The notes under the pieces: generated by a model | The model's database searches: none | What the model saw: only the letters and a program-made list of their open reading frames with translations | Told to the model about the DNA's origin: nothing | Program-made: the position numbers and the translations under genes | Shown: positions 1 to 64,000 of the stretch, in pieces | Layout: each line of letters opens with the position of its first letter | How positions within the stretch are numbered: position 1 is the first letter of the stretch | Origin: a virus | Lineage: Duplodnaviria > Heunggongvirae > Uroviricota > Caudoviricetes | Strand: one strand, 5' to 3' | IMG/VR virus record: IMGVR_UViG_3300044294_000233 | DNA: 64,000 nt

Positions 1-470
1 TGATTGTGGTCGGGATGTTATGGTACACGGTGATCGTAGTCGGGATGTTTGAAATAACCTCGATCACTGACGGAACGTCATCGGTCACCTCGATCACCGA
101 TGGGATGTCGTCGTACACGTCAATTGACGTGGGGATCTCAACGCCTTCTATGGTAATCACCGTGGGGATCACGCCCGCTTCGACCGTGATGACCGTTGGG
201 ATTACGCCGCCTTCGATCACAATGGCCGTGGGGATTTCCGGCCCGGTGATTGTGATCTCACTGGGTAGGTCTACGCCCCCGATGATTACGATCTCGCTCG
301 GAATGCTGATCGGCCCGAATTCGATCAGACTCGGAATGTTGATTGCCGGCTCGAACGTCACAATTGACGGAATGTCAATCGGCCCGATGGGACTGACGTT
401 GACGCACGGGATCACCAGAGGCGGGAATCCGATCTGTACCGTGGGCGGATTGATTTCGGGCAAGATCAAC
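1..470 (-). repeat. In-frame tandem DNA repeats of about 24 nt encoding the octapeptide repeats (V/I)IP(T/S)xIxV.
   Basis: The motif gatcac...ggggat recurs at 24-nt spacing. The translation reads ...GVIPTVITVEAGVIPTVITIEGVEIPTSIDVYDDIPSVIEVTDDVPSVIEV... Confidence 0.55.
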
Positions 471-1264
471 GGCGGGATGTCCGGCACTTCGCACACCGGC
501 ACGAAGAACTCCGTGATCGTGTTGATTTCGGCCGGTTCGGTCGGAGTCAAACGCACCGGCGGCGTCTGTGCGACGGTACACCTGTTGTTGCTCACTGTGA
601 CAACAGGGTCGATGATGGTGTTCGGAGCGTAGGTGTGCGTGCCTGACAGCAAGCTTTCGGTAAAACTCCCGTCACCGAAGTCGAGTCGGTAGCTGTTGTA
701 GTCTCCGGTCAGTTGGACGGTGAAGTTCACTACCGTACCGCTCGCGGGGTCGGTAGAAATTGTTACAAAGGTGAACACCACGTCAACGCACGAGAAGTCG
801 TCAAACAGGACGTTCTGTGCCTGGAGGTTTCGGATGCGCCAGTCGAGTGTCGATTGGTCTTCCGTAAAGTTGGTCCCGACGAACTGTTCGATGCGAAGGG
901 TCGCTTCCACCAACTGGTTGTGGTGTTCGGCCATCACGAAGCCACGCACGTCGGTCCCGGCCAAGTTGAACTGGGTGTGTACGCCGCCCAAGTTCCTGAC
1001 GCAATTCTTCAACGTCTTGACTTTGTCGTTGTCGTCAAGTTCGACGGAATCGTAGTAAAGAATCTCCCCCGAAATGGTGGCGAACCCGTTGTCCGGCCAG
1101 ATCTCGTCGGCGTCGGCAGCGACGGGCGCAATGGGAACCGTGTCCGACCACGCTTGGTTGTCGGCGGTGAGCCGGCTCTCCGTCGTGTTGTTCACGAGGA
1201 ATAGCGTCCCGTTGCTGTCAATCGCGAAGGGGAAAACGGGCTGTGGTGGAAATCCTTGTGGCAC
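1..1264 (-). CDS. Tail fibre / receptor-binding-like protein, partial (the 3' end runs off the window). It has a PKD-like domain and a C-terminal array of IPxxIxV octapeptide repeats.
   Basis: The minus strand is open from a GTG start at 1262-1264 with an AGAGG ribosome-binding site 4 nt upstream. The ORF track omits it, probably because it is truncated. The translation contains HHNQLVEATLRIEQF and LDFGDGSFTE, which are paralogous to the two upstream fibre genes. The plus-strand ORFs 6..632 and 713..1204 are its antisense. Confidence 0.6.
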   Translation of the reverse strand, partial: MPQGFPPQPVFPFAIDSNGTLFLVNNTTESRLTADNQAWSDTVPIAPVAADADEIWPDNGFATISGEILYYDSVELDDNDKVKTLKNCVRNLGGVHTQFNLAGTDVRGFVMAEHHNQLVEATLRIEQFVGTNFTEDQSTLDWRIRNLQAQNVLFDDFSCVDVVFTFVTISTDPASGTVVNFTVQLTGDYNSYRLDFGDGSFTESLLSGTHTYAPNTIIDPVVTVSNNRCTVAQTPPVRLTPTEPAEINTITEFFVPVCEVPDIPPLILPEINPPTVQIGFPPLVIPCVNVSPIGPIDIPSIVTFEPAINIPSLIEFGPISIPSEIVIIGGVDLPSEITITGPEIPTAIVIEGGVIPTVITVEAGVIPTVITIEGVEIPTSIDVYDDIPSVIEVTDDVPSVIEVISNIPTTITVYHNIPTTI

Positions 1265-1411
1265 AGAACCTCTTTACTTTTTTCGATTACCAGCACAGTA
1301 GTTTGGGGTTTGACTGTGGCAGTTGGGGCAAATGAATTTCAAGTTGTAAGGCTCATTGTTGAACCAGTCACCATCTTCGTGATGAACTTGTAACCTGATT
1401 TTCTTATTTAA

Positions 1412-3676
1412 TCAGTAAACACTCATTTGCCATTGCTCGCCGCTCGGCCTCGGATTCAGCGAGGTGAACGTGGTAGTTACTGCGTTGAACGTCATGAACG
1501 CTTTCGTGCTGTAGTCGTAACTCAAATAAGCTACGTTGTCGCCGTCCGAAGTCGCCAGAAGCGTGTTCTCGTCGGAATCGAAGTTGATCACAGTCGAGTC
1601 TTGCAACGCGCGGAACTGCGAGATGTTGGTGCCGGTGTTCGTTTGCCACACGCTCGTCGCGGCGTTGAACACGCTCAACTGCCCGGTGTTGTTGAAGAAG
1701 AACAGGCCGGGCGTCAACGACACCAACTGCCCTTCCAACTTCGCCGGCCCCGCCATCGGCGGCAGTTTGGTGATGTTCTTGAACTCGATACCGCCGACCT
1801 CTTCGGTCTTGTAGAAGTCCCTGATTCTGAAGAACGCCCCGACGCCGTCGTTCCTCAAAAAGAACCCGTTGTCCTCGTGCCAAGCTGAGCGGTAAACGCT
1901 GAAATCGCCGTCCACCGCGACACCGCCGCCGTCGTAGTTGGCCTTGTTGTTCATCAACTCGTCCGAGCCGTTGTCGTAGTTGCTCGTCGTCAGGTAATCC
2001 ACCGCGTAGTCCAGTGTCGCCAACGACATGGAGATCCGCGATTGATTGGTCGGCGAGGTGAACGGCGGGTAAGACGGCATAGTGCCGAGGATGAAGTACA
2101 AGTTGTTCAGCGAGTTGAATGCGACCCAGTTCCACTGTCTCGCAATCGAATCTTGAACGATGTATGTATCGGTGAACCCCGTGTATTGCATCAGGTTGAT
2201 TTGTTCCGAACCCACCGGGTCGGATGCGTTTCTGCCACTCGCCCAGTACAGCAGTCCCTGCCCCTGGCTGCCGGACTGCTGTGTGCCTATCGGGGCGAAC
2301 CCGTTGTTGCGTCGGAACTCGAACTTCTGTTTGTCTTCGTTCGCCACCCCGTTCAAAAAGTTGTTGTTCAACCCGATGGGGACCGAAATGCCGCTCTTGG
2401 TTTTGAACGTTTCGCTCAACAGGCCGAACTCGTATGACTTGATCGTCGTGCCGGTGCCGAACGTCCACAGCCACAGGTTCGTCTTCTCGATGATGTCGAA
2501 GCTGTTCTTGTAGCTGGTAATGCGGTACGCGCCGAAGGACGTGTCCACACGCAGCACCATGTCGTACATCCCGCCGATACCGAAGATCGCCTTCGTGTTC
2601 CGGCTGTTGCTGTGCAACTGGTCGTCGGGGATGTCCCATGTGTATTCCACAATCGGGTCAATCGGGAACCCCGACCCGTTCACGGCTTCGCCCGAATAGG
2701 TGCGGCCGGTTGACGGGTTAACGCCCGACTGAATTTCAATGTTGATGATTGAGTTCGTGACGGCGCGGATCACCGGCGTGGTTACGAACGGCCCGCCCAC
2801 CGGGTATCCCGGCGTCAGAATCTGGCCCGTCGCCGGGATGTATTCGACAATAGCGGGATCTGGGGCCGCGATCCGTGCCGTGATCAAGCCGGGGAACACC
2901 ACCGTGTCGGAGCAGAAGTCGTTGGTGGCTTTCAAGGACACGTCGTACACGCCCGGCGTCGTGTAGGTCTTCGATATGACACCGCCCGTCTCGTTGTCAA
3001 CCAAGACGTTCACCACGTTGACAGGCACCTCGCTGACAACCTCGATGATCGAGATTTGTGACGCCGTGTTGTCGCCGAAGTTCCACTCGAAAACCACGTT
3101 GCCCGCGTTCCCGTCCGTACCCAGGCGGAAACACAGGTTCGTGAACTCGACCTCGAACGGGACCAACCCGATAGTTTTGTTGACCGAGAACCACGCCTTC
3201 GGACAGAGTACGATCCTTCTCAAGAAGTTGATTCGGCCTTCCATCGTTGGCCCGAACGGTTCGTCGTCTTCCGTCCCTTTGACTCCGATGAACTCTTCGA
3301 TGGCGATTAACGCATCTTTGAGATGGTTGTGGTGCTTGTCCATCACGTTCATTGTGACGTTCGTGATGTTCGCGGGCTTCACGCCGTCAGTGAACTCTGG
3401 CAGGATTTCGATGCCGTCGAACGTGGTGTCGGTGTGGCTGCTGTAGAAGAACGAGATCGCTCGTTCTTCCGCCTCGCTGCACTGTTCCGTAAGCGTGATC
3501 AAACCGCTCGGAGGGAAGTTGTTCATCATCAGGTCGTTCTTGTGAACGGTGATGCTGGTGTCTCCGGGGTTGTAATCAGCGGCCAAAACGAGGCGCAACC
3601 CGTCGTGAACGAGAAACAGGTTTCTGTTTCCGTCGAACGAAGTGGGGAACAAACTTGCGGTTGGGATAGCCATCAA
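1412..3676 (-). CDS. Large tail fibre / receptor-binding paralog of 754 aa with a PKD-like domain.
   Basis: Its N-terminal module (FPTSFDGNRNLFLV, HHNHLKDALIAIEEF, FEWNFGDNTASQ...YDVSLKATNDFC) is shared with the genes at 1..1264 and 3673..4683. The C-terminus is long and divergent. Confidence 0.6.
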   Translation of the reverse strand: MMAIPTASLFPTSFDGNRNLFLVHDGLRLVLAADYNPGDTSITVHKNDLMMNNFPPSGLITLTEQCSEAEERAISFFYSSHTDTTFDGIEILPEFTDGVKPANITNVTMNVMDKHHNHLKDALIAIEEFIGVKGTEDDEPFGPTMEGRINFLRRIVLCPKAWFSVNKTIGLVPFEVEFTNLCFRLGTDGNAGNVVFEWNFGDNTASQISIIEVVSEVPVNVVNVLVDNETGGVISKTYTTPGVYDVSLKATNDFCSDTVVFPGLITARIAAPDPAIVEYIPATGQILTPGYPVGGPFVTTPVIRAVTNSIINIEIQSGVNPSTGRTYSGEAVNGSGFPIDPIVEYTWDIPDDQLHSNSRNTKAIFGIGGMYDMVLRVDTSFGAYRITSYKNSFDIIEKTNLWLWTFGTGTTIKSYEFGLLSETFKTKSGISVPIGLNNNFLNGVANEDKQKFEFRRNNGFAPIGTQQSGSQGQGLLYWASGRNASDPVGSEQINLMQYTGFTDTYIVQDSIARQWNWVAFNSLNNLYFILGTMPSYPPFTSPTNQSRISMSLATLDYAVDYLTTSNYDNGSDELMNNKANYDGGGVAVDGDFSVYRSAWHEDNGFFLRNDGVGAFFRIRDFYKTEEVGGIEFKNITKLPPMAGPAKLEGQLVSLTPGLFFFNNTGQLSVFNAATSVWQTNTGTNISQFRALQDSTVINFDSDENTLLATSDGDNVAYLSYDYSTKAFMTFNAVTTTFTSLNPRPSGEQWQMSVY

Positions 3677-4683
3677 AACACCGTGATTTTCTGTGACAGG
3701 AACACCCGCTTCAAAGTCTGGTCGGCGAAGATGACCATCAGGGAAGGAGAATAGGTTCCGGGTTTGGCGTATGAGTAATCCGCCGTGTGTACGTTGGGGT
3801 CGGTCACGTTGAGGTTGTTGCCGTCGCCGAAGATCCAGTACCGTTCGGACACCTCGCCATCGGTCTGGTCCACGAAGCTGAACGTCGTCGGCGATCCGGG
3901 GTTGGTTTCTATACTGTCGCCCTGCAACGGCAGGACATAGAAGAACGGTGTCTTCTGGTCCTTGTTGACAGTGACGTAGTTCTTCTTGGTGACGACCCCC
4001 TGTGCGCCGGTGCCGGTAATGATGTTCAACTTGACGGTGTACACGCCCTCGGCCAAATAGGTGTGGATCGGCGAGCGTTCGACCGATGTCGTGCCGTCAC
4101 CGAAGTCCCACAGGAACCGAACCGGGTTCCCGACCGTGAAGTTTTGGAACCGCACCTTCAGCGGCGGCGCACCACGGATCGGAAAACCACGGAACAACGG
4201 CTTCGGGGCCAAGAATCGGTTTTCTTGTGCTTGGAGGATACCGTTCAAGCTGAATTCGTTCGGGAACTGAGACAGACCCAGGTCGCGTTCAATCTGCATG
4301 ATCGCGTCCTTGATCGCGTTGTGGTGTTCCGCCGCCACGCCACTGGTGATCGGCGAACCCTGCGGCCAGTAGGTCTGTTTCGTTTTGGCGAACCCGCGAA
4401 TGAGTTTGCTGAACGAGGTGGCAGTTTTCGCCCCGTACCAGACCAACTCGCCAAGCCCCGGATCGCCGGGGTTCTTGCCGATGTGCAAGATGCCGGTGTC
4501 GGGGAACAGGGACGTGTCCTGCACGATCATGAACTTCGAGTTGAACGTAACGCTCTGCCGAAGTGATGTGATCGCCGCGTTCCGGGCTTCGTAAAGCGAG
4601 ATCCACGAGTCGAGGGTGGTCGGGAACGTCGAAAGGTCGCCTGTCGAGTAGTTCGAGTCGAGGGTCGAAATCTGATCAGCCAT
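3673..4683 (-). CDS. Short tail fibre / receptor-binding paralog of 336 aa with a PKD-like domain.
   Basis: It carries HHNAIKDAIMQIERDLG and VRFLWDFGDGTTSV...VYTVKLNII (a PKD-like WxFGDG motif). It overlaps the neighbouring genes by 4-8 nt, consistent with an operon. Confidence 0.6.
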   Translation of the reverse strand: MADQISTLDSNYSTGDLSTFPTTLDSWISLYEARNAAITSLRQSVTFNSKFMIVQDTSLFPDTGILHIGKNPGDPGLGELVWYGAKTATSFSKLIRGFAKTKQTYWPQGSPITSGVAAEHHNAIKDAIMQIERDLGLSQFPNEFSLNGILQAQENRFLAPKPLFRGFPIRGAPPLKVRFQNFTVGNPVRFLWDFGDGTTSVERSPIHTYLAEGVYTVKLNIITGTGAQGVVTKKNYVTVNKDQKTPFFYVLPLQGDSIETNPGSPTTFSFVDQTDGEVSERYWIFGDGNNLNVTDPNVHTADYSYAKPGTYSPSLMVIFADQTLKRVFLSQKITVF

Positions 4684-5407
4684 TCAGGGCCACCTTCATT
4701 TGAGCAAGCTGTTTCTTTTCCATCAGTCGTTTCGCTTCCAAAATCTCTTGCTGCCGATTCAGGATGCCGAACATTTCTTGTTTCACGACGGTTTCGTCTG
4801 GCAGCGACAGGATCGCTTTCGCCAGTTCCCCGTCCACCCGGCCGTCGAGCATAAACTTCATGTTCATCTCGTTGGAGAACCGCGTCGTCCAGTATTCCTT
4901 CTGGGCGTTGAAGTCGTCGTACTCGATGACTTTTTGGTTCTTGGTCAGGTCCGCGAACGCCTGCAAGAAGAACGCCGCTTCTTCCTCTGTGTCTTTTTGG
5001 CGGGCGTCCAAGTCTTTCAGCGCCTTCTTCATCGACTTGAGCTTTCGCTCGGACTGCCGGATCTTGATTTCACGCCGCTTCAAAGTCAGTTCGTCTTCTT
5101 CCGGCACGTCGATGCCGAACGCTCCCTTCCGGGGGTTTTTCAGCCGTTCGATGTCGATCTCGGCCAGTTCGATGCGGTCGTTGGTTTCGTCACGTTCCAA
5201 CTGGATGGCTTCGAGTGCGTCTCGGCGGGCCTTCATCTCACGGAGGCACTGCCAGATCTTGGCCTGCGGCGTCGGCTCCTTCCCGACGATGAAGTATTTA
5301 AGCTGAAAGTACGAATGCCTGCCCGTCAAAGGGTGTTTTTCCACCACGGCTTGCAGGTTTTCTAAGGTTGATTTTGATTCCACCGCAATGCTGTTCTCTG
5401 TTGACAT
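4676..5407 (-). CDS. Coiled-coil protein of 243 aa, the first gene of the fibre operon. It may be a fibre assembly or chaperone protein.
   Basis: The sequence is charged and heptad-rich (ELAEIDIERLKN...KRREIKIRQSERKLKSMKKALKDLDARQ). A divergent intergenic region lies upstream at 5408-5600. Confidence 0.45.
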   Translation of the reverse strand: MSTENSIAVESKSTLENLQAVVEKHPLTGRHSYFQLKYFIVGKEPTPQAKIWQCLREMKARRDALEAIQLERDETNDRIELAEIDIERLKNPRKGAFGIDVPEEDELTLKRREIKIRQSERKLKSMKKALKDLDARQKDTEEEAAFFLQAFADLTKNQKVIEYDDFNAQKEYWTTRFSNEMNMKFMLDGRVDGELAKAILSLPDETVVKQEMFGILNRQQEILEAKRLMEKKQLAQMKVALNG

Positions 5408-5600
5408 GCTCGCTCCGTTCGGATAATTTGACTTTGCGCCGAAAAACCGGCTACAACATAGTAGAGTTACCTTCTCCCAGAAGGGTCACGATCATGGACT
5501 TTCTCAAAGGCCAAGAGTGCTACCTCAGCGGCCCCCTCTTGCTACCTCTCTGGATTTGACGAGCCGTGGATGCTTGACTCCTTCAACTACAAGGTGAGAA

Positions 5601-6119
5601 ATGTCTAATTTCCTTAACGGTCAACTGGCATATTTGAGTGGTCCAATCGAACAGTGTTCCGCCAAAGCAAACTGGCGTCCCGAAGTCATCAAAACGCTCA
5701 CCGAACGCTACGGGATGAACGTCTTCGACCCTCACGCCGACCCCAAACAACAGTGGGCCGACGACTTGAAGAAGGCCCGTACCGAAAAAGACTACGCGAC
5801 GATGGCGAAGATCGCGCGTAAGTTCGTTCGCAAAGACCTTCAAGTGGTCCAGCGGTCTGACCTCGTCATCGCCTACCTGCCGTTCGGGGTTCCGACCACG
5901 GGCAGCCACCACGAGATCTTCCTCGCCAATCTACTCAAAAACCCCGTGCTGCTCGTCTGTCCGCAAGGCAAAGAGTATAATCCTCTGTGGTACTTTGGGT
6001 TCATCCCCGACGATCAGATGTTCGGGAGTTGGGACGAACTCTACCAGTACCTCGACAAAGTTCATAACGGCGAGATGAAGTACAACTACCGTTGGGACTT
6101 CATCTGCAACTTACTCTGA
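5601..6119 (+). CDS. Nucleoside 2-deoxyribosyltransferase-like protein (DNPH1/Rcl-like fold).
   Basis: AYLSGPIEQ at the N-terminus and TTGSHHEIFLANLLKNPVLLV match the family pattern YLAGP ... SxGTxxExGxAxxxxKP. Confidence 0.45.
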   Translation: MSNFLNGQLAYLSGPIEQCSAKANWRPEVIKTLTERYGMNVFDPHADPKQQWADDLKKARTEKDYATMAKIARKFVRKDLQVVQRSDLVIAYLPFGVPTTGSHHEIFLANLLKNPVLLVCPQGKEYNPLWYFGFIPDDQMFGSWDELYQYLDKVHNGEMKYNYRWDFICNLL

Positions 6120-6126
6120 GGCAGCA

Positions 6127-6747
6127 GTGTCAGACAAACCCTACTTCGGCGTGTGGCAGTATCTCGGCATCGTCAACGAAGGGACGCCGAAGGTTGCGGC
6201 CGAGGTGATGAACGTTTCCAACAAGAAAACGTGTACCGTCAACCACCGCCAGTTCGACAATATGGCGGTCGGCTCCTACTACACGCACGAAACGAAACAC
6301 TGGAAAGCGGTCCAGATCACCGAAGATCAAATTCCGGTCTTGCTCGAAGAACAACAACAAGCAATGGAAAAGATCGAGGCGGCTGCTCGGAAGAAGAAAG
6401 AAGACAACATCGCCACGGGGCGGTTCCAATACTTCTACACCGAGTACAACGGCGGCAAGGCCGAGAACATCATCGAGTTCCTCAGTGACAAAGTCGAGGA
6501 CTTCTGGAAGATCTTGGCCGACAACCTCAACAGCGGCCAACGCACTTGCGGACGCCCCCGTGAGAACCCGCTGACGGTCGATCAACTCAAGCAAGAAGAG
6601 AGAATGGTCAAGTTCATGTCGGTGGTGCAGCCGGGCGACAAGCTCGAATGGTACACTTGGAATGGCGGTTTCCTGGCGTTCTCTTCCGGCCCCTGCATTA
6701 CGCGGGACGGGGCGCAAATCGCCTACACGCCGTGGATGGCGTCCTAG
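6127..6747 (+). CDS. Hypothetical protein.
   Basis: Clean 206-aa ORF with balanced composition, immediately after the preceding gene. Confidence 0.45.
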   Translation: MSDKPYFGVWQYLGIVNEGTPKVAAEVMNVSNKKTCTVNHRQFDNMAVGSYYTHETKHWKAVQITEDQIPVLLEEQQQAMEKIEAAARKKKEDNIATGRFQYFYTEYNGGKAENIIEFLSDKVEDFWKILADNLNSGQRTCGRPRENPLTVDQLKQEERMVKFMSVVQPGDKLEWYTWNGGFLAFSSGPCITRDGAQIAYTPWMAS

Positions 6748-7202
6748 TATTCGTCTTCGGGCGTCCAGAGCCTCTTCTTCTGGATGTCTTCTGGCGAGAC
6801 GACGATGGCGGGTATTGTTTTGACGCCCGCCTTTTTGTACGCCCAGTACCTGTGATGCCCGTCAATGATCTGATATTTGAAACGCGAGTTCGGAACCCCT
6901 CCGACCGACAGCATTTTGTTCCCGTCCCACCTCGGATTTGACTTCCCCTTCAGTTTCACTTCGCGGACGTAAACCGGCGGCATCTTCTCGCCGGCCTTGA
7001 TGCCAGCAAGGATCTTCTGCATGTTTTCCCGGCTGGCCGGGAGGTCCATTTTGGAGGCCCGCTCGTAGTTTATGATGCTGTCGATGTCCAGCATTTGAAC
7101 AGGCTCGTCGGCGAACGTGTCGTCCACCATAGCGCCTTTCGACTGGGGGCTGGTATAGATCGTGACACGGGTCGTTTCGACCCACTGGGTGAACGTGAGC
7201 AT
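6744..7202 (-). CDS. ParB/Srx-like nuclease-domain protein.
   Basis: KYQIIDGHHRYWAYKKAGVKTIPAIVV matches the ParB N-terminal domain motif (DGxHR ... IP). Confidence 0.5.
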   Translation of the reverse strand: MLTFTQWVETTRVTIYTSPQSKGAMVDDTFADEPVQMLDIDSIINYERASKMDLPASRENMQKILAGIKAGEKMPPVYVREVKLKGKSNPRWDGNKMLSVGGVPNSRFKYQIIDGHHRYWAYKKAGVKTIPAIVVSPEDIQKKRLWTPEDEY

Positions 7203-7215
7203 GAGCTATTTATGC

Positions 7216-7764
7216 TCAACACATCCGACAACCGGCGACGGCTTTGAACTTGCAGTTCTTGCCGTGGGCTTCCAAGAACCACATCATCTTGCAGATTTCG
7301 AGCGGGTTGTCGTCGGCGAATTTGCCGACCTCTTTGAAGGTGTCCCGGTGAATGGTCAGGCCGTTCATCGGAGCGTCGAGGAAGTTGTGGAAACCAAAGA
7401 TGAGCGGGAAGAAGATGTCCAGACGGCTTTCCATGAAGGGCGAATACTTTTTGTCGAGTTGTTCTTTAACTCGAACCCCTGCCATCACTATTACGTTCCA
7501 TTCGGCCGGCGGCTTCGACATACCGGCGTTGATCAGCGAGGTCAGTGAACCCTTCCCCGTAATTGCTGACTTGTGAATGTGCTTGAAATCTGGAGGGGAA
7601 ACCATTTCGGTTTTGGCTCCAGGGTACGCGCGATCTATGCTGCTCAGGGTAGTGAGGGGCTTGTACGGGTCGGCGTCAAAACACAGGACAATGAATCCGA
7701 GGTCCATAGGCACCGGCCTGTAAGCCATTTTGTTGACGACTACAGGTGACGTGTCTTTTTTCAT
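7216..7764 (-). CDS. Family 2 glycosyltransferase (GT-A)-like protein.
   Basis: FIVLCFDADPY resembles the DxD motif. The C-terminal GLTIHRDTFKEVGKFADDNPLEICKMMWFLEAHG resembles the GT2 acceptor region (RRxxFExxGGFDE...ED). Confidence 0.4.
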   Translation of the reverse strand: MKKDTSPVVVNKMAYRPVPMDLGFIVLCFDADPYKPLTTLSSIDRAYPGAKTEMVSPPDFKHIHKSAITGKGSLTSLINAGMSKPPAEWNVIVMAGVRVKEQLDKKYSPFMESRLDIFFPLIFGFHNFLDAPMNGLTIHRDTFKEVGKFADDNPLEICKMMWFLEAHGKNCKFKAVAGCRMC

Positions 7765-7777
7765 CCACTAGCTCGCA

Positions 7778-8554
7778 TCAGGTGAGGGCAACGTCGAAAT
7801 CGACCCGGATCACATCGTCCAGAGTCAGCGGCGTCATGAGTACAAACTTGCCGGTCGTTTCGTCCCCGGTGAACCCCTGAAGTGTCCACGCTTCGGACAC
7901 CGTAGAGCCTGGGACGTACACATCGCCGTCGTCAAAAATCCTGACACCGTTGATCGCCACACGCAGACTGCCTGCGATGTAGTTCGGGTAGCCGATCTTA
8001 TAGTGCTGGAAGTCGGGCGTTCCGTCGTACTGCGGGGTGATCCCGTAGTAATGTTTGTGTGCCGAAGAGATCGGGAACGTCAGGTTGGCCTGAACCTTGT
8101 TCGGCGCGACCGTGTTCCACGTCACCCCGTCAGACGGGATGAATTCCACCGGCCCGGTGTCAAAACTGGTAATGACGGACGGCGTGTTGAATTCTAGCGT
8201 CATGTTGGTCGCCCCGTCAGCGATCAACGCCAATTTCTCACGCTCATCCAGCTTCATGCGGACGTATGCCACGGATTCGTAAGTCCCATCGGCGTGAGCG
8301 CCGATGTTGTGGAGCGTGCCGTCAACCGCCGAAACCCTCAAGCTGCCGTCGTCGTTCAAGCTCTGGCCGAGGCGTGCGCTGACCGTACCCTGACTTCCGA
8401 CCGCTTGTCGGAGAATGTCGGAGTTGATGTCAACGGCACTGTTGATCAACTGCATCCGCGTGATCAACGCCTTCAGCGGCAGGTTGTCGAAATCGACGTG
8501 GTACGGCTGGAGAGCTTGATACTGCGGTACTGGAATCAGGTCAATCTGTGGCAC
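7778..8554 (-). CDS. Hypothetical structural protein (fibre- or baseplate-associated?).
   Basis: 258-aa ORF rich in Thr, Gly and Asn and predicted beta-rich, lying inside the structural operon. Confidence 0.4.
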   Translation of the reverse strand: MPQIDLIPVPQYQALQPYHVDFDNLPLKALITRMQLINSAVDINSDILRQAVGSQGTVSARLGQSLNDDGSLRVSAVDGTLHNIGAHADGTYESVAYVRMKLDEREKLALIADGATNMTLEFNTPSVITSFDTGPVEFIPSDGVTWNTVAPNKVQANLTFPISSAHKHYYGITPQYDGTPDFQHYKIGYPNYIAGSLRVAINGVRIFDDGDVYVPGSTVSEAWTLQGFTGDETTGKFVLMTPLTLDDVIRVDFDVALT

Positions 8555-8591
8555 GGTCCTCCTCGGCGGGTTACTTTATCTACGGTTCAGA

Positions 8592-9104
8592 TCAGATTTT
8601 GGCGAGCAGACCGAGGTTGTAATAATCGAGTTCGATGAACTCTTTCCACGCCCCGCCCTCGCGGTCGTGGTAGCTCGCCCCTTTGTTCATCCACTGAAGC
8701 TCTGCCTCCTTGTGATCCCCGTAGTACCCAAGAAGTTCTTCGCCGGCCGGGATGTCCCTCGTGAACCTGTAAATCACTTGTCCCGCGTCGTTGCTTCTCC
8801 GTGCCAGCCCGCGAGCGAATTCGAGTTTGACATTCTGTTTCGCGGTGTCCGGGGTGTGATTTATCATCCCGCCGTAGCCCATCGGCACGATGTTGGCCTC
8901 TTGGTTGTCGTGACCGTTGAACTTGTATCTGGTCGCGTAGGCGGTACACTTGTCGGCGATGCCGCCTTTCTTGACGTAGACGCCGATCACCTCGATGTAG
9001 TCGCCCTTCTTCAGATCCACGGCGGCGAAACACCCCATGCCGGCGTTCTCAATTGTCGATGGCATCAACGCGAACCGCAGATCGGTTTCTTCTACGAAAT
9101 TCAT
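8592..9104 (-). CDS. SET-domain protein (putative protein lysine methyltransferase).
   Basis: NAGMGCFAAVDLKKGDYIEVIGVYV matches the SET N-terminal GxG/FA pattern. GYGGMINHTPDTAKQNV corresponds to NHSCxPN, and IPAGEELLGYYG to the GEEL...Y motif. Confidence 0.5.
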   Translation of the reverse strand: MNFVEETDLRFALMPSTIENAGMGCFAAVDLKKGDYIEVIGVYVKKGGIADKCTAYATRYKFNGHDNQEANIVPMGYGGMINHTPDTAKQNVKLEFARGLARRSNDAGQVIYRFTRDIPAGEELLGYYGDHKEAELQWMNKGASYHDREGGAWKEFIELDYYNLGLLAKI

Positions 9105-9379
9105 TGCTTCTTCTCCAGTTTGCCTTCGCGGATCGCAGCCACAAGCTCACTCAGTGTCACGGGGAAACCGAGGAACTCTTCGAGACAGTCGAGGAAGTGC
9201 TTTTGGATCTCGCCGTGCAGCGTCTTCTTGGCCTGTGGGTCGTCGCCACAGTACATGATCGCGCGGGAGAGGTCCGATTCACTCAGTTCGTAGTCGAAGG
9301 CTTCGTTGTCGAAGACCAGATACCGCTTCGGTTTGCCGTTTTCTTCAAGCTCTAGGGTGCTTACTTGCAAGGTACTCAC
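9101..9379 (-). CDS. Hypothetical acidic protein.
   Basis: 92-aa ORF with a 4-nt overlap with the SET gene. Confidence 0.35.
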   Translation of the reverse strand: MSTLQVSTLELEENGKPKRYLVFDNEAFDYELSESDLSRAIMYCGDDPQAKKTLHGEIQKHFLDCLEEFLGFPVTLSELVAAIREGKLEKKQ

Positions 9380-9764
9380 GATACTCCTTGTGTGCTTCCA
9401 GTAGTTCTTCTCTCGTCATCGTGTTCTGACGCAACACGCACAACATTTTGGTCATCAGGTAAGTGAAAGCCCGGTGTCTGGTCGTGTCTATGCAGGGGAG
9501 CGAACTAGCCGCTCTTTTCATTATTTCGCGATGATTTGCGATCTTTTCTTCCAGAGGAAGGTCCGGCTTCGCAAACTCAATAACGTTGCGAGCCATGATC
9601 GTCAAAATCACCGCGAGCTTGTCGCCCCACTCTTTTTTGTCTTCGGCTTTTTTCCATTTGTTGACGATCTCATCGATACCTTCGAGAGTACGTCTGTCGG
9701 CTTGCCTTTTCTGCTTTGCATAGCTGCGCTTCAACCAATCGTTCATTATGCTCCTGTAGCCCAA
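9345..9764 (-). CDS. Hypothetical protein at the edge of an AT-rich island.
   Basis: 139-aa ORF with lower GC than its surroundings. Its overlap with 9101..9379 suggests the true start may be further downstream. Confidence 0.35.
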   Translation of the reverse strand: MGYRSIMNDWLKRSYAKQKRQADRRTLEGIDEIVNKWKKAEDKKEWGDKLAVILTIMARNVIEFAKPDLPLEEKIANHREIMKRAASSLPCIDTTRHRAFTYLMTKMLCVLRQNTMTREELLEAHKEYREYLASKHPRA

Positions 9765-9943
9765 TCGACCGTAATGATACTTGGGATGTCAAGCTCGTCC
9801 ATTACGATCACACTAGGCACGTTTACTCCACAGACAATGATACTGGGGAATGTAATTTTGTTTATTTGCCCGATCACACTGGGGATGTATATGACATCCG
9901 CGTTGACCGGCAAATTATTTTCATTCTCTTTCTTGCATGTCAT
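9746..9943 (-). pseudogene. Fragment encoding IPSxI octapeptide repeats, related to the C-terminus of the fibre gene at 1..1264. It is probably a fibre-gene remnant.
   Basis: The translation VNVPSVIVMDELDIPSIITVDW resembles DDVPSVIEVISNIPTTITVYHN. The DNA repeats cgatcacact(g/a)gg(g/c)a match those at 1-470. The stretch is AT-rich and lies directly 3' of the homing endonuclease gene. Confidence 0.3.
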
Positions 9944-9954
9944 ACGAAGTTCAC

Positions 9955-10974
9955 CTATTTTGCGAACGTTTTTTTGTTTAACAATCTACTGATGCTCGAC
10001 TGTGATGTGCCGATAATGCTTGCGACCTCTTCTTGATCCTTACCTTCTGCCAGAAGCCTTAATGCTTGCGTTCTGTCTTCTGCGGTCATTTTTTTGTGTT
10101 GTCGCACCATCGGGTTTCCCAGATGTTTCCATCCTTGCCCAGAAGCGATGCGTGTCACACACGCTTCGGTCACACCAAATATGGCCGCGACTTCTTTACG
10201 AGAACGACCTATCTGCCTCAACCGAAAAATCTCCTGCGATTTCTCGTCGTTTAATTTAGACTTTCCGTGGTTGGCTCCCTTGTTGTCTTTCTTGACGTAC
10301 CCGGAGGTGTCCGTTTTGTAACCGAAGCAGTCCCACTTGATCTCTGGCCTTATAATGTCAATGAATTCAAAATACGCTTCACGGTTGACACGAAGTAAAA
10401 ACTGACTGCGGTCTTTTTTGACTCTCGACTTGACAGCCTTGATCGACAAGTCACGTTTCATTACTTCCGCCAGGAAAACAACCTCTTCTTCGGTAAAACC
10501 ATTGGTGCATAGTTTGGCTTGGGCGTCTCTAGCTTGATTGACCCCGTCATCCATGTACCATATCGCCATCGATAGCGGAGTCAGTTTGAGATCGTTAGGA
10601 ATGACCTTCCTGATTCTGCCGTTCACCAACTGAGGGGCATACCACTTCTTGCCCATTTCCGTCCAAATCAGATGATTGCAAGACTCATATCTCCAAGTCG
10701 GATATGGTTCACACTGCACTCGACCGATCTTGCCGTCGATAATTTTGGCTCGATGAGACTTCATAACAATTTTTGCACATCTGGACCAGCCTCCTAGCTC
10801 ATCTAAAAAAAACTGCATGTAGCTTTCTTTTGGAAAGTTTTTATGATCGGCAAAGCTCTGCTGAATCAGCCAATTCCAGTTAACAGGTTGACGGCTAAGA
10901 CAGCCATCGCCAAGCATACTTCCTATGAATATCTCATGCTGACGGGTAGTCAATTGCGGGTATAAATTCTTCAT
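9955..10974 (-). CDS. LAGLIDADG homing endonuclease with tandem C-terminal helix-turn-helix domains.
   Basis: Two LAGLIDADG-type motifs are present (IFIGSMLGDGCLS and MAIWYMDDGVNQ). The C-terminus has two sigma70 region-4-like HTH repeats (EIFRLRQIGRSRKEVAAIFGVTEACVTRI; ALRLLAEGKDQEEVASIIGTSQSSISRLL). GC is low relative to the flanks. Confidence 0.7.
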   Translation of the reverse strand: MKNLYPQLTTRQHEIFIGSMLGDGCLSRQPVNWNWLIQQSFADHKNFPKESYMQFFLDELGGWSRCAKIVMKSHRAKIIDGKIGRVQCEPYPTWRYESCNHLIWTEMGKKWYAPQLVNGRIRKVIPNDLKLTPLSMAIWYMDDGVNQARDAQAKLCTNGFTEEEVVFLAEVMKRDLSIKAVKSRVKKDRSQFLLRVNREAYFEFIDIIRPEIKWDCFGYKTDTSGYVKKDNKGANHGKSKLNDEKSQEIFRLRQIGRSRKEVAAIFGVTEACVTRIASGQGWKHLGNPMVRQHKKMTAEDRTQALRLLAEGKDQEEVASIIGTSQSSISRLLNKKTFAK

Positions 10975-11004
10975 GCAGGTATTATAGTATTTTCAAAAGC
11001 TATT

Positions 11005-11481
11005 TTAGACAAAATTAACCGACCAAGACCATGTGATCTGCATGGCGTCAGTCTTGTTGAGGTCTGGGAACGTCGCCAGACTGTACAAGTCGCCGCTGTT
11101 CATTACCAACGCCATTTCGTTCAGGGCGTACCCGTTGGCGTCGTTAAACGTCAACACGCTGGTAAACACGGCTTTGCTAGGGGTCGTCGGGTCCACGCTC
11201 GCCACGACGGGCTTACTCGCCCGCGTCAAACCGTAAAGGCCGTTCCTGTTCGTGTCAACGAACTTCGGAACGCCCCCGGACGTGCCGCCGTCGCCGAAAA
11301 TCATTCGGCTGACGTAGAAATTGAACCCGTCACTAAGGGAGTTGCTCAGGGCTGCGGCCAGAGCCGCCCGTCCCCGCCTCATGACGCTGTTGTTGAACCG
11401 CAAAGTGTCTTTGCGGCCGTCTTTGTATTCGATGACGGCTTCGACCCAACCGATACATTGCACTTGGTCTTCGGTTTTCAT
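11005..11481 (-). CDS. Hypothetical tail or baseplate-associated protein.
   Basis: 158-aa ORF with a 4-nt overlap with the upstream gpI-like gene. Confidence 0.4.
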   Translation of the reverse strand: MKTEDQVQCIGWVEAVIEYKDGRKDTLRFNNSVMRRGRAALAAALSNSLSDGFNFYVSRMIFGDGGTSGGVPKFVDTNRNGLYGLTRASKPVVASVDPTTPSKAVFTSVLTFNDANGYALNEMALVMNSGDLYSLATFPDLNKTDAMQITWSWSVNFV

Positions 11482-14400
11482 AGGCTCCCCTCTTCGACTG
11501 TTCCGTCCGCGTAATCAATGCGGAAGTTGATTTTCTCTTCTTGTTTCACAAAGTCAGAGAACCCCGGCTCTGGGGCGGCTGCCATGCTCATCGCCATCGG
11601 CGACATCGTCTCCGTGACGGAGGTGATCACTTCCGAGTTCCGCCGGTCGAGCCGCTGGAACGGCACGCCCGCCACAGTCACCGGAAGAGTTTCGTAGTTG
11701 TAAATCTCGAACGGCACGCTCGTCCCCCCGTTACCCAAAGTCGTCCAGTAGTGAATGTCACCGTCCAGGGTGATCGTAGTCCCGTCGATGTCGGCAATCG
11801 CAAAAGTCTCTTCATCCGCCCCGTTGACTGGGTCATTGATCACGACGATGAAGTTCTCTTTGAACTTGCTGTCTTCCAGCGGAACCAGTACCGGGTTTTG
11901 GCCGTTCGAGATGCCCAACGACGATTCGTAGTTGATCACCGTGTTCAGGCCGATACCCTGATAAGTAAGTAAGCCGTACCGCGTATCGATCAGCCGATCA
12001 TACAAAGCGATACTCTTTCCGCCCACCGAACCGCCCGACCAGCCGTTGATGTAAAACTGGTGTGTCTCGCCGTCCACCAATTCACTGACGACGTACTGGT
12101 CGCCGGTATCGTTGTAGTACAAAAAGTATTGCCCCGCGAGCGGCTGGATCATTACCCCGCGAACGTCGGTCAGCACCCCGTCCGTGACAGTTACCAGTCC
12201 GCGAAGCTCAACCGACAAATTCAAGGTGCCTGTGTGTGCCACGCTCGCGTCCGGGCGGATGATCGAATAGGCCACACCCGTCGCGTTCACGTTTGGCAGG
12301 GAAGGGTCTTGAGCGATCACGATCTCGCCTTCGGGCTTTATGTCTTGGATCGTGTACGGCGTGGCACTGTACGCCGTCATCTTGATCGTCCAGGCCGTCG
12401 TAGCGTACCCGTTGTCAACGTCCCACTGGCTCTTGACGCCCAGTTCTGCCAAGTCCCAAGTCGCGTCCTTCAACTTGTAGAAATTGTCGGTCACAATGGA
12501 GGTGTCGGAGTTTTCGTAAATGATGTTCGACAGGCTGAACGAGAAGGCCGACTGATTGATCGGCTCCGTCAATGGCGATGTCGGCGAGATTGGGCCGTAA
12601 ACTTCGACCGCGTGTCCGACCGCGTTGGTGACTTGGTAGTTACCGGCGTGCGGGTGCGGGCCGTAGATTTCTAGCACCGTTTCGGTCGGGTCGGTACTCA
12701 GGCCGGTGTTGCTGATCGGAACGTCCGGCGAGAACAACATGATCTGTCTGTTGTAGGCTGTGGCGGTTCCGCTCGCTACGAGCGTACTCGTAGCGAGGGT
12801 GTTTCTCAGAATTTGGTCGAGCGGCATGCCGCTCGGAATCATCGCGCGGTTGAAGACCATTTGATCGCTGCCGGCGATTACTGTCTCGCTCCCGCGATAG
12901 TAAATCAGGCACTCAATCGTCTCGACGGGCGGCTGAACGAAGTCCTCCATCGAGCCGCTGAAGTTGATGGTCTGGGGCAGGGCGTGAAACGGGACGAACT
13001 CCTTCAGGATGTCTTTGGCCTCGTTCACCCGGTCGTCGCAAAGGCGGTCAACTTCAATGTCGATGATGTACTTGCTGCCCAAGCACTGGCTGCACGGGTC
13101 AACGAAGTCCTTGTCCATGTCGCACGGTTCGAGACTGTCCCTAATCGAGCCGTTGTATTCGTCCATGTTATAGACGTTTTCGCTGTACGGGAACTCGGTC
13201 CTGATCTTACCGAACACCAAGAAGTCGTGGTACGGGTGCTTGTTGGGAATCAAGATCGAAAACAACGGGTCGTTCTCTTCGAGCAGTCGAACGTTCCAGT
13301 TTTTCGGCGGGTAGTCCTGAACCGTTTCGTCCCGCTGATCGGTCAACGGCAACAAACGAATGTAGTCCTCGATGTCCTGTTGCGTCGGGTTCGGGATCGC
13401 CGCGTACTGGTACAGCACTCGAAGGATGTCGCCGTTTTCGAGCGAGATGTTGTTCTCAATCGTTAGTGTGCTGACGCCGTCCGATGTGTTGATCGACACG
13501 TCTGATGGCAGGTAGTCCGTGTAGTACGAGTTGCCCGCCTTTCTGACGGACACTTCAAAGTTGTCTGAATCAATTGGTTGTGCGACACGGGACAGCACGA
13601 ACTCCATTTCGCCGCCGGCCGCTTTGAAGGTTTCCACCCATGTGTACGGCGAAATGATCTGCCAGCCGCGAACCAAGCTCGTCATCCTCATGCCGGCCAA
13701 ATCGAACGCCATCTCCAGCCCGGCGCGAGTTCCCTTCATCTTGTAAAGCGGCACCGCCAACTTGATCTGCTTCCGCCAACGGGTCGGGTCTTCGCTCCTC
13801 AGCTTCAGCCCGAACATCCGCCCCAGAAGGCCCAAGAACGCCTCGTCAGTCGAGTTGGCGTCCATGATGTCCAAGATCTGGTTGGCGAGATTCTCCAACA
13901 CCGTGAACCCCTGGCCGACCGATTTGTTGAATCTGGTCAGAACGGACGGGGTCACGTCGTCTTCGGAGAGCGTGGATTTGTACATCTCTGGGAGGTATGT
14001 GTCCAGCAGAGTTTGGTACTTTTCCGGCGGCGTGGCGTGGGTCGGGATGCTCGTGGTGATGGCGTTGTTGCCCATCAACGAGAAGGAAAGGTTTTGCGAA
14101 AGCGTTTCCCCGGCCGCGAGGGGCGTCCACGTCCAGCACGCGATGTAGTTGCCCTCTCGCATACCCACCGGGTTCCAAACGTATTGGAAGTGGCCGTATA
14201 CGGTGTTACCTTCCTCGTCAAGCGGTACGTTTTCGATGAGAGCGTTGGGTGTGTCGGTCGAGAGCCAAGCGGGATAAGACGAGTTGCCGATCACCGCAAC
14301 GGGGACGGCGTCGTTGTAATACACGGGTCGCGAAACCCTCATGGAGTCGGCCTGGGCGCGTAGTTTTCGCGCCTCAAGAATGTTCTCCTGAGTCGGGTCA

Positions 14401-14633
14401 AGGCACGCCGCGTTCTGTGCTTCGGTCGCCGCCCGCTCCGCGTCTTGGTTCCGGGTTTCAACGTCAAATTGCGTGACGTTGCCGCCTGAGAAGTCGCGTT
14501 CGATGTAGTAAATGGTCAGGTTGTTGACCATGTAGGGGTTCTGGAGCAAGCATTGGTCGGCGTCGGGGGTCAAGAAAGGAATGACCACCGTATCCGTAAC
14601 ACTCGGCACCTCATAGATTGTTTTCTCTGCCAT
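11478..14633 (-). CDS. Baseplate protein with a P2 gpI-like N-terminal region and a C-terminal extension of about 700 aa.
   Basis: FLGLLGRMFGLKLRSEDPTRWRKQIKLAVPLYKMKGTRAGLEMAFDLAG resembles the tail protein I family signature. It lies directly after the Baseplate_J-like gene, the same order as P2 W-J-I. Confidence 0.5.
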   Translation of the reverse strand: MAEKTIYEVPSVTDTVVIPFLTPDADQCLLQNPYMVNNLTIYYIERDFSGGNVTQFDVETRNQDAERAATEAQNAACLDPTQENILEARKLRAQADSMRVSRPVYYNDAVPVAVIGNSSYPAWLSTDTPNALIENVPLDEEGNTVYGHFQYVWNPVGMREGNYIACWTWTPLAAGETLSQNLSFSLMGNNAITTSIPTHATPPEKYQTLLDTYLPEMYKSTLSEDDVTPSVLTRFNKSVGQGFTVLENLANQILDIMDANSTDEAFLGLLGRMFGLKLRSEDPTRWRKQIKLAVPLYKMKGTRAGLEMAFDLAGMRMTSLVRGWQIISPYTWVETFKAAGGEMEFVLSRVAQPIDSDNFEVSVRKAGNSYYTDYLPSDVSINTSDGVSTLTIENNISLENGDILRVLYQYAAIPNPTQQDIEDYIRLLPLTDQRDETVQDYPPKNWNVRLLEENDPLFSILIPNKHPYHDFLVFGKIRTEFPYSENVYNMDEYNGSIRDSLEPCDMDKDFVDPCSQCLGSKYIIDIEVDRLCDDRVNEAKDILKEFVPFHALPQTINFSGSMEDFVQPPVETIECLIYYRGSETVIAGSDQMVFNRAMIPSGMPLDQILRNTLATSTLVASGTATAYNRQIMLFSPDVPISNTGLSTDPTETVLEIYGPHPHAGNYQVTNAVGHAVEVYGPISPTSPLTEPINQSAFSFSLSNIIYENSDTSIVTDNFYKLKDATWDLAELGVKSQWDVDNGYATTAWTIKMTAYSATPYTIQDIKPEGEIVIAQDPSLPNVNATGVAYSIIRPDASVAHTGTLNLSVELRGLVTVTDGVLTDVRGVMIQPLAGQYFLYYNDTGDQYVVSELVDGETHQFYINGWSGGSVGGKSIALYDRLIDTRYGLLTYQGIGLNTVINYESSLGISNGQNPVLVPLEDSKFKENFIVVINDPVNGADEETFAIADIDGTTITLDGDIHYWTTLGNGGTSVPFEIYNYETLPVTVAGVPFQRLDRRNSEVITSVTETMSPMAMSMAAAPEPGFSDFVKQEEKINFRIDYADGTVEEGSL

Positions 14634-14636
14634 GCC

Positions 14637-16199
14637 TCACTCGTATACAAATGTTACTGTGATCGTGTCCGGGCGGATGATCTGCTTGTAGTTGGCGGTC
14701 ACCAGAACGCCGCTGTTTTCGGGGTCGTTGGTCATGAAGTTCATTTCAAACCTGTTGACCTCGCGGATCGTTGACAACTGTTTGCCGAGGTCTTCTTGCC
14801 TGAGCGACTTGCCGTATTCCCAGTTCGGCAGCGAGAAGAAGGACGCGACTTTCTGCGTCACCATCGTCCGGTACTGGTCCTCGAACTTCTTGTAGAACTT
14901 GTTCATGACCACGTCGATTGACACATCGACCAGCAATATCGACCCGTCTTTGATGCAGACGAAGTCCGTGAACATCTGGACCTGTGAGATCGCGTCACCG
15001 AGTTCGGCTTTGAACTGACTCGAAGCGAGTTGCAGATCGTTCGCGGACGACGGCGTGGTCCCCCGAACCAGAACATAAAGGTCGATGACGTTGGCCGCGC
15101 ACCCCTGGTTCCTCAGAACCGCCGTCGATTTGCCCGTCTGCCCCTGGTACGGGGAGGCGAATTGGTCCGCGAACGTCTTGTAGTCCGAACCCGTCACGCA
15201 CCTGTTCTGAAGCGCCAACCAAGCCGGCAGCTTGCTGCGAACGTCATCAACCGTGTCGCCGTCGTACCCGAACTGGCCCTGCGTGTAGTTGCTGAGGCCG
15301 ACCGGGACGGAGTATTCAAAACCGGGTAGCGGCACGACGGTTTCCGACGTGATCGACTGTGTGACGATGTTACCTACCGTCCCGCCGCCCTTCCGGTATG
15401 TGACAACAATCTGTGATCCCTGCGACGGAATCAGGCCCGCCCGGTTGTTGCCGAAGATGATGAAAGCGTGCCAGAGGCTGTTGAACTCGACCCTGTACTC
15501 GCGCCGGGGTTGAGAGTCGGTGAACTGTTCCACCTGGGTCCACCTGACGCCGTCCACGTCCACGCGAATGCTGTCGAAAATCACCGGGAAGTAGCTGAGG
15601 GTATAGGTCTGCCCGACCAAGCCGGTTCCGGGGAACGTGTCGGTGTAAGTGAACCCCTCAAGACCCACCACGCTGTTGTTCACGACCGTACCGGCGGGGA
15701 TCAGAATGTCTTGGTCGTAGATCGGGTTCCCGTCAGCGTCGGCGGGGAAAAGCTCGATGCTGATGGACTCGTTTCCGGCCGTCACCGTCACGTCGAACGG
15801 GGCCGGGATGGTAACGTCTGCCAGCACCGGGTTGTTCAGTGTTGCCGACCACATCGACCGCGCCGCAATCGGCGGTTGCGGATTGAAGCCGACCAATTTG
15901 GCAAGTCTGAATGCGTTTTCGACCTCGGTGACGGTGTCGATGAAAACTTCGTTGGCGATTTGGTCGATCTTGAAGGACAAGGTGTCGGCAATGAACGCCC
16001 AGTTCTCGATCAACATGATCGCCAGCGACGACTCGACAAAGTCGTTGAAGTCGTTGGGGAAATTCGATTTGATGAAGTCGATCAGCCGCGACTTCATCGA
16101 CCAAAAGTCTTGGTTCGTGTAGTTCAGGTTGACGACGTTCGGAGCCGCCAGCGGGCCGGACTGTGAGAACGGTTCTACGTTGAAAGGGCATTCACTCAT
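14637..16199 (-). CDS. Baseplate J-like protein (P2 gpJ / T4 gp6 family).
   Basis: The N-terminus NYTNQDFWSMKSRLIDFIKSNFPNDFNDFVESSLAIMLIENWAFIADTLSFKIDQIANE has the Baseplate_J pattern. Its position follows the gp25-like gene. Confidence 0.65.
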   Translation of the reverse strand: MSECPFNVEPFSQSGPLAAPNVVNLNYTNQDFWSMKSRLIDFIKSNFPNDFNDFVESSLAIMLIENWAFIADTLSFKIDQIANEVFIDTVTEVENAFRLAKLVGFNPQPPIAARSMWSATLNNPVLADVTIPAPFDVTVTAGNESISIELFPADADGNPIYDQDILIPAGTVVNNSVVGLEGFTYTDTFPGTGLVGQTYTLSYFPVIFDSIRVDVDGVRWTQVEQFTDSQPRREYRVEFNSLWHAFIIFGNNRAGLIPSQGSQIVVTYRKGGGTVGNIVTQSITSETVVPLPGFEYSVPVGLSNYTQGQFGYDGDTVDDVRSKLPAWLALQNRCVTGSDYKTFADQFASPYQGQTGKSTAVLRNQGCAANVIDLYVLVRGTTPSSANDLQLASSQFKAELGDAISQVQMFTDFVCIKDGSILLVDVSIDVVMNKFYKKFEDQYRTMVTQKVASFFSLPNWEYGKSLRQEDLGKQLSTIREVNRFEMNFMTNDPENSGVLVTANYKQIIRPDTITVTFVYE

Positions 16200-16627
16200 T
16201 GTACTCCACCTACTGGTAGTTCGATTACCACGGCATCGACCTCTTGAATGTTCTCAGGATCGAAGAACCTGATCGTAATAGACATCACGTTCTCCAAGTC
16301 TTCTTTGGGATCTTGAGGGTTTAATTGACTTTCGTCCGCACTGTTTTTAACGGTGATTTCTTGAACCGTTATTCTCGGCTCCCACAGGTTGATCGAATTG
16401 ATGATCGCCTGTCGCACGCTCTCGGCCGAGATCGCGTCGTTCTGCTCGAAGATGAACTTCTTGAGGGGCGTGCCGTAAGTCGGCAGCATCACCCTCTCGC
16501 CGGGGTTGGTGAGCAGCAACTGCAAAAGATCGGACTTGATCTGACTGATGCCCCCGCTCGATCTCAAGTATCCTCGCGGGTGCGGTGTAATGGGATAAGG
16601 AACACCCAAAAACTTCATTGCCGGCAT
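16196..16627 (-). CDS. Baseplate wedge protein, gp25 / GPW family.
   Basis: IKSDLLQLLLTNPGERVMLPTYGTPL...INLWEPRITV matches the GPW_gp25 conserved core (GERxMxPxFG ... EPRI). Confidence 0.7.
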   Translation of the reverse strand: MPAMKFLGVPYPITPHPRGYLRSSGGISQIKSDLLQLLLTNPGERVMLPTYGTPLKKFIFEQNDAISAESVRQAIINSINLWEPRITVQEITVKNSADESQLNPQDPKEDLENVMSITIRFFDPENIQEVDAVVIELPVGGVQ

Positions 16628-16641
16628 TTATCCTCTTTGAA

Positions 16642-18756
16642 TTAGCACGAAACGAACGGCGACATCATGAAGATCGACGCACACGGAGCCTTCGGGGAAC
16701 AGCTTCCGATGACGCGGTCACTGATCTTGATCTTGCCCTCGTGGTACACGAGGATCTGTGCCGGACACGGAGCCATCTCGCCGTTCTCGGACGGACAATC
16801 CTGACCGGCCAACAACAGGATCTGTTCCTTAGCCAAGAAGACGTGCATGCGGGCGAGGTTGATGTAAACCTGTTCCGTTGACACGACCTTGTTCTTGGAA
16901 ATGATGCCGATCTTGTTACTTGGATTCTTTTCCTTGTCGCCCACCATCTCGACGTGATCGTCGTAACTTATTGTAATGTAGTCGCCGCCGGCACGAAGCA
17001 TGATTTGACCCGGACCACTCGGAGCCTCTTGGAACCTCATGATGTGCGGGCCACGCTCGGTATTGTCCTTCTGCGGACAGAACATTTGCAGGGACTGGGC
17101 AACCGTATTCTCCTGCGAGTTGGTGTCCTCGATCTTGAACTCGATACCGTAACCCGACCGGATCTTGATGAACGCTTTCTTCGCCTTGTTGACCGGTTGG
17201 TTACCATCGCTTCGCGGGATCAAGTCTTGCTCGTTGTCCTCATCGATCATCATGAACAAGTGTTTGCTGGTCGAACGCATGCTGATGCCGCGACGGAAAC
17301 CGGCGATCCCGATCTCCTTCTCCATATCGTTGAGTTCGATGATGTTGCCTGCCTGCGACTCTAGACGGATGTAATTGTCTTCGCCCCTTTTGTTCGGCTC
17401 GTCTTGCTCGATGTCACTCATGATGAATTTGTGACCCGAACTGCTGAACAGTCCCATGTAACCGTTGAAAATGTTGTTGCACCCATAGTCGAACGGTCGT
17501 AGTGATCGTTCCCACACGCAATCGCCAGTCGGTTCTTCGACCGAGTCGTCCATGACCCATGTGTGGCCGCTGATAGACATCATCTGGATGCCGCTCTGGG
17601 GCAACATGGCGGTGTTGTTACGGTTGTTGCCCGGCCCGCGATACGGTCGGCACTCGTTTTCGTGTTTGAAAAAAGGGTTCGCGCCTATCTGTTGTTTTTG
17701 ATATTTGGTCGGTTTCCACGACGGGAAGTAAGGTGTGTCGGGATGACCGCCAACAATTTTTGCACTGCAAGCGGGGTTTGAAATTTTAGCTCCCTCTTTC
17801 GGCGTGTCGTCTTCCACTGACCCTTCGTCCGCACTGCCGAAATCGGCCCCGGAGTCAACGGGGTTTAAGTCCGGCAAGAAATCGCCGAGGCCGATTGCCC
17901 TGGTAATGTCGATGCCGGGTGCGGCACCTTCGATGCACGTCACGTCACCCGTTTTGACAACGCCGCCCGTGGTCGGGTGTGCGTATTGGCCGGCGTAGTG
18001 CAGGTGATCGTCTTTGAAGATCAGCCAGTTGCCGCAAGACGAGAGTATCTCAAGTCTTTTCCACCGGCGGTCACACGACGCATCGCCGTCAACCATTTTG
18101 AGCATGTGTTTTTCTGGCGTCTTGAACCCGTAAATGTGCGGGTAGGTCAACATCTTTTGGGCTTCCGGGTTCGCATCGAAGTCAACGATGCTATTAAGGT
18201 CGAACCCGTTTGAAGATTCGGTGTTCCACGGCGGCAAACACTGGCTCTCGTCGTTGGGTCCACACAGGTAGCCCTTGCGGTGACCCGACCACACCTTCTG
18301 GTACTCCGCGATGTCAATGGTCCATACATTGGCCCCTTCTGGTCCTCGGTTACGATGCCACGTTGTGCCAATGTAGAAAGGTGCGTTTCTCGCGCCGCCC
18401 TCGAAAATCAAACAGACGGTCGAGCCGGCTGGTGGCACCCACGAACAGCCGGAATCATCAAACCCGCCCATAGGCGAGATCGGCCACGCCCACGGCAGAC
18501 TTTTCATCGGGCTGTCGGGAGACTGGAACAAGGGGCAATAAAAACGGATGCGGTTCTGTTTCCAAACATCTTTGGTTTCAACACACAGGGCAGTGTACAT
18601 GCCAAACATTTGTTCTGATTGAGAAACAATGTGGGTACGGTCGTTCAAAGTCGTAGTTGCGACTTTAGCCATTTCGTATTGACTTGAAGAAAGAACAGCT
18701 TTAACTTTTTTTAGTTCTGTTTCTAGTTGTCGTATTTGGTCTGATAAATTTGTCAT
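16642..18756 (-). CDS. Baseplate central spike / hub-like protein of 704 aa (gpV/VgrG-like position).
   Basis: The call is positional (between the gp25-like gene and the hub candidate) and the protein is Cys-rich. The N-terminal coiled coil is encoded by AT-rich DNA. Confidence 0.4.
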   Translation of the reverse strand: MTNLSDQIRQLETELKKVKAVLSSSQYEMAKVATTTLNDRTHIVSQSEQMFGMYTALCVETKDVWKQNRIRFYCPLFQSPDSPMKSLPWAWPISPMGGFDDSGCSWVPPAGSTVCLIFEGGARNAPFYIGTTWHRNRGPEGANVWTIDIAEYQKVWSGHRKGYLCGPNDESQCLPPWNTESSNGFDLNSIVDFDANPEAQKMLTYPHIYGFKTPEKHMLKMVDGDASCDRRWKRLEILSSCGNWLIFKDDHLHYAGQYAHPTTGGVVKTGDVTCIEGAAPGIDITRAIGLGDFLPDLNPVDSGADFGSADEGSVEDDTPKEGAKISNPACSAKIVGGHPDTPYFPSWKPTKYQKQQIGANPFFKHENECRPYRGPGNNRNNTAMLPQSGIQMMSISGHTWVMDDSVEEPTGDCVWERSLRPFDYGCNNIFNGYMGLFSSSGHKFIMSDIEQDEPNKRGEDNYIRLESQAGNIIELNDMEKEIGIAGFRRGISMRSTSKHLFMMIDEDNEQDLIPRSDGNQPVNKAKKAFIKIRSGYGIEFKIEDTNSQENTVAQSLQMFCPQKDNTERGPHIMRFQEAPSGPGQIMLRAGGDYITISYDDHVEMVGDKEKNPSNKIGIISKNKVVSTEQVYINLARMHVFLAKEQILLLAGQDCPSENGEMAPCPAQILVYHEGKIKISDRVIGSCSPKAPCASIFMMSPFVSC

Positions 18757-20189
18757 TATTGTTCAGTCTTGTTTACATTCATACATTGTACTTTTAAGGT
18801 CGTAGTATAAGCTCCATCAGAAATTTGATGGTTAACACCTTTTATCATCCATTCTTTGTCTGAAAAAATTGGGTTACACATTGGCCCGGCGAGCCATTCG
18901 TGGTATGAACCACCTGAAAAAATTTGAAATGGATTTATTACGATTATCGAAACAACAGCATCGGCCCATCGCGATTGATGGACAAAGCTTGTGTCGCCAT
19001 GTATTTTTAACTCGGCTTCCATAGGCGCTTGCAGCTCTTTGTAGTGTGCCGCCGTTTCGTGTTCCGCCATAGCTTTTTGCATTTTTGGAGTAATTTGATC
19101 TGGCGACCGCCAATTGATGTCGTTTTGTGGTGCGGCGAATTGTGTTGTAGTACCAGCACCACGTTGAGTAGTGGTTATGTCCTTACAATTCCCGCTTCGT
19201 CTTTGTTCTATTGGCGGTCGTTGTTCTATATTCTTAGCAGATGTGGCACCTCCCAAGTTACCACCCGAATTAAGATCAGCAGTATATTGCCATTCTGCTT
19301 TTGGGTTAAAGCTAATTACAGGGCTGCAATCTCCTCCGTTTACAATGTAAGTTCCAGCACAAAAAAATCCATTAGACGTTTCGTCACAATATGGTCGCGA
19401 ATCTTCCATGAACCAAAGTTCTGGAACTGATGACCCAGAGTTCCAAATAGCATAAAATCCTTTATTACGGTCTGTCGTCAAGGAATTGAAAAATTTTCTC
19501 ATGGCCGAAATAGGATTTTGTTGATCTCCCTGCCAAACTCCCATTGGACCCTCTGGCCCGCCATCACTATTTTTGAATCTCCATTCAGTTAGATTTGGTC
19601 CATTTCGTCTTAAATATCTGATGTTATTGAGTGGTGGACAATTTCTTGACGCCATTTTTCTTACCGCCGGCATCAATCTAACTTTATTTGATTCTGTTCC
19701 AACAGGTACTTGCACGCGACTTTCTGCCATGTGGGTTAACATATCGGTTCCATTCAACGTGTATTTTATAACACCTCCTTCGTACACGCTTTCTATTTTT
19801 CCGGGTATGAAAAATATCGGCCCTTCAGGAATTCCGATTTTGGTTAAATTTCCATCTGTCGATCTGGAGATCCATCCAAAGTTAATTTCCATATTGTGAT
19901 CATCGGCGGCTTGACATAAATTTTTGTTAACTGCATTGAAATATCTCACAAAACTACCACCAGATTCATCAATTATTTCTACAGTACAGCCAGCACCAGT
20001 CGAGCCGCCAAATTCAAAAGATTTGATGCAGGCTGTGTTGGGTTCTCCTGGGAATGATTTGTTACCAACGGTGATAGTTCCACCCAATGTCATTGTCACA
20101 AATGGTGCGTAAACCGCGCCAGTGTTGGGCTTTATTTTTTGTAGATCACCACATTGATATTCTGGCAAACAAATTGCGTTACAAGACAT
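18756..20189 (-). CDS. Baseplate hub-like protein (Mu gpP / P2 gpD position), Cys-rich.
   Basis: 477-aa ORF with markedly lower GC than the rest of the operon. It lies between the LysM/gpX-like gene and the spike candidate. Confidence 0.35.
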   Translation of the reverse strand: MSCNAICLPEYQCGDLQKIKPNTGAVYAPFVTMTLGGTITVGNKSFPGEPNTACIKSFEFGGSTGAGCTVEIIDESGGSFVRYFNAVNKNLCQAADDHNMEINFGWISRSTDGNLTKIGIPEGPIFFIPGKIESVYEGGVIKYTLNGTDMLTHMAESRVQVPVGTESNKVRLMPAVRKMASRNCPPLNNIRYLRRNGPNLTEWRFKNSDGGPEGPMGVWQGDQQNPISAMRKFFNSLTTDRNKGFYAIWNSGSSVPELWFMEDSRPYCDETSNGFFCAGTYIVNGGDCSPVISFNPKAEWQYTADLNSGGNLGGATSAKNIEQRPPIEQRRSGNCKDITTTQRGAGTTTQFAAPQNDINWRSPDQITPKMQKAMAEHETAAHYKELQAPMEAELKIHGDTSFVHQSRWADAVVSIIVINPFQIFSGGSYHEWLAGPMCNPIFSDKEWMIKGVNHQISDGAYTTTLKVQCMNVNKTEQ

Positions 20190-20198
20190 ACGTTTTCC

Positions 20199-20525
20199 TT
20201 AGATCATTGAGGGGATTCGGATGTTGACGCCGGCCTTGAAGTCGTAAATGTCGTAGATCCCGTTAGCCTCCATGATCCGCCACCAGAAATCGGGCAGACC
20301 GTAGACGCGACTACTGACCAGATCGGGACGGTACTCTTGGCCCTTCCCGATTACCATGAATTTGTCGTTGGGGGTCACGGCAGAAACGCCACGCTTGTAC
20401 GTCGTAAGTGACAGGCGTTTCATGTCCGTGTAATAGCAGATGGTCGAGTCGGAATACCGACTCGCGGCAGTGAAGTAAGTTCTGGGGTTTATGTTCGTTT
20501 CTTCAAAGAAGTTGGCCACTGTCAC
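20199..20525 (-). CDS. Tail protein X-like (LysM-like domain).
   Basis: YKRGVSAVTPNDKFMVIGKGQEYRPDLVSSRVYGLPDFWWRIMEANGIYDIYDFKAGVNIRIP resembles the P2 gpX / LysM pattern (D.L..ia....G....W..i...N.i.d...i..G..i.IP). Confidence 0.5.
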   Translation of the reverse strand: MTVANFFEETNINPRTYFTAASRYSDSTICYYTDMKRLSLTTYKRGVSAVTPNDKFMVIGKGQEYRPDLVSSRVYGLPDFWWRIMEANGIYDIYDFKAGVNIRIPSMI

Positions 20526-20531
20526 CTCGGT

Positions 20532-21071
20532 TTACATGCCCAGGTTGACAATTCTTTCGGCCCCAGGCAAATTGTTGCTGCTATAAACGACCTCGAAGCT
20601 GAGATCGATGTCCATCTTAAATGGAGTAAGCTTGTCTTCATCCCACGCCACGTCGGTCGGGAATTTCACACTGTAACTTTTCAGAACCGCGTTCAAAGGC
20701 TGGTTCCCCACACTCAGAAGCTCCCCGCACTTCAACTGACAGATCAGCGGCGGCGCATACGGACCCGGTCCCGTGTTCCTCGGATAGACACAGGACTCCA
20801 GCTTCCTCATCAAGATCAAGTTGTCGTTGATGTCCTGCTTCGACACGACGAACAAGTGCATCGCCCAACTGATCGACCTGTTTTCCGAGTGGCTGAACGC
20901 CTTGATCGGGAACGAACGACCAATGATCGTCGTGTCAGGATAACTGGCGCTCTTGCCGTCGCTCAGTTCGGGCAAGTTGTTCATGAAGATCGGGCCGTAG
21001 CCGGGAATTGTGATGTAACAATTCCTGATAGGTTTCAGTCTGCACGAGCCTTTTTCCGTAGCTCTAGCCAT
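20532..21071 (-). CDS. Tail protein, immediately downstream of the tape-measure gene (gpU / DNA-circulation position).
   Basis: 179-aa ORF whose start overlaps the stop of the tape-measure gene. Confidence 0.35.
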   Translation of the reverse strand: MARATEKGSCRLKPIRNCYITIPGYGPIFMNNLPELSDGKSASYPDTTIIGRSFPIKAFSHSENRSISWAMHLFVVSKQDINDNLILMRKLESCVYPRNTGPGPYAPPLICQLKCGELLSVGNQPLNAVLKSYSVKFPTDVAWDEDKLTPFKMDIDLSFEVVYSSNNLPGAERIVNLGM

Positions 21072-24000
21072 TATCTGGTCCTTACCATGTTGGTGGCACC
21101 CTTACCTGCGGAACTGTTGAAGTCGCCAACGGGTGCGCGGTAGTAAGCAGCCGGCTTGTCGGGACGCGAATATGTATTCGTGTCCCCGCCCGGTGCCGTG
21201 TTGCTTCCAGAACGCGGCGTCATCAGCCGCAACATGGCCTGAAGCACGCTGAGGATCTCGTCGTTGGTCATCTTGTTCTCTTCAATCGCCTTCTGCAAGT
21301 TGCTGAAATCGACCGCGTTCTTGTTGCCACCGGCCGGCGGCTGAGAAGTCGCCTGATCTCTCATGATCGTCTTCTCAACGTCCAAGTTGGCCGCGCCCGT
21401 TGTCGAAGCGGTCTGTACCGGCTCAGGCGTACTCAATCCGGTCTTAGCGGCCGGGATGCTGACAGGAGCGCCGGCACCCGGCACGCCACCGCCAAGCGGC
21501 TTGTCTTTGGCCATTTGGCCGATTGACAACACGTTGCTCTGCAACTGTTTAACCGTCTCGATGAACTTTAAAGAGTCGGTCAACGCCTGATTCGTGTCGC
21601 CCGCCGCCTTGATCTTGGCCTGCACACCCATCAGAGTCGTCTTGACCTCTTCGTTGGTTCCGAAGTTGGTGGCGACCGCCTCGACCGTCTTCAACACCGA
21701 CACCATGAAGCTGTTGCCCGACGCGATCTTGGCCGTAATTTCTTTCTCAACGTCTTTGATGGCATTGAGTTGCGTCAGGTTGTTGGTGGTCTGCTTGATC
21801 ATGTTGACGGCGTTGTTCGCCATCGTGAAGATTTCCGCCAATTTCTTGGTGTAGTCTTCTGTTTCCTTCAGACCCGCCGCCATTTCATCCATGCGGACTT
21901 TCTGTCCGGCGATGGTTTCGAGCAACGCCTTGCCGCCGGCAAAGTCGAAGCCTTTACCGATGTTCTCTGCAATCCTCTGGACGGTCGGCACGAACTGCTT
22001 GCTCTGCGCGATCTTCTCGGAGATCTGGTTCTCGTAGAAGTCCAAATCACCGAACATCGACATGTACTCGCTGGTCTTCTGGATGTCACCGATGACACTG
22101 GACGACCGCTCGAACAGATCCTTGATGTCGTGGGTGTAGTTCTCGACAATTCGCAAAGCACTTTGCATCGATGTGATTTGTGGAGATTGTTGACCCATCA
22201 CATCAACCAAAGAATTAGTATCGTTCATGCCCATCGACTCGGCGTTCTGTTCCGCGAACGCACTCACGAACTCGGCTAAGTTGCCATTTTCAGGGTTGCC
22301 CAAACTCCCCATGTTCATAGACTGACTTAGATCAACAGAAGCCATAGCTTTAGCTGACGCGGCCATGCTTTCCATAGCCTGAGCCATCGTCTTGAACATT
22401 TCGTCCATCTTGGTGATGCGGGCAACGGCGTCGGTCATCTCGCTGTCTTTCGGCCATGTCTGCATCGGCTCCATCACGCCGCGACGGATGATGAAGCCCG
22501 CTTCCCACATGAACATGTCCATGTCGCGGTACGCGCCCCAAATGCCCGAACTCTTCATCATCTCGCGAGCGCCGGCCGTCGCCTCGCTCAAGCTCTGAAC
22601 GATTGACGGCAACTTTGATACGATCTCTGTCATCTTGTCGAGCTTGGCGATAGCGTCGTCCGCTTCTTTCTGTGGCGGGAATCCGGTCGTGATCGGCATC
22701 ACAATACCGAAGTTCAACATCGAGGCAACGTTATAGAACCATATCGTAAATCGTGTTACCTCGTTGCCCTCGATCTTGTTTTGATCTAACAGTGCCAAAC
22801 CTTCTTTAATCTTGGAGTACAGATCCTCCATGAACTTCGGCAATTTGGCAACGATCTGCGTCATTCCTTCAAGTCTTCCGCCCATGTCCTGAACTTCGTC
22901 CACGGTCGGGAACTGCGTCTTGATCGGAATCACCATACCTTCGGTCAGCAAGCGGGCTACGTTCGCGAACCATGTCGCGAACGTTTCGATTGCGTCCATC
23001 TTCATCCGCATTTTGCTGCTTTTCAGGATTTTCTGAATTCCACTGCCGAGAGTGTCAATCATGGTTCCGATGGCCGGAAGCATATCGGCCAGACCTTTCA
23101 TCACATTTGCAGCCATTTGAATGTAGCGTGGGTTTAACATAATGCCCTCGCCCTCGGCTTGGCCGGCACCGAATATAGGGCCAATAATACCATGTGATAT
23201 GAAACTTAAAATCGCCGTGAAGTTCTGCTGGAAACCTTGTTGCAACTTGGCTAACGTTTTCTGCAACTTATTCTTGCCGCTGAACCAGCCTTTGCTGCTC
23301 AGATCGGCAATTGGGCCATTCAGTGCGTCAATCACAGGTGGAATAGCAGGTAGCATTTCTGCCAGCCCCTTCATAATCTTACCGGCGGTTTGAACATCTC
23401 GTGGATTTAGTTTAGTGCCAAAAGCACCGGCACCGATACCAAATATCGGATCAATAATACCGTAAGAAATGAAATTCAAAATTGCCGCAAAACTTGAATG
23501 GAAACCGTCTTTTAGTTTATTCAGAGTTTTTTCTAATTTGTTACTGCCGTATCCAAACCAACTTTTTTTAGACAGATCGGCAATTGGGCCATTCAGTGCG
23601 TCAATCACAGGTGGAATAGCGGGTAGCATATCAGCCAGCCCCTTCATCACGTTCGCGGCCGTCTGAATGTCGCGAGGATTGAGTTTAACACCTGCGGCAC
23701 CGGGACCAATGCCAAAGATTGGATCAATAATGCCGTAAGAAATAAAACTCAAGATTGCTGCAAAGTTCTTACTGAAGAAACCTGTTGTTACCTTAAGAGC
23801 TTTTTCCATCTTGCTTGGCCCAACAAGACCCCACCAACGCGGTTCCATCAACGGTAATAATTCGTCGGTTAGTGACTTGATGACTGGCGGAATCGTACTA
23901 ATCGTCTTGGCAATCGCCTCGCAAATTTCACCAGCTTTTTTCACCCCTTCAATGTCAACTGATTCGGCGAACTTGGAAAGCATGTATGCCAAGAACTGGA

Positions 24001-27000
24001 ACGGCCCCATCATCACGAGGAATGCCAACGCGCCCATCCATATAAACGTGGAAGCCAAAGTTGAGAATATCAAAAGCACGCCCAATAACGATAGTGACGC
24101 CGTTGCCGAAATCATTTTCCAAGACAGGCTCCTAATCGTGTCGGTCAACGAGGTGAACGAATCTTGAATGGCTTGCATTCGTTCTGGGGTCAGGCCCATG
24201 TCGTCAATGATCGTCCGGCCGAAGTTGGAGATCGCACTGCCAAGAGCCAAAATCGGGATCGCCAGCACCGCGAAGGCACCGACGCCCAACATCGCGAGGC
24301 TCATCATCAGAACGGAGAAGATGCTCAGAACGCCGAGGACCGCCAATTTCGCGGTGGCTCCCAACATCGACATGCACAATTCGCCAATCGTCTCAGACAG
24401 CGTCACGAACGTCTCGCCGATCTGCTTCATCCGTTCCGGGGTCAGACCCAGTTCGTCAAGCGTGTCGCCGAACTCGGCGATGATCTCGGCCAGAGCGAGA
24501 ATCGGCAAGCTTACCAGTGCGAATGCTCCCACGCCCAACCACATCAAGCCGTATGCGTAAAGCAGGAACGGGTAGGCGATACCCAACATGCTCCAGCCCG
24601 GAGTCGCCTCAATCAGTGCGTAGGAGATTGCCCCAATACCGATTGCCAGTACCAGCCACGTCGCCGCGATGTCGAACATCCGACTCGGCGTCAACCCAAG
24701 CTCGTCAATTACGATTGTCCCGAACGCGGCCAGAATCGCAGCGAACGCCACGATTGGCAAACTCACTAGCGCGAAGGCCGCAACCGCCATGAACAACAGG
24801 GGGAGCAGCGACCAGATCACACCCAGACCGACACCCATCGTTACCCATCCGGGCAACGATGCCGTTAGAGCGTAACCGATGGCCCCGACCGCGACGGCGA
24901 GGATCAACCATGTCGCTGCAATCTGGAACATACGGCCCGGAGTCAATCCGAGTTGATCAATTACGATGTACCCGAACCCTGCAAGAAGTGCCGCGAACGC
25001 GATGATCGGCAGACTCACTAAGGCGAATGCGGCCACTGCGTTTAGCAACACCGGCATCAACGCCCAGATCACCGACAGACCGGCACCCATCGTTACCCAT
25101 CCGGGCAACGAGGCGGCAAGAGCGTACCCGATGGCTCCGACCGCGACGGCGAGGATCAACCACGTCGCTGCAATGGCGAACATGCGGCCCGGACTCAGGC
25201 CGAACTTGTCGATGACAACGTATCCGAACAGTGCGAGAAGGCCCGCGAACGCGATGAGCGGCAAGCTGACTAGCGCGAACGCCGCCACCGCACTCCACAG
25301 CATCGGATAGATCGACCACACGGCACTCAGACCGGCACCCATTGTCGCCCATCCCGGCAACGAAGCCGTGAGAGCGTACCCGATGGCTCCGACCGCGACG
25401 GCGAGGATCAACCACGTCGCTGCAATGGCGAACATGCGGCCCGGAGTCAACCCGAACTTGTCGATCACGACGTAACCGAACAACGCCATGATTGCGGCGA
25501 ACGCGATCAGCGGCAGAGTCACGAGTCCGAACGCACCTACAGCGGCCCACAGTTCTTTGTGGAGCGTGTGCATCATCTTCGTGGCGACCGGGAGTTGTGC
25601 GTACATCGGCCCAGACCGGACAATCGCTTCCGCGATTCCGGCGATACCGAGAGCCAACGCGATCCACGTTCCGGCGATCAGGAGCAACCTGCCCGGACTC
25701 AGCCCCAACGCACCCAGAACGATCTTGCCGAAGATCGCGAGTTCCGCCGCAAACACGAGCAGCGGACCCGACAACTTCGCCAACGCCTTAGCGCCCTTCC
25801 ACATGTTCTTGACCATCGCGTTGATGTCCTTTTCGGCATCCGCGAGTTTGTCGAGGTGTGGCTTGGCGTAGTACAAGGCGGTGCCGATCAGTCCAGCCGC
25901 TCCCATGATCACGCCGATGATCGCGGCCGTCTCGATGACCGTCTTGATGTCCAGCTTCAATTTGCTGAACAACATGTTAGCCAACTTGATCAACACCGCG
26001 CCCAACAGCACGATTCCGATTGTCAGTGCCGCGATGATGCCGGCCGCTTTAGCGATTCTTGGTCCGTCCCCCTTCAGTTTCTCGATCTTGTCTAGGATCG
26101 ATTTGGTGTCGTCGCCACCAGCCGACGCCTTGCTTTTTTCTTTGGCCGCTGCCCCGCCCGCCTTCTTCTCCGCTTTGGCGACCGCTCCTTGTTCGATCTG
26201 GGCGGCATTGGCCTTATTCTTCTTGCCGATGTTTTTGAACTCGTCGTTCTCGATCCCGTTGGCCTTCGGACTGCACAGGCAGTGAAGCAACTGACGCAGC
26301 AACCCTGCTACCGTGTCGTCTTCGACGTGAGACACGCCGCCCAAACCGTCTTTTGCCAAAGCCTCGACGCCCTTGCCCGCATCAACTCCTGAACCAGCCG
26401 CCGCACCGGGTGCAACGTCCCCCGCCCCGCCCTTCTTCTTGCCGCCGTAACCGAAGATCTTGCCCAAGCCTTTTTTAAGCACACCCATCACACCGAAGTC
26501 CTTGTCGGCCCGCCACCGTGCGATGGACAACGCCTGTTGTGCCGCCATCATGCCCAAGAGCGGAGCCAATACGCCCAACACTCCCGTCAAGTTCATGTAA
26601 CTTGAAAGGAAACTGCTGGTGAAGTTCCTCATCGTGTCGTTCAGTTCGCGGACGCCCTGCTCGATCTTGCTCATCGGGTCCAGAGCGGCCTTCTGTGCGG
26701 TCGCGGCTTCTTGTTCGGCCTTAGTCAACTTGGCCGACAGTTCGCGGAACGCCGCAGGGTCTTTCAACGCCTTCTCGATCTCAGAAGAGTCGATACTCAG
26801 TTCCGACTTGCCGGACGCCTTCAGCGACTCGTTGACACCCTTCAAAGCTTCGTTGATGGCGTCACGGGCTGCACCGGCGTTGCTGCCCCACGACTTACCC
26901 ATCGCCTTCAGGTCGCCCTCGAAGTCCTTCCTTCTTTCTCCGAACTTGGACAACGCGGCGTTCATGTCCTTAGCGCCCTTAGCCGCCTCGTCCAAACTCG

Positions 27001-33873: not shown

Positions 33874-34361
33874 TTCTTGTTGTAGACGCTGTTGGCGTAA
33901 TCGCTGCCCGTGGGCCGTAGGATGATTTTGCCCATGCTGTCCGACTGACGGTCGAACTGCATGTCGCGGAAGTCTTCCTCGGCCTCTTTGCTCTTGCGGA
34001 AGAACCGCTTCAGTTCGTCGGCCACCGCCTCAACGATCCGCTTTGCCGCCTCTTCTTCTTTGATGTCGTCCATCATGAAGTCTTCGTACATCTCTTCCAG
34101 ATCGAGCAGGTACGGACGGCCGTAAGGTTCGGTGTTCTCCCGCTTCTGAACTCGGTACGCAATCGTGTCACCAACTTGATACACCCGCACGCCCCCGAAG
34201 TCGCTGTTGTCGTTGGGCGAAAGCAGGTAGATGTACGGAGTGTCTTCATCGAGAAACGGCTTCGCCTTCATCTGCCCACGCTGGAAGACCTGTTCCAGAA
34301 TGTGCAGGTGCCGCTTGCCGTCTCGCTTCCGTTTGTTGACAAATTCGAGGAAGGTTTCCAT
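33870..34361 (-). CDS. Hypothetical protein.
   Basis: 163-aa ORF. Confidence 0.4.
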   Translation of the reverse strand: METFLEFVNKRKRDGKRHLHILEQVFQRGQMKAKPFLDEDTPYIYLLSPNDNSDFGGVRVYQVGDTIAYRVQKRENTEPYGRPYLLDLEEMYEDFMMDDIKEEEAAKRIVEAVADELKRFFRKSKEAEEDFRDMQFDRQSDSMGKIILRPTGSDYANSVYNKN

Positions 34362-34657
34362 TAAACTCCGTGGCGTGCTTTGACACTTTTGTATTTGCCT
34401 ACCAACACCTCGTAACTCATCGTTGGTGTTTCGCCAATTTCTACTGCTCTCAGTGAGTTCAGAGCGGAATAAAACAAAGAGTCCAACTCATCTGCCAGAG
34501 CTTTGTAGTTTGTCTCTGGCTTCGCGTGGCGGTTTTTGCTCCACGCGGCCATCGCCGCAGCCTTGTCGGGATCGACGCCTTCGCGAAGTCCGATGTAGTC
34601 GCTAAACTTGTTCATTAGCACTTCCTCGTCAAAATCTCGTCCGCAGACGGGATACAC
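34361..34657 (-). CDS. Hypothetical protein.
   Basis: 98-aa ORF. Confidence 0.35.
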   Translation of the reverse strand: MYPVCGRDFDEEVLMNKFSDYIGLREGVDPDKAAAMAAWSKNRHAKPETNYKALADELDSLFYSALNSLRAVEIGETPTMSYEVLVGKYKSVKARHGV

Positions 34658-36090
34658 CGCGTCAAGGTTTTCAGGTCGCTCGGATTACCCTTGTACGGGA
34701 TTTCCTTCAGTACGATGCCCTGGAAGGAGGACGCGGCTTCCTTCAGGATCTGGTACTGGGCTGTCAGGAACAACATGCCGTCGCGCCGCACCATGAACTC
34801 GTGCTGCTCTTTTTCCGGCTTGCCGTCCTCGTCAAGCCGACCCGTCTCCCGTTCGTACATGATCTTCATTTCCACGAACGGGATGATCGAACCCTCGTCG
34901 TCAATCATCGCTTCCGAGTTCTCTGCCGCCGTCGTCTTGATCACCAGCTTGCCGTCCGTGTACGCAGACCGCAGACTGTTGCTCAAGTCCCAACCGAGCA
35001 TGTAAACCGTTCCGTCCTTGTTAACCACGTTCGCCACGAACGCACGCTTCCTGAAGTAGTCGGCGATGCTCTCCATGACCACGCGGCGGCGTAACACGTC
35101 CTTCTCTTCTGGCGTGCCGTCGTCCAACTTCTTCAGTTCCGGCTCGGACAGGTATCGCTCCGGGTCGTCTTCCTTCAACGCCCAACGGCCGATGTCGATC
35201 ATCCCCCAACGAGCGTTCATTCTCGTTGAAAGGCGGATCGAGTATTCTTTGTCATTGAAAATCACATCTTCGTTGTTGCCACCAGAACCCACCTGCACCC
35301 CGCCGAGCAGAGCGGCGATGTACTTGCGGTGAAGGTCGCCCTTCATCCCGTGAAGCCCTTCGAGCTTGATGAAGATGTTGCCCAAGTCCGGCTGCTGTTG
35401 CAGCGACATGAACAGGTGGTTGACGACCGATACGGACGGGTTGTTCTGGTCCAACTGCTCGCGGATCGACTTGCGGATCTCTTTGGACGCCTTCTCGACG
35501 TTCGCGTTCTGACGCAGGAATTGCACCTGAAGGTTGTCCTCAACGAACTTCCTCGGATACGAGTCGAGGTCGAGGTCGCGAACGTCGTGAATCATGTCGA
35601 TCAGTTTTTGGGCGTCACCCTTGATCGACTCCTTCAAGAAGTTGTTCTTCCAACGCTCGAAGTCCTCCGGGTCTTTGCTGTCGGGCATGTCCGGGGCTTG
35701 CGGGTCTTTGCTGATGTCGTCCGGTTCGTCGTCTGCCTTCTTGTCGCCCGCGTCCTTCGGCTTGTTGCCGCCGTCAGCGTCGGGCGGTCCACCCGCTCCC
35801 GCGCCCGGAGTACCCGGCGGATTGGAAGCGGCCGGCGGTTGTCCCCCGGCTCCAGCTTGGGCGTCAGGGGCCGTGAAGTTCTCTTCTTCTTTCAACAGCC
35901 AGCGACGGCCGTTGTTCTCGGCGACTTGGAGGCGACGATCCTCGTACCTGAGCCACTCGGTCAGTTCCTTGTGGGTCATTACGCTTTTTTCTGTGGCGGG
36001 GCGGTCGGCTTTGGCAGACGGTTTCTTGGCCGCGTTCGAGCCTACGGCCGGCTTGCCCTTCATCCACTCCCAGATTGCGTGGTTACTCAT
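34615..36090 (-). CDS. Hypothetical protein with a Gly/Pro/Ala-rich acidic linker.
   Basis: 491-aa ORF. The opposite-strand ORFs in this region are Arg/Leu/Val-rich antisense artefacts. Confidence 0.45.
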   Translation of the reverse strand: MSNHAIWEWMKGKPAVGSNAAKKPSAKADRPATEKSVMTHKELTEWLRYEDRRLQVAENNGRRWLLKEEENFTAPDAQAGAGGQPPAASNPPGTPGAGAGGPPDADGGNKPKDAGDKKADDEPDDISKDPQAPDMPDSKDPEDFERWKNNFLKESIKGDAQKLIDMIHDVRDLDLDSYPRKFVEDNLQVQFLRQNANVEKASKEIRKSIREQLDQNNPSVSVVNHLFMSLQQQPDLGNIFIKLEGLHGMKGDLHRKYIAALLGGVQVGSGGNNEDVIFNDKEYSIRLSTRMNARWGMIDIGRWALKEDDPERYLSEPELKKLDDGTPEEKDVLRRRVVMESIADYFRKRAFVANVVNKDGTVYMLGWDLSNSLRSAYTDGKLVIKTTAAENSEAMIDDEGSIIPFVEMKIMYERETGRLDEDGKPEKEQHEFMVRRDGMLFLTAQYQILKEAASSFQGIVLKEIPYKGNPSDLKTLTRCIPSADEILTRKC

Positions 36091-36574
36091 TGGTCTTCTT
36101 CTCCTTGTCTTTCTTGGCCTTCATCCGTTTTTCAAGCTGCTCAAGGAAGGAGCGACGTGTACCGGAGAAGTGGTAGTGGTTTTCCTGACTCGCCGTGACC
36201 GACTTGGGTCCGGCGGTCGTCGTCATTTCTTTCAACTTGAAGCTCGCCATCAGTTTGACGATGCCCATCATCTTGTCCGACATGCCGGCCTTCGTATTCA
36301 CCAACCCCACTAGGGCTTCTTTGGTTGCCGGCTGGCTGTTACCTTCGTTGAACACCATTTCAACGAAGTTGGCTATTAGCGTGTCGATCTGTTTGCGGTC
36401 GCTCCTCATGTTCGTGAGGATTTCGGCACACAGGCCCAACATCTCGTCGTCCTCGAACATTGGGGTCGAGGCCGAGAGCGGTCGCTGATCTGGGAGCGGA
36501 GCCATGACTTCCGGTGCGGCCGGCAGTATGTCGTTCTCGACGGCTTCCAACATTTGGTCAATATCTTGGTTCAT
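36083..36574 (-). CDS. Hypothetical protein.
   Basis: 163-aa ORF with an 8-nt overlap with the downstream gene. Confidence 0.4.
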   Translation of the reverse strand: MNQDIDQMLEAVENDILPAAPEVMAPLPDQRPLSASTPMFEDDEMLGLCAEILTNMRSDRKQIDTLIANFVEMVFNEGNSQPATKEALVGLVNTKAGMSDKMMGIVKLMASFKLKEMTTTAGPKSVTASQENHYHFSGTRRSFLEQLEKRMKAKKDKEKKTNE

Positions 36575-36628
36575 GAGTAGGTATATAGGTCACAGGAAAG
36601 TGAAACGCCGTTGTGAGGGAACCACATT

Positions 36629-37075
36629 ATGCCACCGCCGAATCAAAAATCCGACGCCACACAAGAAACGGTACGTCAATTGTTTGAGATCTCCAGCCGT
36701 ATAGACGAAAGGATCAAGTATCTAGTCGAAAAGCAGAACGAGATGTCCGACAAGATCGAGAAACTCGCGATCAACATGACCGAGACGGCGGTGCGTGTCG
36801 CCGTCCTAGAAAAGTCTGGTTGGGATAAATCGAAGGACAACCTTGACGAGATCGACAAAAAAGTGGCCGTTCTGGACAAGCAGTTCAACAACGGCCTGAA
36901 AGCAGACGTACAAGAACTGAAAGAAAAGGTCCGCGTCCTTGAGTTCAGCAACGAACACAACACCAGCTACCGCAACAAGGGCGAGATCCGCCTTCAGTGG
37001 TGGCTCGATGCGGCGTGGAAGGTGATGCAAATTGTCGGAGCCGCCGCACTTGCTTATTACTTGAGCAAAAAGTAA
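36629..37075 (+). CDS. Coiled-coil protein with a C-terminal transmembrane anchor.
   Basis: Heptad-rich KIEKLAINM...LKEKVRVLEF. The C-terminus WKVMQIVGAAALAYYLSKK is hydrophobic. Confidence 0.4.
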   Translation: MPPPNQKSDATQETVRQLFEISSRIDERIKYLVEKQNEMSDKIEKLAINMTETAVRVAVLEKSGWDKSKDNLDEIDKKVAVLDKQFNNGLKADVQELKEKVRVLEFSNEHNTSYRNKGEIRLQWWLDAAWKVMQIVGAAALAYYLSKK

Positions 37076-37096
37076 TGCCCCCAGGAGCTAAATAGA

Positions 37097-38647
37097 ATGA
37101 TGAAAAAGTTCACTTTGTTCCGCGAAGAACGAGACGCCAAGACCCCCATCTCGTCCAAAATCAAACTGCAAAAGCAAGAAGGCTCTGCGGAGTTTTCTCC
37201 TTTCCGCGTCGATAAGGCTACCCGCCCGAACCTCCGCACACTGATCCAAGCCTTCAAGGGCAGCGGTCAGGTCGGCCTCGGCTACACCACCATCGACAAG
37301 TCGAAGGGCGAACACGAACCGCTGATGAAGGCCAAGAACTTGTGGCTCACCGGCGGCGCGGTTCGCGACCACCTCAAGGGCAAAACCCCGAAGGGCTACG
37401 ACCTCGTTACGGACGCCACTCCTTCCGAAGTCCGCATGATTCTCTCCAACTCGGAACAACCGTTTACTGAGGTCAAGCCGAAAGACGGCGAGATGGGTCA
37501 GGACGAGCGGTACGCCGATCTGCCGAGCGGCAACAAGCGTCGGTGCTTCTACGCCAGCCGTTGGGACGGACAGGGCAAAGAGATCGAGATCACCGTCGAG
37601 ATAAACGGCGAGAAGTTCGAGCTTGCGTCCCTCGGCAAGCACGGCAAAAGTCGCCGGGTGAACCCGGACAAAGCCGACGTTGCGACCAGCGTCGAAGAAG
37701 ACAGCATGGGTCGCGACTTCACGATGAACGCCATGTATATCCCATTGAGTCAAAGTGACGGCGAGAACAGCGAATTGATTGATCCGCATGGTGGCGCACA
37801 CCACCTGAAGGCGGGCGAGGTCAAGTTTATCAACAGTCCTATGGACAAGATGCGTGACGACCCGATGACGGCATTCCGTTACCTCAATCAAACTGGCAAG
37901 TTCGGAAAGTTTTCGGGAATCGGCGACAAGGAAAAAGCGGCGATTGGGCAGTTCAAAGACATGGCCGACGTTGACCCGTCCGAGATCCGCAAATCGTTCC
38001 TCAGCGGCCTCGAAGATCCCGACATGGACGCCAGAGGGTACATGGGCGCGGCTAAGGGTCTGGGCCTTCTGAACGTCGTGTTCCCTGATCTCGAATTCCG
38101 CGAAGACGACATGCCGCCGGACTTCCGTGGCGACCGCTGGTTGGCACCGGCTTGGGTTCTCAGGGACAACGACCCCGAAAAGGTCAAGAAGGTACTGGGC
38201 GGCGGCGGCTGGAGCAAACAAGAAGCATCGGACATCGCCTATCTGGTCAAGATCGCATCTTGGGCTGAAAAGGATGGGTTCAGTCCCGACAAGCTCAAGG
38301 ACGTTAAGGGCCACACCGGGCTGACCAAGAGCAAGATCCGCGAATGGCTCCAAATGATCAACAAGGGTCAGGGCGGCGAAGCGGAAGGTCTGTTCAAGGA
38401 CGGCGAGGACGAAAACGATATGGGCGGCGAGGAAGGTCCGCAGGAGAAAAGAATGGGAGCGGCCAAGTCGCTCACCAGACCGTCTTCTGACGAAGGGGAT
38501 GCAGAGGAGAAACCGGAAAAGAAGGATGACGGCGGCGAGAAAAAGGAGTCGATGTCTTGGGGCCGTATGATGGAACGCATCAAGAACCGCCCGGCCCAAC
38601 AGGAGCGTCCGACCGAGTCGGCTGGTTGGGTTCCACTCATCCGCTGA
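37097..38647 (+). CDS. tRNA nucleotidyltransferase (CCA-adding enzyme) / poly(A) polymerase-family protein.
   Basis: The head domain has the Pol-beta nucleotidyltransferase motifs LWLTGGAVRDHLKGKTPKGYDLVTDATPSEV (GGxVRD...D.D) and MGRDFTMNAMY (RDFTxNA). The C-terminus is an acidic/Lys-rich tail. Confidence 0.7.
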   Translation: MMKKFTLFREERDAKTPISSKIKLQKQEGSAEFSPFRVDKATRPNLRTLIQAFKGSGQVGLGYTTIDKSKGEHEPLMKAKNLWLTGGAVRDHLKGKTPKGYDLVTDATPSEVRMILSNSEQPFTEVKPKDGEMGQDERYADLPSGNKRRCFYASRWDGQGKEIEITVEINGEKFELASLGKHGKSRRVNPDKADVATSVEEDSMGRDFTMNAMYIPLSQSDGENSELIDPHGGAHHLKAGEVKFINSPMDKMRDDPMTAFRYLNQTGKFGKFSGIGDKEKAAIGQFKDMADVDPSEIRKSFLSGLEDPDMDARGYMGAAKGLGLLNVVFPDLEFREDDMPPDFRGDRWLAPAWVLRDNDPEKVKKVLGGGGWSKQEASDIAYLVKIASWAEKDGFSPDKLKDVKGHTGLTKSKIREWLQMINKGQGGEAEGLFKDGEDENDMGGEEGPQEKRMGAAKSLTRPSSDEGDAEEKPEKKDDGGEKKESMSWGRMMERIKNRPAQQERPTESAGWVPLIR

Positions 38648-38664
38648 TCGGTTTACAAACAGCG

Positions 38665-38699
38665 AAGCCCTCCCTATAACAAGGGAGGGCTTCTTTTTG
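38665..38699 (+). terminator. Rho-independent terminator.
   Basis: aagccctccct/agggagggctt stem followed by tctttttg. Confidence 0.6.
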
Positions 38700-38715
38700 C
38701 GCCGAGGGTAATGTC

Positions 38716-39057
38716 GTGCTGGAATACAGCGTCCAAGCCACGCCGTTCATCATCCGCGATCTGGGGTGGAAGTTCATCAAGGAACTTGCGGCTCAGGCGT
38801 ACCCTCTTTTCGAGGACGGGCAGTTCCGCCGTTTGGTCTTCGGGTCGCAAGGCACACAGGTTCTCGACACCGTGGACCCCGATAAAATCAAAGTGATCTT
38901 TGCACAGATCGAAGATCGGGCGGTCATGATCGCGCCGTACCGCGACGAAGAAGGCATCAAGGTGCTTTACTTCAAATGGGTCGAAGAAACTCTCTACGAT
39001 TCATTCTGCGTACCCGATGGGCAGAACCGAGTCTGGGACAACCGAGAGAAGCCGTGA
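38716..39057 (+). CDS. Hypothetical protein.
   Basis: 113-aa ORF with a GTG start. Confidence 0.35.
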   Translation: MLEYSVQATPFIIRDLGWKFIKELAAQAYPLFEDGQFRRLVFGSQGTQVLDTVDPDKIKVIFAQIEDRAVMIAPYRDEEGIKVLYFKWVEETLYDSFCVPDGQNRVWDNREKP

Positions 39058-39253
39058 CAGACCGCGTCGAAACCTACAAAGTTGAACACGGGTGGAACCA
39101 CCCCTACCCGTGGATGTTCCGCGTCTGGCACAACGGCGTTTGCCATCAGTTCGCGGGCATGCCCAATCAGTGTTCTACACGCAGAGAAGCTGCCGCTCGC
39201 GGGGGCTGGCGGCTCAGATGGCTCAAAACCGGCAAGTTTCAGGAGAAGTACAA

Positions 39254-39769
39254 GTGAATATCGACGTTTTCGATTTTGACGGGACACTCGTCAAGACGCC
39301 CGGACGCGAGCAAGCCGAGAAAGACTTCCTCGCGGCGACCGGGAACCCGTGGCCGCACATCGGTTTCTACGGCCGACTGGAATCTCTGATCCCTCCTGTC
39401 TTCCCAGAGAAGCCGGGTGACGAGTTCTTGATTCAAGAAGTCGCCGAGATCTGCCGCGCCAAAGAATGCGATCTCCGCGTGCTGATGACGGGGCGACCGT
39501 ACAAACTACGCAATCGCGTCCTCGAAATCTGCACCCACTACGGCCTCGCCTTCGGCCTGACCTATTTTCAGGGCCAGAAGGACTGCCCCGGAATCAACAC
39601 TTTCGAGTGCAAAACTTCGGGGCTGCGACAACTCTTAACCCTTAATCCACAACGACTTAGGTTGTGGGAGGACCGGGAAGATCACTTCGTTCTGTTCGAG
39701 GAGTTGTTCAGGACGTTTCGCGCAGAGCGTCCAGAGGTGGAGTTCGTTCTGAACCGGGTGGTGTCGTAA
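39254..39769 (+). CDS. HAD-superfamily phosphatase-like protein.
   Basis: GTG start. VFDFDGTLVKTP is HAD motif I (DxDGT). It lies inside the longer annotated frame 39092..39769. Confidence 0.5.
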   Translation: MNIDVFDFDGTLVKTPGREQAEKDFLAATGNPWPHIGFYGRLESLIPPVFPEKPGDEFLIQEVAEICRAKECDLRVLMTGRPYKLRNRVLEICTHYGLAFGLTYFQGQKDCPGINTFECKTSGLRQLLTLNPQRLRLWEDREDHFVLFEELFRTFRAERPEVEFVLNRVVS

Positions 39770-39775
39770 ATAGGC

Positions 39776-40084
39776 TTGATGGCCTACACCCTCTTCTACG
39801 ACTCGATGCGTTTCTTGAAGAAGGTCGTCCGCAGCAACAAGCCGGTCAAAGTTCGACGGATGAAGCTGACGGACGACGTTGAGGGTCTTTGTATCGAGAA
39901 GTCCGATCACTTCTTGATCAAGGTTTCCAATGAATTGACCATGAGCCACGCCATCGACGTGATGATCCACGAATTTGCTCACGTCGAAGCATGGGGTAAA
40001 CAGCGGGACGCACACGGTTCGGTGTGGGGGAAGTGTTACAGCCGACTTTTTCGCGAGTATTACGACGGCTTCCTCGCCAACTGA
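39776..40084 (+). CDS. Small zincin-like protein (HExxH).
   Basis: The sequence MIHEFAHVEAW contains HEFAH. Confidence 0.4.
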   Translation: MMAYTLFYDSMRFLKKVVRSNKPVKVRRMKLTDDVEGLCIEKSDHFLIKVSNELTMSHAIDVMIHEFAHVEAWGKQRDAHGSVWGKCYSRLFREYYDGFLAN

Positions 40085-40097
40085 CTCTCTTTAGTGC

Positions 40098-40952
40098 ATG
40101 GACTACCTAGTCGTTGCACCCAACACGCCTCACTACCAGTGGCAGATCGCCATTCTCGCGCAGAGCTTCAAACTCCACGGTCTGCAAGAGAATCTGTGCG
40201 TCATTCTCGTCGTAAACGAAGATACGCCGACGATCAACTTGTATCACAAGCACTTCGCCGATCTCCCTCGTCTGCACGCCATCAAATTGGCGACCGATCC
40301 CGACCCGGATGTTGCGAGACTCGATGCGTTGGCGTTGGCGTCTGCCCGCAGTTTGATTTCCCAGACGTTTATCAGTTTGCCGCCGCACTGCGTTTTGTGG
40401 CACCCGCCGAAGAAACTCGACGCCAACATTTCGTTCGCCTGCCGATCTGATTTCACTTTCTCCCACCTTACCAGTTATGGGATTTCGGGAGACGAGATTG
40501 CTCGTAGGTCGGGCGGGAGGAAGCAATGGTTCCCGGTCGGTGAGATCTTCGGGTTCAAAAACGTCCACACCGAGTTCTTCTACAGGGTTGTGGAGCGTGC
40601 CAGACTGATTGGATTCGATTCTTACCGGCAACTGTTGAGGGCGGGGTCAGACAAGAAGGTGAAGGGTCTTTTTAGGGCGGGCATGTCTTTGTCGTTGCTT
40701 GAACACTTCGACCGCTACAGCATCGACACTTCGATGAATCTGGAGTGTCAGATGACGGATACCAACTTCACCGCGAACTTCATCAACTACTGCTACGGTT
40801 CGCCGCCGGATTTCAACAAGATCTACTATCAACTCGACGGCAACAAGTTCGGGTTTTCGGATTCGCCGTTCGCGGCGATCATGCGGGCCGACACTTCGCC
40901 CGCGACCGACTTCATGAAGAAGGTCGTTTCGACTATGCTCCCCCGCCCATAA
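40098..40952 (+). CDS. Hypothetical protein.
   Basis: 284-aa ORF. Confidence 0.4.
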   Translation: MDYLVVAPNTPHYQWQIAILAQSFKLHGLQENLCVILVVNEDTPTINLYHKHFADLPRLHAIKLATDPDPDVARLDALALASARSLISQTFISLPPHCVLWHPPKKLDANISFACRSDFTFSHLTSYGISGDEIARRSGGRKQWFPVGEIFGFKNVHTEFFYRVVERARLIGFDSYRQLLRAGSDKKVKGLFRAGMSLSLLEHFDRYSIDTSMNLECQMTDTNFTANFINYCYGSPPDFNKIYYQLDGNKFGFSDSPFAAIMRADTSPATDFMKKVVSTMLPRP

Positions 40953-41517
40953 CCTGATTCGGCTTGGCTTTACTCGCAGCTACTTCGCTCGGTGTCATCG
41001 GGTGCTTCGGGTCTACTGTCGGCGTCTTAGACGCGACCGGCGGCGTCACCTTGTTCATCTTCAACCACGGCGGGGTCAGCTTGTCGATGTTCGCCGGCAC
41101 CGCGCCCTGTTTCGCGCCCTTTTCCAATACACCGGCGACATCGACTCCTTTGCCCTTACCGATCTGGTTGGGAATTGGCTTGCCGGTCGGTGTCATGAGG
41201 CCGACAACCCTCTCCCAGTCTTTCTTGTTGATGCCCTTCGGAACGGTTTTGCCGTTGAGCATGTTCTGTTGCTTCTGGAACTCTTGGTCTGCGACCATTT
41301 TCGCTTTGTCGGGTTTGGCGTTCGGGTTGGCCTGTACGTTGGCGACGACTTTTTCGAGGTCCGCGCCGGACTGTTGGAGTTGTGCAACGAAGGCGTCTCT
41401 CGTCCCTGGATCGCTCAGGTCAATGCCCAGATCACCGACGATGGCCTCGAAGAGTTGTGGATTACGAAGTCTGACGTAGTTTGCGAACGACATTGTTTCC
41501 TTTGCAAATCGGTTCAT
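40933..41517 (-). CDS. Hypothetical Lys/Pro-rich protein.
   Basis: 194-aa ORF, convergent with the upstream plus-strand gene. Confidence 0.35.
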   Translation of the reverse strand: MNRFAKETMSFANYVRLRNPQLFEAIVGDLGIDLSDPGTRDAFVAQLQQSGADLEKVVANVQANPNAKPDKAKMVADQEFQKQQNMLNGKTVPKGINKKDWERVVGLMTPTGKPIPNQIGKGKGVDVAGVLEKGAKQGAVPANIDKLTPPWLKMNKVTPPVASKTPTVDPKHPMTPSEVAASKAKPNQVMGGGA

Positions 41518-41536
41518 CCTATCTAGTCCCCAGACC

Positions 41537-41546
41537 GGCTATACTT
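41537..41546 (+). promoter_or_regulatory. GGCTATACTT variant of the -10-like motif, 16 nt upstream of the ATG at 41563.
   Basis: It shares the CTATACT core with the GTCTATACTG family. Confidence 0.25.
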
Positions 41547-41562
41547 CAAAAAAGGGGATCAC

Positions 41563-42108
41563 ATGCAAGCAGCCATTTTCATTCACGGTCAAGTTCTCTG
41601 TGGACCCACTCGCGAAAGCCTCGCCGCCTGTATGACGGATGCCGACGCCGTGAGCGGTTTCTACCACCACGATCACAAACGGTTCGTATCGGAAGACCGC
41701 CAGTTCTACATGAAGGACATCGTCCTGATCCGTCACGCCGACGCCGAGGGCGACAAACTCACCGGCAAAGGCATCGCCCAGATCCAAAGTAGCCTGCCCC
41801 GACTGAATTCTTTGTACCGCAGTAATTTGGAGATAATCTCTGCCCCGTTCGAGAGATGCGAACACACGGCGTGGGCGCTCGCGACTCATTTTTCGCTTTC
41901 GGCTAAAGCGAACGACTCGATCCGCGAACCAGCTACTGACGAGAACGTGTCGGCGGCTCTGGACGAGTTGCCTGATTATGCTATGTTGATTGTTCCCGCC
42001 GATTTCCTTTGCCTCGCCGTTGGCAAAGCGACCGGGAAGTTCCCGTCCTCGGTTCCCAACATGGCCGTGATCCGCCTGTTGGCGAACGCTGCGGAAGAGA
42101 TCGCTTGA
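41563..42108 (+). CDS. Histidine-phosphatase-superfamily protein (SixA/PGAM-like).
   Basis: IVLIRHADAEGDKLTGKGIAQ...IISAPFERCEHTA fits the RHG-motif family (RHxxA...SP.xRa.xTA). Confidence 0.5.
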   Translation: MQAAIFIHGQVLCGPTRESLAACMTDADAVSGFYHHDHKRFVSEDRQFYMKDIVLIRHADAEGDKLTGKGIAQIQSSLPRLNSLYRSNLEIISAPFERCEHTAWALATHFSLSAKANDSIREPATDENVSAALDELPDYAMLIVPADFLCLAVGKATGKFPSSVPNMAVIRLLANAAEEIA

Positions 42109-42145
42109 CAAAAACTTCCCGAATGCCGACAATCCTGGGAAGTTT

Positions 42146-42155
42146 GTCTATACTG
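42146..42155 (+). promoter_or_regulatory. GTCTATACTG promoter-like motif preceded by a hairpin (gacaaaaacttccc / gggaagtttgtc), 35 nt upstream of the ATG at 42190.
   Basis: Exact 10-mer shared with 32527, 43262 and 53039. A CCGACA -35-like element lies 17 nt upstream. Confidence 0.4.
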
Positions 42156-42189
42156 ACCCGGCAATGAACGGCCCGTAACGGAGGATTCA

Positions 42190-43296
42190 ATGATCAGAAA
42201 GATGTGCGGGCTGGCGCTGGCCTTTACTTTGCTGTTCGCCAGCAACGCTTATGCCGGCCCGCCCAAGTCCAGCAGTGGCAGTTCGAGTCGCCCCAGTTTC
42301 AGTGGCGGGAGTAGTAAGCCCGCGTTTTCGGGCGGCAGCAGTAGCGCTCCGAAGTTTAGCGGAGGAAGCAGTGCCGCTCCCTCCAGCACCCCGAAGTTCA
42401 GTGGCGGGAGCAACCCTCCCACCAGTACGGCGAAACCGCCGGCAACGAGTCGTCCGAGTTTCAGCGGCGGGTCGAATCCGCCGACAGGTGTCGCAAAGGG
42501 CAGTGCGACAGACAAGCCGGTTTTTGGAGGCGGGTCTACCTCACCTCCAAACAAGACGGTGACGACGACACCGATTCAAGGTCGTCAGCCGACCACCGTG
42601 AGCAAGAAACCGGCGGCTGAAACGTTCGACAAGTTGTCGGGAACCGAAGCCCGAAAGACCGAGAGCCGAAAGTCCTACGAGAAGTCCGAAGCACCTGCGG
42701 CGTCGTACAAAACGCCTGCCGGTAAAGACGTGCCGATTGCCAAAAACGATAAGTCTGCCGACTATCTGCGCGGCCGGCTGGACGAGTCGCGATGGCAGAA
42801 CCGCTCGCAGCGGACGGATACCTTCTACGGGTCGTACTACAGCCGCTACCCGTCAACGGTGATCGTCCACTACAACGACTCCTACCACCCGTACTGGAAT
42901 TACTGGTTGGCGAGTCAAACCATCGACGTGATGTCCCTCTGGGTGTACCACCACCAGATGTCGATGGACCAAGCTCGACTCAACGCCATGTACGCCCAGA
43001 ACGCCGACCTTCGCGCAAGGGTAGCCGCCCTCGAACGGCAAGGGATTCCGAGAGACGTGACGTACACCCCGCGAGGGGTTGACGCCGACATGATGTACGA
43101 TGACGGGTACGTCAACGCCTGCTGGAACCCCCGGCCGAAACAGGTTGACTACTACGAGTACGACGATCCGCCGACGCACCATTCGTCGGGCGGCGGAAAT
43201 GTAGGAAAAGCCTTGCTCTGGATTTTCGTCTACATTCCGCTGATCATTATCGGGCTGGTTGGTCTATACTGGCTCGTGTTCCACTACCGCTGGTAA
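42190..43296 (+). CDS. Secreted, membrane-anchored repeat protein with a signal peptide, six (P/S)(S/A/K)FSGGS repeats and a C-terminal transmembrane helix.
   Basis: The N-terminus MIRKMCGLALAFTLLFASNAYA is signal-like. The repeats are PSFSGGSSK, PAFSGGSSS, PKFSGGSSA, PKFSGGSNP, PSFSGGSNP and PVFGGGSTS. The C-terminus LLWIFVYIPLIIIGLVGLYWLVF is hydrophobic. Confidence 0.55.
   Translation: MIRKMCGLALAFTLLFASNAYAGPPKSSSGSSSRPSFSGGSSKPAFSGGSSSAPKFSGGSSAAPSSTPKFSGGSNPPTSTAKPPATSRPSFSGGSNPPTGVAKGSATDKPVFGGGSTSPPNKTVTTTPIQGRQPTTVSKKPAAETFDKLSGTEARKTESRKSYEKSEAPAASYKTPAGKDVPIAKNDKSADYLRGRLDESRWQNRSQRTDTFYGSYYSRYPSTVIVHYNDSYHPYWNYWLASQTIDVMSLWVYHHQMSMDQARLNAMYAQNADLRARVAALERQGIPRDVTYTPRGVDADMMYDDGYVNACWNPRPKQVDYYEYDDPPTHHSSGGGNVGKALLWIFVYIPLIIIGLVGLYWLVFHYRW
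43262..43271 (+). promoter_or_regulatory. GTCTATACTG motif inside the 3' end of the previous gene, about 70 nt upstream of the ATG at 43343.
   Basis: The 14-mer tctatactggct is shared with 32528. Confidence 0.3.
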
Positions 43297-43342
43297 CCGA
43301 AACCCCTAACCCTGTGTCGAACCCAAAGACTGGAGCCTGACC

Positions 43343-43654
43343 ATGACCCCGCTTCTCGCTACCGCCGAAACCGTCGCCGAAAACGCGAGCTTCTTTCCGC
43401 CGGACTTCTGGCCGCACGTCGTGATGGCACTGATCGCCGTCGTCTTCGCCGCCGCCCTGTTCTACCCGTTCTGGCGGTGGATCGACAAGCTCACGCCCGG
43501 CGATCTCAACAAGGAACTACTCGGCACCGCCGACGTGCGTGACGCCAACAACAACATCGTCACCCACGGCAAGCAACCCAACGTCGCGCTCGCCATCGTC
43601 GTCGCCGCCCTCGTACTCGGCTTCTTCCAAGTGATCGCGGCGGCGGTACGGTAA
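43343..43654 (+). CDS. Small two-transmembrane membrane protein (holin-like topology?).
   Basis: Two hydrophobic helices, VVMALIAVVFAAALFY and VALAIVVAALVLGFFQVIAAAV. Confidence 0.45.
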   Translation: MTPLLATAETVAENASFFPPDFWPHVVMALIAVVFAAALFYPFWRWIDKLTPGDLNKELLGTADVRDANNNIVTHGKQPNVALAIVVAALVLGFFQVIAAAVR

Positions 43655-43747
43655 ACGCAACCCCTGTGCCGGGCGAGACTTAACCGCCCGGCACGAATTG
43701 CCAAAATTCTCAAACGGTGCAGACGAAACACTTTCGGAGGGTCTACA

Positions 43748-44428
43748 ATGGCCGATAAGAAGCGAACACTGGCGGATCGGATCTTGGGTCGGAACCAGTT
43801 CGTTCCGAACGAAGAGAAGGTCCACAACCCGTTCAAGGTGAAGATCGGTGCCAACTTCCATCTGGATACACTGAAGTTCCGAGGCGTGTTCTACAACCTG
43901 AAAGAACTGCACGTTCTGGATCGCGGGACCGGCGTGCTGATGGCCGACTACGTTGTCGAGGCGGGCGTCTCGACGGCTGGCAAGGCGATCCCCGACGAGA
44001 ACAAGTCGCTGATCCTTCGGGCTGTGCCGCGTGACGGCGACACCGGCAAGAACAAGATCGACTTCCGCATCGTGGCACTCACCAAGTATTTCGAGTGCGC
44101 GTGGGACGACGAATCGCGTCCGGGGCTGATGGAAGGCGTCAACGATCCGGGCGGCATCTTCGCGATCAATGCCGGGACGGAAGACGAGAAGAAATACTGG
44201 CGTCTTCAGGGTTTGAAGACCGCCGAACACGTCAACGTGACCGTCGTCAAGGATTCCGAAAGCGACGTGGGCCTGAAACGAATCGATCTCTGGGGCTTCT
44301 CGCGGACCACGCAGGATGAAGCCAAACAGGAAGTCAACGAATACCTCTACGTCCAGAAGGACAGCGCCAGCGGCTGGCTTGAGGTGTTCGTCGGGCGGGA
44401 GATTCCGCCCGAAAGGATCAACGTCTGA
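43748..44428 (+). CDS. Hypothetical protein.
   Basis: 226-aa ORF. A hairpin at 43665-43693 precedes it. Confidence 0.4.
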   Translation: MADKKRTLADRILGRNQFVPNEEKVHNPFKVKIGANFHLDTLKFRGVFYNLKELHVLDRGTGVLMADYVVEAGVSTAGKAIPDENKSLILRAVPRDGDTGKNKIDFRIVALTKYFECAWDDESRPGLMEGVNDPGGIFAINAGTEDEKKYWRLQGLKTAEHVNVTVVKDSESDVGLKRIDLWGFSRTTQDEAKQEVNEYLYVQKDSASGWLEVFVGREIPPERINV

Positions 44429-44487
44429 TTCCGCTGCGGTCCCTTAACCCCTAACTGTTTCGCAAAACACAAACAAGGATTCTGACC

Positions 44488-45273
44488 ATGAACACGTTCC
44501 TCATCATCCTCGCGATCCTCGGCGGTGCGGTTCTGCTCGTCTTGGGCGCGAAGAACGTCAAGAAGCTCTGGTTCAACGCCAGATCGTCGGCGTCGGCCGG
44601 CGTCAAGAACATCGACAAGGCCAACGCGGTCAACAACATGAAGCAAGCGGTCGATGACGCGAAGGGCGAGATCTCCGGGTACGTCTCGAAGCTCAACGAG
44701 AGTCAGGGCCAGATCAACAGCCTGACCCGCGAGAGCAACGAGGCGAACAGCGAAGTGAACGTGCTGACCGCGCAGGTGAACGAGCGGGCGCGTGAGGTGA
44801 ACGGCAACACCGACGACCCGGTACTGCTCGATCTCGCCGAGCAGTTGAGTACCGCTCAGGCCCGCGCCGCCGACGCGACGAAGGAACTTGGCGAACAAAC
44901 GACCCTGCACAACAGCGTGCTGACGCAGGTCAAGGAAGCGGTCAAGCGTGCGGACGATCTGGAGAAGGAAGCCGACCGCCTCGGCGTGAAGCTGGACCTT
45001 TCGGCGACCCGCGCGGAACTGGCGAGCGTCGGCATCAACTTCCAGAAGTCCTCGGCTCACAGTAGCCTCGCGGCGGCATCGGGGTACGCGGAAGAGATCC
45101 AGAAGCAGATCGACACCAACAACGGTGCGGTCGAAGTGGCGAAGCAACTGAACCAGACCAGTGCGTCGTCGGCCGCGACCGCCGAGTGGAAGGCCAAGCA
45201 GTCGGCGAAGGCCACCCTCGCGAACCTCGGCATCGGCACCACCAAGCCGGCCGACACCGCCCCACAAGGCTGA
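44488..45273 (+). CDS. Membrane-anchored coiled-coil protein (PspA/IM30-like?).
   Basis: N-terminal transmembrane helix FLIILAILGGAVLLVLGA followed by a long Ala/Gln/Glu-rich coiled coil. Confidence 0.4.
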   Translation: MNTFLIILAILGGAVLLVLGAKNVKKLWFNARSSASAGVKNIDKANAVNNMKQAVDDAKGEISGYVSKLNESQGQINSLTRESNEANSEVNVLTAQVNERAREVNGNTDDPVLLDLAEQLSTAQARAADATKELGEQTTLHNSVLTQVKEAVKRADDLEKEADRLGVKLDLSATRAELASVGINFQKSSAHSSLAAASGYAEEIQKQIDTNNGAVEVAKQLNQTSASSAATAEWKAKQSAKATLANLGIGTTKPADTAPQG

Positions 45274-45290
45274 TCCCTCTCCTCAGCCGG

Positions 45291-45329
45291 AAGGCCCAGG
45301 TCGAATTCGACCTGGGCCTTTTTGTTTTG
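45291..45329 (+). terminator. Rho-independent terminator.
   Basis: Perfect 30-nt palindrome aaggcccaggtcgaattcgacctgggcctt followed by tttgttttg. Confidence 0.7.
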
Positions 45330-45335
45330 CCTTGC

Positions 45336-45366
45336 TTTACAAGTGGCTCTGGCCGATCTATAACTG
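45336..45366 (+). promoter_or_regulatory. Sigma70-like promoter TTTACA-17-TATAAC overlapping the TCTATAACTG motif variant, 31 nt upstream of the ATG at 45397.
   Basis: tttaca at 45336-45341, a 17-nt spacer, and tataac at 45359-45364. Confidence 0.45.
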
Positions 45367-45396
45367 TCCCTGACACCAAACACAAAGGTACAACCA

Positions 45397-45675
45397 ATGA
45401 CCGCGTTCCCGTTCAAGCCAGATGCCCCCAACGTTGAAGTGATCGGCATCGGAGTGGCGCAGAAGCTCGAACCCCCGCAACTACTGGAAGAAGCCCTCAA
45501 GGTTTGCAACGAGCTACAGAGCGTCCACAAAGCTCAGAAACCGATCCTCAGACACTTCGTACACCTCGGCCATCACGATCTGGTCGGCACCGTGATCGAA
45601 CGCGCCGGGGTGTTTACCATCTTCATCGGCCTCGGCCTCGAAGTTATCTCGGCCACTCAGGGCATCCACAAGTGA
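45397..45675 (+). CDS. Hypothetical protein.
   Basis: 92-aa ORF. Confidence 0.4.
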   Translation: MTAFPFKPDAPNVEVIGIGVAQKLEPPQLLEEALKVCNELQSVHKAQKPILRHFVHLGHHDLVGTVIERAGVFTIFIGLGLEVISATQGIHK

Positions 45676-45680
45676 GCATG

Positions 45681-46694
45681 TTCAAGGTGCCGGACGGCAA
45701 GATGTTCATTCTGCCGCCGCTCGCCACACCAGCGAAGCAAGGACCGTTCTTCGTCGCCCGGAAGAACGGCTCCGCGATGTTCAACCCGACCAAGAAGAAC
45801 GTCTGTGGTTGTCCGATCTGTGAATTCGAGAAAGACCAGCGTGCCATGTCCAAGCCCACACTGACGCCTCTGGTGCTTCCTTCCGTCGCTGCCGGCAAAG
45901 GACTCGACCACCTCAACAAGAGGGGCTGCTGCAAGTATTGGCCCAACCTGACGGACGAAGCACTCGTCCGTCACGGCAACGAGTGCTTCTACTGCACCGC
46001 CAACCCCGAAGTCGGCCTCGACATCTGGCACCTCGACTACGCGACCCGTACCGTTGTGCTGAAAGAGGTCGTGGTCGTCTGCAAGTGGTGCTACCGCGCC
46101 GTCAACATCGCCGAGTCCGAAGAGAGCGATTACTTCCAAGAGGTCGTTCACCACATCGGCACCGTTCGCGGCATTAAGAAACAAGAAGTCGGGGAACTGA
46201 TTCGCGCCGCCTACGAAAACTGGGAGGTGGCGACACAAGGCCAGTGGGAACTCAGTTACGGCGACTTCGCCCACTTCATCCACGAGCCGGGGAAGCTTCC
46301 CGATGTTTCCGTCTTCGATAAGCTCCCGAAGCTCAAGGACCACGAAAGAAAGCCGTCCCAGACGAATCACGTCAAGTTTTTGCTCGTGAAACGTGACGCG
46401 AATAAAACATTGGGGAAGGGTCCGTGTCCGGTCTTCATTCTCAGCGGCAACATGCAGGAGGTCGATCAGATCTGGTCATGTGCTGCCCACATGACTAAAA
46501 ACGGTCACCTCGCGGCCGAGGCGTTCGCGTCTACAATGAGAGAGTCCGAGGTCAAACCCATCTTGTCCGCAACCGGGTTTGTTGGTATTGTGCTGGACAA
46601 AACGGACTCCAAGTACGAAATCGAGAAGACGCTCCAAGTCCTGTTCGGGAGTGTCGCAAAGTCGATTCAGTTCACCGAAGGTAAAGTGAAATGA
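45681..46694 (+). CDS. Cys-rich hypothetical protein.
   Basis: ATG at 45681 (GTG at 45675 is also possible). CGCPIC and CxxC pairs are present. It lies inside the longer annotated frame 45504..46694. Confidence 0.4.
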   Translation, partial: FKVPDGKMFILPPLATPAKQGPFFVARKNGSAMFNPTKKNVCGCPICEFEKDQRAMSKPTLTPLVLPSVAAGKGLDHLNKRGCCKYWPNLTDEALVRHGNECFYCTANPEVGLDIWHLDYATRTVVLKEVVVVCKWCYRAVNIAESEESDYFQEVVHHIGTVRGIKKQEVGELIRAAYENWEVATQGQWELSYGDFAHFIHEPGKLPDVSVFDKLPKLKDHERKPSQTNHVKFLLVKRDANKTLGKGPCPVFILSGNMQEVDQIWSCAAHMTKNGHLAAEAFASTMRESEVKPILSATGFVGIVLDKTDSKYEIEKTLQVLFGSVAKSIQFTEGKVK

Positions 46695-47221
46695 AGATCA
46701 CGAAGTTCCGCGACATCCCGCAGTTCGTGCGGCACGGCTCTTACGAGGTCGATGTCTCGCCGGAAAGCCTGATCAGCACCATCAACGACTTCGTTGAACA
46801 AGGTCTGGATTTGGACCCCGACTTCCAGAGGGGACACGTCTGGTCCGACAAGCAGCGGGTCGCGTTCGTTGAGTTCTTCTTGCGCGGCGGCAAGACCGGC
46901 CGCGTCATTTACCTCAACAACCCGAACTGGCACTTCAACAACGAGAAGGGCTACAACGATTTCGTCATCGTTGACGGCAAGCAACGGGTCGAAGCGTTCC
47001 GCAAGTTCATCAACAATGAGATCAAGGCGTTCGGCTCCTACTACCGCGAGTACACCGACAGCATCCGCCTCGTCAACACGATGAAGATCAACGTCAACGA
47101 TCTGCGGACGCGGGCCGACGTTCTCCAGTGGTACATTGACTTCAACGCGGGCGGCGTGGTACACTCGGACAAAGAAATCAGCCGCGTTCGGCGGCTACTC
47201 AAAAAGGAAACGTCAAAATGA
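46691..47221 (+). CDS. DUF262 / ParB-like nuclease-domain protein (GmrSD N-terminal-like), short form.
   Basis: LDPDFQRGHVWSDKQRVAFVEFFLRGGKTGRVIYLN...VIVDGKQRVEAFRKF matches the DUF262 pattern (FQRxxVW...Q...I(D)S...G.P...I... DGQQR). Confidence 0.5.
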   Translation: MKITKFRDIPQFVRHGSYEVDVSPESLISTINDFVEQGLDLDPDFQRGHVWSDKQRVAFVEFFLRGGKTGRVIYLNNPNWHFNNEKGYNDFVIVDGKQRVEAFRKFINNEIKAFGSYYREYTDSIRLVNTMKINVNDLRTRADVLQWYIDFNAGGVVHSDKEISRVRRLLKKETSK

Positions 47222-47509
47222 TCGTCGTCACCCAGAACTGCGTTAACCCGGACTTCAAACCGCTCGGCATGGTCGTCATCTCGCACGACTTCGAGACAAC
47301 GGCGGCTACCATCCGCGCCGTCAAAGACATGATGGAGCTTCTCAAGAAAGAAGCTCCACAAGGCACAACGCACTTGTTCAACTTCCGGTGCGAATTCCAG
47401 CCCGGATTGAGTTCGTTCGCCCAAGCCGACGCCTATAACGACGGCAAGACCCCGTTCCGGCCCCGTGGTCAGAAGCCCGAAGAACCCAAACCCCAAGACG
47501 GAGTTTCCA

Positions 47510-48106
47510 ATGTCAATGCCCCCCTTCAAGGTTCCCCACACCACTACGGATGAACAGGTAACGGAACTAGCCAAGAAGTTCCTACCGATCAGACTCAAGG
47601 GGAACAAAGCGTTCCTGTTGGAACACAAGGCCGACCTGTTCAACCAGTCGTACACATGGGACGCCAAAGAGAAACCGTACAAGGGCGACCTTTACGTTCT
47701 CGACCGACTGTGGACGGTTCACACCTTCGGCTATCAGGGCTTCTTCAAGCCGTCCATCGCTGAAGTCATTCAACAGATTCCACGATGCTACGACAAACTG
47801 AAGGTGCTGTACTTCGAGATCATCGCGCCGGAAGACGCCAGCGACCTCAACCTGTGGATCGAACACATCCACGCGGGCGTCCACGTCGCGAAGACCAACC
47901 TGTACGTCCCCGAACCGTCGTCGCAGCTTATGGCGGGGTACTGGCACGAGAACCGCGACATGCTCCACATGCACGGCGCGAACGACATGACCCCCGCACA
48001 GTTCGCCATCGAATGGATCGAACGGCTCCGGGCCGAAGACCGTCTCGAAGTTCTGGACGCGATGACGGTTTACGACCCGAAGACCGGCCAGCCCAAGAAG
48101 GCTTGA
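47510..48106 (+). CDS. Hypothetical protein.
   Basis: ATG at 47510 within the frame 47465..48106. The 47218..47553 ORF (111 aa) is an alternative upstream frame. Confidence 0.35.
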   Translation: MSMPPFKVPHTTTDEQVTELAKKFLPIRLKGNKAFLLEHKADLFNQSYTWDAKEKPYKGDLYVLDRLWTVHTFGYQGFFKPSIAEVIQQIPRCYDKLKVLYFEIIAPEDASDLNLWIEHIHAGVHVAKTNLYVPEPSSQLMAGYWHENRDMLHMHGANDMTPAQFAIEWIERLRAEDRLEVLDAMTVYDPKTGQPKKA

Positions 48107-48165
48107 CGCAGATAAAGAAAAGCGGTAGTATCTTGCTGTCGATACACCCCTTTCAAGGAAAAGCC

Positions 48166-48540
48166 ATGAACAAGACGACGTGGGCAGTGGTCGCGATCCT
48201 TCTGTGTTCGGTCGGCTACAACCTGTACCAGCGGCACCAGAACGACCGGCTGCAACAGGCGGTCCTGCTGATCGACCAGAAGGACAAGCTGCAACAGCAG
48301 CAGATGAACGACTTCACCATGACGATGTACCAGCGGCAGACCGAGAACACTCTCGAACTCGCGCGGCAGAACGGCAAGATCGAAGGCATGCTCGCGGTGA
48401 TCACCGGCCAGAAGCCGAACGAGTACGAGGGCAACCAACTCTGGCATGCCGGGTACTACCGTGGGTTGGATCAGGCCAAAGACATGAAGACGGGTTCGCC
48501 GCCGGAAGACACGATCAAGGTGAACAAGAAAGACAAGTGA
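48166..48540 (+). CDS. Small membrane protein with an N-terminal transmembrane helix and a Gln-rich coiled coil.
   Basis: MNKTTWAVVAILLCSVGYNLY... It lies inside the longer annotated frame 47785..48540. Confidence 0.35.
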   Translation: MNKTTWAVVAILLCSVGYNLYQRHQNDRLQQAVLLIDQKDKLQQQQMNDFTMTMYQRQTENTLELARQNGKIEGMLAVITGQKPNEYEGNQLWHAGYYRGLDQAKDMKTGSPPEDTIKVNKKDK

Positions 48541-48674
48541 AGCCCCTAGTCCCATTTCGCTGGCGTGGGATGTTGTCCCGAAAAGCGGTTTAACCGACGA
48601 AGTAGGGCATCGTTGGCACTTTGGGGAAGTCAGCGGGCGGCAGGCGGTGCCGTAGCGGGTGCGCACCCGTCCGT

Positions 48675-48717
48675 AATGCCAGCAGGCGACTTCGGTTGGC
48701 CTGCTGGCATTTTCTTT
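48675..48717 (+). terminator. Rho-independent terminator.
   Basis: aatgccagcagg ... cctgctggcatt stem followed by ttcttt. Confidence 0.55.
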
Positions 48718-48731
48718 AACCGGAGACACAA

Positions 48732-49250
48732 ATGGGAACAGAGTTCGTCCCCGAAGGCTGCGACTTCCAAACGGCCGAAGCCGTCAACATCGAAAGCTGC
48801 ACCCTCCTCGGCTTCAACAACTGCTTCTCGGTCAGGCTCGCGGACGGCAGCTACGCCGATGTCGTGAACTTCTACCACGAAGACATCGAAGACCTTCTCG
48901 AAAAGAAGGAAATCACTTGGCCGATCCAAGTCGCGGTCCTCGGCCCGAAGACCGTCGCTTTCAACGATCCGCGACTGCCGCACGGCAAATATCGCAAGGA
49001 TTTCTGTACGGTCTGCTGCCCGGTCGAACTCCTGCCGACTCCGCAACGCCTCCAGATCGCTCGCGAGATTCAGTGCGGGAAGACCAAGTACACCCGGCAC
49101 GAAGGCGGCATGGTAATCATCAGCCACAACCACCGTTGTGAAGGTGCGCCGAAGCTGACGAATTGGAAGGTCGAGATCAACCCGAATCCGACCGTCGTCT
49201 ACTGTCTGGACGAAGCCGCCCTCAAAGCCTTTGACGGAGACAAGAAATGA
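48732..49250 (+). CDS. Cys-rich hypothetical protein.
   Basis: 172-aa ORF with a GGAGA ribosome-binding site. Confidence 0.4.
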   Translation: MGTEFVPEGCDFQTAEAVNIESCTLLGFNNCFSVRLADGSYADVVNFYHEDIEDLLEKKEITWPIQVAVLGPKTVAFNDPRLPHGKYRKDFCTVCCPVELLPTPQRLQIAREIQCGKTKYTRHEGGMVIISHNHRCEGAPKLTNWKVEINPNPTVVYCLDEAALKAFDGDKK

Positions 49251-50434
49251 ACTGGCTCGGCTGGCTCGGTGCAATCCTCGGCGTCCTCGCGAGCGTGTGG
49301 GTGCTGTTCCGCTACGCCGGATCAATAACGATCCGTCTCGACGCCCGCACGTTCAAGACGCTGTACGAGATCTCCAAACGACCGGGCCACCGGAAGTTCA
49401 TCATCAGCGAAGAGTTCATCACCGAAGCTAAGTACCCCGTCGAGTTCCGCGCCCTCTGCTTCTTCGAGGGCTGCCCGTGGTTCTACCTCAACCACGGCGA
49501 ACGGTTGCTGACGGCGGGGTGGCACGGCAAGGACAGCGTGACGCATCTGACCTGTTTACGTTGGCGTGCCGCCCGCGTCAAACAGTACCTCGACTTCAAG
49601 ATCAAAGAGATCCAGATGAACAGTCTGGGCGTCCCGGCCGAAGTCATCATGCCCAACTACACGGACATGATCGGCCTCATCAAAGGGACGCCCCCGCAGC
49701 CCGCTCTGGACCCGCAACTGTGGGAAGACATCGAGAAGGATGCGGCCGAAGTGTTCTCTGGGAAGAAGCAGAAGAGTGGCGCGTTGATCTACGGCCCGCC
49801 CGGTAACAACAAGACGTTCTTCATCAAGTATCTGGCGACCAAGTACCGGGTGCCGATCAAGATTATCACGTTCACACCGGACTTCAGTAACTTCGATGTG
49901 ATGGGGATTTTTAGCCAGATCAGCAGCCGGTGCATCGTACTGTTCGAGGACTTCGACAACTACTTCGACGGCCGGCGGTGCATCCTCGGAACCGAGAACC
50001 ACAGCATCAAGTTCACGTTTGATCAGATTCTCAATGGGCTGGACGGGGTCTACAATACCTACGAGAACTGTTTTTTCGTGATGACCGTTAACGACATAAC
50101 GAAAGTCGATCACGCGCTCAAAAACCGTCCGAGCCGCTTCAAGTTCGTCCGTGAGTTCAAGTGTCCCGATCTGCAAACGCGGATGAAATTGTTGCCGAAG
50201 CAATGGGCCGAGAGCAGTGAGGGGTTGAACCTCGACCAGATCTTCCGGCTCAAAGAGTTCCACGAACAAGGACTGTCTCTGGACGAAGCCAAATCGAATC
50301 TTGGCCAAGCCGACAGGACCGCAGAAATCGCGAAGATGGCACACCAGCTTTACGAGAAGCGGGTTCGCGAAGGTCTGGCCGGGGATAACGAGGGCGACTG
50401 GTACGAAGCCAAAAGGATACTGGGTGTCACTTAA
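49247..50434 (+). CDS. Membrane-anchored AAA+ ATPase (BCS1-like architecture).
   Basis: The N-terminal transmembrane helix is WLGWLGAILGVLASVWVLF. ALIYGPPGNNKTFFIKYLA is the Walker A motif and CIVLFEDFD the Walker B. NRPSRF resembles a sensor/Arg-finger region. Confidence 0.7.
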   Translation: MNWLGWLGAILGVLASVWVLFRYAGSITIRLDARTFKTLYEISKRPGHRKFIISEEFITEAKYPVEFRALCFFEGCPWFYLNHGERLLTAGWHGKDSVTHLTCLRWRAARVKQYLDFKIKEIQMNSLGVPAEVIMPNYTDMIGLIKGTPPQPALDPQLWEDIEKDAAEVFSGKKQKSGALIYGPPGNNKTFFIKYLATKYRVPIKIITFTPDFSNFDVMGIFSQISSRCIVLFEDFDNYFDGRRCILGTENHSIKFTFDQILNGLDGVYNTYENCFFVMTVNDITKVDHALKNRPSRFKFVREFKCPDLQTRMKLLPKQWAESSEGLNLDQIFRLKEFHEQGLSLDEAKSNLGQADRTAEIAKMAHQLYEKRVREGLAGDNEGDWYEAKRILGVT

Positions 50435-50463
50435 CCGAGGAGTCAATTTGACCGAGGTGCCAC

Positions 50464-50838
50464 ATGCAGGAGAGATACTGTACCGAAAACGGGAAAGTGT
50501 CTCATACCTCTGAAAACCAAGCACGGCAAGCACTGAGTTCTCTGAAACGCGCTAAGGGGTATAACGGACACGTTTGCGTCTGTGCATTCTGCGGATTCTT
50601 TCACGTCGGACGACTGGGCCGGCGTACCGTTCGCAACAAACTCATGAAGAAGAAGGAGAGGAAGAAACGTGTTAGACTCACTCGATCACGCATTACGATC
50701 TACATTACCGGCCTTACTGAAGGACCGGAGCAAGTGGGACAGCTTGATTGTCAACCGCCGGAAACCCCACACTTACCGGGTCTTCACGACTCTGGAGAAT
50801 GGGGATCGGATCTGTCTCCACAAGTTCAACCCGTGTGA
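50464..50838 (+). CDS. Small basic zinc-ribbon-like protein (paralog of 51271..51477). Its 3' end is uncertain because it overlaps the next gene.
   Basis: KGYNGHVCVCAFCGFFHVGRLGRRTVRNKLMKKKERKK parallels KGHVYFCGWCGTYHVGRNSPNNKNKYRRG in the paralog. Confidence 0.3.
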   Translation: MQERYCTENGKVSHTSENQARQALSSLKRAKGYNGHVCVCAFCGFFHVGRLGRRTVRNKLMKKKERKKRVRLTRSRITIYITGLTEGPEQVGQLDCQPPETPHLPGLHDSGEWGSDLSPQVQPV

Positions 50839-51298
50839 CACGCACGAAGCGTTCGCACACCCGCACCCGTGGCCCGGTGCCTTCATCATCCTTCAGGGTG
50901 CCTACCGGATGAAGGTGGGTTTCAGCAAGGATCGCACCGACGAATCGCCCGGACAGGTCGCCGAGTTCATTCTGCGGGAACACTCGGCCTACGAGATCGT
51001 CAACCCGCTGACGTGGCACTCGGTGGTCCCGCTCACCACGACGTACACGGTCATGCTCAACGCCGCCCCGTTCCCGCCCGACGTGGCGCACACGAGCATT
51101 CGCAGGACCGGCGGTAAAGACCTCGACAAGATGCCAGAAGACGAACTGGTCGATCACCTCCAAGTGTTCGCCAACCTCGTCGGCAAGTTCCAACTGACCG
51201 TGTGTTCGGCGTGCGACGGCAGCGGCGTCGGCTCGCCCGCGCACCCGTGGGGTTCCCCGAAGTGCGGTGAATGCAACGGAACGGGAGAGAGGCTGTGA
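50669..51298 (+). CDS. Protein with C-terminal DnaJ-type zinc-finger repeats (CxxCxGxG).
   Basis: GTG start. The C-terminus reads CSACDGSGVGSPAHPWGSPKCGECNGTGERL. The opposite-strand 384-aa ORF is an Arg-rich antisense artefact. Confidence 0.4.
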   Translation: MLDSLDHALRSTLPALLKDRSKWDSLIVNRRKPHTYRVFTTLENGDRICLHKFNPCDTHEAFAHPHPWPGAFIILQGAYRMKVGFSKDRTDESPGQVAEFILREHSAYEIVNPLTWHSVVPLTTTYTVMLNAAPFPPDVAHTSIRRTGGKDLDKMPEDELVDHLQVFANLVGKFQLTVCSACDGSGVGSPAHPWGSPKCGECNGTGERL

Positions 51299-51477
51299 AA
51301 CGGTGTCGTCACACCGGCAAACACTGTCACTCGGAAGGGGCTGCGGAAGCACAACTCCGCAGCCTCCTTCGACTCGATCCTTCTTACAAGGGCCACGTCT
51401 ATTTCTGCGGCTGGTGCGGTACTTACCATGTCGGCCGTAACAGCCCCAACAACAAGAACAAGTATCGCCGAGGCTAA
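51271..51477 (+). CDS. Small basic zinc-ribbon-like protein (paralog of the 50464 gene).
   Basis: 68-aa ORF. See the 50464 entry for the shared motif. Confidence 0.4.
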   Translation: MQRNGREAVKRCRHTGKHCHSEGAAEAQLRSLLRLDPSYKGHVYFCGWCGTYHVGRNSPNNKNKYRRG

Positions 51478-51478
51478 C

Positions 51479-51943
51479 ATGGAAATCTTCGAGGTCCACA
51501 TCGCCGGGGACGAACGCATTCACAACTTGGGCCTTAAAACCATTACCGTCGAGTTGCTCAAGCCGGACTTCACGCTGCTCCGCATCGAACACATGACTTC
51601 GCAAGTCATTAAGTGTAGCGGCTACCAAGAGTGTCTCGCCAAGACACTCGAACTGGCCGCGACTCTGCCCGGCGTCGTTCGCACAAAAATCGAATGCCCG
51701 ACCTACGAACACTACGTCGAGCAAAGCCTCTACATGGAGAGCCACTTCGAGACGAAGACCAACACTTACCCCATCAGCCGCAATCAGAAGAAGACGGAAC
51801 TGATGGGAACCGAACGGGTCTACGACCACGCCCTTTACCTGCCCTTCCGCCAGAAGTGGCTCGGACAAGTGGTCGAACTGTGTCTGTACGATACCAACAC
51901 GGACGAAGACAAAGACTGGTTCTCACTCTGGAAACAACAATGA
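51479..51943 (+). CDS. Hypothetical protein.
   Basis: ATG at 51479 within the frame 51428..51943. Confidence 0.4.
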   Translation: MEIFEVHIAGDERIHNLGLKTITVELLKPDFTLLRIEHMTSQVIKCSGYQECLAKTLELAATLPGVVRTKIECPTYEHYVEQSLYMESHFETKTNTYPISRNQKKTELMGTERVYDHALYLPFRQKWLGQVVELCLYDTNTDEDKDWFSLWKQQ

Positions 51944-52116
51944 AACTCAATCTGACGCCCGAACAAATCGAAGAACTCAAAGACCGCATCCTCAACTTCG
52001 GCAATTTTCACTGGTGCGAGTGTTCCGAGTGCAAGTACGACTGTAGCTCGCACGCGGTTGACATCGACAAAAGCCTCCAAAAACTCGCCGAAGAAGTGCT
52101 GAAGGACGAGGAATAG
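51940..52116 (+). CDS. Small Cys-containing protein.
   Basis: 58-aa ORF containing CECSECKYDC. The ATGA overlap with the upstream gene suggests translational coupling. Confidence 0.3.
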   Translation: MKLNLTPEQIEELKDRILNFGNFHWCECSECKYDCSSHAVDIDKSLQKLAEEVLKDEE

Positions 52117-52126
52117 GTCTATATTG
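52117..52126 (+). promoter_or_regulatory. GTCTATATTG motif variant, 31 nt upstream of the ATG at 52158.
   Basis: Same family as GTCTATACTG. Confidence 0.3.
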
Positions 52127-52157
52127 GGGGCATGTGGTTTCCCCAATGAGGCGAATC

Positions 52158-52463
52158 ATGTGGACCGATGAACTGGTCGCGCGGCTGAAGAAGTACGTCG
52201 AGGCCAACAGGTTCTTCGTCGTCAAGTACCGTGGCAGCCGCGTCTACAACGTGGACGAGCGAAACAAGGAGTACAACGACACCGGCTGGCCCGCCTACTA
52301 TCTCAGGCCGTGCTACGACGACCCCTGTGACTTGGAGAAGACTCAGCCGTCCGACTTCCAAGTCTTCCTGCTCAAGCCGGTGGAATGGACGTTGGACGAG
52401 CCGGATTGGAGCGAGGCCGACGCCGAATCTTGGAACGAATACGTCAAAGCAACACAAAAGTAA
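52158..52463 (+). CDS. Hypothetical acidic protein.
   Basis: The ATG at 52158 has a GAGG ribosome-binding site 9 nt upstream and is the preferred start over the annotated 52134. Confidence 0.4.
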   Translation: MWTDELVARLKKYVEANRFFVVKYRGSRVYNVDERNKEYNDTGWPAYYLRPCYDDPCDLEKTQPSDFQVFLLKPVEWTLDEPDWSEADAESWNEYVKATQK

Positions 52464-52518
52464 TCTTCACATCCCCCGTAAGTTGGCTTACAATGGAGCC
52501 AACTTACGGGGGATCGTC

Positions 52519-53019
52519 ATGTCCAAAGCAGGCAAAATGCACGGCGAGATCGTCAGCGAAGAAGAAGTCGCGAAGGGACTCGGCTTCGCAAACGTCGATG
52601 AGTTCCGCCGCTGGCAAACCGAACTCGGCCACAAGAAAGGGGAACTCGAATTCGCACTTTCCGAAGCCAAGCGGGAGTCGCGCCGCTTCCGATGGGCCGG
52701 AATGCGTATGGAGTTCATGCTCGGCAAGGCCGAAGCCTATCTCCAGACCGAACTCAACGCCGCCAAGCACCACGTCGCCAAACTCGAAAATTCCGGGGTA
52801 ATGGCTGAAGGGGCCATGAACGAGAACTCGGAGATGGCGGCAGTCAAAGACACCATCGAGATTCTCGAAAAGCTGCTCCTCGGTATCCGCGTCGTCTGCA
52901 ACAGGGACGTTGACTGGAAGCACGTTCTGGAAGACTGGCTCGGTCAGTTCAACAAGTCCGATGAAGAGATCTTTAAGGCCAAACAAGCGGCCGAAGCCCA
53001 ACCGGAAAGTGGTTCTTGA
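52519..53019 (+). CDS. Hypothetical protein.
   Basis: ATG at 52519, after a hairpin. It lies inside the longer annotated frame 52231..53019. Confidence 0.4.
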   Translation: MSKAGKMHGEIVSEEEVAKGLGFANVDEFRRWQTELGHKKGELEFALSEAKRESRRFRWAGMRMEFMLGKAEAYLQTELNAAKHHVAKLENSGVMAEGAMNENSEMAAVKDTIEILEKLLLGIRVVCNRDVDWKHVLEDWLGQFNKSDEEIFKAKQAAEAQPESGS

Positions 53020-53038
53020 ATCCCGAAGGGACACCGGC

Positions 53039-53048
53039 GTCTATACTG
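53039..53048 (+). promoter_or_regulatory. GTCTATACTG motif in the loop of the hairpin 53028-53058, 28 nt upstream of the ATG at 53076.
   Basis: Exact 10-mer. Confidence 0.35.
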
Positions 53049-53075
53049 CCGGTGTCCCTAACTCAAAGGTGCCTC

Positions 53076-53456
53076 ATGAAGACGACACAAAAGCACGTTC
53101 AAGCCGGCGCGAACCTGTTGGACGATCACTGGCCCGGTTGGGCCGGGAAGATCAAGCCGGACGAGATCAAGATGTTCTCGAACCAGAACTGCATCATGGG
53201 CCAACTCGCCCGCACCAAAAAGAAAACCTGTCGCGTCCTCGCGGCCGAGTACGGTATCGGCAACGATTCCCTCGTGCGGTTCGGGTTCGAGGGAGACGGC
53301 AGCGAACACGACGAACAAATCGCCAATTGGTGGCGAGAAGAGATCAAGAAGCGGCTCGTCGGGCCTACAATCAACGAACTGGACGGCTCGCCCAAGAACG
53401 CGAAGGCGAGGAAGAAGCCGACCAACTCAGTCAAGAAGGTCGCCAAAAAGAGGTAG
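53076..53456 (+). CDS. Hypothetical protein with a Lys-rich C-terminus.
   Basis: ATG at 53076. The C-terminus reads KNAKARKKPTNSVKKVAKKR. Confidence 0.4.
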   Translation: MKTTQKHVQAGANLLDDHWPGWAGKIKPDEIKMFSNQNCIMGQLARTKKKTCRVLAAEYGIGNDSLVRFGFEGDGSEHDEQIANWWREEIKKRLVGPTINELDGSPKNAKARKKPTNSVKKVAKKR

Positions 53457-53460
53457 CTGT

Positions 53461-53989
53461 TATGGGCCAGTGGTACTACACCGAGATCTTCTTCACCGGG
53501 CCGATCCCGAACGAAGATCAACTCGTTCGTCTGAACCAAGCGTTCCGGGCGGTCGATCACGACTTCCCGCCGATCACCGTGGCCGGCGTCGAACGCAACT
53601 GGCGCAATCCTTCGCTGACTCTCGAACAGGCTCTCGGCCTGTTCGAGAGGGCCGGCTTCCCCTGCAAAGGCTGGCAAGTCTACGAGGGGCGAGAGGTTTA
53701 TACCGCCCCGGACTACATCGCCAGCAAGCTCGACATGTGCGCGGATCTGATGGAGTTCGACAGCCAGAACTGGCGAGAAGCTTACGAACGCGGGCTTACC
53801 CCGGAAGAGATCGCTAAGGCCGAGAACGCCGAACGAACCATGCTGCTCCGCAACTACTTCTTCGAGCAGTCGCTGCGGATGAGGGACATCCTCAAGGTGG
53901 TCGATCCCGAAGATAAAGAGGCCGTGGAAAAAGTCGCGAAACTGTTCAACGAACTCCGCGACAAGTACGGCGAGAAGATGAAAGCGTAA
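53461..53989 (+). CDS. Hypothetical protein.
   Basis: 176-aa ORF starting at the ATG at 53461. Confidence 0.4.
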
Positions 53990-54087
53990 TCGACCATTAC
54001 GGTCGAGTCCAAGATGGGGAGATGACACTCGTGGATAGAATCCAGCCGGCCCCCAACAAGATGTAATTGCCCACGCCGGTCGAGAGT

Positions 54088-54546
54088 TTACTTGATCACG
54101 AACGCACGCAGTTCCGACACTTTTAGCAGCCGCGCCGCATTGACGCGGCTCACCCCGTCCATAACCCGAATGCCGCTGTCGTCGCTGTAAACGATGATTG
54201 GCGGCGTCATCTTCCTGAAATCGGGACCACGCACCGCCAGAGCTTGAGACTGTTCCAGCGTGTCTGGAGCCTCGCGGCCCAACATCTGGGCGAAAGCTCC
54301 CATCATTTCCAGAGTCTTCTTCTTGTCGCCGGCCGGTACGTTCGCCAAGCTCGCCAACGGAAACATTTCCTGATACGTCACTTCTCGGCGTGCTGCGAGA
54401 GCCTTCTGAATAGTGCCGAAATCCATCCCCGCAGTGTCTAGACTGCTCGACCGCGACAACACCTTTGCCTCGGCAATGCTCCTGACGGGGCGGTATTCAA
54501 TCGCTTCGATCCACAACTTGAAGTCTCTCATGTCGGTATTTAGCAT
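54088..54546 (-). CDS. ParB-like domain protein (tentative).
   Basis: PIIVYSDDSGIRVMDGVSRVNAARLLKVSELRAFVI resembles the ParB N-terminal domain (DGxxR ... A). Confidence 0.35.
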   Translation of the reverse strand: MLNTDMRDFKLWIEAIEYRPVRSIAEAKVLSRSSSLDTAGMDFGTIQKALAARREVTYQEMFPLASLANVPAGDKKKTLEMMGAFAQMLGREAPDTLEQSQALAVRGPDFRKMTPPIIVYSDDSGIRVMDGVSRVNAARLLKVSELRAFVIK

Positions 54547-54578
54547 CCAAACGCCATGCTCCGAAGCTAAATACCCGC

Positions 54579-55274
54579 ATGTTGAGCTTCAAACACTGGC
54601 TTACCGAAATCAAGAAAACCGGCGGCGACGATCACGGAGTCGATGACGACGACTTCGAGGATGACGATTTTGATCAAGAAATGGGCATGGACGACGGCAA
54701 CCCCGATGTCGTATTCGGCCGGCGCGACGAGAACGCCAAAATCGAGCCGAGTGAGATCCTCAAGGCTCTGGGTTTGCCCGGCGACAAGCTCGAATACCAC
54801 GACAAAGGCACTTTCGCCCTCGTCTACAAGCACCCGACCGACAAGAACCTGCTCATCAAACTGACGGCCGACGCCAAAGACGCGGCCAATCTCGAAAAGG
54901 CCCAGAGCTTGAAAAGCCGCTGCATCGTCAGGGTTCACAAGGTTGCTAAGGTCCGTGAACACGCTTTCGCGTTGATCGTGGATTTCATCAAAGGCCCGCC
55001 GATGGTTTACGGCAGTGATGGTTTGTTGTCGTTGATCAGCGGTGATAGGTGGCAAGATGCGAAAGAAGCCGTCAGGGGCATTCTGAAACCCGACCGCACC
55101 AGAGTGGAAACTCTCAATCACTTCAAGAAGAACACTCCCCAGGAACTGACCAAGTTGAGCGAGCTTTTTGCTACGCTCGCCAAACTTGAAGGACTGGGGA
55201 TCGAAATTGACGACTTTGGCGACAACATTCACGACGCGGGCGACCACTACGTCATGATCGACTTAGGGCTTTGA
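54579..55274 (+). CDS. Atypical protein-kinase-like protein with an acidic N-terminus (tentative).
   Basis: GTFALVYKH...LLIKL resembles a Gly loop plus Lys. GIEIDDFGDNIHDAGDHYVMIDLG resembles a catalytic loop plus a DFG-like motif. Confidence 0.3.
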   Translation: MLSFKHWLTEIKKTGGDDHGVDDDDFEDDDFDQEMGMDDGNPDVVFGRRDENAKIEPSEILKALGLPGDKLEYHDKGTFALVYKHPTDKNLLIKLTADAKDAANLEKAQSLKSRCIVRVHKVAKVREHAFALIVDFIKGPPMVYGSDGLLSLISGDRWQDAKEAVRGILKPDRTRVETLNHFKKNTPQELTKLSELFATLAKLEGLGIEIDDFGDNIHDAGDHYVMIDLGL

Positions 55275-55713
55275 ACTCGGCCACGTCGAACTCCGAACGG
55301 GATTCGTGTTCCTCGTAGACGAATCCCAAGCCCCTCTCGCCTACCGCATTCTGGATCTGCCGCTTGAGCTTCAACAGCCCGGTCCACGAATGCTGTGTGA
55401 TTTCGCCGTAGTAGATTCTCTTGCCACAGATCCGCGCCCGACGCTGGCAGTACGGCAGGTTCAGGATCTCTTCCAGAGGGATTTTGAGCTTCCGTGCGAC
55501 ACGTCGCGCCACCGTATTGTGCCAGAAGGTGACGTGCATCAGGTCTTTCTTGCCGGCCGGGAACACGATTTCCGGTTCGGCGTCACCGAGTTCGAGGATG
55601 TAAATCGGGTAGCTGGACGGCTTCGTCTCGCGGTCCAGCTTCTCATCGATCCGGTCGATGTCGTCGCTCAGTTCCTTCTTGAGACGACCCCGGATGTCGG
55701 TGTTGCGTGCCAT
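55252..55713 (-). CDS. Hypothetical protein, possibly GIY-YIG-like.
   Basis: The start MARNTD at 55711-55713 overlaps the upstream stop (TAATG). SYPIYILELGD and a downstream Arg/His resemble the GIY-YIG pattern weakly. The annotated longer ORF 55252..56163 runs into Arg-rich antisense sequence. Confidence 0.3.
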   Translation of the reverse strand: MARNTDIRGRLKKELSDDIDRIDEKLDRETKPSSYPIYILELGDAEPEIVFPAGKKDLMHVTFWHNTVARRVARKLKIPLEEILNLPYCQRRARICGKRIYYGEITQHSWTGLLKLKRQIQNAVGERGLGFVYEEHESRSEFDVAEFKALSRS

Positions 55714-57014
55714 TAGTATTCCCTCTTGTCTTCTTTCTCGGCGATTGCCACCAGTTTCTTCAGGATCTTCTTCTGGATGTCCCAGTTGTCGTCCTGACTG
55801 CCGAGCGACGGCAACGACCGCGACTGGTGACGGTGAGCCATGACGTGTTCCACAATCGCCAGTTCCGCACACGGTTGCAGAACTTGATCGAGCGGGAACT
55901 CTTTGTCTTCCGCCGCACTCATGATGTGCGAATGAGGCATCGTCTGGTACGGAATCGAGTTCAGTACCTCGCGGAACGACAGGTCGGAAAGGTACGGGAG
56001 ATCGTCCAGAATGTCTTCCGGCAGATCCTTCTTCCCGCCCAGACTGTCCTGCATCCGGCGTTCCTTCGTGGTGATCTTCTTCAACTTCTCGTAGAACGCG
56101 CCGACCGTCAGCGGCTCCTTGTCCCGCCACGACTTGATCTTCATCGACGTGTACGCCTTCCACACGTCGTCACGCACCACCACCATCGCGACCGGCAGTT
56201 TCCTGTAGTTGCCGTGCTTTTCGGGGTACTCTTTCACCGCTCGCTTCGCCTCGGCCGCGTCGAAAAGCAGGGACGGGTCTTTCAACGCCCCCTTCGGCGA
56301 GACGATCAGTGCCGGCTCGTACTTGCGGTCGGGGATGTGGTACGCGAGCTTGCAGTCGTAGGTCTGTGACAGCACCTTCTCGGCCGCTCGCAGTTTCTTC
56401 AGTTCGAGCGTGTGGTTGTAACTCACGAACGTCAGGCACACCACGCCCGGCTTGACCGGCTGTGCGTTGAACCCGTCCCGCTGTTCGTCCAACTTCTCCA
56501 TCTTGTCTTCGTCTTCGCTGTCCTCATTCGGCACCGTCGAACGGTCGATCTCCATGTGAATGAGCAGACCGGCTTTCTTCAGCAGGTGATGCACTTTCTC
56601 CCACGTCGGCCAGTGGGCGGGGCCGTCAGAACGCGGCCGTGTGCAGTGGTCTTGTACCTCTAGGCGACCCTCCCACGCCGCCTCGACGTAGTGATCGAAG
56701 GGCTTCCCCAACATCACCGGGACGGCGTGGCACTGGTTGAACCCGTAGGGCTTGACGACCACGTCGTCTTGGAACTTCTTCACCACCAGATCGAGCAGCG
56801 GCGACGGCTTGATCTCGGCCCGGCCGTAGTCGTCGTACTTGCCCGACATCGGCGGCGTCCGCACGAACCATTGGTCGTAGAGGTAGCAGCCCCGTTGAAA
56901 AATCCGTTGATCGGATTGGACGTAAGGGTTTTGCGTCAGGAAGAGGAACTTGACTTTGTCCCCGTAGCCGATGGCGAGGTTGCTCAAGGCACAGTTTTCG
57001 TTGAAACTTCCCAT
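55713..57014 (-). CDS. Hypothetical protein.
   Basis: 433-aa ORF with balanced composition. Confidence 0.45.
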   Translation of the reverse strand: MGSFNENCALSNLAIGYGDKVKFLFLTQNPYVQSDQRIFQRGCYLYDQWFVRTPPMSGKYDDYGRAEIKPSPLLDLVVKKFQDDVVVKPYGFNQCHAVPVMLGKPFDHYVEAAWEGRLEVQDHCTRPRSDGPAHWPTWEKVHHLLKKAGLLIHMEIDRSTVPNEDSEDEDKMEKLDEQRDGFNAQPVKPGVVCLTFVSYNHTLELKKLRAAEKVLSQTYDCKLAYHIPDRKYEPALIVSPKGALKDPSLLFDAAEAKRAVKEYPEKHGNYRKLPVAMVVVRDDVWKAYTSMKIKSWRDKEPLTVGAFYEKLKKITTKERRMQDSLGGKKDLPEDILDDLPYLSDLSFREVLNSIPYQTMPHSHIMSAAEDKEFPLDQVLQPCAELAIVEHVMAHRHQSRSLPSLGSQDDNWDIQKKILKKLVAIAEKEDKREY

Positions 57015-57121
57015 TTGACTCTCCGAACTGTGGGGTACTACGGGTGCGAATTATCAACCCGCAACTGGCATTATCGACCGCCTCACACACCTTGTAAACC
57101 ACACGCCCGGAAATTATCAAG

Positions 57122-57150
57122 TTGACAAAGGTGACGATCATGCCTAAAGT
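57122..57150 (+). promoter_or_regulatory. Sigma70-like promoter TTGACA-17-TAAAGT upstream of the gene at 57235.
   Basis: ttgaca at 57122-57127, a 17-nt spacer, and taaagt at 57145-57150. Confidence 0.35.
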
Positions 57151-57234
57151 AACCCCGCTGGACCGCCGGACGCGGAGTGGACTTCCCACTACCAGCAAGG
57201 AACTCGACCGGAAGGTCGATCATCAGGAGTTTCC

Positions 57235-57517
57235 CATGAAGAAGTGCATCACCGCACTCGCCGTCGCCGCAGCCGTCTTCCTGCTCGCACAGGACGCACA
57301 AGCCTTCGGCAAACGGAAGTGCAACACCTGCCAGACCGTCTCAACCTGTCAACCCGCTCCCACCTCGTGCCAAACCGTCGTGACCGTACACGCGAACCCG
57401 CCGACCGTCGTTTACGCCGCGCCGACAACGGTCCACTTCCAGCCGACAACCGTCTGGCAAACCGTCAACTGGCCGTCAACCTGCCCCAACGGTCGCTGTC
57501 CGACCGTCAACCGCTAA
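57235..57517 (+). CDS. Small secreted Cys-rich protein.
   Basis: ATG at 57235 with an AGGAG ribosome-binding site. The N-terminus MKKCITALAVAAAVFLLAQDAQA is signal-peptide-like. The mature part is Cys/Thr/Pro-rich. Confidence 0.45.
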
Positions 57518-57524
57518 CAACGAA

Positions 57525-57557
57525 CAAGCCCGGCTTCTGGCCGGGCTTGTTTGATTT
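57525..57557. terminator. Bidirectional rho-independent terminator between convergent genes.
   Basis: caagcccggc/gccgggcttg stem followed by tttgattt. Confidence 0.6.
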
Positions 57558-58203
57558 AGAACCAGTATTGCAACGTTGACAGCTTTCTGGTGGCAATCAC
57601 GTTGCGGGGCTTCGTCTTCGTCTCCCGCACCTTGCACCTCTCTGGATCGACCTCCTTCATTCTGGTCGCCAGCGGCGTCGGGTAGTCCAGCTTCTCGCTC
57701 ATCCGCCACTTCACCCACGACACGCCGTCGCCGGCATACCCCTCCCACGTCTTCACCCACGCCGGCCGCAGATCCGTCTGGAGGAACCCACTCAGGGCGT
57801 GAATGACGTGGTACTCCATCCACAGGAACCACGTCGGACCCTTCTGGAAAGACATGTTGTCCCGGCAGAACACTTCCTGCGCGTCCGACGCCACCCGCAT
57901 CAGATCCTTCATCATGTTCTCGCCCACGCCCAGACTCATGCCGAGCGGCTTGAACCGATCCAACATCGCTTCGATCTCAAGCCGGAAACACTTGCCGTAC
58001 TCCTTCTTCTGGAGCCAGACGTTGCCCAGAAGGTACTTCTTCTGCTGATCCGCTTTCGACAGCGGTTTGGCCTTGTACGGCTCCAAGTCCTTCTCCGAAA
58101 CCGTCACGTTGTAACACCCCGCCATCTGACTCAGATCGTACTCCGTGATGTGGATCGTCGGACTGATGCAGTTGCTCGGCGGGAACCCCTTGAGAATTGC
58201 CAT
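57556..58203 (-). CDS. Hypothetical protein.
   Basis: 215-aa ORF. Confidence 0.4.
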   Translation of the reverse strand: MAILKGFPPSNCISPTIHITEYDLSQMAGCYNVTVSEKDLEPYKAKPLSKADQQKKYLLGNVWLQKKEYGKCFRLEIEAMLDRFKPLGMSLGVGENMMKDLMRVASDAQEVFCRDNMSFQKGPTWFLWMEYHVIHALSGFLQTDLRPAWVKTWEGYAGDGVSWVKWRMSEKLDYPTPLATRMKEVDPERCKVRETKTKPRNVIATRKLSTLQYWF

Positions 58204-58310
58204 TTGAACCCTTTCTTCTCCCGTATGGAGTGAAGCCTGTGAGAATTGCCATTCTTGTTTCTTAACAGAGTCCCGCCCGGTTATAATTCAACTCACAACC
58301 GGGAGAAACA

Positions 58311-58619
58311 ATGAGCAATCAGTGGTTGGACAAGAAACTAGAAGAGAAGATCGCCACGCTGGAACTGGCACTGGAAAACGTCCGGGCGGCGTTCCTTCAA
58401 AGGACGGACGAGTACAACAAACTCAACTTAAAGCTGGCGAACGTCGAAGCCGACCTGTTCGCCGAGTACGACAAAAAGGTGGCCGACCTGAAGGTGTACA
58501 TTGTCGGCGAAGTTGACAAGTACCTTGATCACCTGCTCAAGAAAGAGAACAAGATCCCGTCACAGATCCGTGCGACCATGACCGCAGAGGAAATCGTCGC
58601 CAAGTGCCTCGGTCACTGA
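58311..58619 (+). CDS. Small coiled-coil protein.
   Basis: 102-aa ORF. It contains the heptad run LEEKIATLELALENVRAAF. Confidence 0.4.
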   Translation: MSNQWLDKKLEEKIATLELALENVRAAFLQRTDEYNKLNLKLANVEADLFAEYDKKVADLKVYIVGEVDKYLDHLLKKENKIPSQIRATMTAEEIVAKCLGH

Positions 58620-59392
58620 GTCGTCTTCGGAACGTATGCCGGCTGTTGTGTCTGCGGTACGTCTTCGCCCGTATACCCCGGTTGCTGGTGAACGCCTCTG
58701 TTGAGGGGAACGCTGGTCCGGGGTTTTTGACCGGACATCTTCAATTTGACGGCCTCGTACACCCTTCTCAAGAATTTGTTCCTCAACTTCGGGTCGAGCT
58801 TCATGAACCTGTCGAACCTCGGAGCCAGATCCGGGGGCAAACCCTCGCTCCTGCCCCGCGCCGCGTTCTGAAGGAACGCCTTCGCTTCCTCGGCCGTCTT
58901 CATCTTCCGCACGATCCAGTTGGTGATCATTCCGCTGAAGGCGTCGAACTCGTGCCGCAGACTGTAATAGTTCTTGTAGTCGGCATCGTTGTCGAGCTTC
59001 ATGTCCGCACTACTGCCCGTCAGTTCGCCGGCCCTCGGATCGGTCGAGTGGATCAATTCGTGAACCAGAATGCTGTAGATCGCGTCGGCCGAACGCCCCT
59101 TCAACTTGAAAGCGTTCGCCACCACCTTGTTGCTACGCTCGTCGTCCCACGCCGCACCGATCCTCTGGTCGTCGTAAACTACCTCGAACGTGCGGAGAAA
59201 TCGCTGCGTCTTGCCCGTCTCGGAGTTCATCCGCTTCGACATCAACTGGCCGAGGGACACCGGCTCTCTGGTCTGGTAAACCTGCGGCACCGCGTCGGCG
59301 ATCTTCTGCGCCATGTCTTGCAGCTTCGCGTCCAAGTCGTCGGTCAAAAATCGGCCGACGCTCTCCAACAACCAGCGTGTGAACTGTTTCAT
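58613..59392 (-). CDS. Zinc-metallopeptidase-like protein (HExxH).
   Basis: The sequence SILVHELIHSTD contains HELIH. The plus-strand 334-aa ORF is Arg/Leu-rich antisense. Confidence 0.45.
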   Translation of the reverse strand: MKQFTRWLLESVGRFLTDDLDAKLQDMAQKIADAVPQVYQTREPVSLGQLMSKRMNSETGKTQRFLRTFEVVYDDQRIGAAWDDERSNKVVANAFKLKGRSADAIYSILVHELIHSTDPRAGELTGSSADMKLDNDADYKNYYSLRHEFDAFSGMITNWIVRKMKTAEEAKAFLQNAARGRSEGLPPDLAPRFDRFMKLDPKLRNKFLRRVYEAVKLKMSGQKPRTSVPLNRGVHQQPGYTGEDVPQTQQPAYVPKTTQ

Positions 59393-60669
59393 CAGAAAGG
59401 AATCTCCTCGTCGCCGAAGATGTCGCCGGGAACGTATTTCACCGGCTCGCGTTTGTTCTTCTTGTCCTCCAGCGTACCCGACAGGATCTCGTGCAACGCC
59501 TCCTTGTACCTCGTCGCCGCAGTCCCCTCTCTACGCGGAGGACCGGAACGGTACAGGTTCCACAACCAGTCTATCGCCCACGTCGAATACTCGTCGTCGT
59601 CTTGGTAGCCGGCTTCCATCCCCGGCTTGTTCCTAATAGTCTCCAGTCCGAACGTCGGCAACACCTCGGTCGCATACGCTTCCCAGTCGAACTTCCGCTT
59701 GCTCCAGTATTTGGCGACGTGGTCGTCGCCGAAAGCGTCGTGGGTCGAAGGGATGTGCAGCCGCTTGTACAGGTCGGCGTAAATCATCCGCTTCTCGGCG
59801 TACTCTCTGTCGCTGTGTTCGTAGCGCGACTGAACGACGCCGTCCAGTTCGGACTTCGGGATACCGAGCCGATTCGCTTCGCGAACGGCGTCCCCGTAAG
59901 TGTTCACCCGGCTCATGATCGCGTCCACGTCACGCTTCGTCAGCTTCCGGCGGTAAACGCTGTTCTTGTAGCCGTACCCGCCCTCGACCGGCTTCGCCGC
60001 CGGACCCGACTCGATCCCCTCTTCCTTGTCCCGGCGCGGCCACAATATCACCGTCAGTTCACGGGCCAGATCCGCCGCACCCTTCCCGTGCTTCCCGCCC
60101 CACTGCCCCGGATTCGTCTTCGACGCCTTCAACAACTGCCGCAGACCCTTCCGCTCCGGTTCGCTCAACCCGTCGATCAGTTTCTGCTTGACCCGGCCCT
60201 TCAGTGCGTCAACCAGAATTTCAAGCTCCGGTTCGTCTACGAAGTCCACGGTGTTGTGGCGGCGTTCGGCGGCGTATCCCAACATTTCAACGACCTGACG
60301 CCAGCTTCCGACGATGCGGCTCCGCATGTCGAAGTGCCGGCGTTCCGTGCTGCGCATGTAGTTGGTTTTGGGGACGCGGCGGGGCTTCTCGTCGTTCTCT
60401 CTGGGGTCGAGTTTGTTGCCCAACCACTCCTGGGCCATCTTCTTGGCCGTGTGCGGGCTGTCGGCGATGACGTAGACCACGTCCTCGGCGAAGTCGCCGG
60501 TCTTCCACTTCCGCTGGTTCTTCGGCGCGTGGAACGTCACGCGAAACTTTTTGTAGCCGTCCTCGTAGTTGCCGAGGATCGCGTGTTCGCTAAGACCGCC
60601 GATCTCTTCGACCGTAACGTCCAGCGGCCCAAGCTCAATAAACGAGCGGAATGACATACTGAATTCCAT
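59392..60669 (-). CDS. Hypothetical protein.
   Basis: 425-aa ORF. The plus-strand 387-aa ORF is antisense. Confidence 0.45.
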   Translation of the reverse strand: MEFSMSFRSFIELGPLDVTVEEIGGLSEHAILGNYEDGYKKFRVTFHAPKNQRKWKTGDFAEDVVYVIADSPHTAKKMAQEWLGNKLDPRENDEKPRRVPKTNYMRSTERRHFDMRSRIVGSWRQVVEMLGYAAERRHNTVDFVDEPELEILVDALKGRVKQKLIDGLSEPERKGLRQLLKASKTNPGQWGGKHGKGAADLARELTVILWPRRDKEEGIESGPAAKPVEGGYGYKNSVYRRKLTKRDVDAIMSRVNTYGDAVREANRLGIPKSELDGVVQSRYEHSDREYAEKRMIYADLYKRLHIPSTHDAFGDDHVAKYWSKRKFDWEAYATEVLPTFGLETIRNKPGMEAGYQDDDEYSTWAIDWLWNLYRSGPPRREGTAATRYKEALHEILSGTLEDKKNKREPVKYVPGDIFGDEEIPF

Positions 60670-60703
60670 GCCTTATTTAGCCGCTCCCGACAATAACTAA
60701 GGC

Positions 60704-61192
60704 ATGCAAACTTTCCGTCAGTGGATCGAATCGTCCCTTTCTCACCCCGCACAGGTCGCTTTCAACAGCGTCTTCGAGGCCGCTGTCGCCATCCGCAAGT
60801 TCATGAACAACCTCAAGGGCAAACAGCAAGTGCCGCAACAGGACGTGTACGGCATCGCCGACGCCGCCCAGAAGCTCTATTCCGCCATCATCAACATGGA
60901 CAGCACGACACGCGGCGAAATCGAAACCGGGCAACACACCGACGCCCTCTCGAACCGCGTCTACTACGCCATGAAGGACATCGACATGATCGTGTCGGAC
61001 ATGAAAGACAACCCGGAGCGGTACGGCGACATGGCGACTTCCGCCGTCTCAAGGCTCGGCGGAAATGGCTACAGTCAAACCGTCCGCACGGCCGGAACAG
61101 CCGGGAACAATCACCTGCAAGACATGTACAAAGAACTGGTCGGCCTGCGGCAGAAGATCCGGTCGGCCTACGACAACATGTTCAAGGACTAA
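60704..61192 (+). CDS. Hypothetical protein.
   Basis: 162-aa ORF. Confidence 0.4.
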   Translation: MQTFRQWIESSLSHPAQVAFNSVFEAAVAIRKFMNNLKGKQQVPQQDVYGIADAAQKLYSAIINMDSTTRGEIETGQHTDALSNRVYYAMKDIDMIVSDMKDNPERYGDMATSAVSRLGGNGYSQTVRTAGTAGNNHLQDMYKELVGLRQKIRSAYDNMFKD

Positions 61193-61431
61193 TCGCCCTG
61201 CCAGCCGGCGATCACGATAACCTTCTCGCCCTCGATCTCTTCGCCCTCTTCGTAGAGGTCTTCCGTGAAACACGAGCCGTCGTCCTGTTGGAACGCTATC
61301 TCACAACTCGTCGCCACGCCGCTATAACTCAGATCATCGAATCCGCAGGACGCGATGATCTTCAGGTTGTGGTTGGCCTCGTCCTCGTATAGCTTGTCAA
61401 CCAGTTCCTTCAACTCGAACAGTCTCATTCT
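61189..61431 (-). CDS. Small acidic hypothetical protein.
   Basis: Start MRLFELKE within the frame 61189..61542. Confidence 0.3.
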   Translation of the reverse strand, partial: RMRLFELKELVDKLYEDEANHNLKIIASCGFDDLSYSGVATSCEIAFQQDDGSCFTEDLYEEGEEIEGEKVIVIAGWQGD

Positions 61432-61694
61432 TCCTCCTCGTAGCCGCCGAGGTCTACGATGTGGCTGGTGCCTACTGGTGGCGTCGGCGGCGTCACCGGG
61501 GAGTAGTGGCTGAGTTGGCTCACGGGGAACCCCATGTCGCAACCCATGATGTAGTAGTACAGGTTGTTGCCGTTCTCTTCCTCGTCAATGGCGACCACCA
61601 TCGCGAACAGCACGCCGTTGAGCATGTCGTGTACCCAGTACAGACCCTCTTTTTCCGGCGTCCCCTCGATCCAGTTGATCTCGTTCATGGTCAT
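61425..61694 (-). CDS. Small hypothetical protein.
   Basis: Start MTMNEINW within the frame 61425..61742. Confidence 0.3.
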   Translation of the reverse strand: MTMNEINWIEGTPEKEGLYWVHDMLNGVLFAMVVAIDEEENGNNLYYYIMGCDMGFPVSQLSHYSPVTPPTPPVGTSHIVDLGGYEEEE

Positions 61695-61942
61695 TTCTCC
61701 AGTTCTGCGAGTTCCGCGTCGGACATTTCCCACTGCCGACACTTGTTCAGTGCGTCTTCCAACTTGTCGCCCGTCCTCGGAGGCGGCGCGGGCATCTCAC
61801 ATTCCGCTTCGATCTCGAAATCCGAACGGTTCAGTCTGGCACCGTCGTCCCGGCGAACCACGAACTTGATCATGTTCGGGAACACACCCGTCACCTTAGA
61901 AATCATCGACCGGATCTCGTCTTCTGTATAGATCGTTTTCAT
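61691..61942 (-). CDS. Small hypothetical protein.
   Basis: Start MKTIYTEDE within the frame 61691..62053. The ATGA overlaps the downstream gene. Confidence 0.3.
   Translation of the reverse strand: MKTIYTEDEIRSMISKVTGVFPNMIKFVVRRDDGARLNRSDFEIEAECEMPAPPPRTGDKLEDALNKCRQWEMSDAELAELEK

Positions 61943-64000: not shown

Follow-up and report, generated by a model that had tools for sequence, protein, structure and literature searches.

Three contiguous paralogous genes with a common N-terminal module in a huge-phage-like genome and their probable role as tail appendages

One end of the DNA analysed here (the window, 64,000 nucleotides of a phage whose native contig is 476 kb) carries three neighbouring genes, which a sequence-only reading had taken for a receptor-binding set with a conserved anchor and diversified tips that would broaden the host range. 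The locus raises the question of whether the three proteins are related, where in the virion they might be placed and which of their distal parts do vary among relatives. The analysis partly supports the earlier interpretation.

The three genes and their common N-terminal module

The three genes are present where they had been placed and lie contiguously on the minus strand. They are called here gC, gB and gA, in their order within the cassette, and their features are as follows.

3673..4683, minus strand: gC, first gene of the cassette, 336 aa, module and two PKD domains
4189..4683, minus strand: N-terminal module of gC, aa 1-165
3676..4176, minus strand: PKD1 (aa ~170-240) and PKD2 (aa ~245-336) of gC, from Pfam and the model
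1412..3673, minus strand: gB, 753 aa, module, PKD, linker, PKD and a unique 362-aa C-terminal domain
3194..3673, minus strand: N-terminal module of gB, aa 1-160
2498..3193, minus strand: PKD1 (aa ~161-265), linker and PKD2 (aa ~331-392) of gB, from Pfam
1415..2497, minus strand: C-terminal domain of gB, aa ~392-753, with many invariant Trp/Gly/Arg/Asn positions
1265..1411, minus strand: gap between gB and gA, 147 nt, outside the putative fibre proteins
1..1264, minus strand: gA (partial), third and variable gene of the cassette, GTG start at 1264
785..1264, minus strand: N-terminal module of gA, aa 1-160, consisting of N-terminal peptide, small beta-barrel, HHN helix and second helix
560..784, minus strand: divergent PKD-like domain of gA, aa ~161-235, LDFGDG...GTHTY
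1..337, minus strand: start of the gA repeat array, from aa 310 onwards, continuing past the window edge

The proposed GTG start of gA and its running off the window are borne out. An in-frame stop lies three codons upstream of the GTG, the N-terminus of the gA family reads M..FPPxPxYP, and the window holds only the first 421 aa. The gene is absent from the supplied list of open reading frames because this list omits frames cut by a window edge. For gB the most likely start is the ATG at 3673, which lies one codon within the frame opened by the TTG at 3676 and overlaps the TGA stop of gC by one base. The gap between gB and gA is 147 nt long in the window against 4-14 nt in relatives. An HNH-like reading without a start codon is found in this gap (LQVHHEDGDWFNNEPYNLKFICPNCH), for which the Pfam HNH model gives E 0.057 only, and it is kept as a side observation. 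A scan of positions 1..5600 for promoters and terminators yielded sites no more numerous than in shuffled sequence.

As judged from sequence, the presence of a common N-terminal module and a PKD or PKD-like domain in the three genes is real. The module is ~160 aa long and precedes the PKD or PKD-like domain in gA, gB and gC. Pairwise BLASTP gives E-values of 2e-6 for gA and gB, 2e-6 for gA and gC and 1e-9 for gB and gC. Profiles of the module that left one family out at a time and excluded the window's own sequence were compared with 644 six-frame ORFs of the window. The gC-family profile retrieves gB (7e-12) and gA (1.5e-10), with the next ORF at 8.7, while the gB-family profile retrieves gC (5e-10) and gA (8e-10) ahead of the next-ranked ORF at 0.76. 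The motifs quoted earlier are all there, in the form (F/Y)P..D....L(F/Y), HHNxxxxA...IE..xG and (W/L)xFGD(G/N). The three modules align without indels across the barrel strands and the HHN helix and have invariant P, D, G, Y, V, HHN and G positions. A joint profile detects exactly three copies in the window and no further one, the 2599-aa ORF and the gpI-like protein included. In a database of 5.8 billion sequences, the N-terminus of gA also cross-matches gC-like PKD proteins (3e-7 to 4e-4).

Outside the window, about 2000 protein clusters begin with the module, at their very N-terminus, and continue into bodies of 138-2055 aa. Among the top 150 representatives, module type tracks body type with one exception, so that module shuffling is not apparent. 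No Pfam family or PDB sequence is significantly similar to the module, and PDB sequence searches with gB, the full-length gA of the relative L003 and the module profile returned nothing informative; matches to a nanobody and to TpLRR were at chance level only and were rejected. PKD is the sole Pfam family found in gA, gB and gC at E <= 0.1. The P2 gpH-type tail fibre N-terminus (PF12571) is absent from the three proteins, and the T7 gp17-type one (PF03906) is not matched by them. Whole gA and gB have zero PHROG matches.

The AlphaFold2 (AF2) model of the module (pLDDT 81.4, and >90 over the barrel) predicts a six-stranded small beta-barrel, a helix capped by the nearly invariant HHN and a second helix. 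In the gC model, the barrel spans residues 38-114 and the helices residues 120-135 (HHN) and 146-158. The N-terminal peptide (F/Y)P..D....L(F/Y) is conserved, and it is poorly ordered in the monomer model. Foldseek against BFVD gives 76 matches at E <= 1e-3, with annotated tail fibres at probability 1.00. The top named ones are tail fibres of Burkholderia phages DC1 (the 336-aa I6NVP1) and BcepMigl and of Escherichia phage ECML-117, and S74-chaperone fibre proteins and one 'lower baseplate protein' are also among the top matches. The closest solved anchors are those of the GP4 tail fibre (8jov), AP22 gp54 (4y9v), the phi297 tailspike (4ru5), K64-1 S2-4 (9k4a) and Phi92 gp150 (6e0v). As modelled, with an N-terminal barrel and helix superposable on solved anchors, the module fits the structural class of tail-fibre and tailspike N-terminal anchors. 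However, the solved podophage fibre and tailspike anchors have no significant sequence similarity to the module, and only the module family has the HHN helix cap and the N-terminal peptide. The compared anchors come from podophage tail fibres and tailspikes, whereas the phage studied here is huge-phage-like with a contractile tail. In addition, PKD domains, and not a beta-helix, come after the module here. In the PDB, the full gC model matched PKD/Ig-like arrays only, and no solved protein joining anchor and PKD was found.

A significant sequence similarity of the barrel is seen with giant proteins at the gp7 position of T4-like cyanophages, such as S-RSM4 SRSM4_151 and the gp7-like protein of S-CRM01 (profile positions ~29-106), and by tblastn the barrel turns up in such giants in 61 T4-like cyanophage records. 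These giants (1454-3515 aa) are encoded directly after gp25 and gp6. In them the barrel is internal and repeated, and neither the HHN helix nor the N-terminal peptide is shared. Unlike in the cyanophages, a different, 1051-aa gpI-like protein occupies the gp7 position in the window. Twelve of 33 module sequences match phrog_2885 'baseplate wedge subunit' (best 1e-13) and phrog_4406 'virion structural protein' (6.5e-13), gC of the window reaching 1.5e-4. These matches cover only ~60 of 4179 and 3231 profile positions, located in the barrel, and therefore point to a shared domain rather than to membership of either family.

PKD domains and distal parts

The presence of a PKD-like domain in all three proteins, as read earlier, is borne out. 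With Pfam gathering cutoffs of 23.5 bits for PKD (PF00801) and 27 bits for PKD_4 (PF18911), gC (79.8 and 57.3 bits, PKD_4 79.8; two domains) and gB (41.3 and 32.9 bits; two domains) lie above the cutoffs, as do ten relatives of gB. The copy in gA is divergent and remains under the cutoff (21.1 and 17.0 bits; PKD_4 E 3.3e-4), and the L003 orthologue of gA has zero Pfam PKD matches. However, hhalign relates the gA copy to PKD1 of gC (88% probability, E 3e-6, 34 columns), which makes 'PKD-like' an accurate name. The models of gC and gB superpose on solved PKD domains, a PKD/Ig-like family that includes those of collagenases ColH/ColG, SorCS2 and bacterial adhesins.

As had been noted, the paralogs have unrelated C-terminal parts, each of which is conserved inside its own family. 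The 'short form' of gC is indeed short, but it ends with a second PKD domain. What had been described as a 500-aa Ser/Thr/Asn-rich domain in gB consists of a linker, PKD2 and the unique C-terminal domain. This 362-aa domain contains 27% S+T+N and 14% aromatic residues, against 17% and 8% in other large proteins of the window. It has no Pfam family, PHROG family or PDB sequence relative, and a Pfam scan of the domain in ten family members at E <= 1 gave nothing. A beta-propeller was considered and rejected, as hhalign self-comparison revealed no internal repeat. The gB family profile weakly matches bulb-type lectins (1xd5 E 0.0063, 1xd6 0.22, 1jpc 0.46), all at profile positions ~643-712 (the last ~70 aa), and the QxDxNxVxY mannose-binding residues of these GNA-like, beta-prism II lectins are mostly not conserved in gB.

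The repeat of gA had been read as an octapeptide, which does not hold. Autocorrelation peaks at 10/11, 20-22 and 30-33 and motif starts spaced by 10 or 11 residues give a period of 10-11 aa, with the consensus IP(T/S)xIxhxGx, and Ile+Val+Pro make up 49% of the array. At the DNA level, the array in the window contains one weak tandem repeat only (33-nt x 2.5), and so it is not a recent expansion. By sequence, both the gB C-terminal domain and this IP(T/S)xI repeat shaft appear to be without known relatives.

Genomic context and variability among relatives

The cassette lies downstream of, and on the same strand as, genes for the hub, a gp6-like wedge, the gpI-like protein and a small gpH-N-like protein, with ~6 kb of partly non-structural-looking genes between this baseplate block and the cassette in the window.

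4676..5407, minus strand: charged coiled-coil-like protein, 243 aa, with an 8-nt overlap between its stop and the gC start; phrog_1409
11005..11481, minus strand: 158-aa protein directly after the gpI-like baseplate gene, conserved in relatives
11478..18756, minus strand: baseplate block, which gives the cassette its context
11478..14633, minus strand: protein at the gpI/gp7 position (1051 aa), in the baseplate block
14637..16199, minus strand: gp6-like wedge, in the baseplate block
16642..18756, minus strand: hub with Phage_base_V, in the baseplate block

In relatives, gp25 is located between hub and wedge, and the protein preceding gC keeps its position (231, 236, 217 and 214 aa). Relatives also carry a Maf/MptE-like gene downstream of gA. 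The 158-aa protein scores 21.1 bits against PF12571 (Phage_tail_fib, the P2 gpH-type N-terminus; cutoff 23) and matches phrog_5417 at 1.8e-8, which makes it a candidate fibre adaptor.

The order gC, gB, gA is kept in six further loci, one of them a 595-kb GenBank phage. Exactly three contiguous module genes in this order are found in L003, L008, LR756511, L010 and L011, and in L014 gC and gB likewise stand ahead of a variable slot. In the window, L003, L008, L010 and L014 the cassette comes after the baseplate block, without a change of strand; in L011 it is located between neck (gp13-like) and gp15/sheath genes, away from the baseplate genes. At the nucleotide level, LR756511, an unannotated record, is the only known phage matched (185 nt, 69%). 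Neither the phage nor its host has been cultured, and none of the cultured phages in the collection searched belongs to the clade; the place of the three proteins in the virion is therefore inferred, as are trimerisation, docking partner and receptor binding.

Across the clade, gB and gC are 51-60% identical at 100% coverage and of fixed length. In the best-scoring 120 homologues of each, the distal domains are about as conserved as the anchor (0.50 in the C-terminal domain of gB vs 0.57 in its module barrel; 0.53 in PKD2 of gC vs 0.45 in its barrel) and distal indels are absent, which is not the pattern of a mosaic tip. Conserved along their whole length, the two proteins are not diversifying tips, and the earlier suggestion of diversified tips and a broadened host range does not fit them.

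Variability is confined to the gA slot and concerns array length, body type and gene number. The array form is 514-906 aa long in complete representatives (the L003 orthologue has 954 aa), and the body in this slot is a repeat array, an RCC1 propeller or Kelch-like among relatives. Regions of the gA-type N-terminus (~320-350 aa) joined to differing bodies are 54-56% identical, and in the L013/L014 lineage this region is duplicated, giving two gA-type genes. The C-terminal part of the gA slot is thus exchanged independently of the anchor, as is characteristic of mosaic tips. As length and body are exchanged here, gA would be the likeliest determinant of host specificity. Of the arrangement read earlier, the anchor is supported by the Foldseek matches to tail fibres, the baseplate context and the N-terminal module, but tips vary in the gA slot alone.

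Possible roles of the cassette

On balance, we consider it probable, though with some reserve, that gC, gB and gA are virion proteins, paralogs of ancient origin, and that the tail most likely carries them as three kinds of fibres or appendages. By analogy with the N-terminal domains of tail fibres and tailspikes, the module would dock each protein on the tail, the baseplate or an adaptor, and its helices would probably bundle the chains into a trimer. The PKD (Ig-like) domains may act as spacers or weak glycan binders. Distally, gC has nothing past its second PKD domain, gB carries its conserved aromatic- and Ser/Thr/Asn-rich domain, and gA would form a long beta-rich shaft of repeats that varies in length and closes with a small conserved end containing Cys. 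The proteins gC and gB would then be constant virion parts across the clade, and gA a slot in which length and body are exchanged.

Other readings of the locus have to be considered. It is improbable that the three proteins decorate the head, neck or collar as Hoc-like or whisker-like fibres, with the barrel docked on capsid or neck proteins and PKD domains that adhere weakly to surfaces or glycans. Phage decoration proteins often carry Ig-like and PKD domains, the conservation of gB and gC resembles that of core structural proteins and not that of host-range determinants, and the L011 cassette stands between a T4 gp13-like neck gene and gp15/sheath, where in T4 the whisker gene wac has its neighbourhood. 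However, the best structural matches that include the helices are tail fibres and tailspikes, not capsid proteins, the cassettes of the window, L003, L008, L010 and L014 share a strand with the baseplate block they follow, and the sequence links lead to cyanophage baseplate-position proteins. These same links could place gB and gC at the baseplate periphery, as wedge- or 'tripod'-type parts without a receptor role, leaving only the gA-type proteins as fibres; the common module would in that case serve as a building block of baseplates in general. The barrel recurs in cyanophage giants annotated as baseplate wedge subunit or initiator, the conservation and fixed length of gB and gC are core-gene-like, and the gA slot alone varies. 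But the cyanophage annotations are positional, the barrel is shared without the helices, the module, like a fibre anchor, opens proteins that are otherwise independent, at their very N-terminus, and the aromatic- and polar-rich C-terminal domain of gB, with its faint lectin-like signal, resembles a ligand-binding head more than a scaffold. We regard a peripheral role of this kind as unlikely.

It is also conceivable, though very improbable, that the modules of gC, gB and gA form an obligate heterotrimer of one chain each, joined by barrel and HHN helix into a single asymmetric three-armed appendage with two constant arms (gC and gB) and one exchangeable arm in the gA slot. The strict contiguous co-occurrence in fixed order at all loci examined would suit such an assembly, as would the tight packing of the genes (the base shared by gB and gC, the short gaps of the relatives), the indel-free alignment of the modules with their common invariant positions and the near absence of mixing of module and body types among the three families. 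Fixed synteny, however, is equally expected for three separate fibres. The very unequal body lengths would leave chains unpaired, the L013/L014 lineage, with two gA-type genes to a single gB and a single gC, departs from a simple 1:1:1 stoichiometry, and in the solved examples known to us fibres and tailspikes with a similar anchor are homotrimers. If the heterotrimer were true, receptor specificity would be changed by swapping one chain of a trimer; we know of no such change described for phage fibres.

Three separate kinds of appendage, which we prefer, have parallels. Bcep22-like podoviruses carry 3-4 consecutive tail-fibre genes, and JC1 gp56 has been found in virions by mass spectrometry (PMC9144972). 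In these Burkholderia phages the sets are gp56, gp57, gp59 and gp60 in DC1 and gp56, gp57 and gp59 in JC1. Translations of the consecutive DC1 fibres reveal a similar N-terminus and differing C-terminal parts, like gC, gB and gA. Structurally, fibres of DC1 and BcepMigl match the module as described above; as sequence relatives the DC1 fibres were rejected (best E 0.056, no HHN). The Bcep22-like fibres are short (~290-350 aa) and have neither PKD domains nor the HHN helix, and unlike in those sets, two of the three paralogs here are invariant across a large clade, with only the third varying. In GP4, three fibre sets are held by one adapter (PMC11445570). Several appendages per virion, as proposed here, are also present in Phi92, CBA120 and the Klebsiella jumbo phage K64-1; the Phi92 and K64-1 proteins gp150 and S2-4 are among the structural matches of the module. 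In such phages with several receptor-binding proteins, the appendages are tailspikes with enzymatic activity and differ among closely related phages, whereas no enzymatic domain was found in gA, gB or gC and two of the three are invariant.

A literature search for PKD tail fibres of huge phages returned nothing specific. To our knowledge, huge phages (400-700 kb) are known from metagenomes only and their host recognition is almost unstudied. As a multi-fibre set with a common anchor, the cassette has a design that is already familiar from smaller phages, and its description is useful rather than surprising. For one large clade, the analysis delimits a conserved cassette of three probable appendage genes and makes recognisable their putative attachment module, with a nearly invariant HHN and no Pfam model, in about 2000 protein clusters. 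Because gA is the variable one of the three, the gA slot would be the gene to examine for host prediction and for specificity switches.

Three adjoining paralogs and their N-terminal module

Three consecutive minus-strand genes at the left end of the window, named gC, gB and gA in cassette order, are confirmed as proposed from the sequence alone, with gA starting at a GTG codon and leaving the window.

Genes of the cassette and the gene next to gC
3673..4683, minus strand, gC, 336 aa
1412..3673, minus strand, gB, 753 aa from the ATG
1..1264, minus strand, gA, GTG start, 421 aa and then the window edge
4676..5407, minus strand, 243-aa protein, 8-nt overlap with the gC start, highly charged and coiled-coil-like, phrog_1409 (unknown function)

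The ATG of gB overlaps the TGA stop of gC by one base, and a TTG one codon 5' of this ATG is the mechanical ORF start. An in-frame stop lies three codons before the GTG of gA. The same contig seen elsewhere (L001) adds 53 gA residues, and the full-length orthologue from the syntenic relative L003 is 954 aa in length. A gene similar in size to the one at 4676..5407 is kept at this position in all relatives examined, and its product might act as a fibre assembly factor. The gap between gB and gA (1265..1411, minus strand) is 147 nt long in the window versus 4–14 nt in relatives. Read in frame past the gB stop it gives LNKKIRLQVHHEDGDWFNNEPYNLKFICPNCH... up to a stop, which is devoid of a start codon and HNH-core-like (Pfam HNH at E 0.057 only), and it may be what remains of a homing-endonuclease insertion.

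Pairwise BLASTP gives E values of 2e-6 for gA/gB, 2e-6 for gA/gC and 1e-9 for gB/gC. Because the joint module profile included the window's own sequences, the test was repeated with single-family profiles lacking the window member, against the 644 ORFs found in six frames of the window. With the gC-family profile, gB comes up at 7e-12 and gA at 1.5e-10 (next ORF 8.7); with the gB-family profile, gC is recovered at 5e-10 and gA at 8e-10 (next ORF 0.76). The window holds exactly three copies of the module. About 160 residues are collinear in a 33-member alignment of the three families, in which P, D, G, Y, V, HHN and G positions do not vary; when 5.8 billion sequences were searched, the N-terminus of gA cross-matched gC-like PKD proteins at 3e-7 to 4e-4. 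Judged by sequence comparison, the similarity among the three N-termini, which the sequence-only reading had described, is real.

Fold and spread of the module

An AlphaFold2 model of the module alone, computed from 45 diverse sequences, has a mean pLDDT of 81 and exceeds 90 over the barrel. The modelled fold comprises a small barrel of six strands (residues 38–114), a helix from the HHN motif (120–135) and a second helix (146–158). The first ~35 residues are conserved yet poorly ordered. Conservation is highest, and confidence in the monomer model lowest, in the N-terminal peptide and at the HHN helix cap; surfaces that become ordered only once docked or oligomerised are expected to behave in this way. 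Both may become ordered so, and the helices would bundle the chains.

In a Foldseek search of predicted viral structures most matches are tail fibre proteins at a probability of 1.00, among them those of Burkholderia phages DC1 and BcepMigl. The barrel is also related by sequence (PHROG matches down to 1e-13; 61 cyanophage records by tblastn) to domains within the giant 'virion structural' proteins at the gp7 position of T4-like cyanophages; the helices are not part of this relationship. The module has neither a Pfam model nor a PDB sequence relative. When 1.84 billion representative proteins were searched exhaustively with its profile, 2002 clusters contained it at E ≤ 0.001 (908 of them at E ≤ 1e-10), nearly always at the extreme N-terminus of proteins of 138–2055 aa.

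Constant gB and gC, variable gA

The module is followed by PKD domains, two in gC (79.8 bits) and two in gB (41.3 bits). The copy in gA scores 21.1 bits, under the Pfam cutoff, and is related to the first PKD domain of gC by profile comparison (88% probability, E 3e-6). The gene gC, earlier called a short form, consists of the module and two PKD domains. A single 500-aa Ser/Thr/Asn-rich domain had been assigned to gB; this stretch resolves into a linker, the second PKD domain and a unique 362-aa domain with 27% Ser+Thr+Asn (17% in other large window proteins) and 14% aromatic residues (versus 8%). A faint bulb-lectin-like signal in this C-terminal domain (E 0.006) is at most a lead. The repeat array of gA stands, with a period of 10–11 residues rather than eight: autocorrelation peaks fall at 10–11, 20–22 and 30–33 residues, motifs start every 10 or 11 residues with the consensus IP(T/S)xIxhxGx, and the copies have diverged at the DNA level.

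The gB and gC families are conserved end to end (51–60% identity, 100% coverage; 750–770 and 336–355 aa, respectively). Among the best-scoring 120 homologues of each, the distal domains are gap-free and similar to the anchor in conservation: in gB 0.50 for the C-domain versus 0.57 for the barrel, and in gC 0.53 for the second PKD domain versus 0.45 for the barrel. Among the top 150 representatives, a single case departs from the pairing of each module subtype with its own body type. Contiguous gC, gB and gA, in this order and with exactly three module genes, occur in relatives L003, L008, L010 and L011 and in the GenBank phage LR756511.

Complete gA-type proteins vary in length between 514 and 906 aa, in step with repeat number (r = 0.74), and keep a small C-terminal end, ...VYKGxPI...C(V/F)AIVPC. 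In the lineage of relatives L013 and L014, two gA-type genes occupy the gA slot; their N-terminal ~320–350 aa are 54–56% identical and their bodies are RCC1 propellers (2055 and 2243 aa) or Kelch-like (753 aa). The 2055-aa giant of L014 is followed by an 842-aa gene (14172..16700) with a protease-like N-terminus (phrog_20754, 5.6e-8), the C-terminal ~190 aa of which are 42% identical to the C-terminus of the 2243-aa protein of L013 (1270..8001). This likeness points to a gene having been split or fused at the variable slot. At the level of sequence, then, the cassette is two constant paralogs plus one variable slot. The earlier fibre reading holds for a common fibre-type anchor with differing bodies, but its diversified distal tips apply, through length and body exchange, to the gA slot only and not to gB and gC.

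Orthologues of gA were mostly recovered as fragments of 168–514 aa, many on contigs of 1–7 kb, and the window edge also falls inside the array (1..337). The array may break metagenome assemblies, leaving gA-type genes under-represented or truncated in databases.

Genomic setting and possible arrangement in the virion

The native contig is 475,914 bp in length and those of relatives reach 691 kb; the sole match in the GenBank phage collection is LR756511, an unannotated 595-kb uncultured phage. A baseplate block lies upstream of the cassette on the same strand, separated from it by ~6 kb of mixed genes.

Genes upstream of the cassette
16642..18756, minus strand, hub with Phage_base_V domain
14637..16199, minus strand, gp6-like wedge protein (phrog_219, 4.5e-28)
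11478..14633, minus strand, P2 gpI-like protein
11005..11481, minus strand, 158-aa protein directly after the gpI-like gene; P2 gpH-type tail fibre N-terminal domain (21.1 bits, cutoff 23); phrog_5417 (1.8e-8)
9955..10974, minus strand, LAGLIDADG homing endonuclease with C-terminal HTH (phrog_11023, 2e-17)
8592..9104, SET-domain protein
6744..7202, ParB_N-like protein
5601..6119, opposite strand, nucleoside 2-deoxyribosyltransferase-like protein

A gene of 157–177 aa occupies the position of the 158-aa gene in L003, L008, L010 and L014, while the LAGLIDADG gene is missing at the equivalent position of L003. Non-structural-looking genes are scattered between baseplate and fibre genes at 5601..9104. 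Elsewhere, a 2599-aa ORF (21071..28870, minus strand) belongs to no PHROG family and has chance-level Pfam matches only, and a tRNA nucleotidyltransferase-like protein (37097..38647, plus strand; phrog_2244, 5.5e-20) fits the reports of translation-related genes in huge phages. Directly 3' of gA in relatives, beyond the window edge, are genes for a 269–301-aa protein that resembles MptE/Maf (PF01973) below threshold, for a Glyco_transf_9-like protein and for an actin-like protein of the Volactin family (L003 16243..17079, 19180..20175, 20462..21017; L008 14161..15066; L013 10295..11188, 13320..14276, 14545..15561). With a glycosyltransferase-like gene adjoining a repeat shaft that bears Ser/Thr, one may ask whether the fibre is glycosylated.

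The best fit to these observations is a tail with appendages of three kinds, all attached through the same type of N-terminal module. The 158-aa gpH-N-like protein would be a candidate adaptor, the PKD domains could serve as spacers or weak glycan binders, the conserved domain of gB might bind a conserved surface component, and gA may combine a shaft of adjustable length with an exchangeable body. A neck or head location is suggested by capsid-domain matches and by the cassette of L011, which sits between gp13-like and gp15/sheath genes; set beside the fibre proteins that dominate the structural matches of the module, we consider it improbable. Equally improbable is that gB and gC, conserved end to end, are scaffold proteins of the baseplate periphery and not receptor binders. 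The strict synteny also fits a heterotrimer made of the three paralogs, which appears less probable still.

Bcep22-like podoviruses carry three to four consecutive tail-fibre genes, one of them confirmed in virions by mass spectrometry (PMC9144972), and in GP4 one adapter holds three fibre sets (PMC11445570). A multi-fibre set with a common anchor is an already known kind of system, of which the present cassette is a further example.

What the first reader, a model, noticed from the sequence alone, without database searches (positions are those of the whole stretch)
8592..9104. SET-domain protein embedded in the structural operon
The 170-aa ORF has the N-terminal GxG/FA pattern, an NH(T)P...QNV motif equivalent to NHSCxPN, and a GEELLGYYG motif equivalent to the SET ELxFDY motif. 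SET lysine methyltransferases are known in giant viruses (vSET) and in a few bacteria. A phage-encoded copy would be a candidate for methylating a host nucleoid or ribosomal protein, or a virion protein.
Basis: partly seen in the sequence, partly recalled or inferred. Interest (0 to 1): 0.65.

Follow-up and report, generated by a model that had tools for sequence, protein, structure and literature searches.

The report
Huge-phage SET methyltransferase with obligate partner
The ORF is a real SET-domain methyltransferase gene of a very large phage, and it always travels with a small acidic partner gene of unknown fold; what the enzyme methylates is still unknown.

Summary

The position in the tail/baseplate gene run holds in 13 of 22 distinct loci. 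In 8 others the gene lies among replication and nucleotide-metabolism genes, so a virion target is not implied.

The new result is a conserved partner, the 92-aa acidic ORF at 9101-9379. It overlaps the SET start (ATGA). A SET gene lay downstream in all 29 loci found with the partner alone. The partner also occurs fused to SET in both orders. It has a confident predicted structure with no solved relative, and it was not found in 185,579 species genomes.

A possible gp55-like late sigma factor (9345-9764) precedes the pair in some loci of both contexts; that evidence is weak.

Phage SET proteins are already annotated but none is characterised. The substrate is unknown. This is a new variant of a known kind, of moderate interest.

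The parts
8592..9104 (-). SET-domain methyltransferase gene, 170 aa
9033..9041 (-). GxG motif (G22-M-G24), the AdoMet-binding motif I of SET domains
   Evidence: G22 and G24 are invariant in 21 homologues and in 7 loci down to 36% identity. The role is assigned from established knowledge of SET domains.
8856..8861 (-). N82-H83, the core of the NHSCxPN-type motif (here NHTPD...QN)
   Evidence: Invariant. It aligns to the NHS of PBCV-1 vSET and to the NHS of the Plasmodium protein PFL0690c in the profile alignments.
8718..8741 (-). EELLGYYG motif (E122-G129), equivalent to ELxF/YDY. Y128 is the presumed catalytic or channel tyrosine. G126 sits at the position I take to be the Phe/Tyr product-specificity switch.
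   Evidence: E122, E123, L124, G126, Y128 and G129 are invariant. The motif aligns to 'EEITISYGD' of vSET and 'EELLYDYGD' of SET8/KMT5A. The switch assignment comes from my own knowledge of DIM-5 and SET8.
8592..8714 (-). Family-specific C-terminal region (about residues 131-170), predicted helical at low confidence, with invariant F156 and Y162
   Evidence: pLDDT is 41-56 for residues 131-170. F156 and Y162 are invariant. vSET (119 aa) has no counterpart. A role as a lid of the substrate channel or as the docking site for the partner is inference.
9101..9379 (-). Partner gene: 92 aa, acidic (pI 4.7), no known family or fold
9101..9104 (-). ATGA overlap of the partner's stop codon and the SET start codon, suggesting translational coupling
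   Evidence: The junction reads ...AAGAAGCAATGAATTTC. The same 4-nt overlap is present in L004, L007 and L010. Gaps of 1-8 nt occur in L001, L002 and L008.
9345..9764 (-). 139-aa basic protein (pI 9.7), possibly a gp55-like late sigma factor, associated with the pair in some loci
   Evidence: Homologues lie directly upstream of the partner in the window, L001, L004/5, L007, L010 and L040/41, which covers both genomic contexts. phrog_234 'late sigma transcription factor' hits 1 of 5 members at E=1.7e-4. Pfam Sigma70_r2 gives E=0.15 for 1 of 5. hhalign to region 2 of sigma factors aligns the motif but is not significant. Inconclusive.

Best explanation
The ORF encodes a catalytically competent, minimal SET-domain AdoMet-dependent methyltransferase, most likely a protein-lysine N-methyltransferase. 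It works as a complex with the 92-aa acidic protein encoded immediately upstream and translated in a coupled way. The two genes form a module found only in very large phages.

The SET core would bind AdoMet through the GxG and NH motifs and transfer the methyl group in a channel lined by Y128. The partner probably docks on the poorly ordered C-terminal helices and either completes the substrate site or selects the target. The target is a host or phage protein that is not a conserved neighbour. Placement in the tail/baseplate operon is an accident of one lineage.

Shown here: SET homology and fold, conservation of the catalytic motifs, strict gene pairing, gene fusions, and restriction to phages. 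Inferred: enzymatic activity, lysine as the acceptor, physical complex, and the partner's role.
For: SET identity:
- Pfam SET scores above threshold over the full model.
- The family profile hits solved SET enzymes, 4rz0 at 4.8e-5 and vSET 1n3j at 4.4e-4.
- The catalytic motifs are invariant down to 36% identity.

Pairing with the partner:
- The partner is adjacent in every locus read.
- In the independent test, 29 of 29 IMG/VR loci retrieved with the partner alone carry SET directly downstream on the same strand.
- Junctions range from a 4-nt overlap to an 8-nt gap in the six loci measured precisely; a further locus, L006, has a 395-nt insertion.
- The pair stays together although its neighbourhood differs between two contexts.

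Fusions:
- P0038 is partner followed by SET (E=1.3e-9).
- P0045 is SET followed by partner, in the opposite order (E=3.3e-6).

Other points:
- The partner has no column that is always Lys; the best column is K in 35 and R in 8 of 43 sequences. It is therefore more likely a subunit than the substrate.
- Pattern scanning found no partner relative in 185,579 species genomes.
Against: - The SET model is only of moderate confidence (pLDDT 71, pTM 0.62).
- The complex is inferred from genomics only; no multimer prediction was possible.
- The P0038 fusion lies next to an A-run on a contig whose name suggests a long-read assembly, so it could be an indel artefact.
- P0045 is known from a single 842-nt contig.
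- The genome scan for the partner relied on one degenerate peptide pattern, so divergent cellular homologues could be missed.
Confidence: 0.6

Rival explanations
1. The enzyme methylates a virion protein (tail fibre, baseplate or the neighbouring 258-aa protein) during assembly. That would explain its place in the structural operon.
For: In 13 of 22 distinct loci the pair sits between the tail-collar-fibre-like gene and the 258-aa and 182-aa genes. It keeps that position while SET identity falls to 36%. No convincing same-strand terminator separates it from the tail genes.
Against: In 8 distinct loci, including the published 595-kb phage LR756511, the pair lies among DNA polymerase A, OTCase, DEAD helicase, RNase T and SIR2 genes. 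The structural position is therefore not a conserved link. The 258-aa and 182-aa neighbours have no recognisable family.
Confidence: 0.15
2. The enzyme methylates a host protein as part of takeover. Candidates are a nucleoid protein, a ribosomal protein, RNA polymerase or a sigma factor. The possibly sigma-like upstream gene would hint at the transcription machinery.
For: Prokaryotic SET enzymes with a known native substrate act on DNA-associated proteins: cpnSET on Hc1, and Go1-SET on MC1-alpha (PMC3980110). A candidate gp55-like late sigma factor precedes the pair in both genomic contexts.
Against: No substrate evidence at all. The sigma assignment is weak: 1 of 5 members at E=1.7e-4, and hhalign P=0.096. 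That gene is also missing next to the pair in most loci.
Confidence: 0.3
3. It is a small-molecule methyltransferase of the BurB type (a SET-fold enzyme that methylates free methionine to S-methylmethionine), or it acts on another metabolite as an auxiliary metabolic gene.
Confidence: 0.1
4. It is a non-catalytic SET/PR-like binding module, or the partner is an inhibitor (an antitoxin-like regulator) of a harmful methyltransferase rather than a subunit.
Against: The NH and Tyr catalytic motifs that inactive PR domains usually lack are invariant here. Pfam PRDM2_PR is below threshold (E=0.024, 14.8 against 27 bits). Fusion of partner and enzyme in both orders is unusual for an inhibitor. There is no match to PADLOC defence models.
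Confidence: 0.07

Closest known systems
PBCV-1 vSET (A612L; PDB 1n3j, 2g46, 3kma), the minimal viral SET histone H3K27 methyltransferase
   Same: It is a stand-alone, virus-encoded minimal SET domain without pre-SET or post-SET zinc clusters. The GxG, NH(S/T) and EE(I/L)xxxYG motifs align (E=4.4e-4).
Plasmodium falciparum PFL0690c (PDB 4rz0), a small SET-domain putative methyltransferase
   Different: It is eukaryotic, its substrate is unknown, no partner gene is known, and it lacks the C-terminal helical extension.
Prokaryotic SET proteins: Chlamydia cpnSET/NUE, Legionella RomA/LegAS4 (PDB 8swi), Bacillus anthracis BaSET, Methanosarcina Go1-SET
   Different: They are cellular, mostly effectors aimed at eukaryotic histones, often larger and multi-domain. 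None is reported with a coupled small partner. The family here was found only on phage-type contigs.
BurB (PDB 9l4t), a SET-fold methionine S-methyltransferase of Burkholderia
   Different: It acts on a small molecule. It shows no detectable sequence-profile relation here, and no partner is described in the paper as read.
SET enzymes that need accessory subunits (MLL/SET1 with WDR5-RbBP5-ASH2L; EZH2 with EED-SUZ12)

Membership tests
SET domain (Pfam PF00856) | Sequence-profile match above the curated gathering score | tested here: met
   31 bits against 22.4, E=3.6e-7, model positions 1-105 of 105. 20 of 21 homologous clusters carry a precomputed PF00856 hit.
SET domain (Pfam PF00856) | N-terminal GxG AdoMet-binding motif | tested here: met
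   A21-G22-x-G24-C-F-A, with G22 and G24 invariant.
SET domain (Pfam PF00856) | NH of the (R)FxNHSCxPN motif | tested here: met
   N82-H83 is invariant and aligns to NHS of vSET and PFL0690c. The motif reads NHTxD...QN. The Cys and Pro of the canonical motif are absent, as in other minimal SETs.
SET domain (Pfam PF00856) | ELxF/YDY motif with the conserved tyrosine | tested here: met
   E122-E-L-x-G126-x-Y128-G129, with Y128 invariant. The residue two positions before it is an invariant Gly in this family instead of Phe or Tyr.
SET domain (Pfam PF00856) | SET beta-fold with the C-terminal pseudoknot | tested here: inconclusive
SET domain (Pfam PF00856) | AdoMet-dependent methyl transfer to a protein lysine | not testable with these tools
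   This needs enzyme assays.
vSET-type minimal viral SET (PBCV-1 A612L) | SET core of about 120 aa with no flanking regions, a homodimer, and histone H3K27 as substrate | tested here: not met
   The protein is 170 aa with a conserved C-terminal extension and has a heterologous partner rather than being alone. The oligomeric state and the substrate are not testable here.
PR domain (PRDM subfamily of SET) | Match to PR-domain profiles, usually with loss of the NH and Tyr catalytic motifs | tested here: not met
BurB-type SET small-molecule methyltransferase | Specific sequence relation to BurB | tested here: not met
T4 gp55-like late sigma factor (for the upstream 139-aa gene) | Profile match to late sigma factor or sigma-70 region 2 | tested here: inconclusive
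   phrog_234 hits 1 of 5 members at E=1.7e-4. Pfam Sigma70_r2 hits 1 of 5 at E=0.15. hhalign aligns FDxxKGKAFNYFTTxxxxxLRQ to the FxYRRGYKFSTYATWWIRQ motif of region 2, but with P=0.096. There is no PDB sequence hit.

The most novel reading that the evidence does not exclude
The candidate late sigma factor, the partner and SET together form a phage transcription-takeover module. In this reading a two-subunit SET methyltransferase, built with a subunit of a new fold, methylates RNA polymerase, a sigma factor or a nucleoid protein to switch the cell to phage gene expression. It would be the first protein-lysine methylation mechanism of host takeover known in a bacteriophage.
Probability: 0.08. 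Interest if true: 0.8.

Novelty: new variant of a known kind. Interest (0 to 1): 0.5.

Why it matters
Protein-lysine methylation by SET enzymes is central to eukaryotic chromatin. In prokaryotes it is known mainly from a few pathogen effectors and one archaeal enzyme. In my literature searches no phage SET protein has been characterised.

This family gives a compact, testable system. It consists of a 19-kDa enzyme and a 10.5-kDa partner, always co-encoded, sometimes fused, and restricted to very large phages. If active, it would show what a bacterial virus gains from methylating a protein, and on which target. It would also add a minimal two-subunit SET enzyme with a partner of a new fold.

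If the substrate turns out to be trivial, or the enzyme is a metabolic methyltransferase, the result is an ordinary auxiliary gene.

Tried and rejected
- DNA similarity of the region to 50,697 phage records found nothing. A protein search found only LR756511.
- PHROGs, NCBIfam and PADLOC gave no match for SET, the partner, or the 258-aa and 182-aa neighbours.
- I considered the partner as the lysine substrate and judged it unlikely, because no alignment column is always Lys.
- The sigma-factor reading of the 139-aa gene was tested four ways and stays inconclusive.
- Cluster look-ups of more distant SET relatives gave no organism names.
- The consistent +1 frame relation and the 35-68-nt overlap between the 139-aa gene and the partner were noted. 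I did not pursue them as a frameshift signal, because the loci are homologous and not independent.

Full report
**1. The observation**

The window has an ATG-initiated ORF of 170 aa at 8592..9104 on the minus strand.
- AGMGCFA (residues 21-27)
- NHTPDTAKQNV (82-92)
- GEELLGYYG (121-129)

I checked the nucleotide positions by hand. GMG lies at 9033-9041, NH at 8856-8861 and EELLGYYG at 8718-8741. Two other ORFs overlap it (8587-9033 minus, 8667-9293 plus). They have no homology support and are what a 56% G+C sequence produces by chance.

**2. Is it a SET domain?**

Yes.
- **Single sequence.** It matches Pfam SET (PF00856) end to end, positions 1-105 of 105, with 31 bits and E=3.6e-7 against a gathering score of 22.4.
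- **Homologues.** The first homology search found 21 clusters of 166-177 aa at 47-100% identity. Twenty of them carry a precomputed PF00856 hit. They come from contigs of up to 586 kb, and the window's own protein lies on a 476-kb contig.
- **Conservation.** In their alignment G22, G24, N82, H83, N91, E122, E123, L124, G126, Y128 and G129 are invariant. The same residues hold in seven loci down to 36% identity.
- **Family profile.** A profile of the family reaches solved SET proteins: Plasmodium PFL0690c 4rz0 at E=4.8e-5, PBCV-1 vSET 1n3j at 4.4e-4, then EZH2, SET8/KMT5A and S. pombe Set7. The NH and Tyr motifs align in register.

I could not inspect the pseudoknot itself because I had no access to the model coordinates. 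The two segments that form it are confidently modelled and are covered by the alignments.

The top structural hits are PR domains, many of which are inactive. This family, however, keeps the NH and Tyr motifs, and it fails the PR-domain profile (E=0.024, below the cut-off). An active AdoMet-dependent methyltransferase is therefore the reasonable reading.

One family-specific point concerns the residue two positions before Y128. From my own knowledge of DIM-5 and SET8, this is the Phe/Tyr switch that controls product specificity. Here it is an invariant glycine. That would leave a roomy active site, which is inference only.

**3. Context**

All the neighbouring genes listed here lie on the minus strand. 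Before the SET gene in the direction of transcription are, in order:
- a 2599-aa protein;
- a gpV-type spike (PF04717);
- gp25 (PF04965);
- a baseplate wedge protein (phrog_219);
- a P2-I-like 1051-aa protein;
- a tail-collar-fibre-like 158-aa protein;
- a LAGLIDADG homing endonuclease with HTH domains;
- a 139-aa basic protein;
- a 92-aa acidic protein.

After it come proteins of 258 and 182 aa with no known family and a ParB_N-like protein. Further on are PKD-domain proteins. 'Embedded in the structural operon' is therefore a fair description of position. The consensus scan showed no convincing same-strand terminator between these genes.

The arrangement recurs without the endonuclease on a 586-kb contig (L001). 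It also recurs on 36-kb and 15-kb contigs whose SET is only 36% identical (L008/L009).

Other relatives carry the gene in a quite different place, between OTCase and DNA polymerase A genes on one side and a DEAD-box helicase, RNase T and SIR2 on the other. These are L002, L004, L006, L007 and L012, plus the published 595-kb huge-phage genome LR756511.

Of 22 loci with distinct SET sequences:
- 13 are in the tail context;
- 8 are in the replication-type context;
- 1 is too short to tell.

The structural position is a property of one lineage and says little about the target.

**4.

The 92-aa ORF at 9101..9379 ends in an ATGA overlap with the SET start codon. A homologue of 84-97 aa lies directly upstream of SET in every locus I read, whichever the neighbourhood. 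The junctions are -4, -4, -4, +1, +4 and +8 nt, with the third 4-nt overlap in L010. In one locus (L006) a small opposite-strand ORF is inserted between the two genes.

The partner family has 58 clusters of 67-140 aa, mostly 80-100, none with a Pfam domain. Its invariant residues are E26, F28, D29 and G71.

As an independent test I searched two collections with the partner alone.
- **Species genomes.** No relative was found in one genome for each of 185,579 bacterial and archaeal species. This is a pattern-based scan, so divergent copies could be missed.
- **IMG/VR viral contigs.** 29 loci were found. A local hmmsearch showed that all 29 carry a SET gene of this family immediately downstream on the same strand. 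In one of them (L015) a tightly packed 207-aa gene is inserted between the two.

Two of the representatives found with the SET profile are fusions.
- **P0038 (246 aa)** is partner followed by SET. hhalign to the partner profile gives E=1.3e-9 and 96% probability.
- **P0045 (229 aa)** is SET followed by partner, the opposite order. hhalign gives E=3.3e-6 and 88% probability.

The first fusion lies beside an A-run on a contig whose name suggests a long-read assembly, so it could be an indel artefact. The second cannot arise by read-through of the usual gene order, but it is known from a single 842-nt contig.

Strict adjacency across two contexts, translational coupling and fusion in both orders together are the classical genomic signature of two proteins that work as one unit.

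The partner is acidic (pI 4.4-5.2 in seven loci). No alignment column is always lysine; the best has K in 35 and R in 8 of 43 sequences. That argues against the partner being the lysine substrate and favours a subunit, adaptor or regulator.

The SET C-terminal 40 residues are conserved (F156, Y162) but modelled poorly in isolation. They are a plausible docking site. This is inference.

**5. A possible third member**

The 139-aa basic protein at 9345..9764 has homologues directly upstream of the partner in the window, L001, L004/5, L007, L010 and L040/41. That covers both contexts, but not most other loci.

Its most conserved stretch is (F)DxxKGKAFNYFTTxMLCxLRQ. This recalls the FDxxRGxKFSTYATWWIRQ motif of sigma-70 region 2, which I recognise from my own knowledge. 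The tests gave the following.
- One of five members hits PHROG 234, 'late sigma transcription factor', at E=1.7e-4.
- One of five hits Pfam Sigma70_r2 at E=0.15.
- No PDB sequence matches.

I record it as a lead, not a finding.

**6. What it most likely does**

The most likely reading is an AdoMet-dependent SET methyltransferase, probably acting on a protein lysine, that functions with its small partner. The target is not identified.

- **Virion-protein reading.** It fits 13 loci but not the other 8.
- **Host-protein reading** (nucleoid, ribosome, transcription machinery). It fits what is known of prokaryotic SET enzymes with native substrates: cpnSET on Hc1, and Go1-SET on MC1-alpha (PMC3980110). 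It has no direct support here.
- **Non-catalytic or inhibitor-regulated reading.** It is unlikely, given the invariant catalytic motifs and the fusions.

**7. Comparison with what is known, and novelty**

SET domains in giant viruses are well known. A Foldseek search of BFVD with the model also returns several 'SET domain containing protein [uncultured Caudovirales phage]' entries and a Myoviridae entry. Stenotrophomonas phage Ps15 ORF62 is annotated as a SET protein in print. The mere presence of a SET gene in a phage is therefore not new.

Three full-text searches found no functional study of a phage SET protein. The comparative review of jumbo phages that I checked does not mention one.

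What is new here is the definition of a subfamily restricted to very large phages. Its features are a conserved C-terminal extension, a glycine at the switch position, and above all an obligate, sometimes fused partner of unknown fold. I rate it a new variant of a known kind, with interest 0.5. It is a clean and testable system, but the biology (the target and the benefit to the phage) is entirely open.

**8. Limits**

- There is no biochemistry.
- The SET model is of moderate confidence, and no multimer prediction was possible.
- The genome scan for the partner used a single degenerate pattern.
- Many IMG/VR loci are near-duplicates; the 41 fetched loci and the window together give 22 distinct SET sequences.
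- Each of the two fusions rests on a single contig.

Noticed in passing
window 9955-10974 (-): A free-standing LAGLIDADG homing endonuclease (PF03161, E=4.7e-21) with two C-terminal HTH domains sits between the tail-collar-fibre-like gene and the 139-aa gene. It is absent at the same place in the syntenic loci L001 and L008, so it looks like a recent mobile insertion in the tail operon.
   Followed up: partly
window 9345-9764 (-): The 139-aa basic protein may be a gp55-like late sigma factor. Its 3' end overlaps the partner gene by 35 nt here, and in the four relatives whose frames I checked (L001, L004, L007, L010) it is always in the same relative frame, with overlaps up to 68 nt (my own arithmetic on the coordinates, not a tool output; sigma evidence).
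   Followed up: partly
window 6127-7202: A ParB_N-like 152-aa gene (6744-7202, minus) and a 206-aa ORF of unknown family (6127-6747, plus) lie between the 182-aa gene and the nucleoside 2-deoxyribosyltransferase-like gene (5601-6119, plus). L001 has neither, which suggests a second insertion relative to the 586-kb relative.
   Followed up: no
window 62527-63657 (-): A strong ADP-ribosylglycohydrolase match (PF03747, E=1.9e-73). It is another enzyme of protein or nucleotide modification in the same phage.
   Followed up: no
window 37097-38647 (+): A 516-aa protein with a PolyA_pol head domain (PF01743, E=4.1e-20), possibly a CCA-adding or poly(A) polymerase-type nucleotidyltransferase. A 503-aa ORF overlaps it on the opposite strand and is probably spurious.
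   Followed up: no
window 21071-28870 (-): A 2599-aa ORF lies at the start of the baseplate gene run. It has no significant family match, only a sub-threshold Baculo_PEP_C hit. By size and position it could be a tape-measure or giant tail protein.
   Followed up: no
L015 3231-3854 (+): In one IMG/VR relative a 207-aa gene of unknown family is inserted between the partner and SET, with a 4-nt overlap on one side and no gap on the other. It is a possible extra module component or cargo.
   Followed up: no
L002 7121-7717, L006 608-1201, L015 2338-2958: In several replication-context loci a papain-like peptidase (Peptidase_C39/C70 hits in L002 and L006; the L015 ORF was not scanned) lies next to the partner-SET pair. 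It is on the same strand in L002 and L006 and on the opposite strand in L015.
   Followed up: no
P0050, P0064, P0067, P0071: Some metagenomic proteins of 750-890 aa match the SET profile in 5-6 separate stretches, which suggests tandem arrays of minimal SET domains in one polypeptide. Their origin is unknown.
   Followed up: no

Follow-up and report, generated by a model that had tools for sequence, protein, structure and literature searches.

A probably active, free-standing LAGLIDADG homing endonuclease of the I-SceI type, with tandem HTH domains, at the 3' end of a huge-phage tail gene

The tail operon of the tailed phage analysed here is interrupted by a stretch of low GC content that includes a gene for a putative homing endonuclease, which raises the question of what exactly was inserted at this locus, by which route, and whether the gene is still mobile. 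Throughout, the window denotes the entire 64-kb (64,000 nt) stretch of phage DNA that was analysed. The genes around the locus encode proteins related to Phage_base_V, gp25-like, baseplate wedge and Tail_P2_I-like proteins, in agreement with the tail operon setting proposed from the sequence alone, and the GC content is 0.42-0.50 over positions 9300-11000 compared to 0.55-0.60 in the flanks. The window also contains a decayed 41-aa fragment of an HNH endonuclease (1277-1399), which was recognised via a full-length homologue in another contig (L001) and has no Pfam match. As detailed below, the low-GC gene most likely encodes a free-standing and probably active monomeric LAGLIDADG homing endonuclease of the I-SceI type, with two tandem helix-turn-helix (HTH) domains, which is carried on a cassette lodged in the last codons of the tail gene p158 of a huge phage, with contigs reaching 476 kb, and probably spreads by homing.

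The endonuclease ORF (339 aa; 9955..10974, minus strand) consists of an I-SceI-like double-motif LAGLIDADG core (residues ~10-222) followed by the HTH domains. The two motifs noted previously, LGDGCL and YMDDGV, are indeed those of a LAGLIDADG protein: the ORF matches Pfam LAGLIDADG_2 (PF03161) with E=4.7e-21 and 75.9 bits (cut-off 25), and the match (residues 14-200, model positions 2-164 of 168) spans both domain halves. The protein is assigned to PHROG 11023 in a PHROG search and is labelled HEase by PADLOC (E=9e-20). A PDB profile search with the profile of the family retrieves I-SceI over the whole core (E=1.6e-23, residues 29-226), and the AF2 model (pLDDT 84.9) has I-SceI and I-WcaI as its top Foldseek matches (probability 1.0, TM 0.70-0.73; E=4.8e-13 for I-SceI). 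The acidic residues of motif 1 (SMLGDG; D23, codon 10906..10908, minus strand) and motif 2 (WYMDDG; D143, codon 10546..10548, minus strand) align with I-SceI D44 and D145, respectively. In an alignment of 18 family members, G22-D23-G24 is nearly invariant and D143 and G144 are invariant, as are K123 and K220, which align with I-SceI K122 and K223, lysines with described active-site roles (PMC3017599). Thus, the ORF encodes two helices each ending in an acidic residue, adjacent lysines and a predicted I-SceI-like fold, and sequence comparison places it in the I-SceI-like two-motif LAGLIDADG endonuclease family with the catalytic residues conserved.

The first HTH domain (10156..10263, minus strand; residues 238-273) matches Pfam HTH_7 (E=5e-8) and the second one (9976..10086, minus strand; residues 297-333) matches HTH_23 (E=2e-8). 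Both are tri-helical in the AF2 model, with helices at residues 243-254, 259-266 and 270-278 in the first domain and 298-309, 314-321 and 325-338 in the second. The sequence-only reading had described them as repeats resembling region 4 of sigma70; the presence of two HTH domains holds, and the sigma label is only loosely right, with Sigma70_r4_2 scoring just under the cut-off. These domains might extend the target recognition of the enzyme.

Comparison with three relatives that lack the endonuclease (L026, L023 and L024) defines an insert of 1068 nt, from 9955 to 11022. On the left, window positions 13436..11023 align with positions 3..2416 of L026, and on the right, positions 9954..9315 align with L026 2420..3059, so that homology resumes 11 nt upstream of the start of p65, the small gene that follows. 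The insertion site is the 3' end of p158 (11005..11481, minus strand), a tail-collar-fibre N-terminal-like gene (PHROG 5417; Pfam Phage_tail_fib E=3e-4, which is below the cut-off) that is conserved behind a 1051-aa baseplate gene in all relatives. The ATG of the endonuclease lies 30 nt downstream of the p158 stop. An intron- or intein-encoded endonuclease is ruled out, given that no Rfam family matches within the 64-kb window, that the endonuclease is bounded by start and stop codons of its own, and that p158 likewise keeps its stop.

The left edge of the insert replaces the end of p158. There, codons 154-158 with the stop codon (11005..11022, minus strand) read TCG GTT AAT TTT GTC TAA, compared to AGC GTG AAC TTC GTA TGA in all three endonuclease-less alleles; 8 of the 18 nucleotides differ and every change is synonymous, and the 27 nt that precede this recoded tail are identical to L026. 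A second endonuclease-bearing allele, in L027, shares the TCN/AAT/GTC/TAA form. At the right edge of the insert, the ancestral 3' end of p158, GTGAACTTCGTATGA (9940..9954, minus strand), is retained and identical to L026 2420-2434; this copy no longer codes for p158 and holds the p65 start codon and the region upstream of it. L027 similarly retains AGCGTGAACTTTGTCTAA after its endonuclease gene. In the endonuclease-less alleles, the junction reads ...TGG AGC GTG AAC TTC GTA TGA CA... (ACATGGTCTTGGAGCGTGAACTTCGTATGACAAGC, L026 ~2390-2450), and the stop codon of p158 overlaps the start of the gene that follows.

A search of the window for the intact 30-nt endonuclease-less junction, tolerating up to 3 mismatches, gave no match, and the carrier is expected to be immune because no intact p158/p65 junction remains. 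As an argument for this immunity, the recoded p158 end counts for less than it appears because the synonymous sites of p158 are ~59% different between these genomes anyway. A per-nucleotide binomial estimate (P about 1e-3) overstates the case for the same reason, and at this level of synonymous difference a change in six of six codons would be just mildly unusual (about 0.04); in addition, the recoded copy no longer overlaps a start codon, which relaxes the constraint on it.

I-SceI-type LAGLIDADG enzymes cleave a long target site-specifically and leave 4-nt 3' overhangs. By analogy, we infer that the phage enzyme cuts DNA and that its target is the sequence interrupted by the insertion. During mixed infection, the enzyme would cut an endonuclease-less genome at its uninterrupted p158/p65 junction, and repair off the carrier genome would copy the cassette in, sometimes together with flanking DNA. 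The cassette, in the order recoded p158 end, spacer with the CTATAATA box and endonuclease ORF, brings its own synonymous version of the p158 stop and of codons 154-158, so that p158 stays intact, and the original p158 end remains downstream with the start region of p65 still on it.

The spacer carried with the endonuclease (30 nt; 10975..11004, minus strand) holds a CTATAATA box (10980-10987, minus strand) located 6 nt before the endonuclease ATG. This is the sole occurrence of CTATAATA or TATAATA in 64 kb, which rules out the box as a general late promoter of the phage, and CTATA(A/T)A boxes are found upstream of the homologues in L027, L017, L018, L019 and L020 as well as at a gene remnant in L020. 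No -35 partner was detected at the box and a sigma-70 scan did not call it; we consider it a candidate promoter. Expression of the endonuclease is uncertain because its ATG is not preceded by a Shine-Dalgarno sequence.

The distribution of the gene among relatives fits a free-standing homing endonuclease in a tail/baseplate operon, as the sequence-only reading had it, with presence/absence polymorphism at a defined site. The endonuclease is present in the window, L016, L027 and L029 and absent from L023, L024 and L026, and homologues with 37-39% identity fill the same slot in L017-L019. In L020, the gene at the p158 site has decayed to the box and the final 56 aa (L020 4082-4249), which hold the second HTH domain. 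The homologues in the same slot of deeply diverged relatives could reflect long vertical retention. The lineage consists of huge phages (contigs of 320-595 kb), with LR756511.1 as the most distant relative found. Megablast of window positions 8500-12000 against reference phages gave no match and tblastn of the endonuclease against the same phages retrieved only distant Acinetobacter-phage genes; a degenerate junction pattern that fits both allele types was found in 1 metagenome contig (that of L024) and in 0 viral contigs.

Presence and decay also bear on whether the gene is still active. A selfish gene that looks intact but has already lost its activity, and that is fixed in the lineage and heading to decay without function or mobility, would be in line with the homing cycle, which predicts degeneration after fixation and of which the remnant in L020 is an example at this very site; the missing Shine-Dalgarno sequence and the HNH fragment in the same window point in the same direction. 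We nevertheless regard this as rather unlikely: neither a catalytic residue nor an HTH domain is missing from the full-length ORF, the pN of the endonuclease is well below its pS in the comparison with the L027 copy (0.22 and 0.81, respectively), and endonuclease-less targets still circulate in related phages, so that selection for homing can persist.

The same purifying selection, together with the homologues in the same slot of distant relatives, would also be expected of a domesticated LAGLIDADG-HTH regulator similar to WhiA, which no longer cuts DNA and is kept to control nearby tail or accessory genes. The architecture, LAGLIDADG with C-terminal HTH, is that of WhiA, the WhiA structure 3hyi is among the fold matches (E=2e-6), and one source names the protein a 'predicted transcriptional regulator'. 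Still, all four active-site residues are conserved across the family, unlike in WhiA, and the best fold and sequence matches are the active enzymes I-SceI and I-WcaI, which score far above WhiA. Furthermore, the closest relatives lack the gene and a further one has it in decayed form, which is the pattern of a selfish gene rather than that of a needed regulator, and its GC3 (0.515) is far from that of the flanking genes (0.74-0.76). Domestication is therefore improbable, more so than inactivity.

A homing cassette that ends at 9955 leaves the neighbouring genes outside the mobile insert. The sequence-only reading had the low GC content as a single sharp drop over ~9350-10990; the GC is low indeed, and the region is a composite of the insert (GC 0.448 over 1068 nt) and two resident genes, p65 and p133, whose counterparts in endonuclease-less relatives are low in GC as well (0.46-0.48). 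Homologues of p65 (9746..9943, minus strand), 73-75 aa long, directly follow p158 in these relatives, and their start codon shares bases with the p158 stop (GTATGA); p65 is 88% identical to the L026 homologue and 53% to those of L023 and L024, and accumulates fewer amino-acid than silent changes (dN/dS 0.42 against L026; pN 0.30 and pS 0.83 against L023). The protein contains four (I/V/F)PSxI repeats of ~11 aa (period 10-12 aa, 30-36 nt), so that the IPSxI repeats described earlier are confirmed, albeit not as octapeptides. Among 26 occurrences of [IVF]PSx[IV] in the six frames of the window, 12 are in the C-terminus of the fibre (1-400, minus strand), 4 in p65 and 10 are singletons. The proposal that p65 carries the same gatcac...ggggat DNA units as the fibre gene at 1..1264 did not survive: GATCAC occurs twice and GGGGAT once in p65, and the best blastn match is 48 nt at 77% identity, with E 0.03 against this region alone and 1.5 against the window. 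At the protein level, blastp aligns p65 with the fibre at 41% identity over 44 aa (25 bits). The resemblance is one of peptide repeats, with weak DNA similarity.

The second resident gene, p133 (9345..9746, minus strand), follows an AGGAG and its start overlaps the p65 stop (TAATG); it is also present in endonuclease-less relatives. The p133 protein has no direct Pfam, PHROG or PDB match, and its AF2 model (pLDDT 56.7) is too poor for a fold search. An hhalign comparison links it to ORF1 of L006 (probability 97.6, E=4e-12), which in turn matches PHROG 234, 'late sigma transcription factor' (E=9e-8); by this two-step homology, p133 is a predicted diverged relative of late sigma factors of the T4 gp55 type. 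No relatives of p65 or p133 were retrieved in IMG/VR scans, and PADLOC gave no defence-system match for p65, p133, p92 or the SET-domain protein. In L020, the homologues of p133, p92 and SET are kept in spite of the decay of the endonuclease, and an unrelated 80-aa ORF replaces p65. Hence the view that the endonuclease inserted in, or arrived with, a piece of a fibre gene, with p65 as its remnant and 9345-10995 as one foreign island, can be dismissed as very improbable: the repeat type shared with the fibre and the low GC of p65 and p133 speak for it, and the position of both genes right after p158 without the endonuclease, the homology with L026 upstream of p65, the selection on p65, a DNA similarity to the fibre that is no better than chance and the state of L020 all speak against it.

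Homing with repair from the carrier might also account for a step in divergence at the insertion point. In the comparison with L026, dS falls from 1.17 on the left (p158) to 0.13-0.26 on the right (p65 and p133), a step observed in one comparison whose right-hand side spans only 640 nt. It is a mosaic boundary in these alignments, compatible with co-conversion and not a proof of it. The suggestion that the endonuclease drives module exchange between phages thus gains one such step, and no fibre module is concerned.

In L020, a second LAGLIDADG gene is inserted at the start of p258, with a duplicated GTGCCACAGATTGA. Tentatively, we propose that an uncharacterised clade of I-SceI-type enzymes with paired-domain-like tandem HTH domains (C-terminal here, N-terminal in a sister clade) might circulate in huge phages, inserting in the first or last codons of conserved baseplate/tail genes together with recoded codons, and that pairs such as those in L020 could mobilise an accessory cassette between phages. 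If so, the recoded codons would leave the host gene whole and make the carrier immune, and the pairs, with one member at the end of p158 and the other at the start of p258, would bracket the genes for an IPS-repeat protein, a SET-domain protein and a gp55-like sigma paralogue.

The endonuclease itself is solid and well resolved. With the carrier, empty-site and decayed alleles all known to the base pair, the locus is a complete natural example, and it shows how a free-standing endonuclease can enter two overlapping genes without breaking either, the overlap being duplicated and the recoded gene end carried along. The predicted target of 20-30 bp makes the enzyme directly testable, and an I-SceI core with an HTH module could serve as a scaffold of naturally extended specificity for genome engineering. 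The same combination of the core with two HTH domains resembles a state that could have given rise to WhiA-type regulators. With regard to phage mosaicism, the locus contributes a case from a huge-phage lineage to the view that boundaries of genetic exchange are marked by nuclease genes.

Among known systems, I-SceI and I-WcaI, the monomeric intron-encoded enzymes of yeast mitochondria, belong to the same family (PF03161) and have the same D, D, K and K positions. The phage endonuclease shares only about 22% identity, is not encoded in an intron but lies between start and stop codons of its own and leaves the host gene intact, and resides in a huge phage rather than an organelle. It also has ~115 additional C-terminal residues that comprise the two HTH domains, and no solved or characterised counterpart of this combination was found among the PDB sequence and fold matches or in the compared literature. 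The closest genes in reference phages, annotated LAGLIDADG genes of Acinetobacter phages such as XC1 and vB_Ab_02_KEN_02 (PHROG 11023), are likewise free-standing, but share just 24-25% identity over the core, in a match that takes in 59% of the query and does not reach the HTH region. WhiA (DUF199) has the same order of domains, the LAGLIDADG fold followed by HTH, and is devoid of the acidic and basic active-site residues (PMC3384342); its gene is conserved on the chromosomes of Gram-positive bacteria and encodes one HTH, whereas the phage gene is sporadic and encodes two.

The organization of the locus resembles that of the seg and mob genes of T4 and the endonuclease genes of ICP1, free-standing genes that spread by intronless homing and are similarly located between conserved essential genes and polymorphic among relatives. 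As in phage endonucleases in general, the nuclease domain and the HTH DNA-binding module occupy opposite ends of the protein. The step in divergence at the insertion point parallels the ICP1 endonuclease genes, which form boundaries of genetic exchange (PMC10448857), and L020 likewise clusters several endonuclease genes in the same region. The seg, mob and ICP1 enzymes are of the GIY-YIG, HNH and T5orf172 families, whereas the enzyme described here is an I-SceI-type LAGLIDADG protein; of the 20 phage LAGLIDADG genes surveyed, at least 8 are in inteins (PMC10448857). Finally, unlike in the T4 and ICP1 systems, the adjacent gene has visibly had its last codons replaced by the cassette.

The 339-aa ORF at 9955-10974(-) encodes a LAGLIDADG protein, as the sequence-only reading had proposed: it scores 75.9 bits against Pfam LAGLIDADG_2 (cut-off 25) and also matches PHROG 11023 and the PADLOC 'HEase'. 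A profile of 18 homologues matched I-SceI across its whole core (E=1.6e-23), and the AlphaFold model (mean pLDDT 84.9) is closest to I-SceI and I-WcaI (TM 0.70-0.73). By alignment, D23, D143, K123 and K220 are the counterparts of I-SceI D44, D145, K122 and K223, and all four are invariant or nearly so among the 18 homologues; the roles of the I-SceI active-site lysines have been described (PMC3017599). Two tri-helical HTH domains, delineated by Pfam and the predicted model, occupy residues 238-273 and 297-333 and show weak fold matches to the bipartite Tc3/Pax type; in a sister clade, both HTH domains are N-terminal instead.

The gene belongs to a run of six ORFs, all on the minus strand: p158 (11005-11481), the endonuclease, p65 (9746-9943), p133 (9345-9746), p92 (9101-9379) and a 170-aa SET-domain protein (8592-9104; Pfam SET, E=3.6e-7), the others being placed by ORF calls. 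For p133, we favor an ATG start preceded by AGGAG and overlapping the p65 stop (TAATG); the listed 139-aa TTG start appears less likely. The SET-domain gene lies within the same accessory cassette and is conserved in the relatives L020 and L023 but absent from more distant ones. The tail and baseplate neighbors include Phage_base_V, gp25-like and baseplate wedge proteins and a 1051-aa Tail_P2_I-like protein. GC content is 0.42-0.50 over ~9300-11000 compared to 0.55-0.60 on either side. Low-GC stretches (0.42-0.48) are also found at 18000-20000, where a 477-aa ORF (18756-20189(-)) without a Pfam or PHROG match adjoins the baseplate spike gene, and at 23000-24000, inside a 2599-aa ORF (21071-28870). 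Embedded among the tail-fibre genes are a nucleoside 2-deoxyribosyltransferase-like protein (5601-6119(+)) and a ParB-N-like protein (6744-7202(-)), both kept in relatives (gene tables of L016 and L023).

The identical endonuclease protein is present on contigs of up to 476 kb. Among IMG/VR contigs, the relatives measure 320-340 kb; the uncultured phage LR756511.1 (595 kb) is more distantly related, and no close genome was matched in the reference phage collection; therefore, the window comes from a huge phage without a close reference genome.

Searching with p133 recovered closer phage relatives whose contigs lack the endonuclease. In these (L026, L023 and L024), p158 is followed directly by a p65 homologue and then p133 onward. 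In blastn, window 13436..11023 aligns with L026 3..2416, and the alignment picks up again at window 9954..9315 (L026 2420..3059); therefore, 1068 nt of the window (11022..9955) stand in place of 3 nt in L026. At the empty site, the sequence is ...ACA TGG TCT TGG AGC GTG AAC TTC GTA TGA CA..., in which the p158 stop and the ATG of the next gene overlap; the last 30 nt are identical in all three empty alleles, which differ elsewhere. In the window, the left edge is ...TGG TCG GTT AAT TTT GTC TAA, followed by a 30-nt spacer and the endonuclease ORF, after whose TAG stop comes GTGAACTTCGT ATG ACA; the intact empty-site junction was not found in the window. Comparison of these junctions indicates that the cassette carries a synonymous replacement of p158 codons 154-158 together with the stop; the ancestral p158 end is kept downstream, where it forms the start region of p65. 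L027 is a second allele with the cassette; it encodes a 68% identical endonuclease in the same layout, with a p158 tail recoded in the same manner (TCA GTC AAT TTC GTC TAA) and a second copy, AGCGTGAACTTTGTCTAA, after the endonuclease ORF.

An intein context is rejected given that p158 ends at a stop of its own and the endonuclease ATG follows 30 nt later; an intron is rejected as well, no Rfam family having matched in the window. Between the window and L027, the endonuclease has pN 0.22 against a saturated pS of 0.81, indicating purifying selection; the adjoining p158 codons have dN 0.017 and dS 0.96, and thus the endonuclease is more diverged than its neighbor. Its GC3 is 0.515 vs. 0.74-0.76 in the flanks; the composition of homologues in low-GC relatives is near that of their hosts. 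Selection, the GC3 contrast and the intact catalytic residues favor a mobile gene that is active, or was until recently, rather than a regulator or an inactive relic.

The sequence-only reading further suggested that p65 is a fibre-repeat remnant, from a fibre gene segment that the endonuclease inserted into or was co-transferred with. The [IVF]PSx[IV] motif indeed occurs 12 times in the fibre C-terminus (1-400(-)) and four times in p65, at a spacing of 30-36 nt, with only singletons elsewhere, and blastp aligns the two proteins at 41% identity over 44 aa. However, the DNA match is at chance level, and homologues of p65 (73-75 aa) and p133 occupy the same position, at the same low GC, in the endonuclease-less relatives. 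Against L026, dN/dS is 0.42 for p65 and 0.18 for p133. Both are residents rather than cargo. The homing-endonuclease core of the earlier finding is right and well resolved, and the fibre-remnant and co-transfer claims fall. The fibre repeat itself, ~11-aa (I/V)P(S/T)xI, is present in at least 12 copies at the C-terminal end of a PKD-containing fibre protein that extends beyond the window edge, and matches no Pfam or PHROG family; a 116-aa protein (L006 9199) carries an IPxxI repeat of a related type and has a comparable C-terminal end (IMIDWGTPP vs. ITVDWATGA).

The p133 gene, which occupies a variable slot of the baseplate/tail operon, is homologous to L006 ORF1 by hhalign (probability 97.6, E=4e-12), which in turn matches PHROG 234 'late sigma transcription factor' (E=9e-8). 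By this two-step homology, p133 is probably a diverged gp55-type protein (a paralogue of the T4 late sigma factor); its own predicted model is too poor to check the link. Every small ORF of the p158-p258 variable slot starts with a shared peptide, M-(K/S)-N-(Y/F/I/D)-W-(L/I)-(D/E/K)-(K/R)-K (window 9746(-); L006 8444, 8790, 8939 and 9199; L001 7758; L020 4739; L023 7774 and 8001). These ORFs are otherwise unrelated (gp55-like, IPS-repeat, unknown), and neither the rest of the window nor the rest of these loci contains the motif. The peptide may serve all of them in targeting or assembly, or it may be a recombination joint at which cassettes are shuffled.

In L020-L022 (flanking proteins 65-74% identical), all that remains after p158 is the CTATAATA box plus the C-terminal 56 aa of the endonuclease. 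These relatives also have another LAGLIDADG gene (270 aa with a single HTH; 33% identical) inserted inside the first codons of p258 with a duplicated gene start, the ancestral GTGCCACAGATTGA lying upstream and a recoded start overlapping the end of the LAGLIDADG ORF. The same 12 kb of L020 contains a third LAGLIDADG gene and a GIY-YIG gene; endonuclease genes form a dense cluster around the tail genes (5937-6813, 8674-9444 and 11327-11965). In L017-L019, homologues with 37-39% identity are the sole occupants between p158 and p258, and in L005, L007 and L008, 18-24 nt lie between the two genes. The p158/p258 junction has therefore long been a hot spot for endonucleases of this family.

Elsewhere in the window, in the gap that separates the fibre gene start from the 754-aa PKD protein (stop at 1412), a 41-aa HNH-type peptide (VHHEDGDWFNNEPYNLKFICPNCH..., 1277-1399(-)) without a start codon or a Pfam match lies within ~130 nt absent from the close relative L023. 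It shares 61% identity with the C-terminus of a 218-aa HNH gene that is full-length in L001 (14290-14946) and looks like a second, decayed homing endonuclease.

The CTATAATA box at 10980-10987 is the sole such octamer, and contains the sole TATAATA, in the 64 kb. A CTATA(A/T)A box lies upstream of all homologues examined and of the L020 remnant. The box in the window, like that in L027, ends 6 nt ahead of the endonuclease ATG, which no Shine-Dalgarno sequence precedes. A transcript from this putative promoter would be leaderless or nearly so. A simple sigma-70 scan did not call the box because it has no -35 element.

Against L026, dS is 1.17 for p158, 0.13 for p65 and 0.26 for p133, and nucleotide identity rises from 72-88% on the left flank of the site to 89-94% on the right flank. 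In the L023 comparison, dS stays at a uniform 1.1-1.6. The step against L026 places a likely recombination boundary at the insertion point; it comes from this one comparison, in which one side extends over 640 nt. Exchange boundaries have been reported at other phage nuclease genes (PMC10448857), which the window endonuclease resembles in this respect. Free-standing phage LAGLIDADG genes are already annotated (PHROG 11023; reference phage matches); a LAGLIDADG protein with intact catalytic residues and added HTH domains had no counterpart among the solved structures matched or the literature searched. WhiA has the same domain order, LAGLIDADG followed by HTH, but has lost catalysis, whereas the window enzyme keeps the catalytic residues.

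Follow-up and report, generated by a model that had tools for sequence, protein, structure and literature searches.

The present analysis suggests that a conserved, clade-specific block of genes in a huge tailed phage, with a homolog of the class II tRNA-nucleotidyltransferases and poly(A) polymerases (NT and PAP, respectively) at its core, may be the partly decayed and re-tooled descendant of a module that healed RNA 3′ ends. We give this reading about an even chance: the NT homolog (NT*) would be noncatalytic, and the HAD phosphatase behind it is intact in its motifs. The window analyzed is a 64,000-nucleotide stretch of this phage's DNA. Four open reading frames listed in a first-pass annotation, for the NT, a HAD phosphatase, a zincin, and a histidine phosphatase, were all found on the plus strand. 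Some boundaries were corrected, and a hairpin and the genes orfA, orfB, d284, and m194, absent from the earlier list, lie between them:

36629 to 37075, plus strand: u148, 148 aa, coiled-coil; directly upstream of the NT gene in 58/62 family loci
37097 to 38647, plus strand: NT*, 516 aa; class II tRNA-nucleotidyltransferase/poly(A)-polymerase homolog with a degenerate active site
38664 to 38693, plus strand: intrinsic-terminator-like hairpin with a 12-bp stem (8 G-C pairs) and a 6-nt loop, then TTTTT
38716 to 39057, plus strand: orfA, 113 aa; opens the translationally coupled run and is called on near-identical contigs
39054 to 39257, plus strand: orfB, putative, 67 aa, GTG start, found by sequence inspection
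39254 to 39769, plus strand: stand-alone HAD_SAK_1 phosphatase, 171 aa; PF10307 above cutoff
39776 to 40084, plus strand: SprT-like zincin, 102 aa; HEFAH motif; PF10263
40098 to 40952, plus strand: d284, 284 aa; GT-A fold by predicted structure
40933 to 41517, minus strand: m194, a 194-aa open reading frame that breaks up the plus-strand run
41563 to 42108, plus strand: branch 1 histidine phosphatase, 181 aa; RHA motif; PF00300

The u148 gene lies 22 nt upstream of NT* in the same direction and is therefore probably cotranscribed with it. Profile searches with u148 returned only weak coiled-coil-type matches, and its C-terminal segment, judged from the sequence by eye, is putatively hydrophobic. 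The hairpin starts 17 nt past the NT* stop codon and is by far the strongest terminator-like site of our scan, in which such sites overall showed no excess over expectation. The HAD, zincin, and histidine phosphatase genes lie 0.6, 1.1, and 2.9 kb, respectively, from the NT* stop. We list orfB, which is not called on related contigs, only tentatively; one GTGA joins the orfA stop to the GTG start of orfB, and another joins the orfB stop to the HAD start. Both orfA and m194 are restricted to the closest relatives, and neither matched a family in searches of Pfam, PHROG, and NCBIfam.

The assignment of NT* to the tRNA-NT/PAP family is well founded. It matches PF01743 with an E value of 4e-20 and carries the GGAVRD (residues 86 to 91) and RDFTMNA (residues 206 to 212) motifs. 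Its AF2 model (pLDDT 85.8) finds CCA-adding enzymes and PAP as the best Foldseek matches, over 366 to 466 columns with E values of ~1e-12. Sequence and predicted whole-length fold thus both place NT* in class II, and not among the antibiotic nucleotidyltransferases. The further suggestion that it is a CCA-adding enzyme fares poorly. Motif A of these enzymes binds a pair of catalytic Mg ions; their motif D acts as an amino-acid template (PMC7947759). In NT*, the metal-binding DxD has become G100-Y-D102, the RRD of motif B reads GRD, and the base-templating EDxxR of motif D reads DDPMT, with T258 in place of the templating Arg. NT* GKTPKGYDLVTDATP aligns gap-free with E. coli PAP GKKPKDFDVTTNATP, as does RDDPMTAFRY with REDPVRMLRA. 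The strand of the third carboxylate, canonically EVTTFR, reads F-x-L-A-T-L-S in the family, with the Glu position variable. Of 121 sequences (the query plus 120 homologs), 103 have N, 13 have G, and 2 have D where the first Asp would stand, and 109 have T in place of the templating Arg. With an Asp of the metal site, the leading Arg of motif B, and the templating Arg all gone, CCA polymerization by NT* would be very unlikely, although other residues may compensate. D102 and E175 are still present in the window's copy.

The NT subfamily is almost confined to metagenomic huge-phage contigs, where it holds one fixed genomic position at 62 loci, and every relative has an NT* homolog. In the tree, the window's NT clade is monophyletic, and its sister clade has DxD, EFEIATFR, RRD, and EDxLR. 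The canonical residues were lost together in the window's clade, and at least two other lineages degenerated independently. The degenerate copies, N-Y-N forms included, are under strong purifying selection, with dN/dS of 0.04 to 0.08.

The HAD protein, in turn, is by its family and motifs an intact, stand-alone phosphatase of the "Swiss-army-knife" (SAK) RNA-repair type. Its long open reading frame opens at 39092, and we moved the start to the GTG at 39254 (MNIDVFDFDGTL, 171 aa), in agreement with the gene call for a near-identical contig. It scores 29.7 bits against PF10307 (cutoff 25.6), and 16/16 homologs match the same family (best 1.8e-16). The next-best Pfam family is PF25109, HAD_PNKP, which 6/16 homologs match. 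Motifs I to IV are complete (D7, D9, and T11 in DFDGTL; T79; K120; E139-D140). A profile search of PDB sequences gave a sole, insignificant match, Pnkp1 (E 0.5). SAK-HADs are described as stand-alone linear 3′-phosphatases in jumbo-phage RNA repair (PMC7824862). Judged by family membership, the window's protein is most likely a polynucleotide 3′-phosphatase healing RNA ends left by metal-independent RNases. This supports the earlier proposal of an end-healing type, and no small-molecule phosphatase family claimed the protein.

The remaining genes fit RNA repair less readily. The zincin is, by its sequence, an ordinary small SprT-like peptidase: it matches PF10263 with an E value of 1.4e-4, under the cutoff, 19/21 orthologs match (best 2.6e-8), and HEFAH (H65, E66, H69) is followed by D78, H80, and G85 (HGxxWG). 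Nothing supports the idea that it is the protease arm of a DNA mimic. d284 matched nothing in Pfam or PDB sequences and has 190 representatives among metagenomes. Its AF2 model (pLDDT 93.7, pTM 0.91) predicts a GT-A fold like that of nucleotide-diphospho-sugar transferases, with Foldseek matches (E 3e-7 to 1e-5, TM 0.45 to 0.52) to BoGT6a, UGGT, LgtC, and glycogenin; the protein also matches viral glycosyltransferases. The family does not conserve the DxD, the position being D, H, Q, Y, or C. The histidine phosphatase matches PF00300 under the cutoff (E 2e-3); every one of the 14 family sequences scanned, this copy among them, matches, the best with 6.6e-15. In the alignment it keeps R57-H58, R98, and E127, but it reads LIVPADF where the family has LITHTDF and so lacks the C-terminal catalytic His. 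A family-specific N-terminal extension of ~50 aa precedes the domain. It had been likened to SixA; its PDB profile matches are instead generic branch 1 enzymes, with SixA not among the best.

The order NT, HAD, SprT, d284, histidine phosphatase is seen again down to 28 to 35% NT identity, and since the same order occurs in dozens of related loci, the four-gene grouping is not due to chance. Because the sister clade combines a fully canonical NT with the HAD and the histidine phosphatase, the block is best read as decayed and re-tooled. The ancestral module would have paired phosphatases with a nucleotide-adding enzyme to heal RNA 3′ ends. NT* would now most likely act as a noncatalytic RNA 3′-end or nucleotide-binding protein, followed by a translationally coupled operon for the intact PNKP-type SAK HAD, the SprT-like zincin, and the GT-A-like protein, and then by a separate histidine phosphatase, degenerate in the window. 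What survives of the RNA-end-repair cluster proposed in the first-pass annotation is thus the NT and HAD families, the conserved order, and an RNA ligase in the array of one sublineage; the degenerate NT site speaks against it, as do a GT-A-like gene within the operon, out of keeping with an RNA-repair syntax, and the absence of ligase, kinase, and tRNA genes from the window. The re-tooled module also has evidence against it: a strong terminator parts NT* from the HAD operon, and a glycosyltransferase-like gene and a protease have no known place in RNA repair.

These same points feed a possible, if rather unlikely, alternative, in which functionally unrelated neighbors are conserved only through clade-wide genome collinearity. 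NT* would then have a clade-specific role outside RNA repair, for example with the tail/virion module or u148; the HAD and the histidine phosphatase would have nucleotides or small molecules as substrates, the GT-A protein would modify DNA or glycans, and SprT would cut host proteins, which have been proposed as targets of the SprT-like peptidases of jumbo phages (PMC7824862). The order giant (minus), u163b (minus), u491 (minus), u163 (minus), u148 (plus), NT (plus) holds at 62/62 family loci (u148 detected in 58, the giant protein in 56), and the block sits at a divergent junction with the tail/baseplate module, its collinear neighbors including such unrelated structural genes as gpV and gp25 baseplate genes and an upstream 2599-aa protein. 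The accessory genes are singly dispensable: the HAD, directly downstream of NT, is present in 35 of the 62 loci, SprT in 42, d284 in 38, and the histidine phosphatase in 17, and about half of the degenerate-NT loci lack the HAD. Moreover, the NT-HAD association goes back to a single ancestral arrangement within one clade of phages and was not seen beside 17 canonical phage NT genes, so the synteny may mean core-region collinearity rather than function. Mere neighborhood, however, accounts poorly for an RNA-repair SAK subfamily with PNKP affinity that remains right behind NT through very deep divergence, or for the RNA ligase (PF09414, 2.3e-28) that shares a co-directional array with the HAD, in the L028 and L007 sublineage only. 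Nor does it explain why the histidine phosphatase tracks NT catalytic state, occurring beside 5/5 canonical, 3/3 partly canonical, and 5/31 degenerate NT loci (counts that ignore phylogeny).

It is improbable that NT* is instead an active enzyme of altered chemistry or substrate, with a single-metal or differently liganded site serving another nucleotide or acceptor. The purifying selection, the near-invariance of GGAVRDHL, E200/D202, RDFTxN, D229, and D255, and clade-specific acidic residues (E164 and E168) on the strand beside the catalytic hairpin would fit such an enzyme. However, D102 itself is N in several members, and N-Y-N, D-Y-N, N-I-E, and D-I-Q all occur at the DxD site while the rest of the protein is conserved, which argues against a conserved metal site there; from strand topology, E164 and E168 would lie two strands from the DxD strand. 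Least probable of all is a working countermeasure, in which NT restores CCA on nuclease-trimmed tRNAs, the phosphatases heal 3′ ends, and the zincin is antidefence: the NT and HAD families, the conserved gene order, the retention of D102, E175, and most NTP- and ribose-contacting motifs, and the presence of CCA-adding enzymes and SAK-HADs in jumbo-phage RNA repair (PMC7824862) are offset by the clade-wide fixed changes at G100, T258, and GRD, by a histidine phosphatase without the second of its catalytic His residues and with no specific likeness to SixA, by the missing tRNA, ligase, and kinase genes, and by a zincin without any tie to a DNA mimic.

NT* shares the head-neck-body architecture of class II CCA-adding enzymes and bacterial PAP (PF01743; for example, PDB 4X4W, 6QY6, 1MIV, and 3AQK), with 16 to 20% identity in structural alignments, and keeps most nucleotide- and ribose-contacting motifs (GGAVRDHL, RDFTxN, and DPxGG, shared as GGxVRD, RDFTxNA, and DxxGG). 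Where those enzymes have DxD, RRD, and EDxxR, it has G-Y-D, GRD, and DDPMT. It adds a family-specific N-terminal domain of ~80 aa and two insertions, one of ~25 residues net that separates motif A from the catalytic hairpin and one of 5 residues (SDGxN) that separates motif B from motif C, and has a charged C-terminal tail (~85 aa, predicted disordered) and no HD domain. The canonical phage tRNA nucleotidyltransferases (phrog_2244; for example, those of Caulobacter, Aeromonas, and Mycobacterium jumbo or large phages) belong to the same Pfam/PHROG family and are only 25 to 29% identical to NT* over the head domain. Unlike NT*, they retain DxD, EVxTFR, RRD, and EDxxR (L063 to L079), and they lack the N-terminal domain and adjoining HAD, SprT, GT-A, and histidine phosphatase genes. 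The window's HAD has all four motifs of the PF10307 stand-alone SAK HADs and the PNKP domain (PF25109; T4 Pnkp, Pnkp1) but, in contrast to PNKP systems, no fused or adjoining polynucleotide kinase and no RNA ligase. Like the SprT-like zincins (PF10263) of jumbo phages (PMC7824862), the zincin is small and stand-alone, with HExxH, a downstream His, and HGxxWG; no DNA-binding domain is evident in it. d284 resembles in predicted fold the retaining GT-A glycosyltransferases (GT6 BoGT6a, GT8 LgtC and glycogenin, and GT24 UGGT), though without a sequence-level family match or conserved DxD. The E. coli multifunctional CCA-adding/repair enzyme joins a class II NT to an HD phosphohydrolase domain and has 3′-end phosphoesterase activities. 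Compared with that enzyme, the window has a degenerate NT, no HD domain, and its phosphatases as separate HAD and histidine phosphatase genes; the concept of coupling a class II NT to phosphoesterase functions is the same.

The window, with a G+C content of 55-60%, is a piece of a very large tailed phage; metagenomic contigs carrying an exact copy of its 516-aa class II tRNA-nucleotidyltransferase/poly(A)-polymerase homologue (NT) include one of more than 200 kb, and homologues of NT lie on contigs of up to 670 kb. Similarity to known phages at the DNA level is confined to one 110-nt match, to LR756511.1. Neither a tRNA gene nor an Rfam match was detected in the window by tRNA and Rfam scans, and a tRNA scan of 39 related loci returned one tRNA only; on these scans, nothing ties the region to tRNA genes. 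The four ORFs that the first-pass annotation had grouped as a possible module for RNA-end repair or anti-defence (NT, a HAD phosphatase, a small zincin, and an RHA-motif histidine phosphatase) are all present. The interval also holds a hairpin, two coupled small ORFs (orfA and orfB), a 284-aa gene (d284), and an ORF on the opposite strand, none of which had been listed:

37097-38647, plus strand: NT
38664-38693: hairpin, 12-bp G+C-rich stem and T-run, starting 17 nt past the NT stop codon
38716-39057, plus strand: orfA, with a GTGA overlap with orfB
39054-39257, plus strand: tentative orfB, with GTGA overlaps with orfA and HAD
39254-39769, plus strand: HAD, GTG start with AGGAG ahead, the start being that called on a near-identical contig
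39776-40084, plus strand: SprT zincin, 102 aa, after a 6-nt gap from HAD
40098-40952, plus strand: d284, 284 aa, after a 13-nt gap from SprT
40933-41517, minus strand: previously unlisted ORF
41563-42108, plus strand: histidine phosphatase (HisPhos) with the RHA motif

The genes 3′ of NT are translationally coupled, with orfA, the tentative orfB, and HAD joined through the GTGA overlaps. From the GTG at 39254 the N-terminus of HAD reads MNIDVFDFDGTL, and its reading frame is open already from 39092.

The family to which NT belongs is clear. NT scores 72.8 bits on PF01743, the head domain (cutoff 23; E 4e-20), and also matches phage “tRNA nucleotidyltransferase” PHROGs, while no NCBIfam equivalog came near its cutoff, and the glycine-rich motif GGAVRD is invariant across 120 homologues. 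An AlphaFold (AF2) model built with 119 sequences has a pLDDT of 85.8, rising above 95 in the core. Its best 37 Foldseek matches in the PDB are all CCA-, A-, or CC-adding enzymes or E. coli PAP, with alignments that span 362-473 columns and a head-neck-body architecture. Because the model is confident and all 37 top matches are class II enzymes or PAP, the predicted fold places NT solidly in the class II family, in agreement with the first-pass annotation, and its fold and motifs lead us to reject an antibiotic or other non-RNA nucleotidyltransferase.

The active site of NT can be read directly against that of E. coli PAP: GKTPK-G-Y-D-LVTDATP of NT pairs gap-free with GKKPK-D-F-D-VTTNATP, and RDDPMTAFRY with REDPVRMLRA. 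In these enzymes, motif A binds the two catalytic Mg ions and motif D selects the nucleotide (PMC7947759). The metal-binding DxD of motif A, which is D-F-D in E. coli PAP and D-V-D in a CCA enzyme, is G100-Y-D102 in NT; among 121 sequences (the query and its 120 homologues), Asn stands at the first metal-binding Asp position in 103, Gly in 13, Asp in 2, and Ser in 2, and the second position has Asp in 115 and Asn in 5. The (E/D)DxxR template of motif D reads D254-D255-P-M-T258, with Thr at the Arg position in 109 of the 121 sequences and EDxLR in the sister clade. Motif B, which recognises the ribose, is GRDFTMNA in the window as against RRD, having lost its first Arg (N or G in the clade) but not the RD; QRD in place of RRD is tolerated by CC-adding enzymes (PMC7947759). 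On the third-carboxylate strand, the counterpart of IEVTTFR in a solved CCA enzyme is F-x-L-A-T-L-S. The window has E175, within KFELASL, and across its clade the Glu position is occupied by E, A, N, R, D, K, S, T, Y, or P and the FR is lost. Four active-site features have been lost together in this clade.

An IMG/VR pattern scan combined with look-ups yielded 62 family loci, with NT identities of 28-100%, and 17 loci encoding ordinary, canonical phage NTs. Unlike the latter, all family NTs carry an N-terminal domain of ~80 residues and two insertions, one of them separating motif A from the catalytic hairpin and the other being SDGxN. Type I NTs (L006, L040, L045, L046, L049, and L053-L055) are fully canonical, with D-[YI]-D, EFEIATFR, RRD, and ED(Q/L/E)LR, and the NTs of L043 and L044 are type I save for D-Y-N. 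Most loci, the window among them, are of type II, with (N/G)-Y-(D/N), F-x-L-A-T-L-S, (N/G)RD, and EDPxT. Type III (L057, L059, L061, and L062) has N-I-E or D-I-Q together with GRD, and the template Arg is kept. In a neighbour-joining tree rooted on the ordinary phage NTs, type II forms one clade, sister to type I, and type III stands separately; the catalytic residues have therefore been lost at least three times. For close pairs of type II NTs, including N-Y-N forms, dN/dS is 0.079, 0.080, and 0.083; a type I pair gives 0.04 and the neighbouring structural gene 0.02-0.07. On the NT values (0.04-0.08), a decaying pseudogene is rejected.

The distribution of the subfamily is narrow outside metagenomes. 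Among 50,697 GenBank phage records searched at the protein level by tblastn, its sole member is LR756511.1, from a 595-kb uncultured phage, the remaining matches being distant canonical NTs. A search of 185,579 species genomes found one contig with a family member, the only “cellular” match: JAYVUD010000138.1 (48 kb), binned into a Chloracidobacterium MAG. This is probably a mis-binned phage contig, which gives at most a faint hint of a host in the Acidobacteriota, and a cellular origin of the subfamily is rejected. A new finding is that NT belongs to a separate subfamily, restricted to phages and fixed in its genomic position. Also new is the indication, from the motif states, that most of this subfamily, the window included, is catalytically degenerate yet strongly conserved; a full-text literature search found no dedicated non-catalytic or pseudoenzyme derivative of a CCA-adding enzyme.

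Upstream of NT, the gene order is giant(-), u163b(-), u491(-), u163(-), u148(+), NT(+), where u163b, u491, and u163 are present in 62/62 family loci, u148 was detected in 58/62, and the giant gene in 56/62. In the window, the genes of 163, 491, and 163 aa (33870-36574, minus strand) diverge from u148-NT. They have no family match save a weak one to a small-terminase PHROG at 36083-36574 (E 5e-3), and the N-terminus of the 491-aa protein is long, acidic, and of low complexity. Homologues of the giant gene encode from about 1640 aa to more than 5000 aa in relatives; the 2599-aa protein of the window (21071-28870, minus strand) is possibly the tape measure. Baseplate proteins (Phage_base_V, GPW_gp25) lie downstream of it on the minus strand between 11 and 29 kb, in a tail/baseplate module (11478-28870) with a gpV-like spike (PF04717), a gp25-like protein (PF04965), and proteins of 520 and 1051 aa. 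The plus-strand gene at 30437-32476 encodes 679 aa with a major-vault-protein shoulder domain (PF11978, a precomputed match on a matching contig), and the longest ORF opposite it, at 30407-32803, is probably spurious.

Downstream of NT, HAD is found in 35/62 family loci, SprT in 42/62, the d284 homologue in 38/62, and HisPhos in 17/62. The order and strand of NT>HAD>SprT>d284>HisPhos are almost always kept, even at 28-35% NT identity, and none of the four downstream genes adjoins the 17 ordinary phage NTs. Moreover, among nonredundant loci whose downstream sequence extends for 7 kb or more, HisPhos accompanies canonical NTs in 5/5 cases, partly canonical NTs in 3/3, and degenerate NTs in 5/31 (canonical versus degenerate, Fisher p = 7e-4, uncorrected for phylogeny). 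The main rival to a functional reading of the block is that a core part of the genome has simply stayed collinear, with neighbours that are functionally unrelated. In its favour, the NT-HAD association comes from a single lineage, a terminator-like hairpin follows NT, the block includes the d284 and SprT genes, and HAD is often absent; we judge this rival unlikely, but a serious one.

HAD (171 aa) matches PF10307, HAD_SAK_1, at 29.7 bits (gathering threshold 25.6), as do 16 of 16 aligned homologues (best 1.8e-16), the next family being PF25109, the PNKP phosphatase domain (6/16). The family placement rests on Pfam, since a HAD profile gave only insignificant matches to PDB sequences (Pnkp1, E 0.5). 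In motifs I-IV (DxDxT, T/S, K, and an acidic pair), D7, D9, T11, T79, K120, and D140 never vary, and E139 hardly does. According to Iyer et al., the “Swiss-army-knife” HAD is the stand-alone linear 3′-phosphatase of jumbo-phage RNA repair, and CCA-adding enzymes are another part of the same toolkit (PMC7824862). The window zincin falls below the PF10263 cutoff (22.1 against 25.6 bits), with 19 of 21 orthologues matching that family at E<=0.01 (best 2.6e-8); H65, E66, H69, D78, H80, and G85, which cover the HExxH, a further His ligand, and the HGxxW signature of SprT, are invariant among the 21. A second putative metallopeptidase is encoded at 58613-59392 (minus strand), with weak M90/SprT-like matches (E 2e-3 and 9e-3). 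The histidine phosphatase belongs to branch 1, with all 14 family members scanned, including the window copy, matching PF00300. R57 and H58 (R57-H58-A, the N-terminal RHG-type motif with the nucleophilic His) and the second Arg, R98 (in SAPFERC), are invariant in the family, and the second, C-terminal catalytic His is Pro in the window (LIVPADF), where the other 11/11 members aligned across this region have (T/S)H(T/S/C/Q)(D/P). It had been described as SixA-like; in a profile search of the PDB, some 19 other branch-1 proteins, the best at 5.8e-8, rank ahead of SixA (1UJB, E 2.8e-5), and matches to NCBIfam are weak and mixed, so the SixA identity gives way to a generic branch-1 one. The protein encoded by d284 has no Pfam or PDB sequence match, and its homologues number 3 proteins in a word-indexed search and 190 metagenome representatives in an exhaustive representative search. 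Its AF2 model (pLDDT 93.7) has the Rossmann-like GT-A fold and matches retaining GT-A enzymes of GT6, GT8, and GT24 (Foldseek PDB, probability 1.0) and viral glycosyltransferases (BFVD), the top structural match being the metal-independent GT6 BoGT6a. No conserved DxD is present: the window has LPPHCVL, the residue at this site varies in the family (D, H, Q, Y, or C), and a second Asp is absent.

Several further genes of the window lie beyond the cluster. A plus-strand gene at 42190-43296 (368 aa; gene callers differ between two near-identical contigs) has a signal-peptide-like N-terminus, a long Ser/Gly/Pro-rich repeat (SFSGGS...), and a hydrophobic C-terminal segment. A few kb downstream of the cluster is a nuclease-type pair on the plus strand: a 338-aa gene (45678-46694), for which a longer 396-aa ORF from 45504 weakly matches the HNH-endonuclease phrog_5200 (E 4e-5), is followed by a 176-aa GmrSD_N/DUF262-domain protein (46691-47221). 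An AAA ATPase (PF00004, E 8e-12) is encoded at 49247-50434 (plus strand), and the exact product of ORF 52910-53989 was absent from the database record on look-up. In addition, precomputed Pfam matches on a matching contig assign a LAGLIDADG homing endonuclease (9955-10974, minus strand) and weak SET-domain (about 8592-9104, minus strand), ParB_N (6744-7202, minus strand), and nucleoside 2-deoxyribosyltransferase-like (5601-6119, plus strand) proteins.

How, then, might the block be understood? Judged from its residues, NT would be incapable of the two-metal, template-Arg-dependent CCA reaction and may be kept instead for binding RNA ends or nucleotides. HAD would act as an RNA 3′-phosphatase, and the ancestral block, with a canonical NT, HAD, and histidine phosphatase, would have healed and rebuilt RNA 3′ ends. 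We see an even chance that the block in the window's lineage is a partly dismantled or re-tooled remnant of such a 3′-end healing module. More tentatively, and at a likelihood slightly below that of the unrelated-neighbours rival, NT could be a true pseudoenzyme, a CCA-enzyme scaffold that the whole clade keeps in order to bind tRNA 3′ ends or nucleotides without catalysis; it might then shield tRNA acceptor ends from host attack, act as a decoy or sensor for such attack, or target the neighbouring 3′-phosphatase as its subunit. On this reading, the loss of catalytic residues at least three separate times under continued purifying selection suggests that the conserved role of the family never depended on polymerisation. 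That NT has a changed but real catalytic activity is improbable, and the fully functional CCA-repair module of the first-pass annotation is, with motifs A and D both altered, the least probable reading of all.

T4-type tRNA repair pairs a Pnkp kinase-phosphatase with an RNA ligase. In the window, Pfam scans of ORFs and precomputed Pfam matches on matching contigs revealed neither an RNA ligase nor a polynucleotide 5′-kinase, and tblastn with the RNA ligase of the related locus L028 gave no match. One sublineage (L028 and L007) has a 6.5-kb insertion between NT and HAD. It brings in an RNA ligase (PF09414, 2.3e-28) followed by three small ORFs and a microbial-type PARG, which share the strand of HAD-SprT and immediately precede that pair:

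L028 15230-20877 (also in L007): co-directional array of ligase, three small ORFs, PARG, HAD_SAK_1, and SprT-like genes

A YqeY-domain gene lies further along this array, and only in L028 and L007 does an RNA ligase share an array with HAD. The PARG of L028 (17165-17887) is directly upstream of HAD, and the window encodes a 376-aa ADP-ribosylglycohydrolase at 62527-63657 (minus strand; PF03747, E 1.9e-73). Because of this enzyme and the PARG beside HAD in relatives, reversal of ADP-ribosylation may be a recurrent theme in this phage clade.

Orthologues that range from canonical through partly to fully degenerate share one genomic context and provide a ready-made experimental system, with the canonical sister clade as a natural control for the degenerate NTs. 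This series could reveal the role of the window's NT and whether the adjacent SAK-type HAD heals RNA ends during infection. The cluster is of a known kind: jumbo phages have already been described with SprT-like peptidases, CCA-adding enzymes, and SAK-HAD phosphatases of the stand-alone type (PMC7824862, PMC7162821). Genome annotations, including huge-phage surveys, label such proteins “tRNA nucleotidyltransferase / CCA-adding” and count them in the translation/RNA-repair toolkit. For a large, widespread clade the CCA-adding label is probably wrong in the catalytic sense, because the NT is universal and strongly constrained there even though it lacks the residues that the two-metal reaction and nucleotide templating require.
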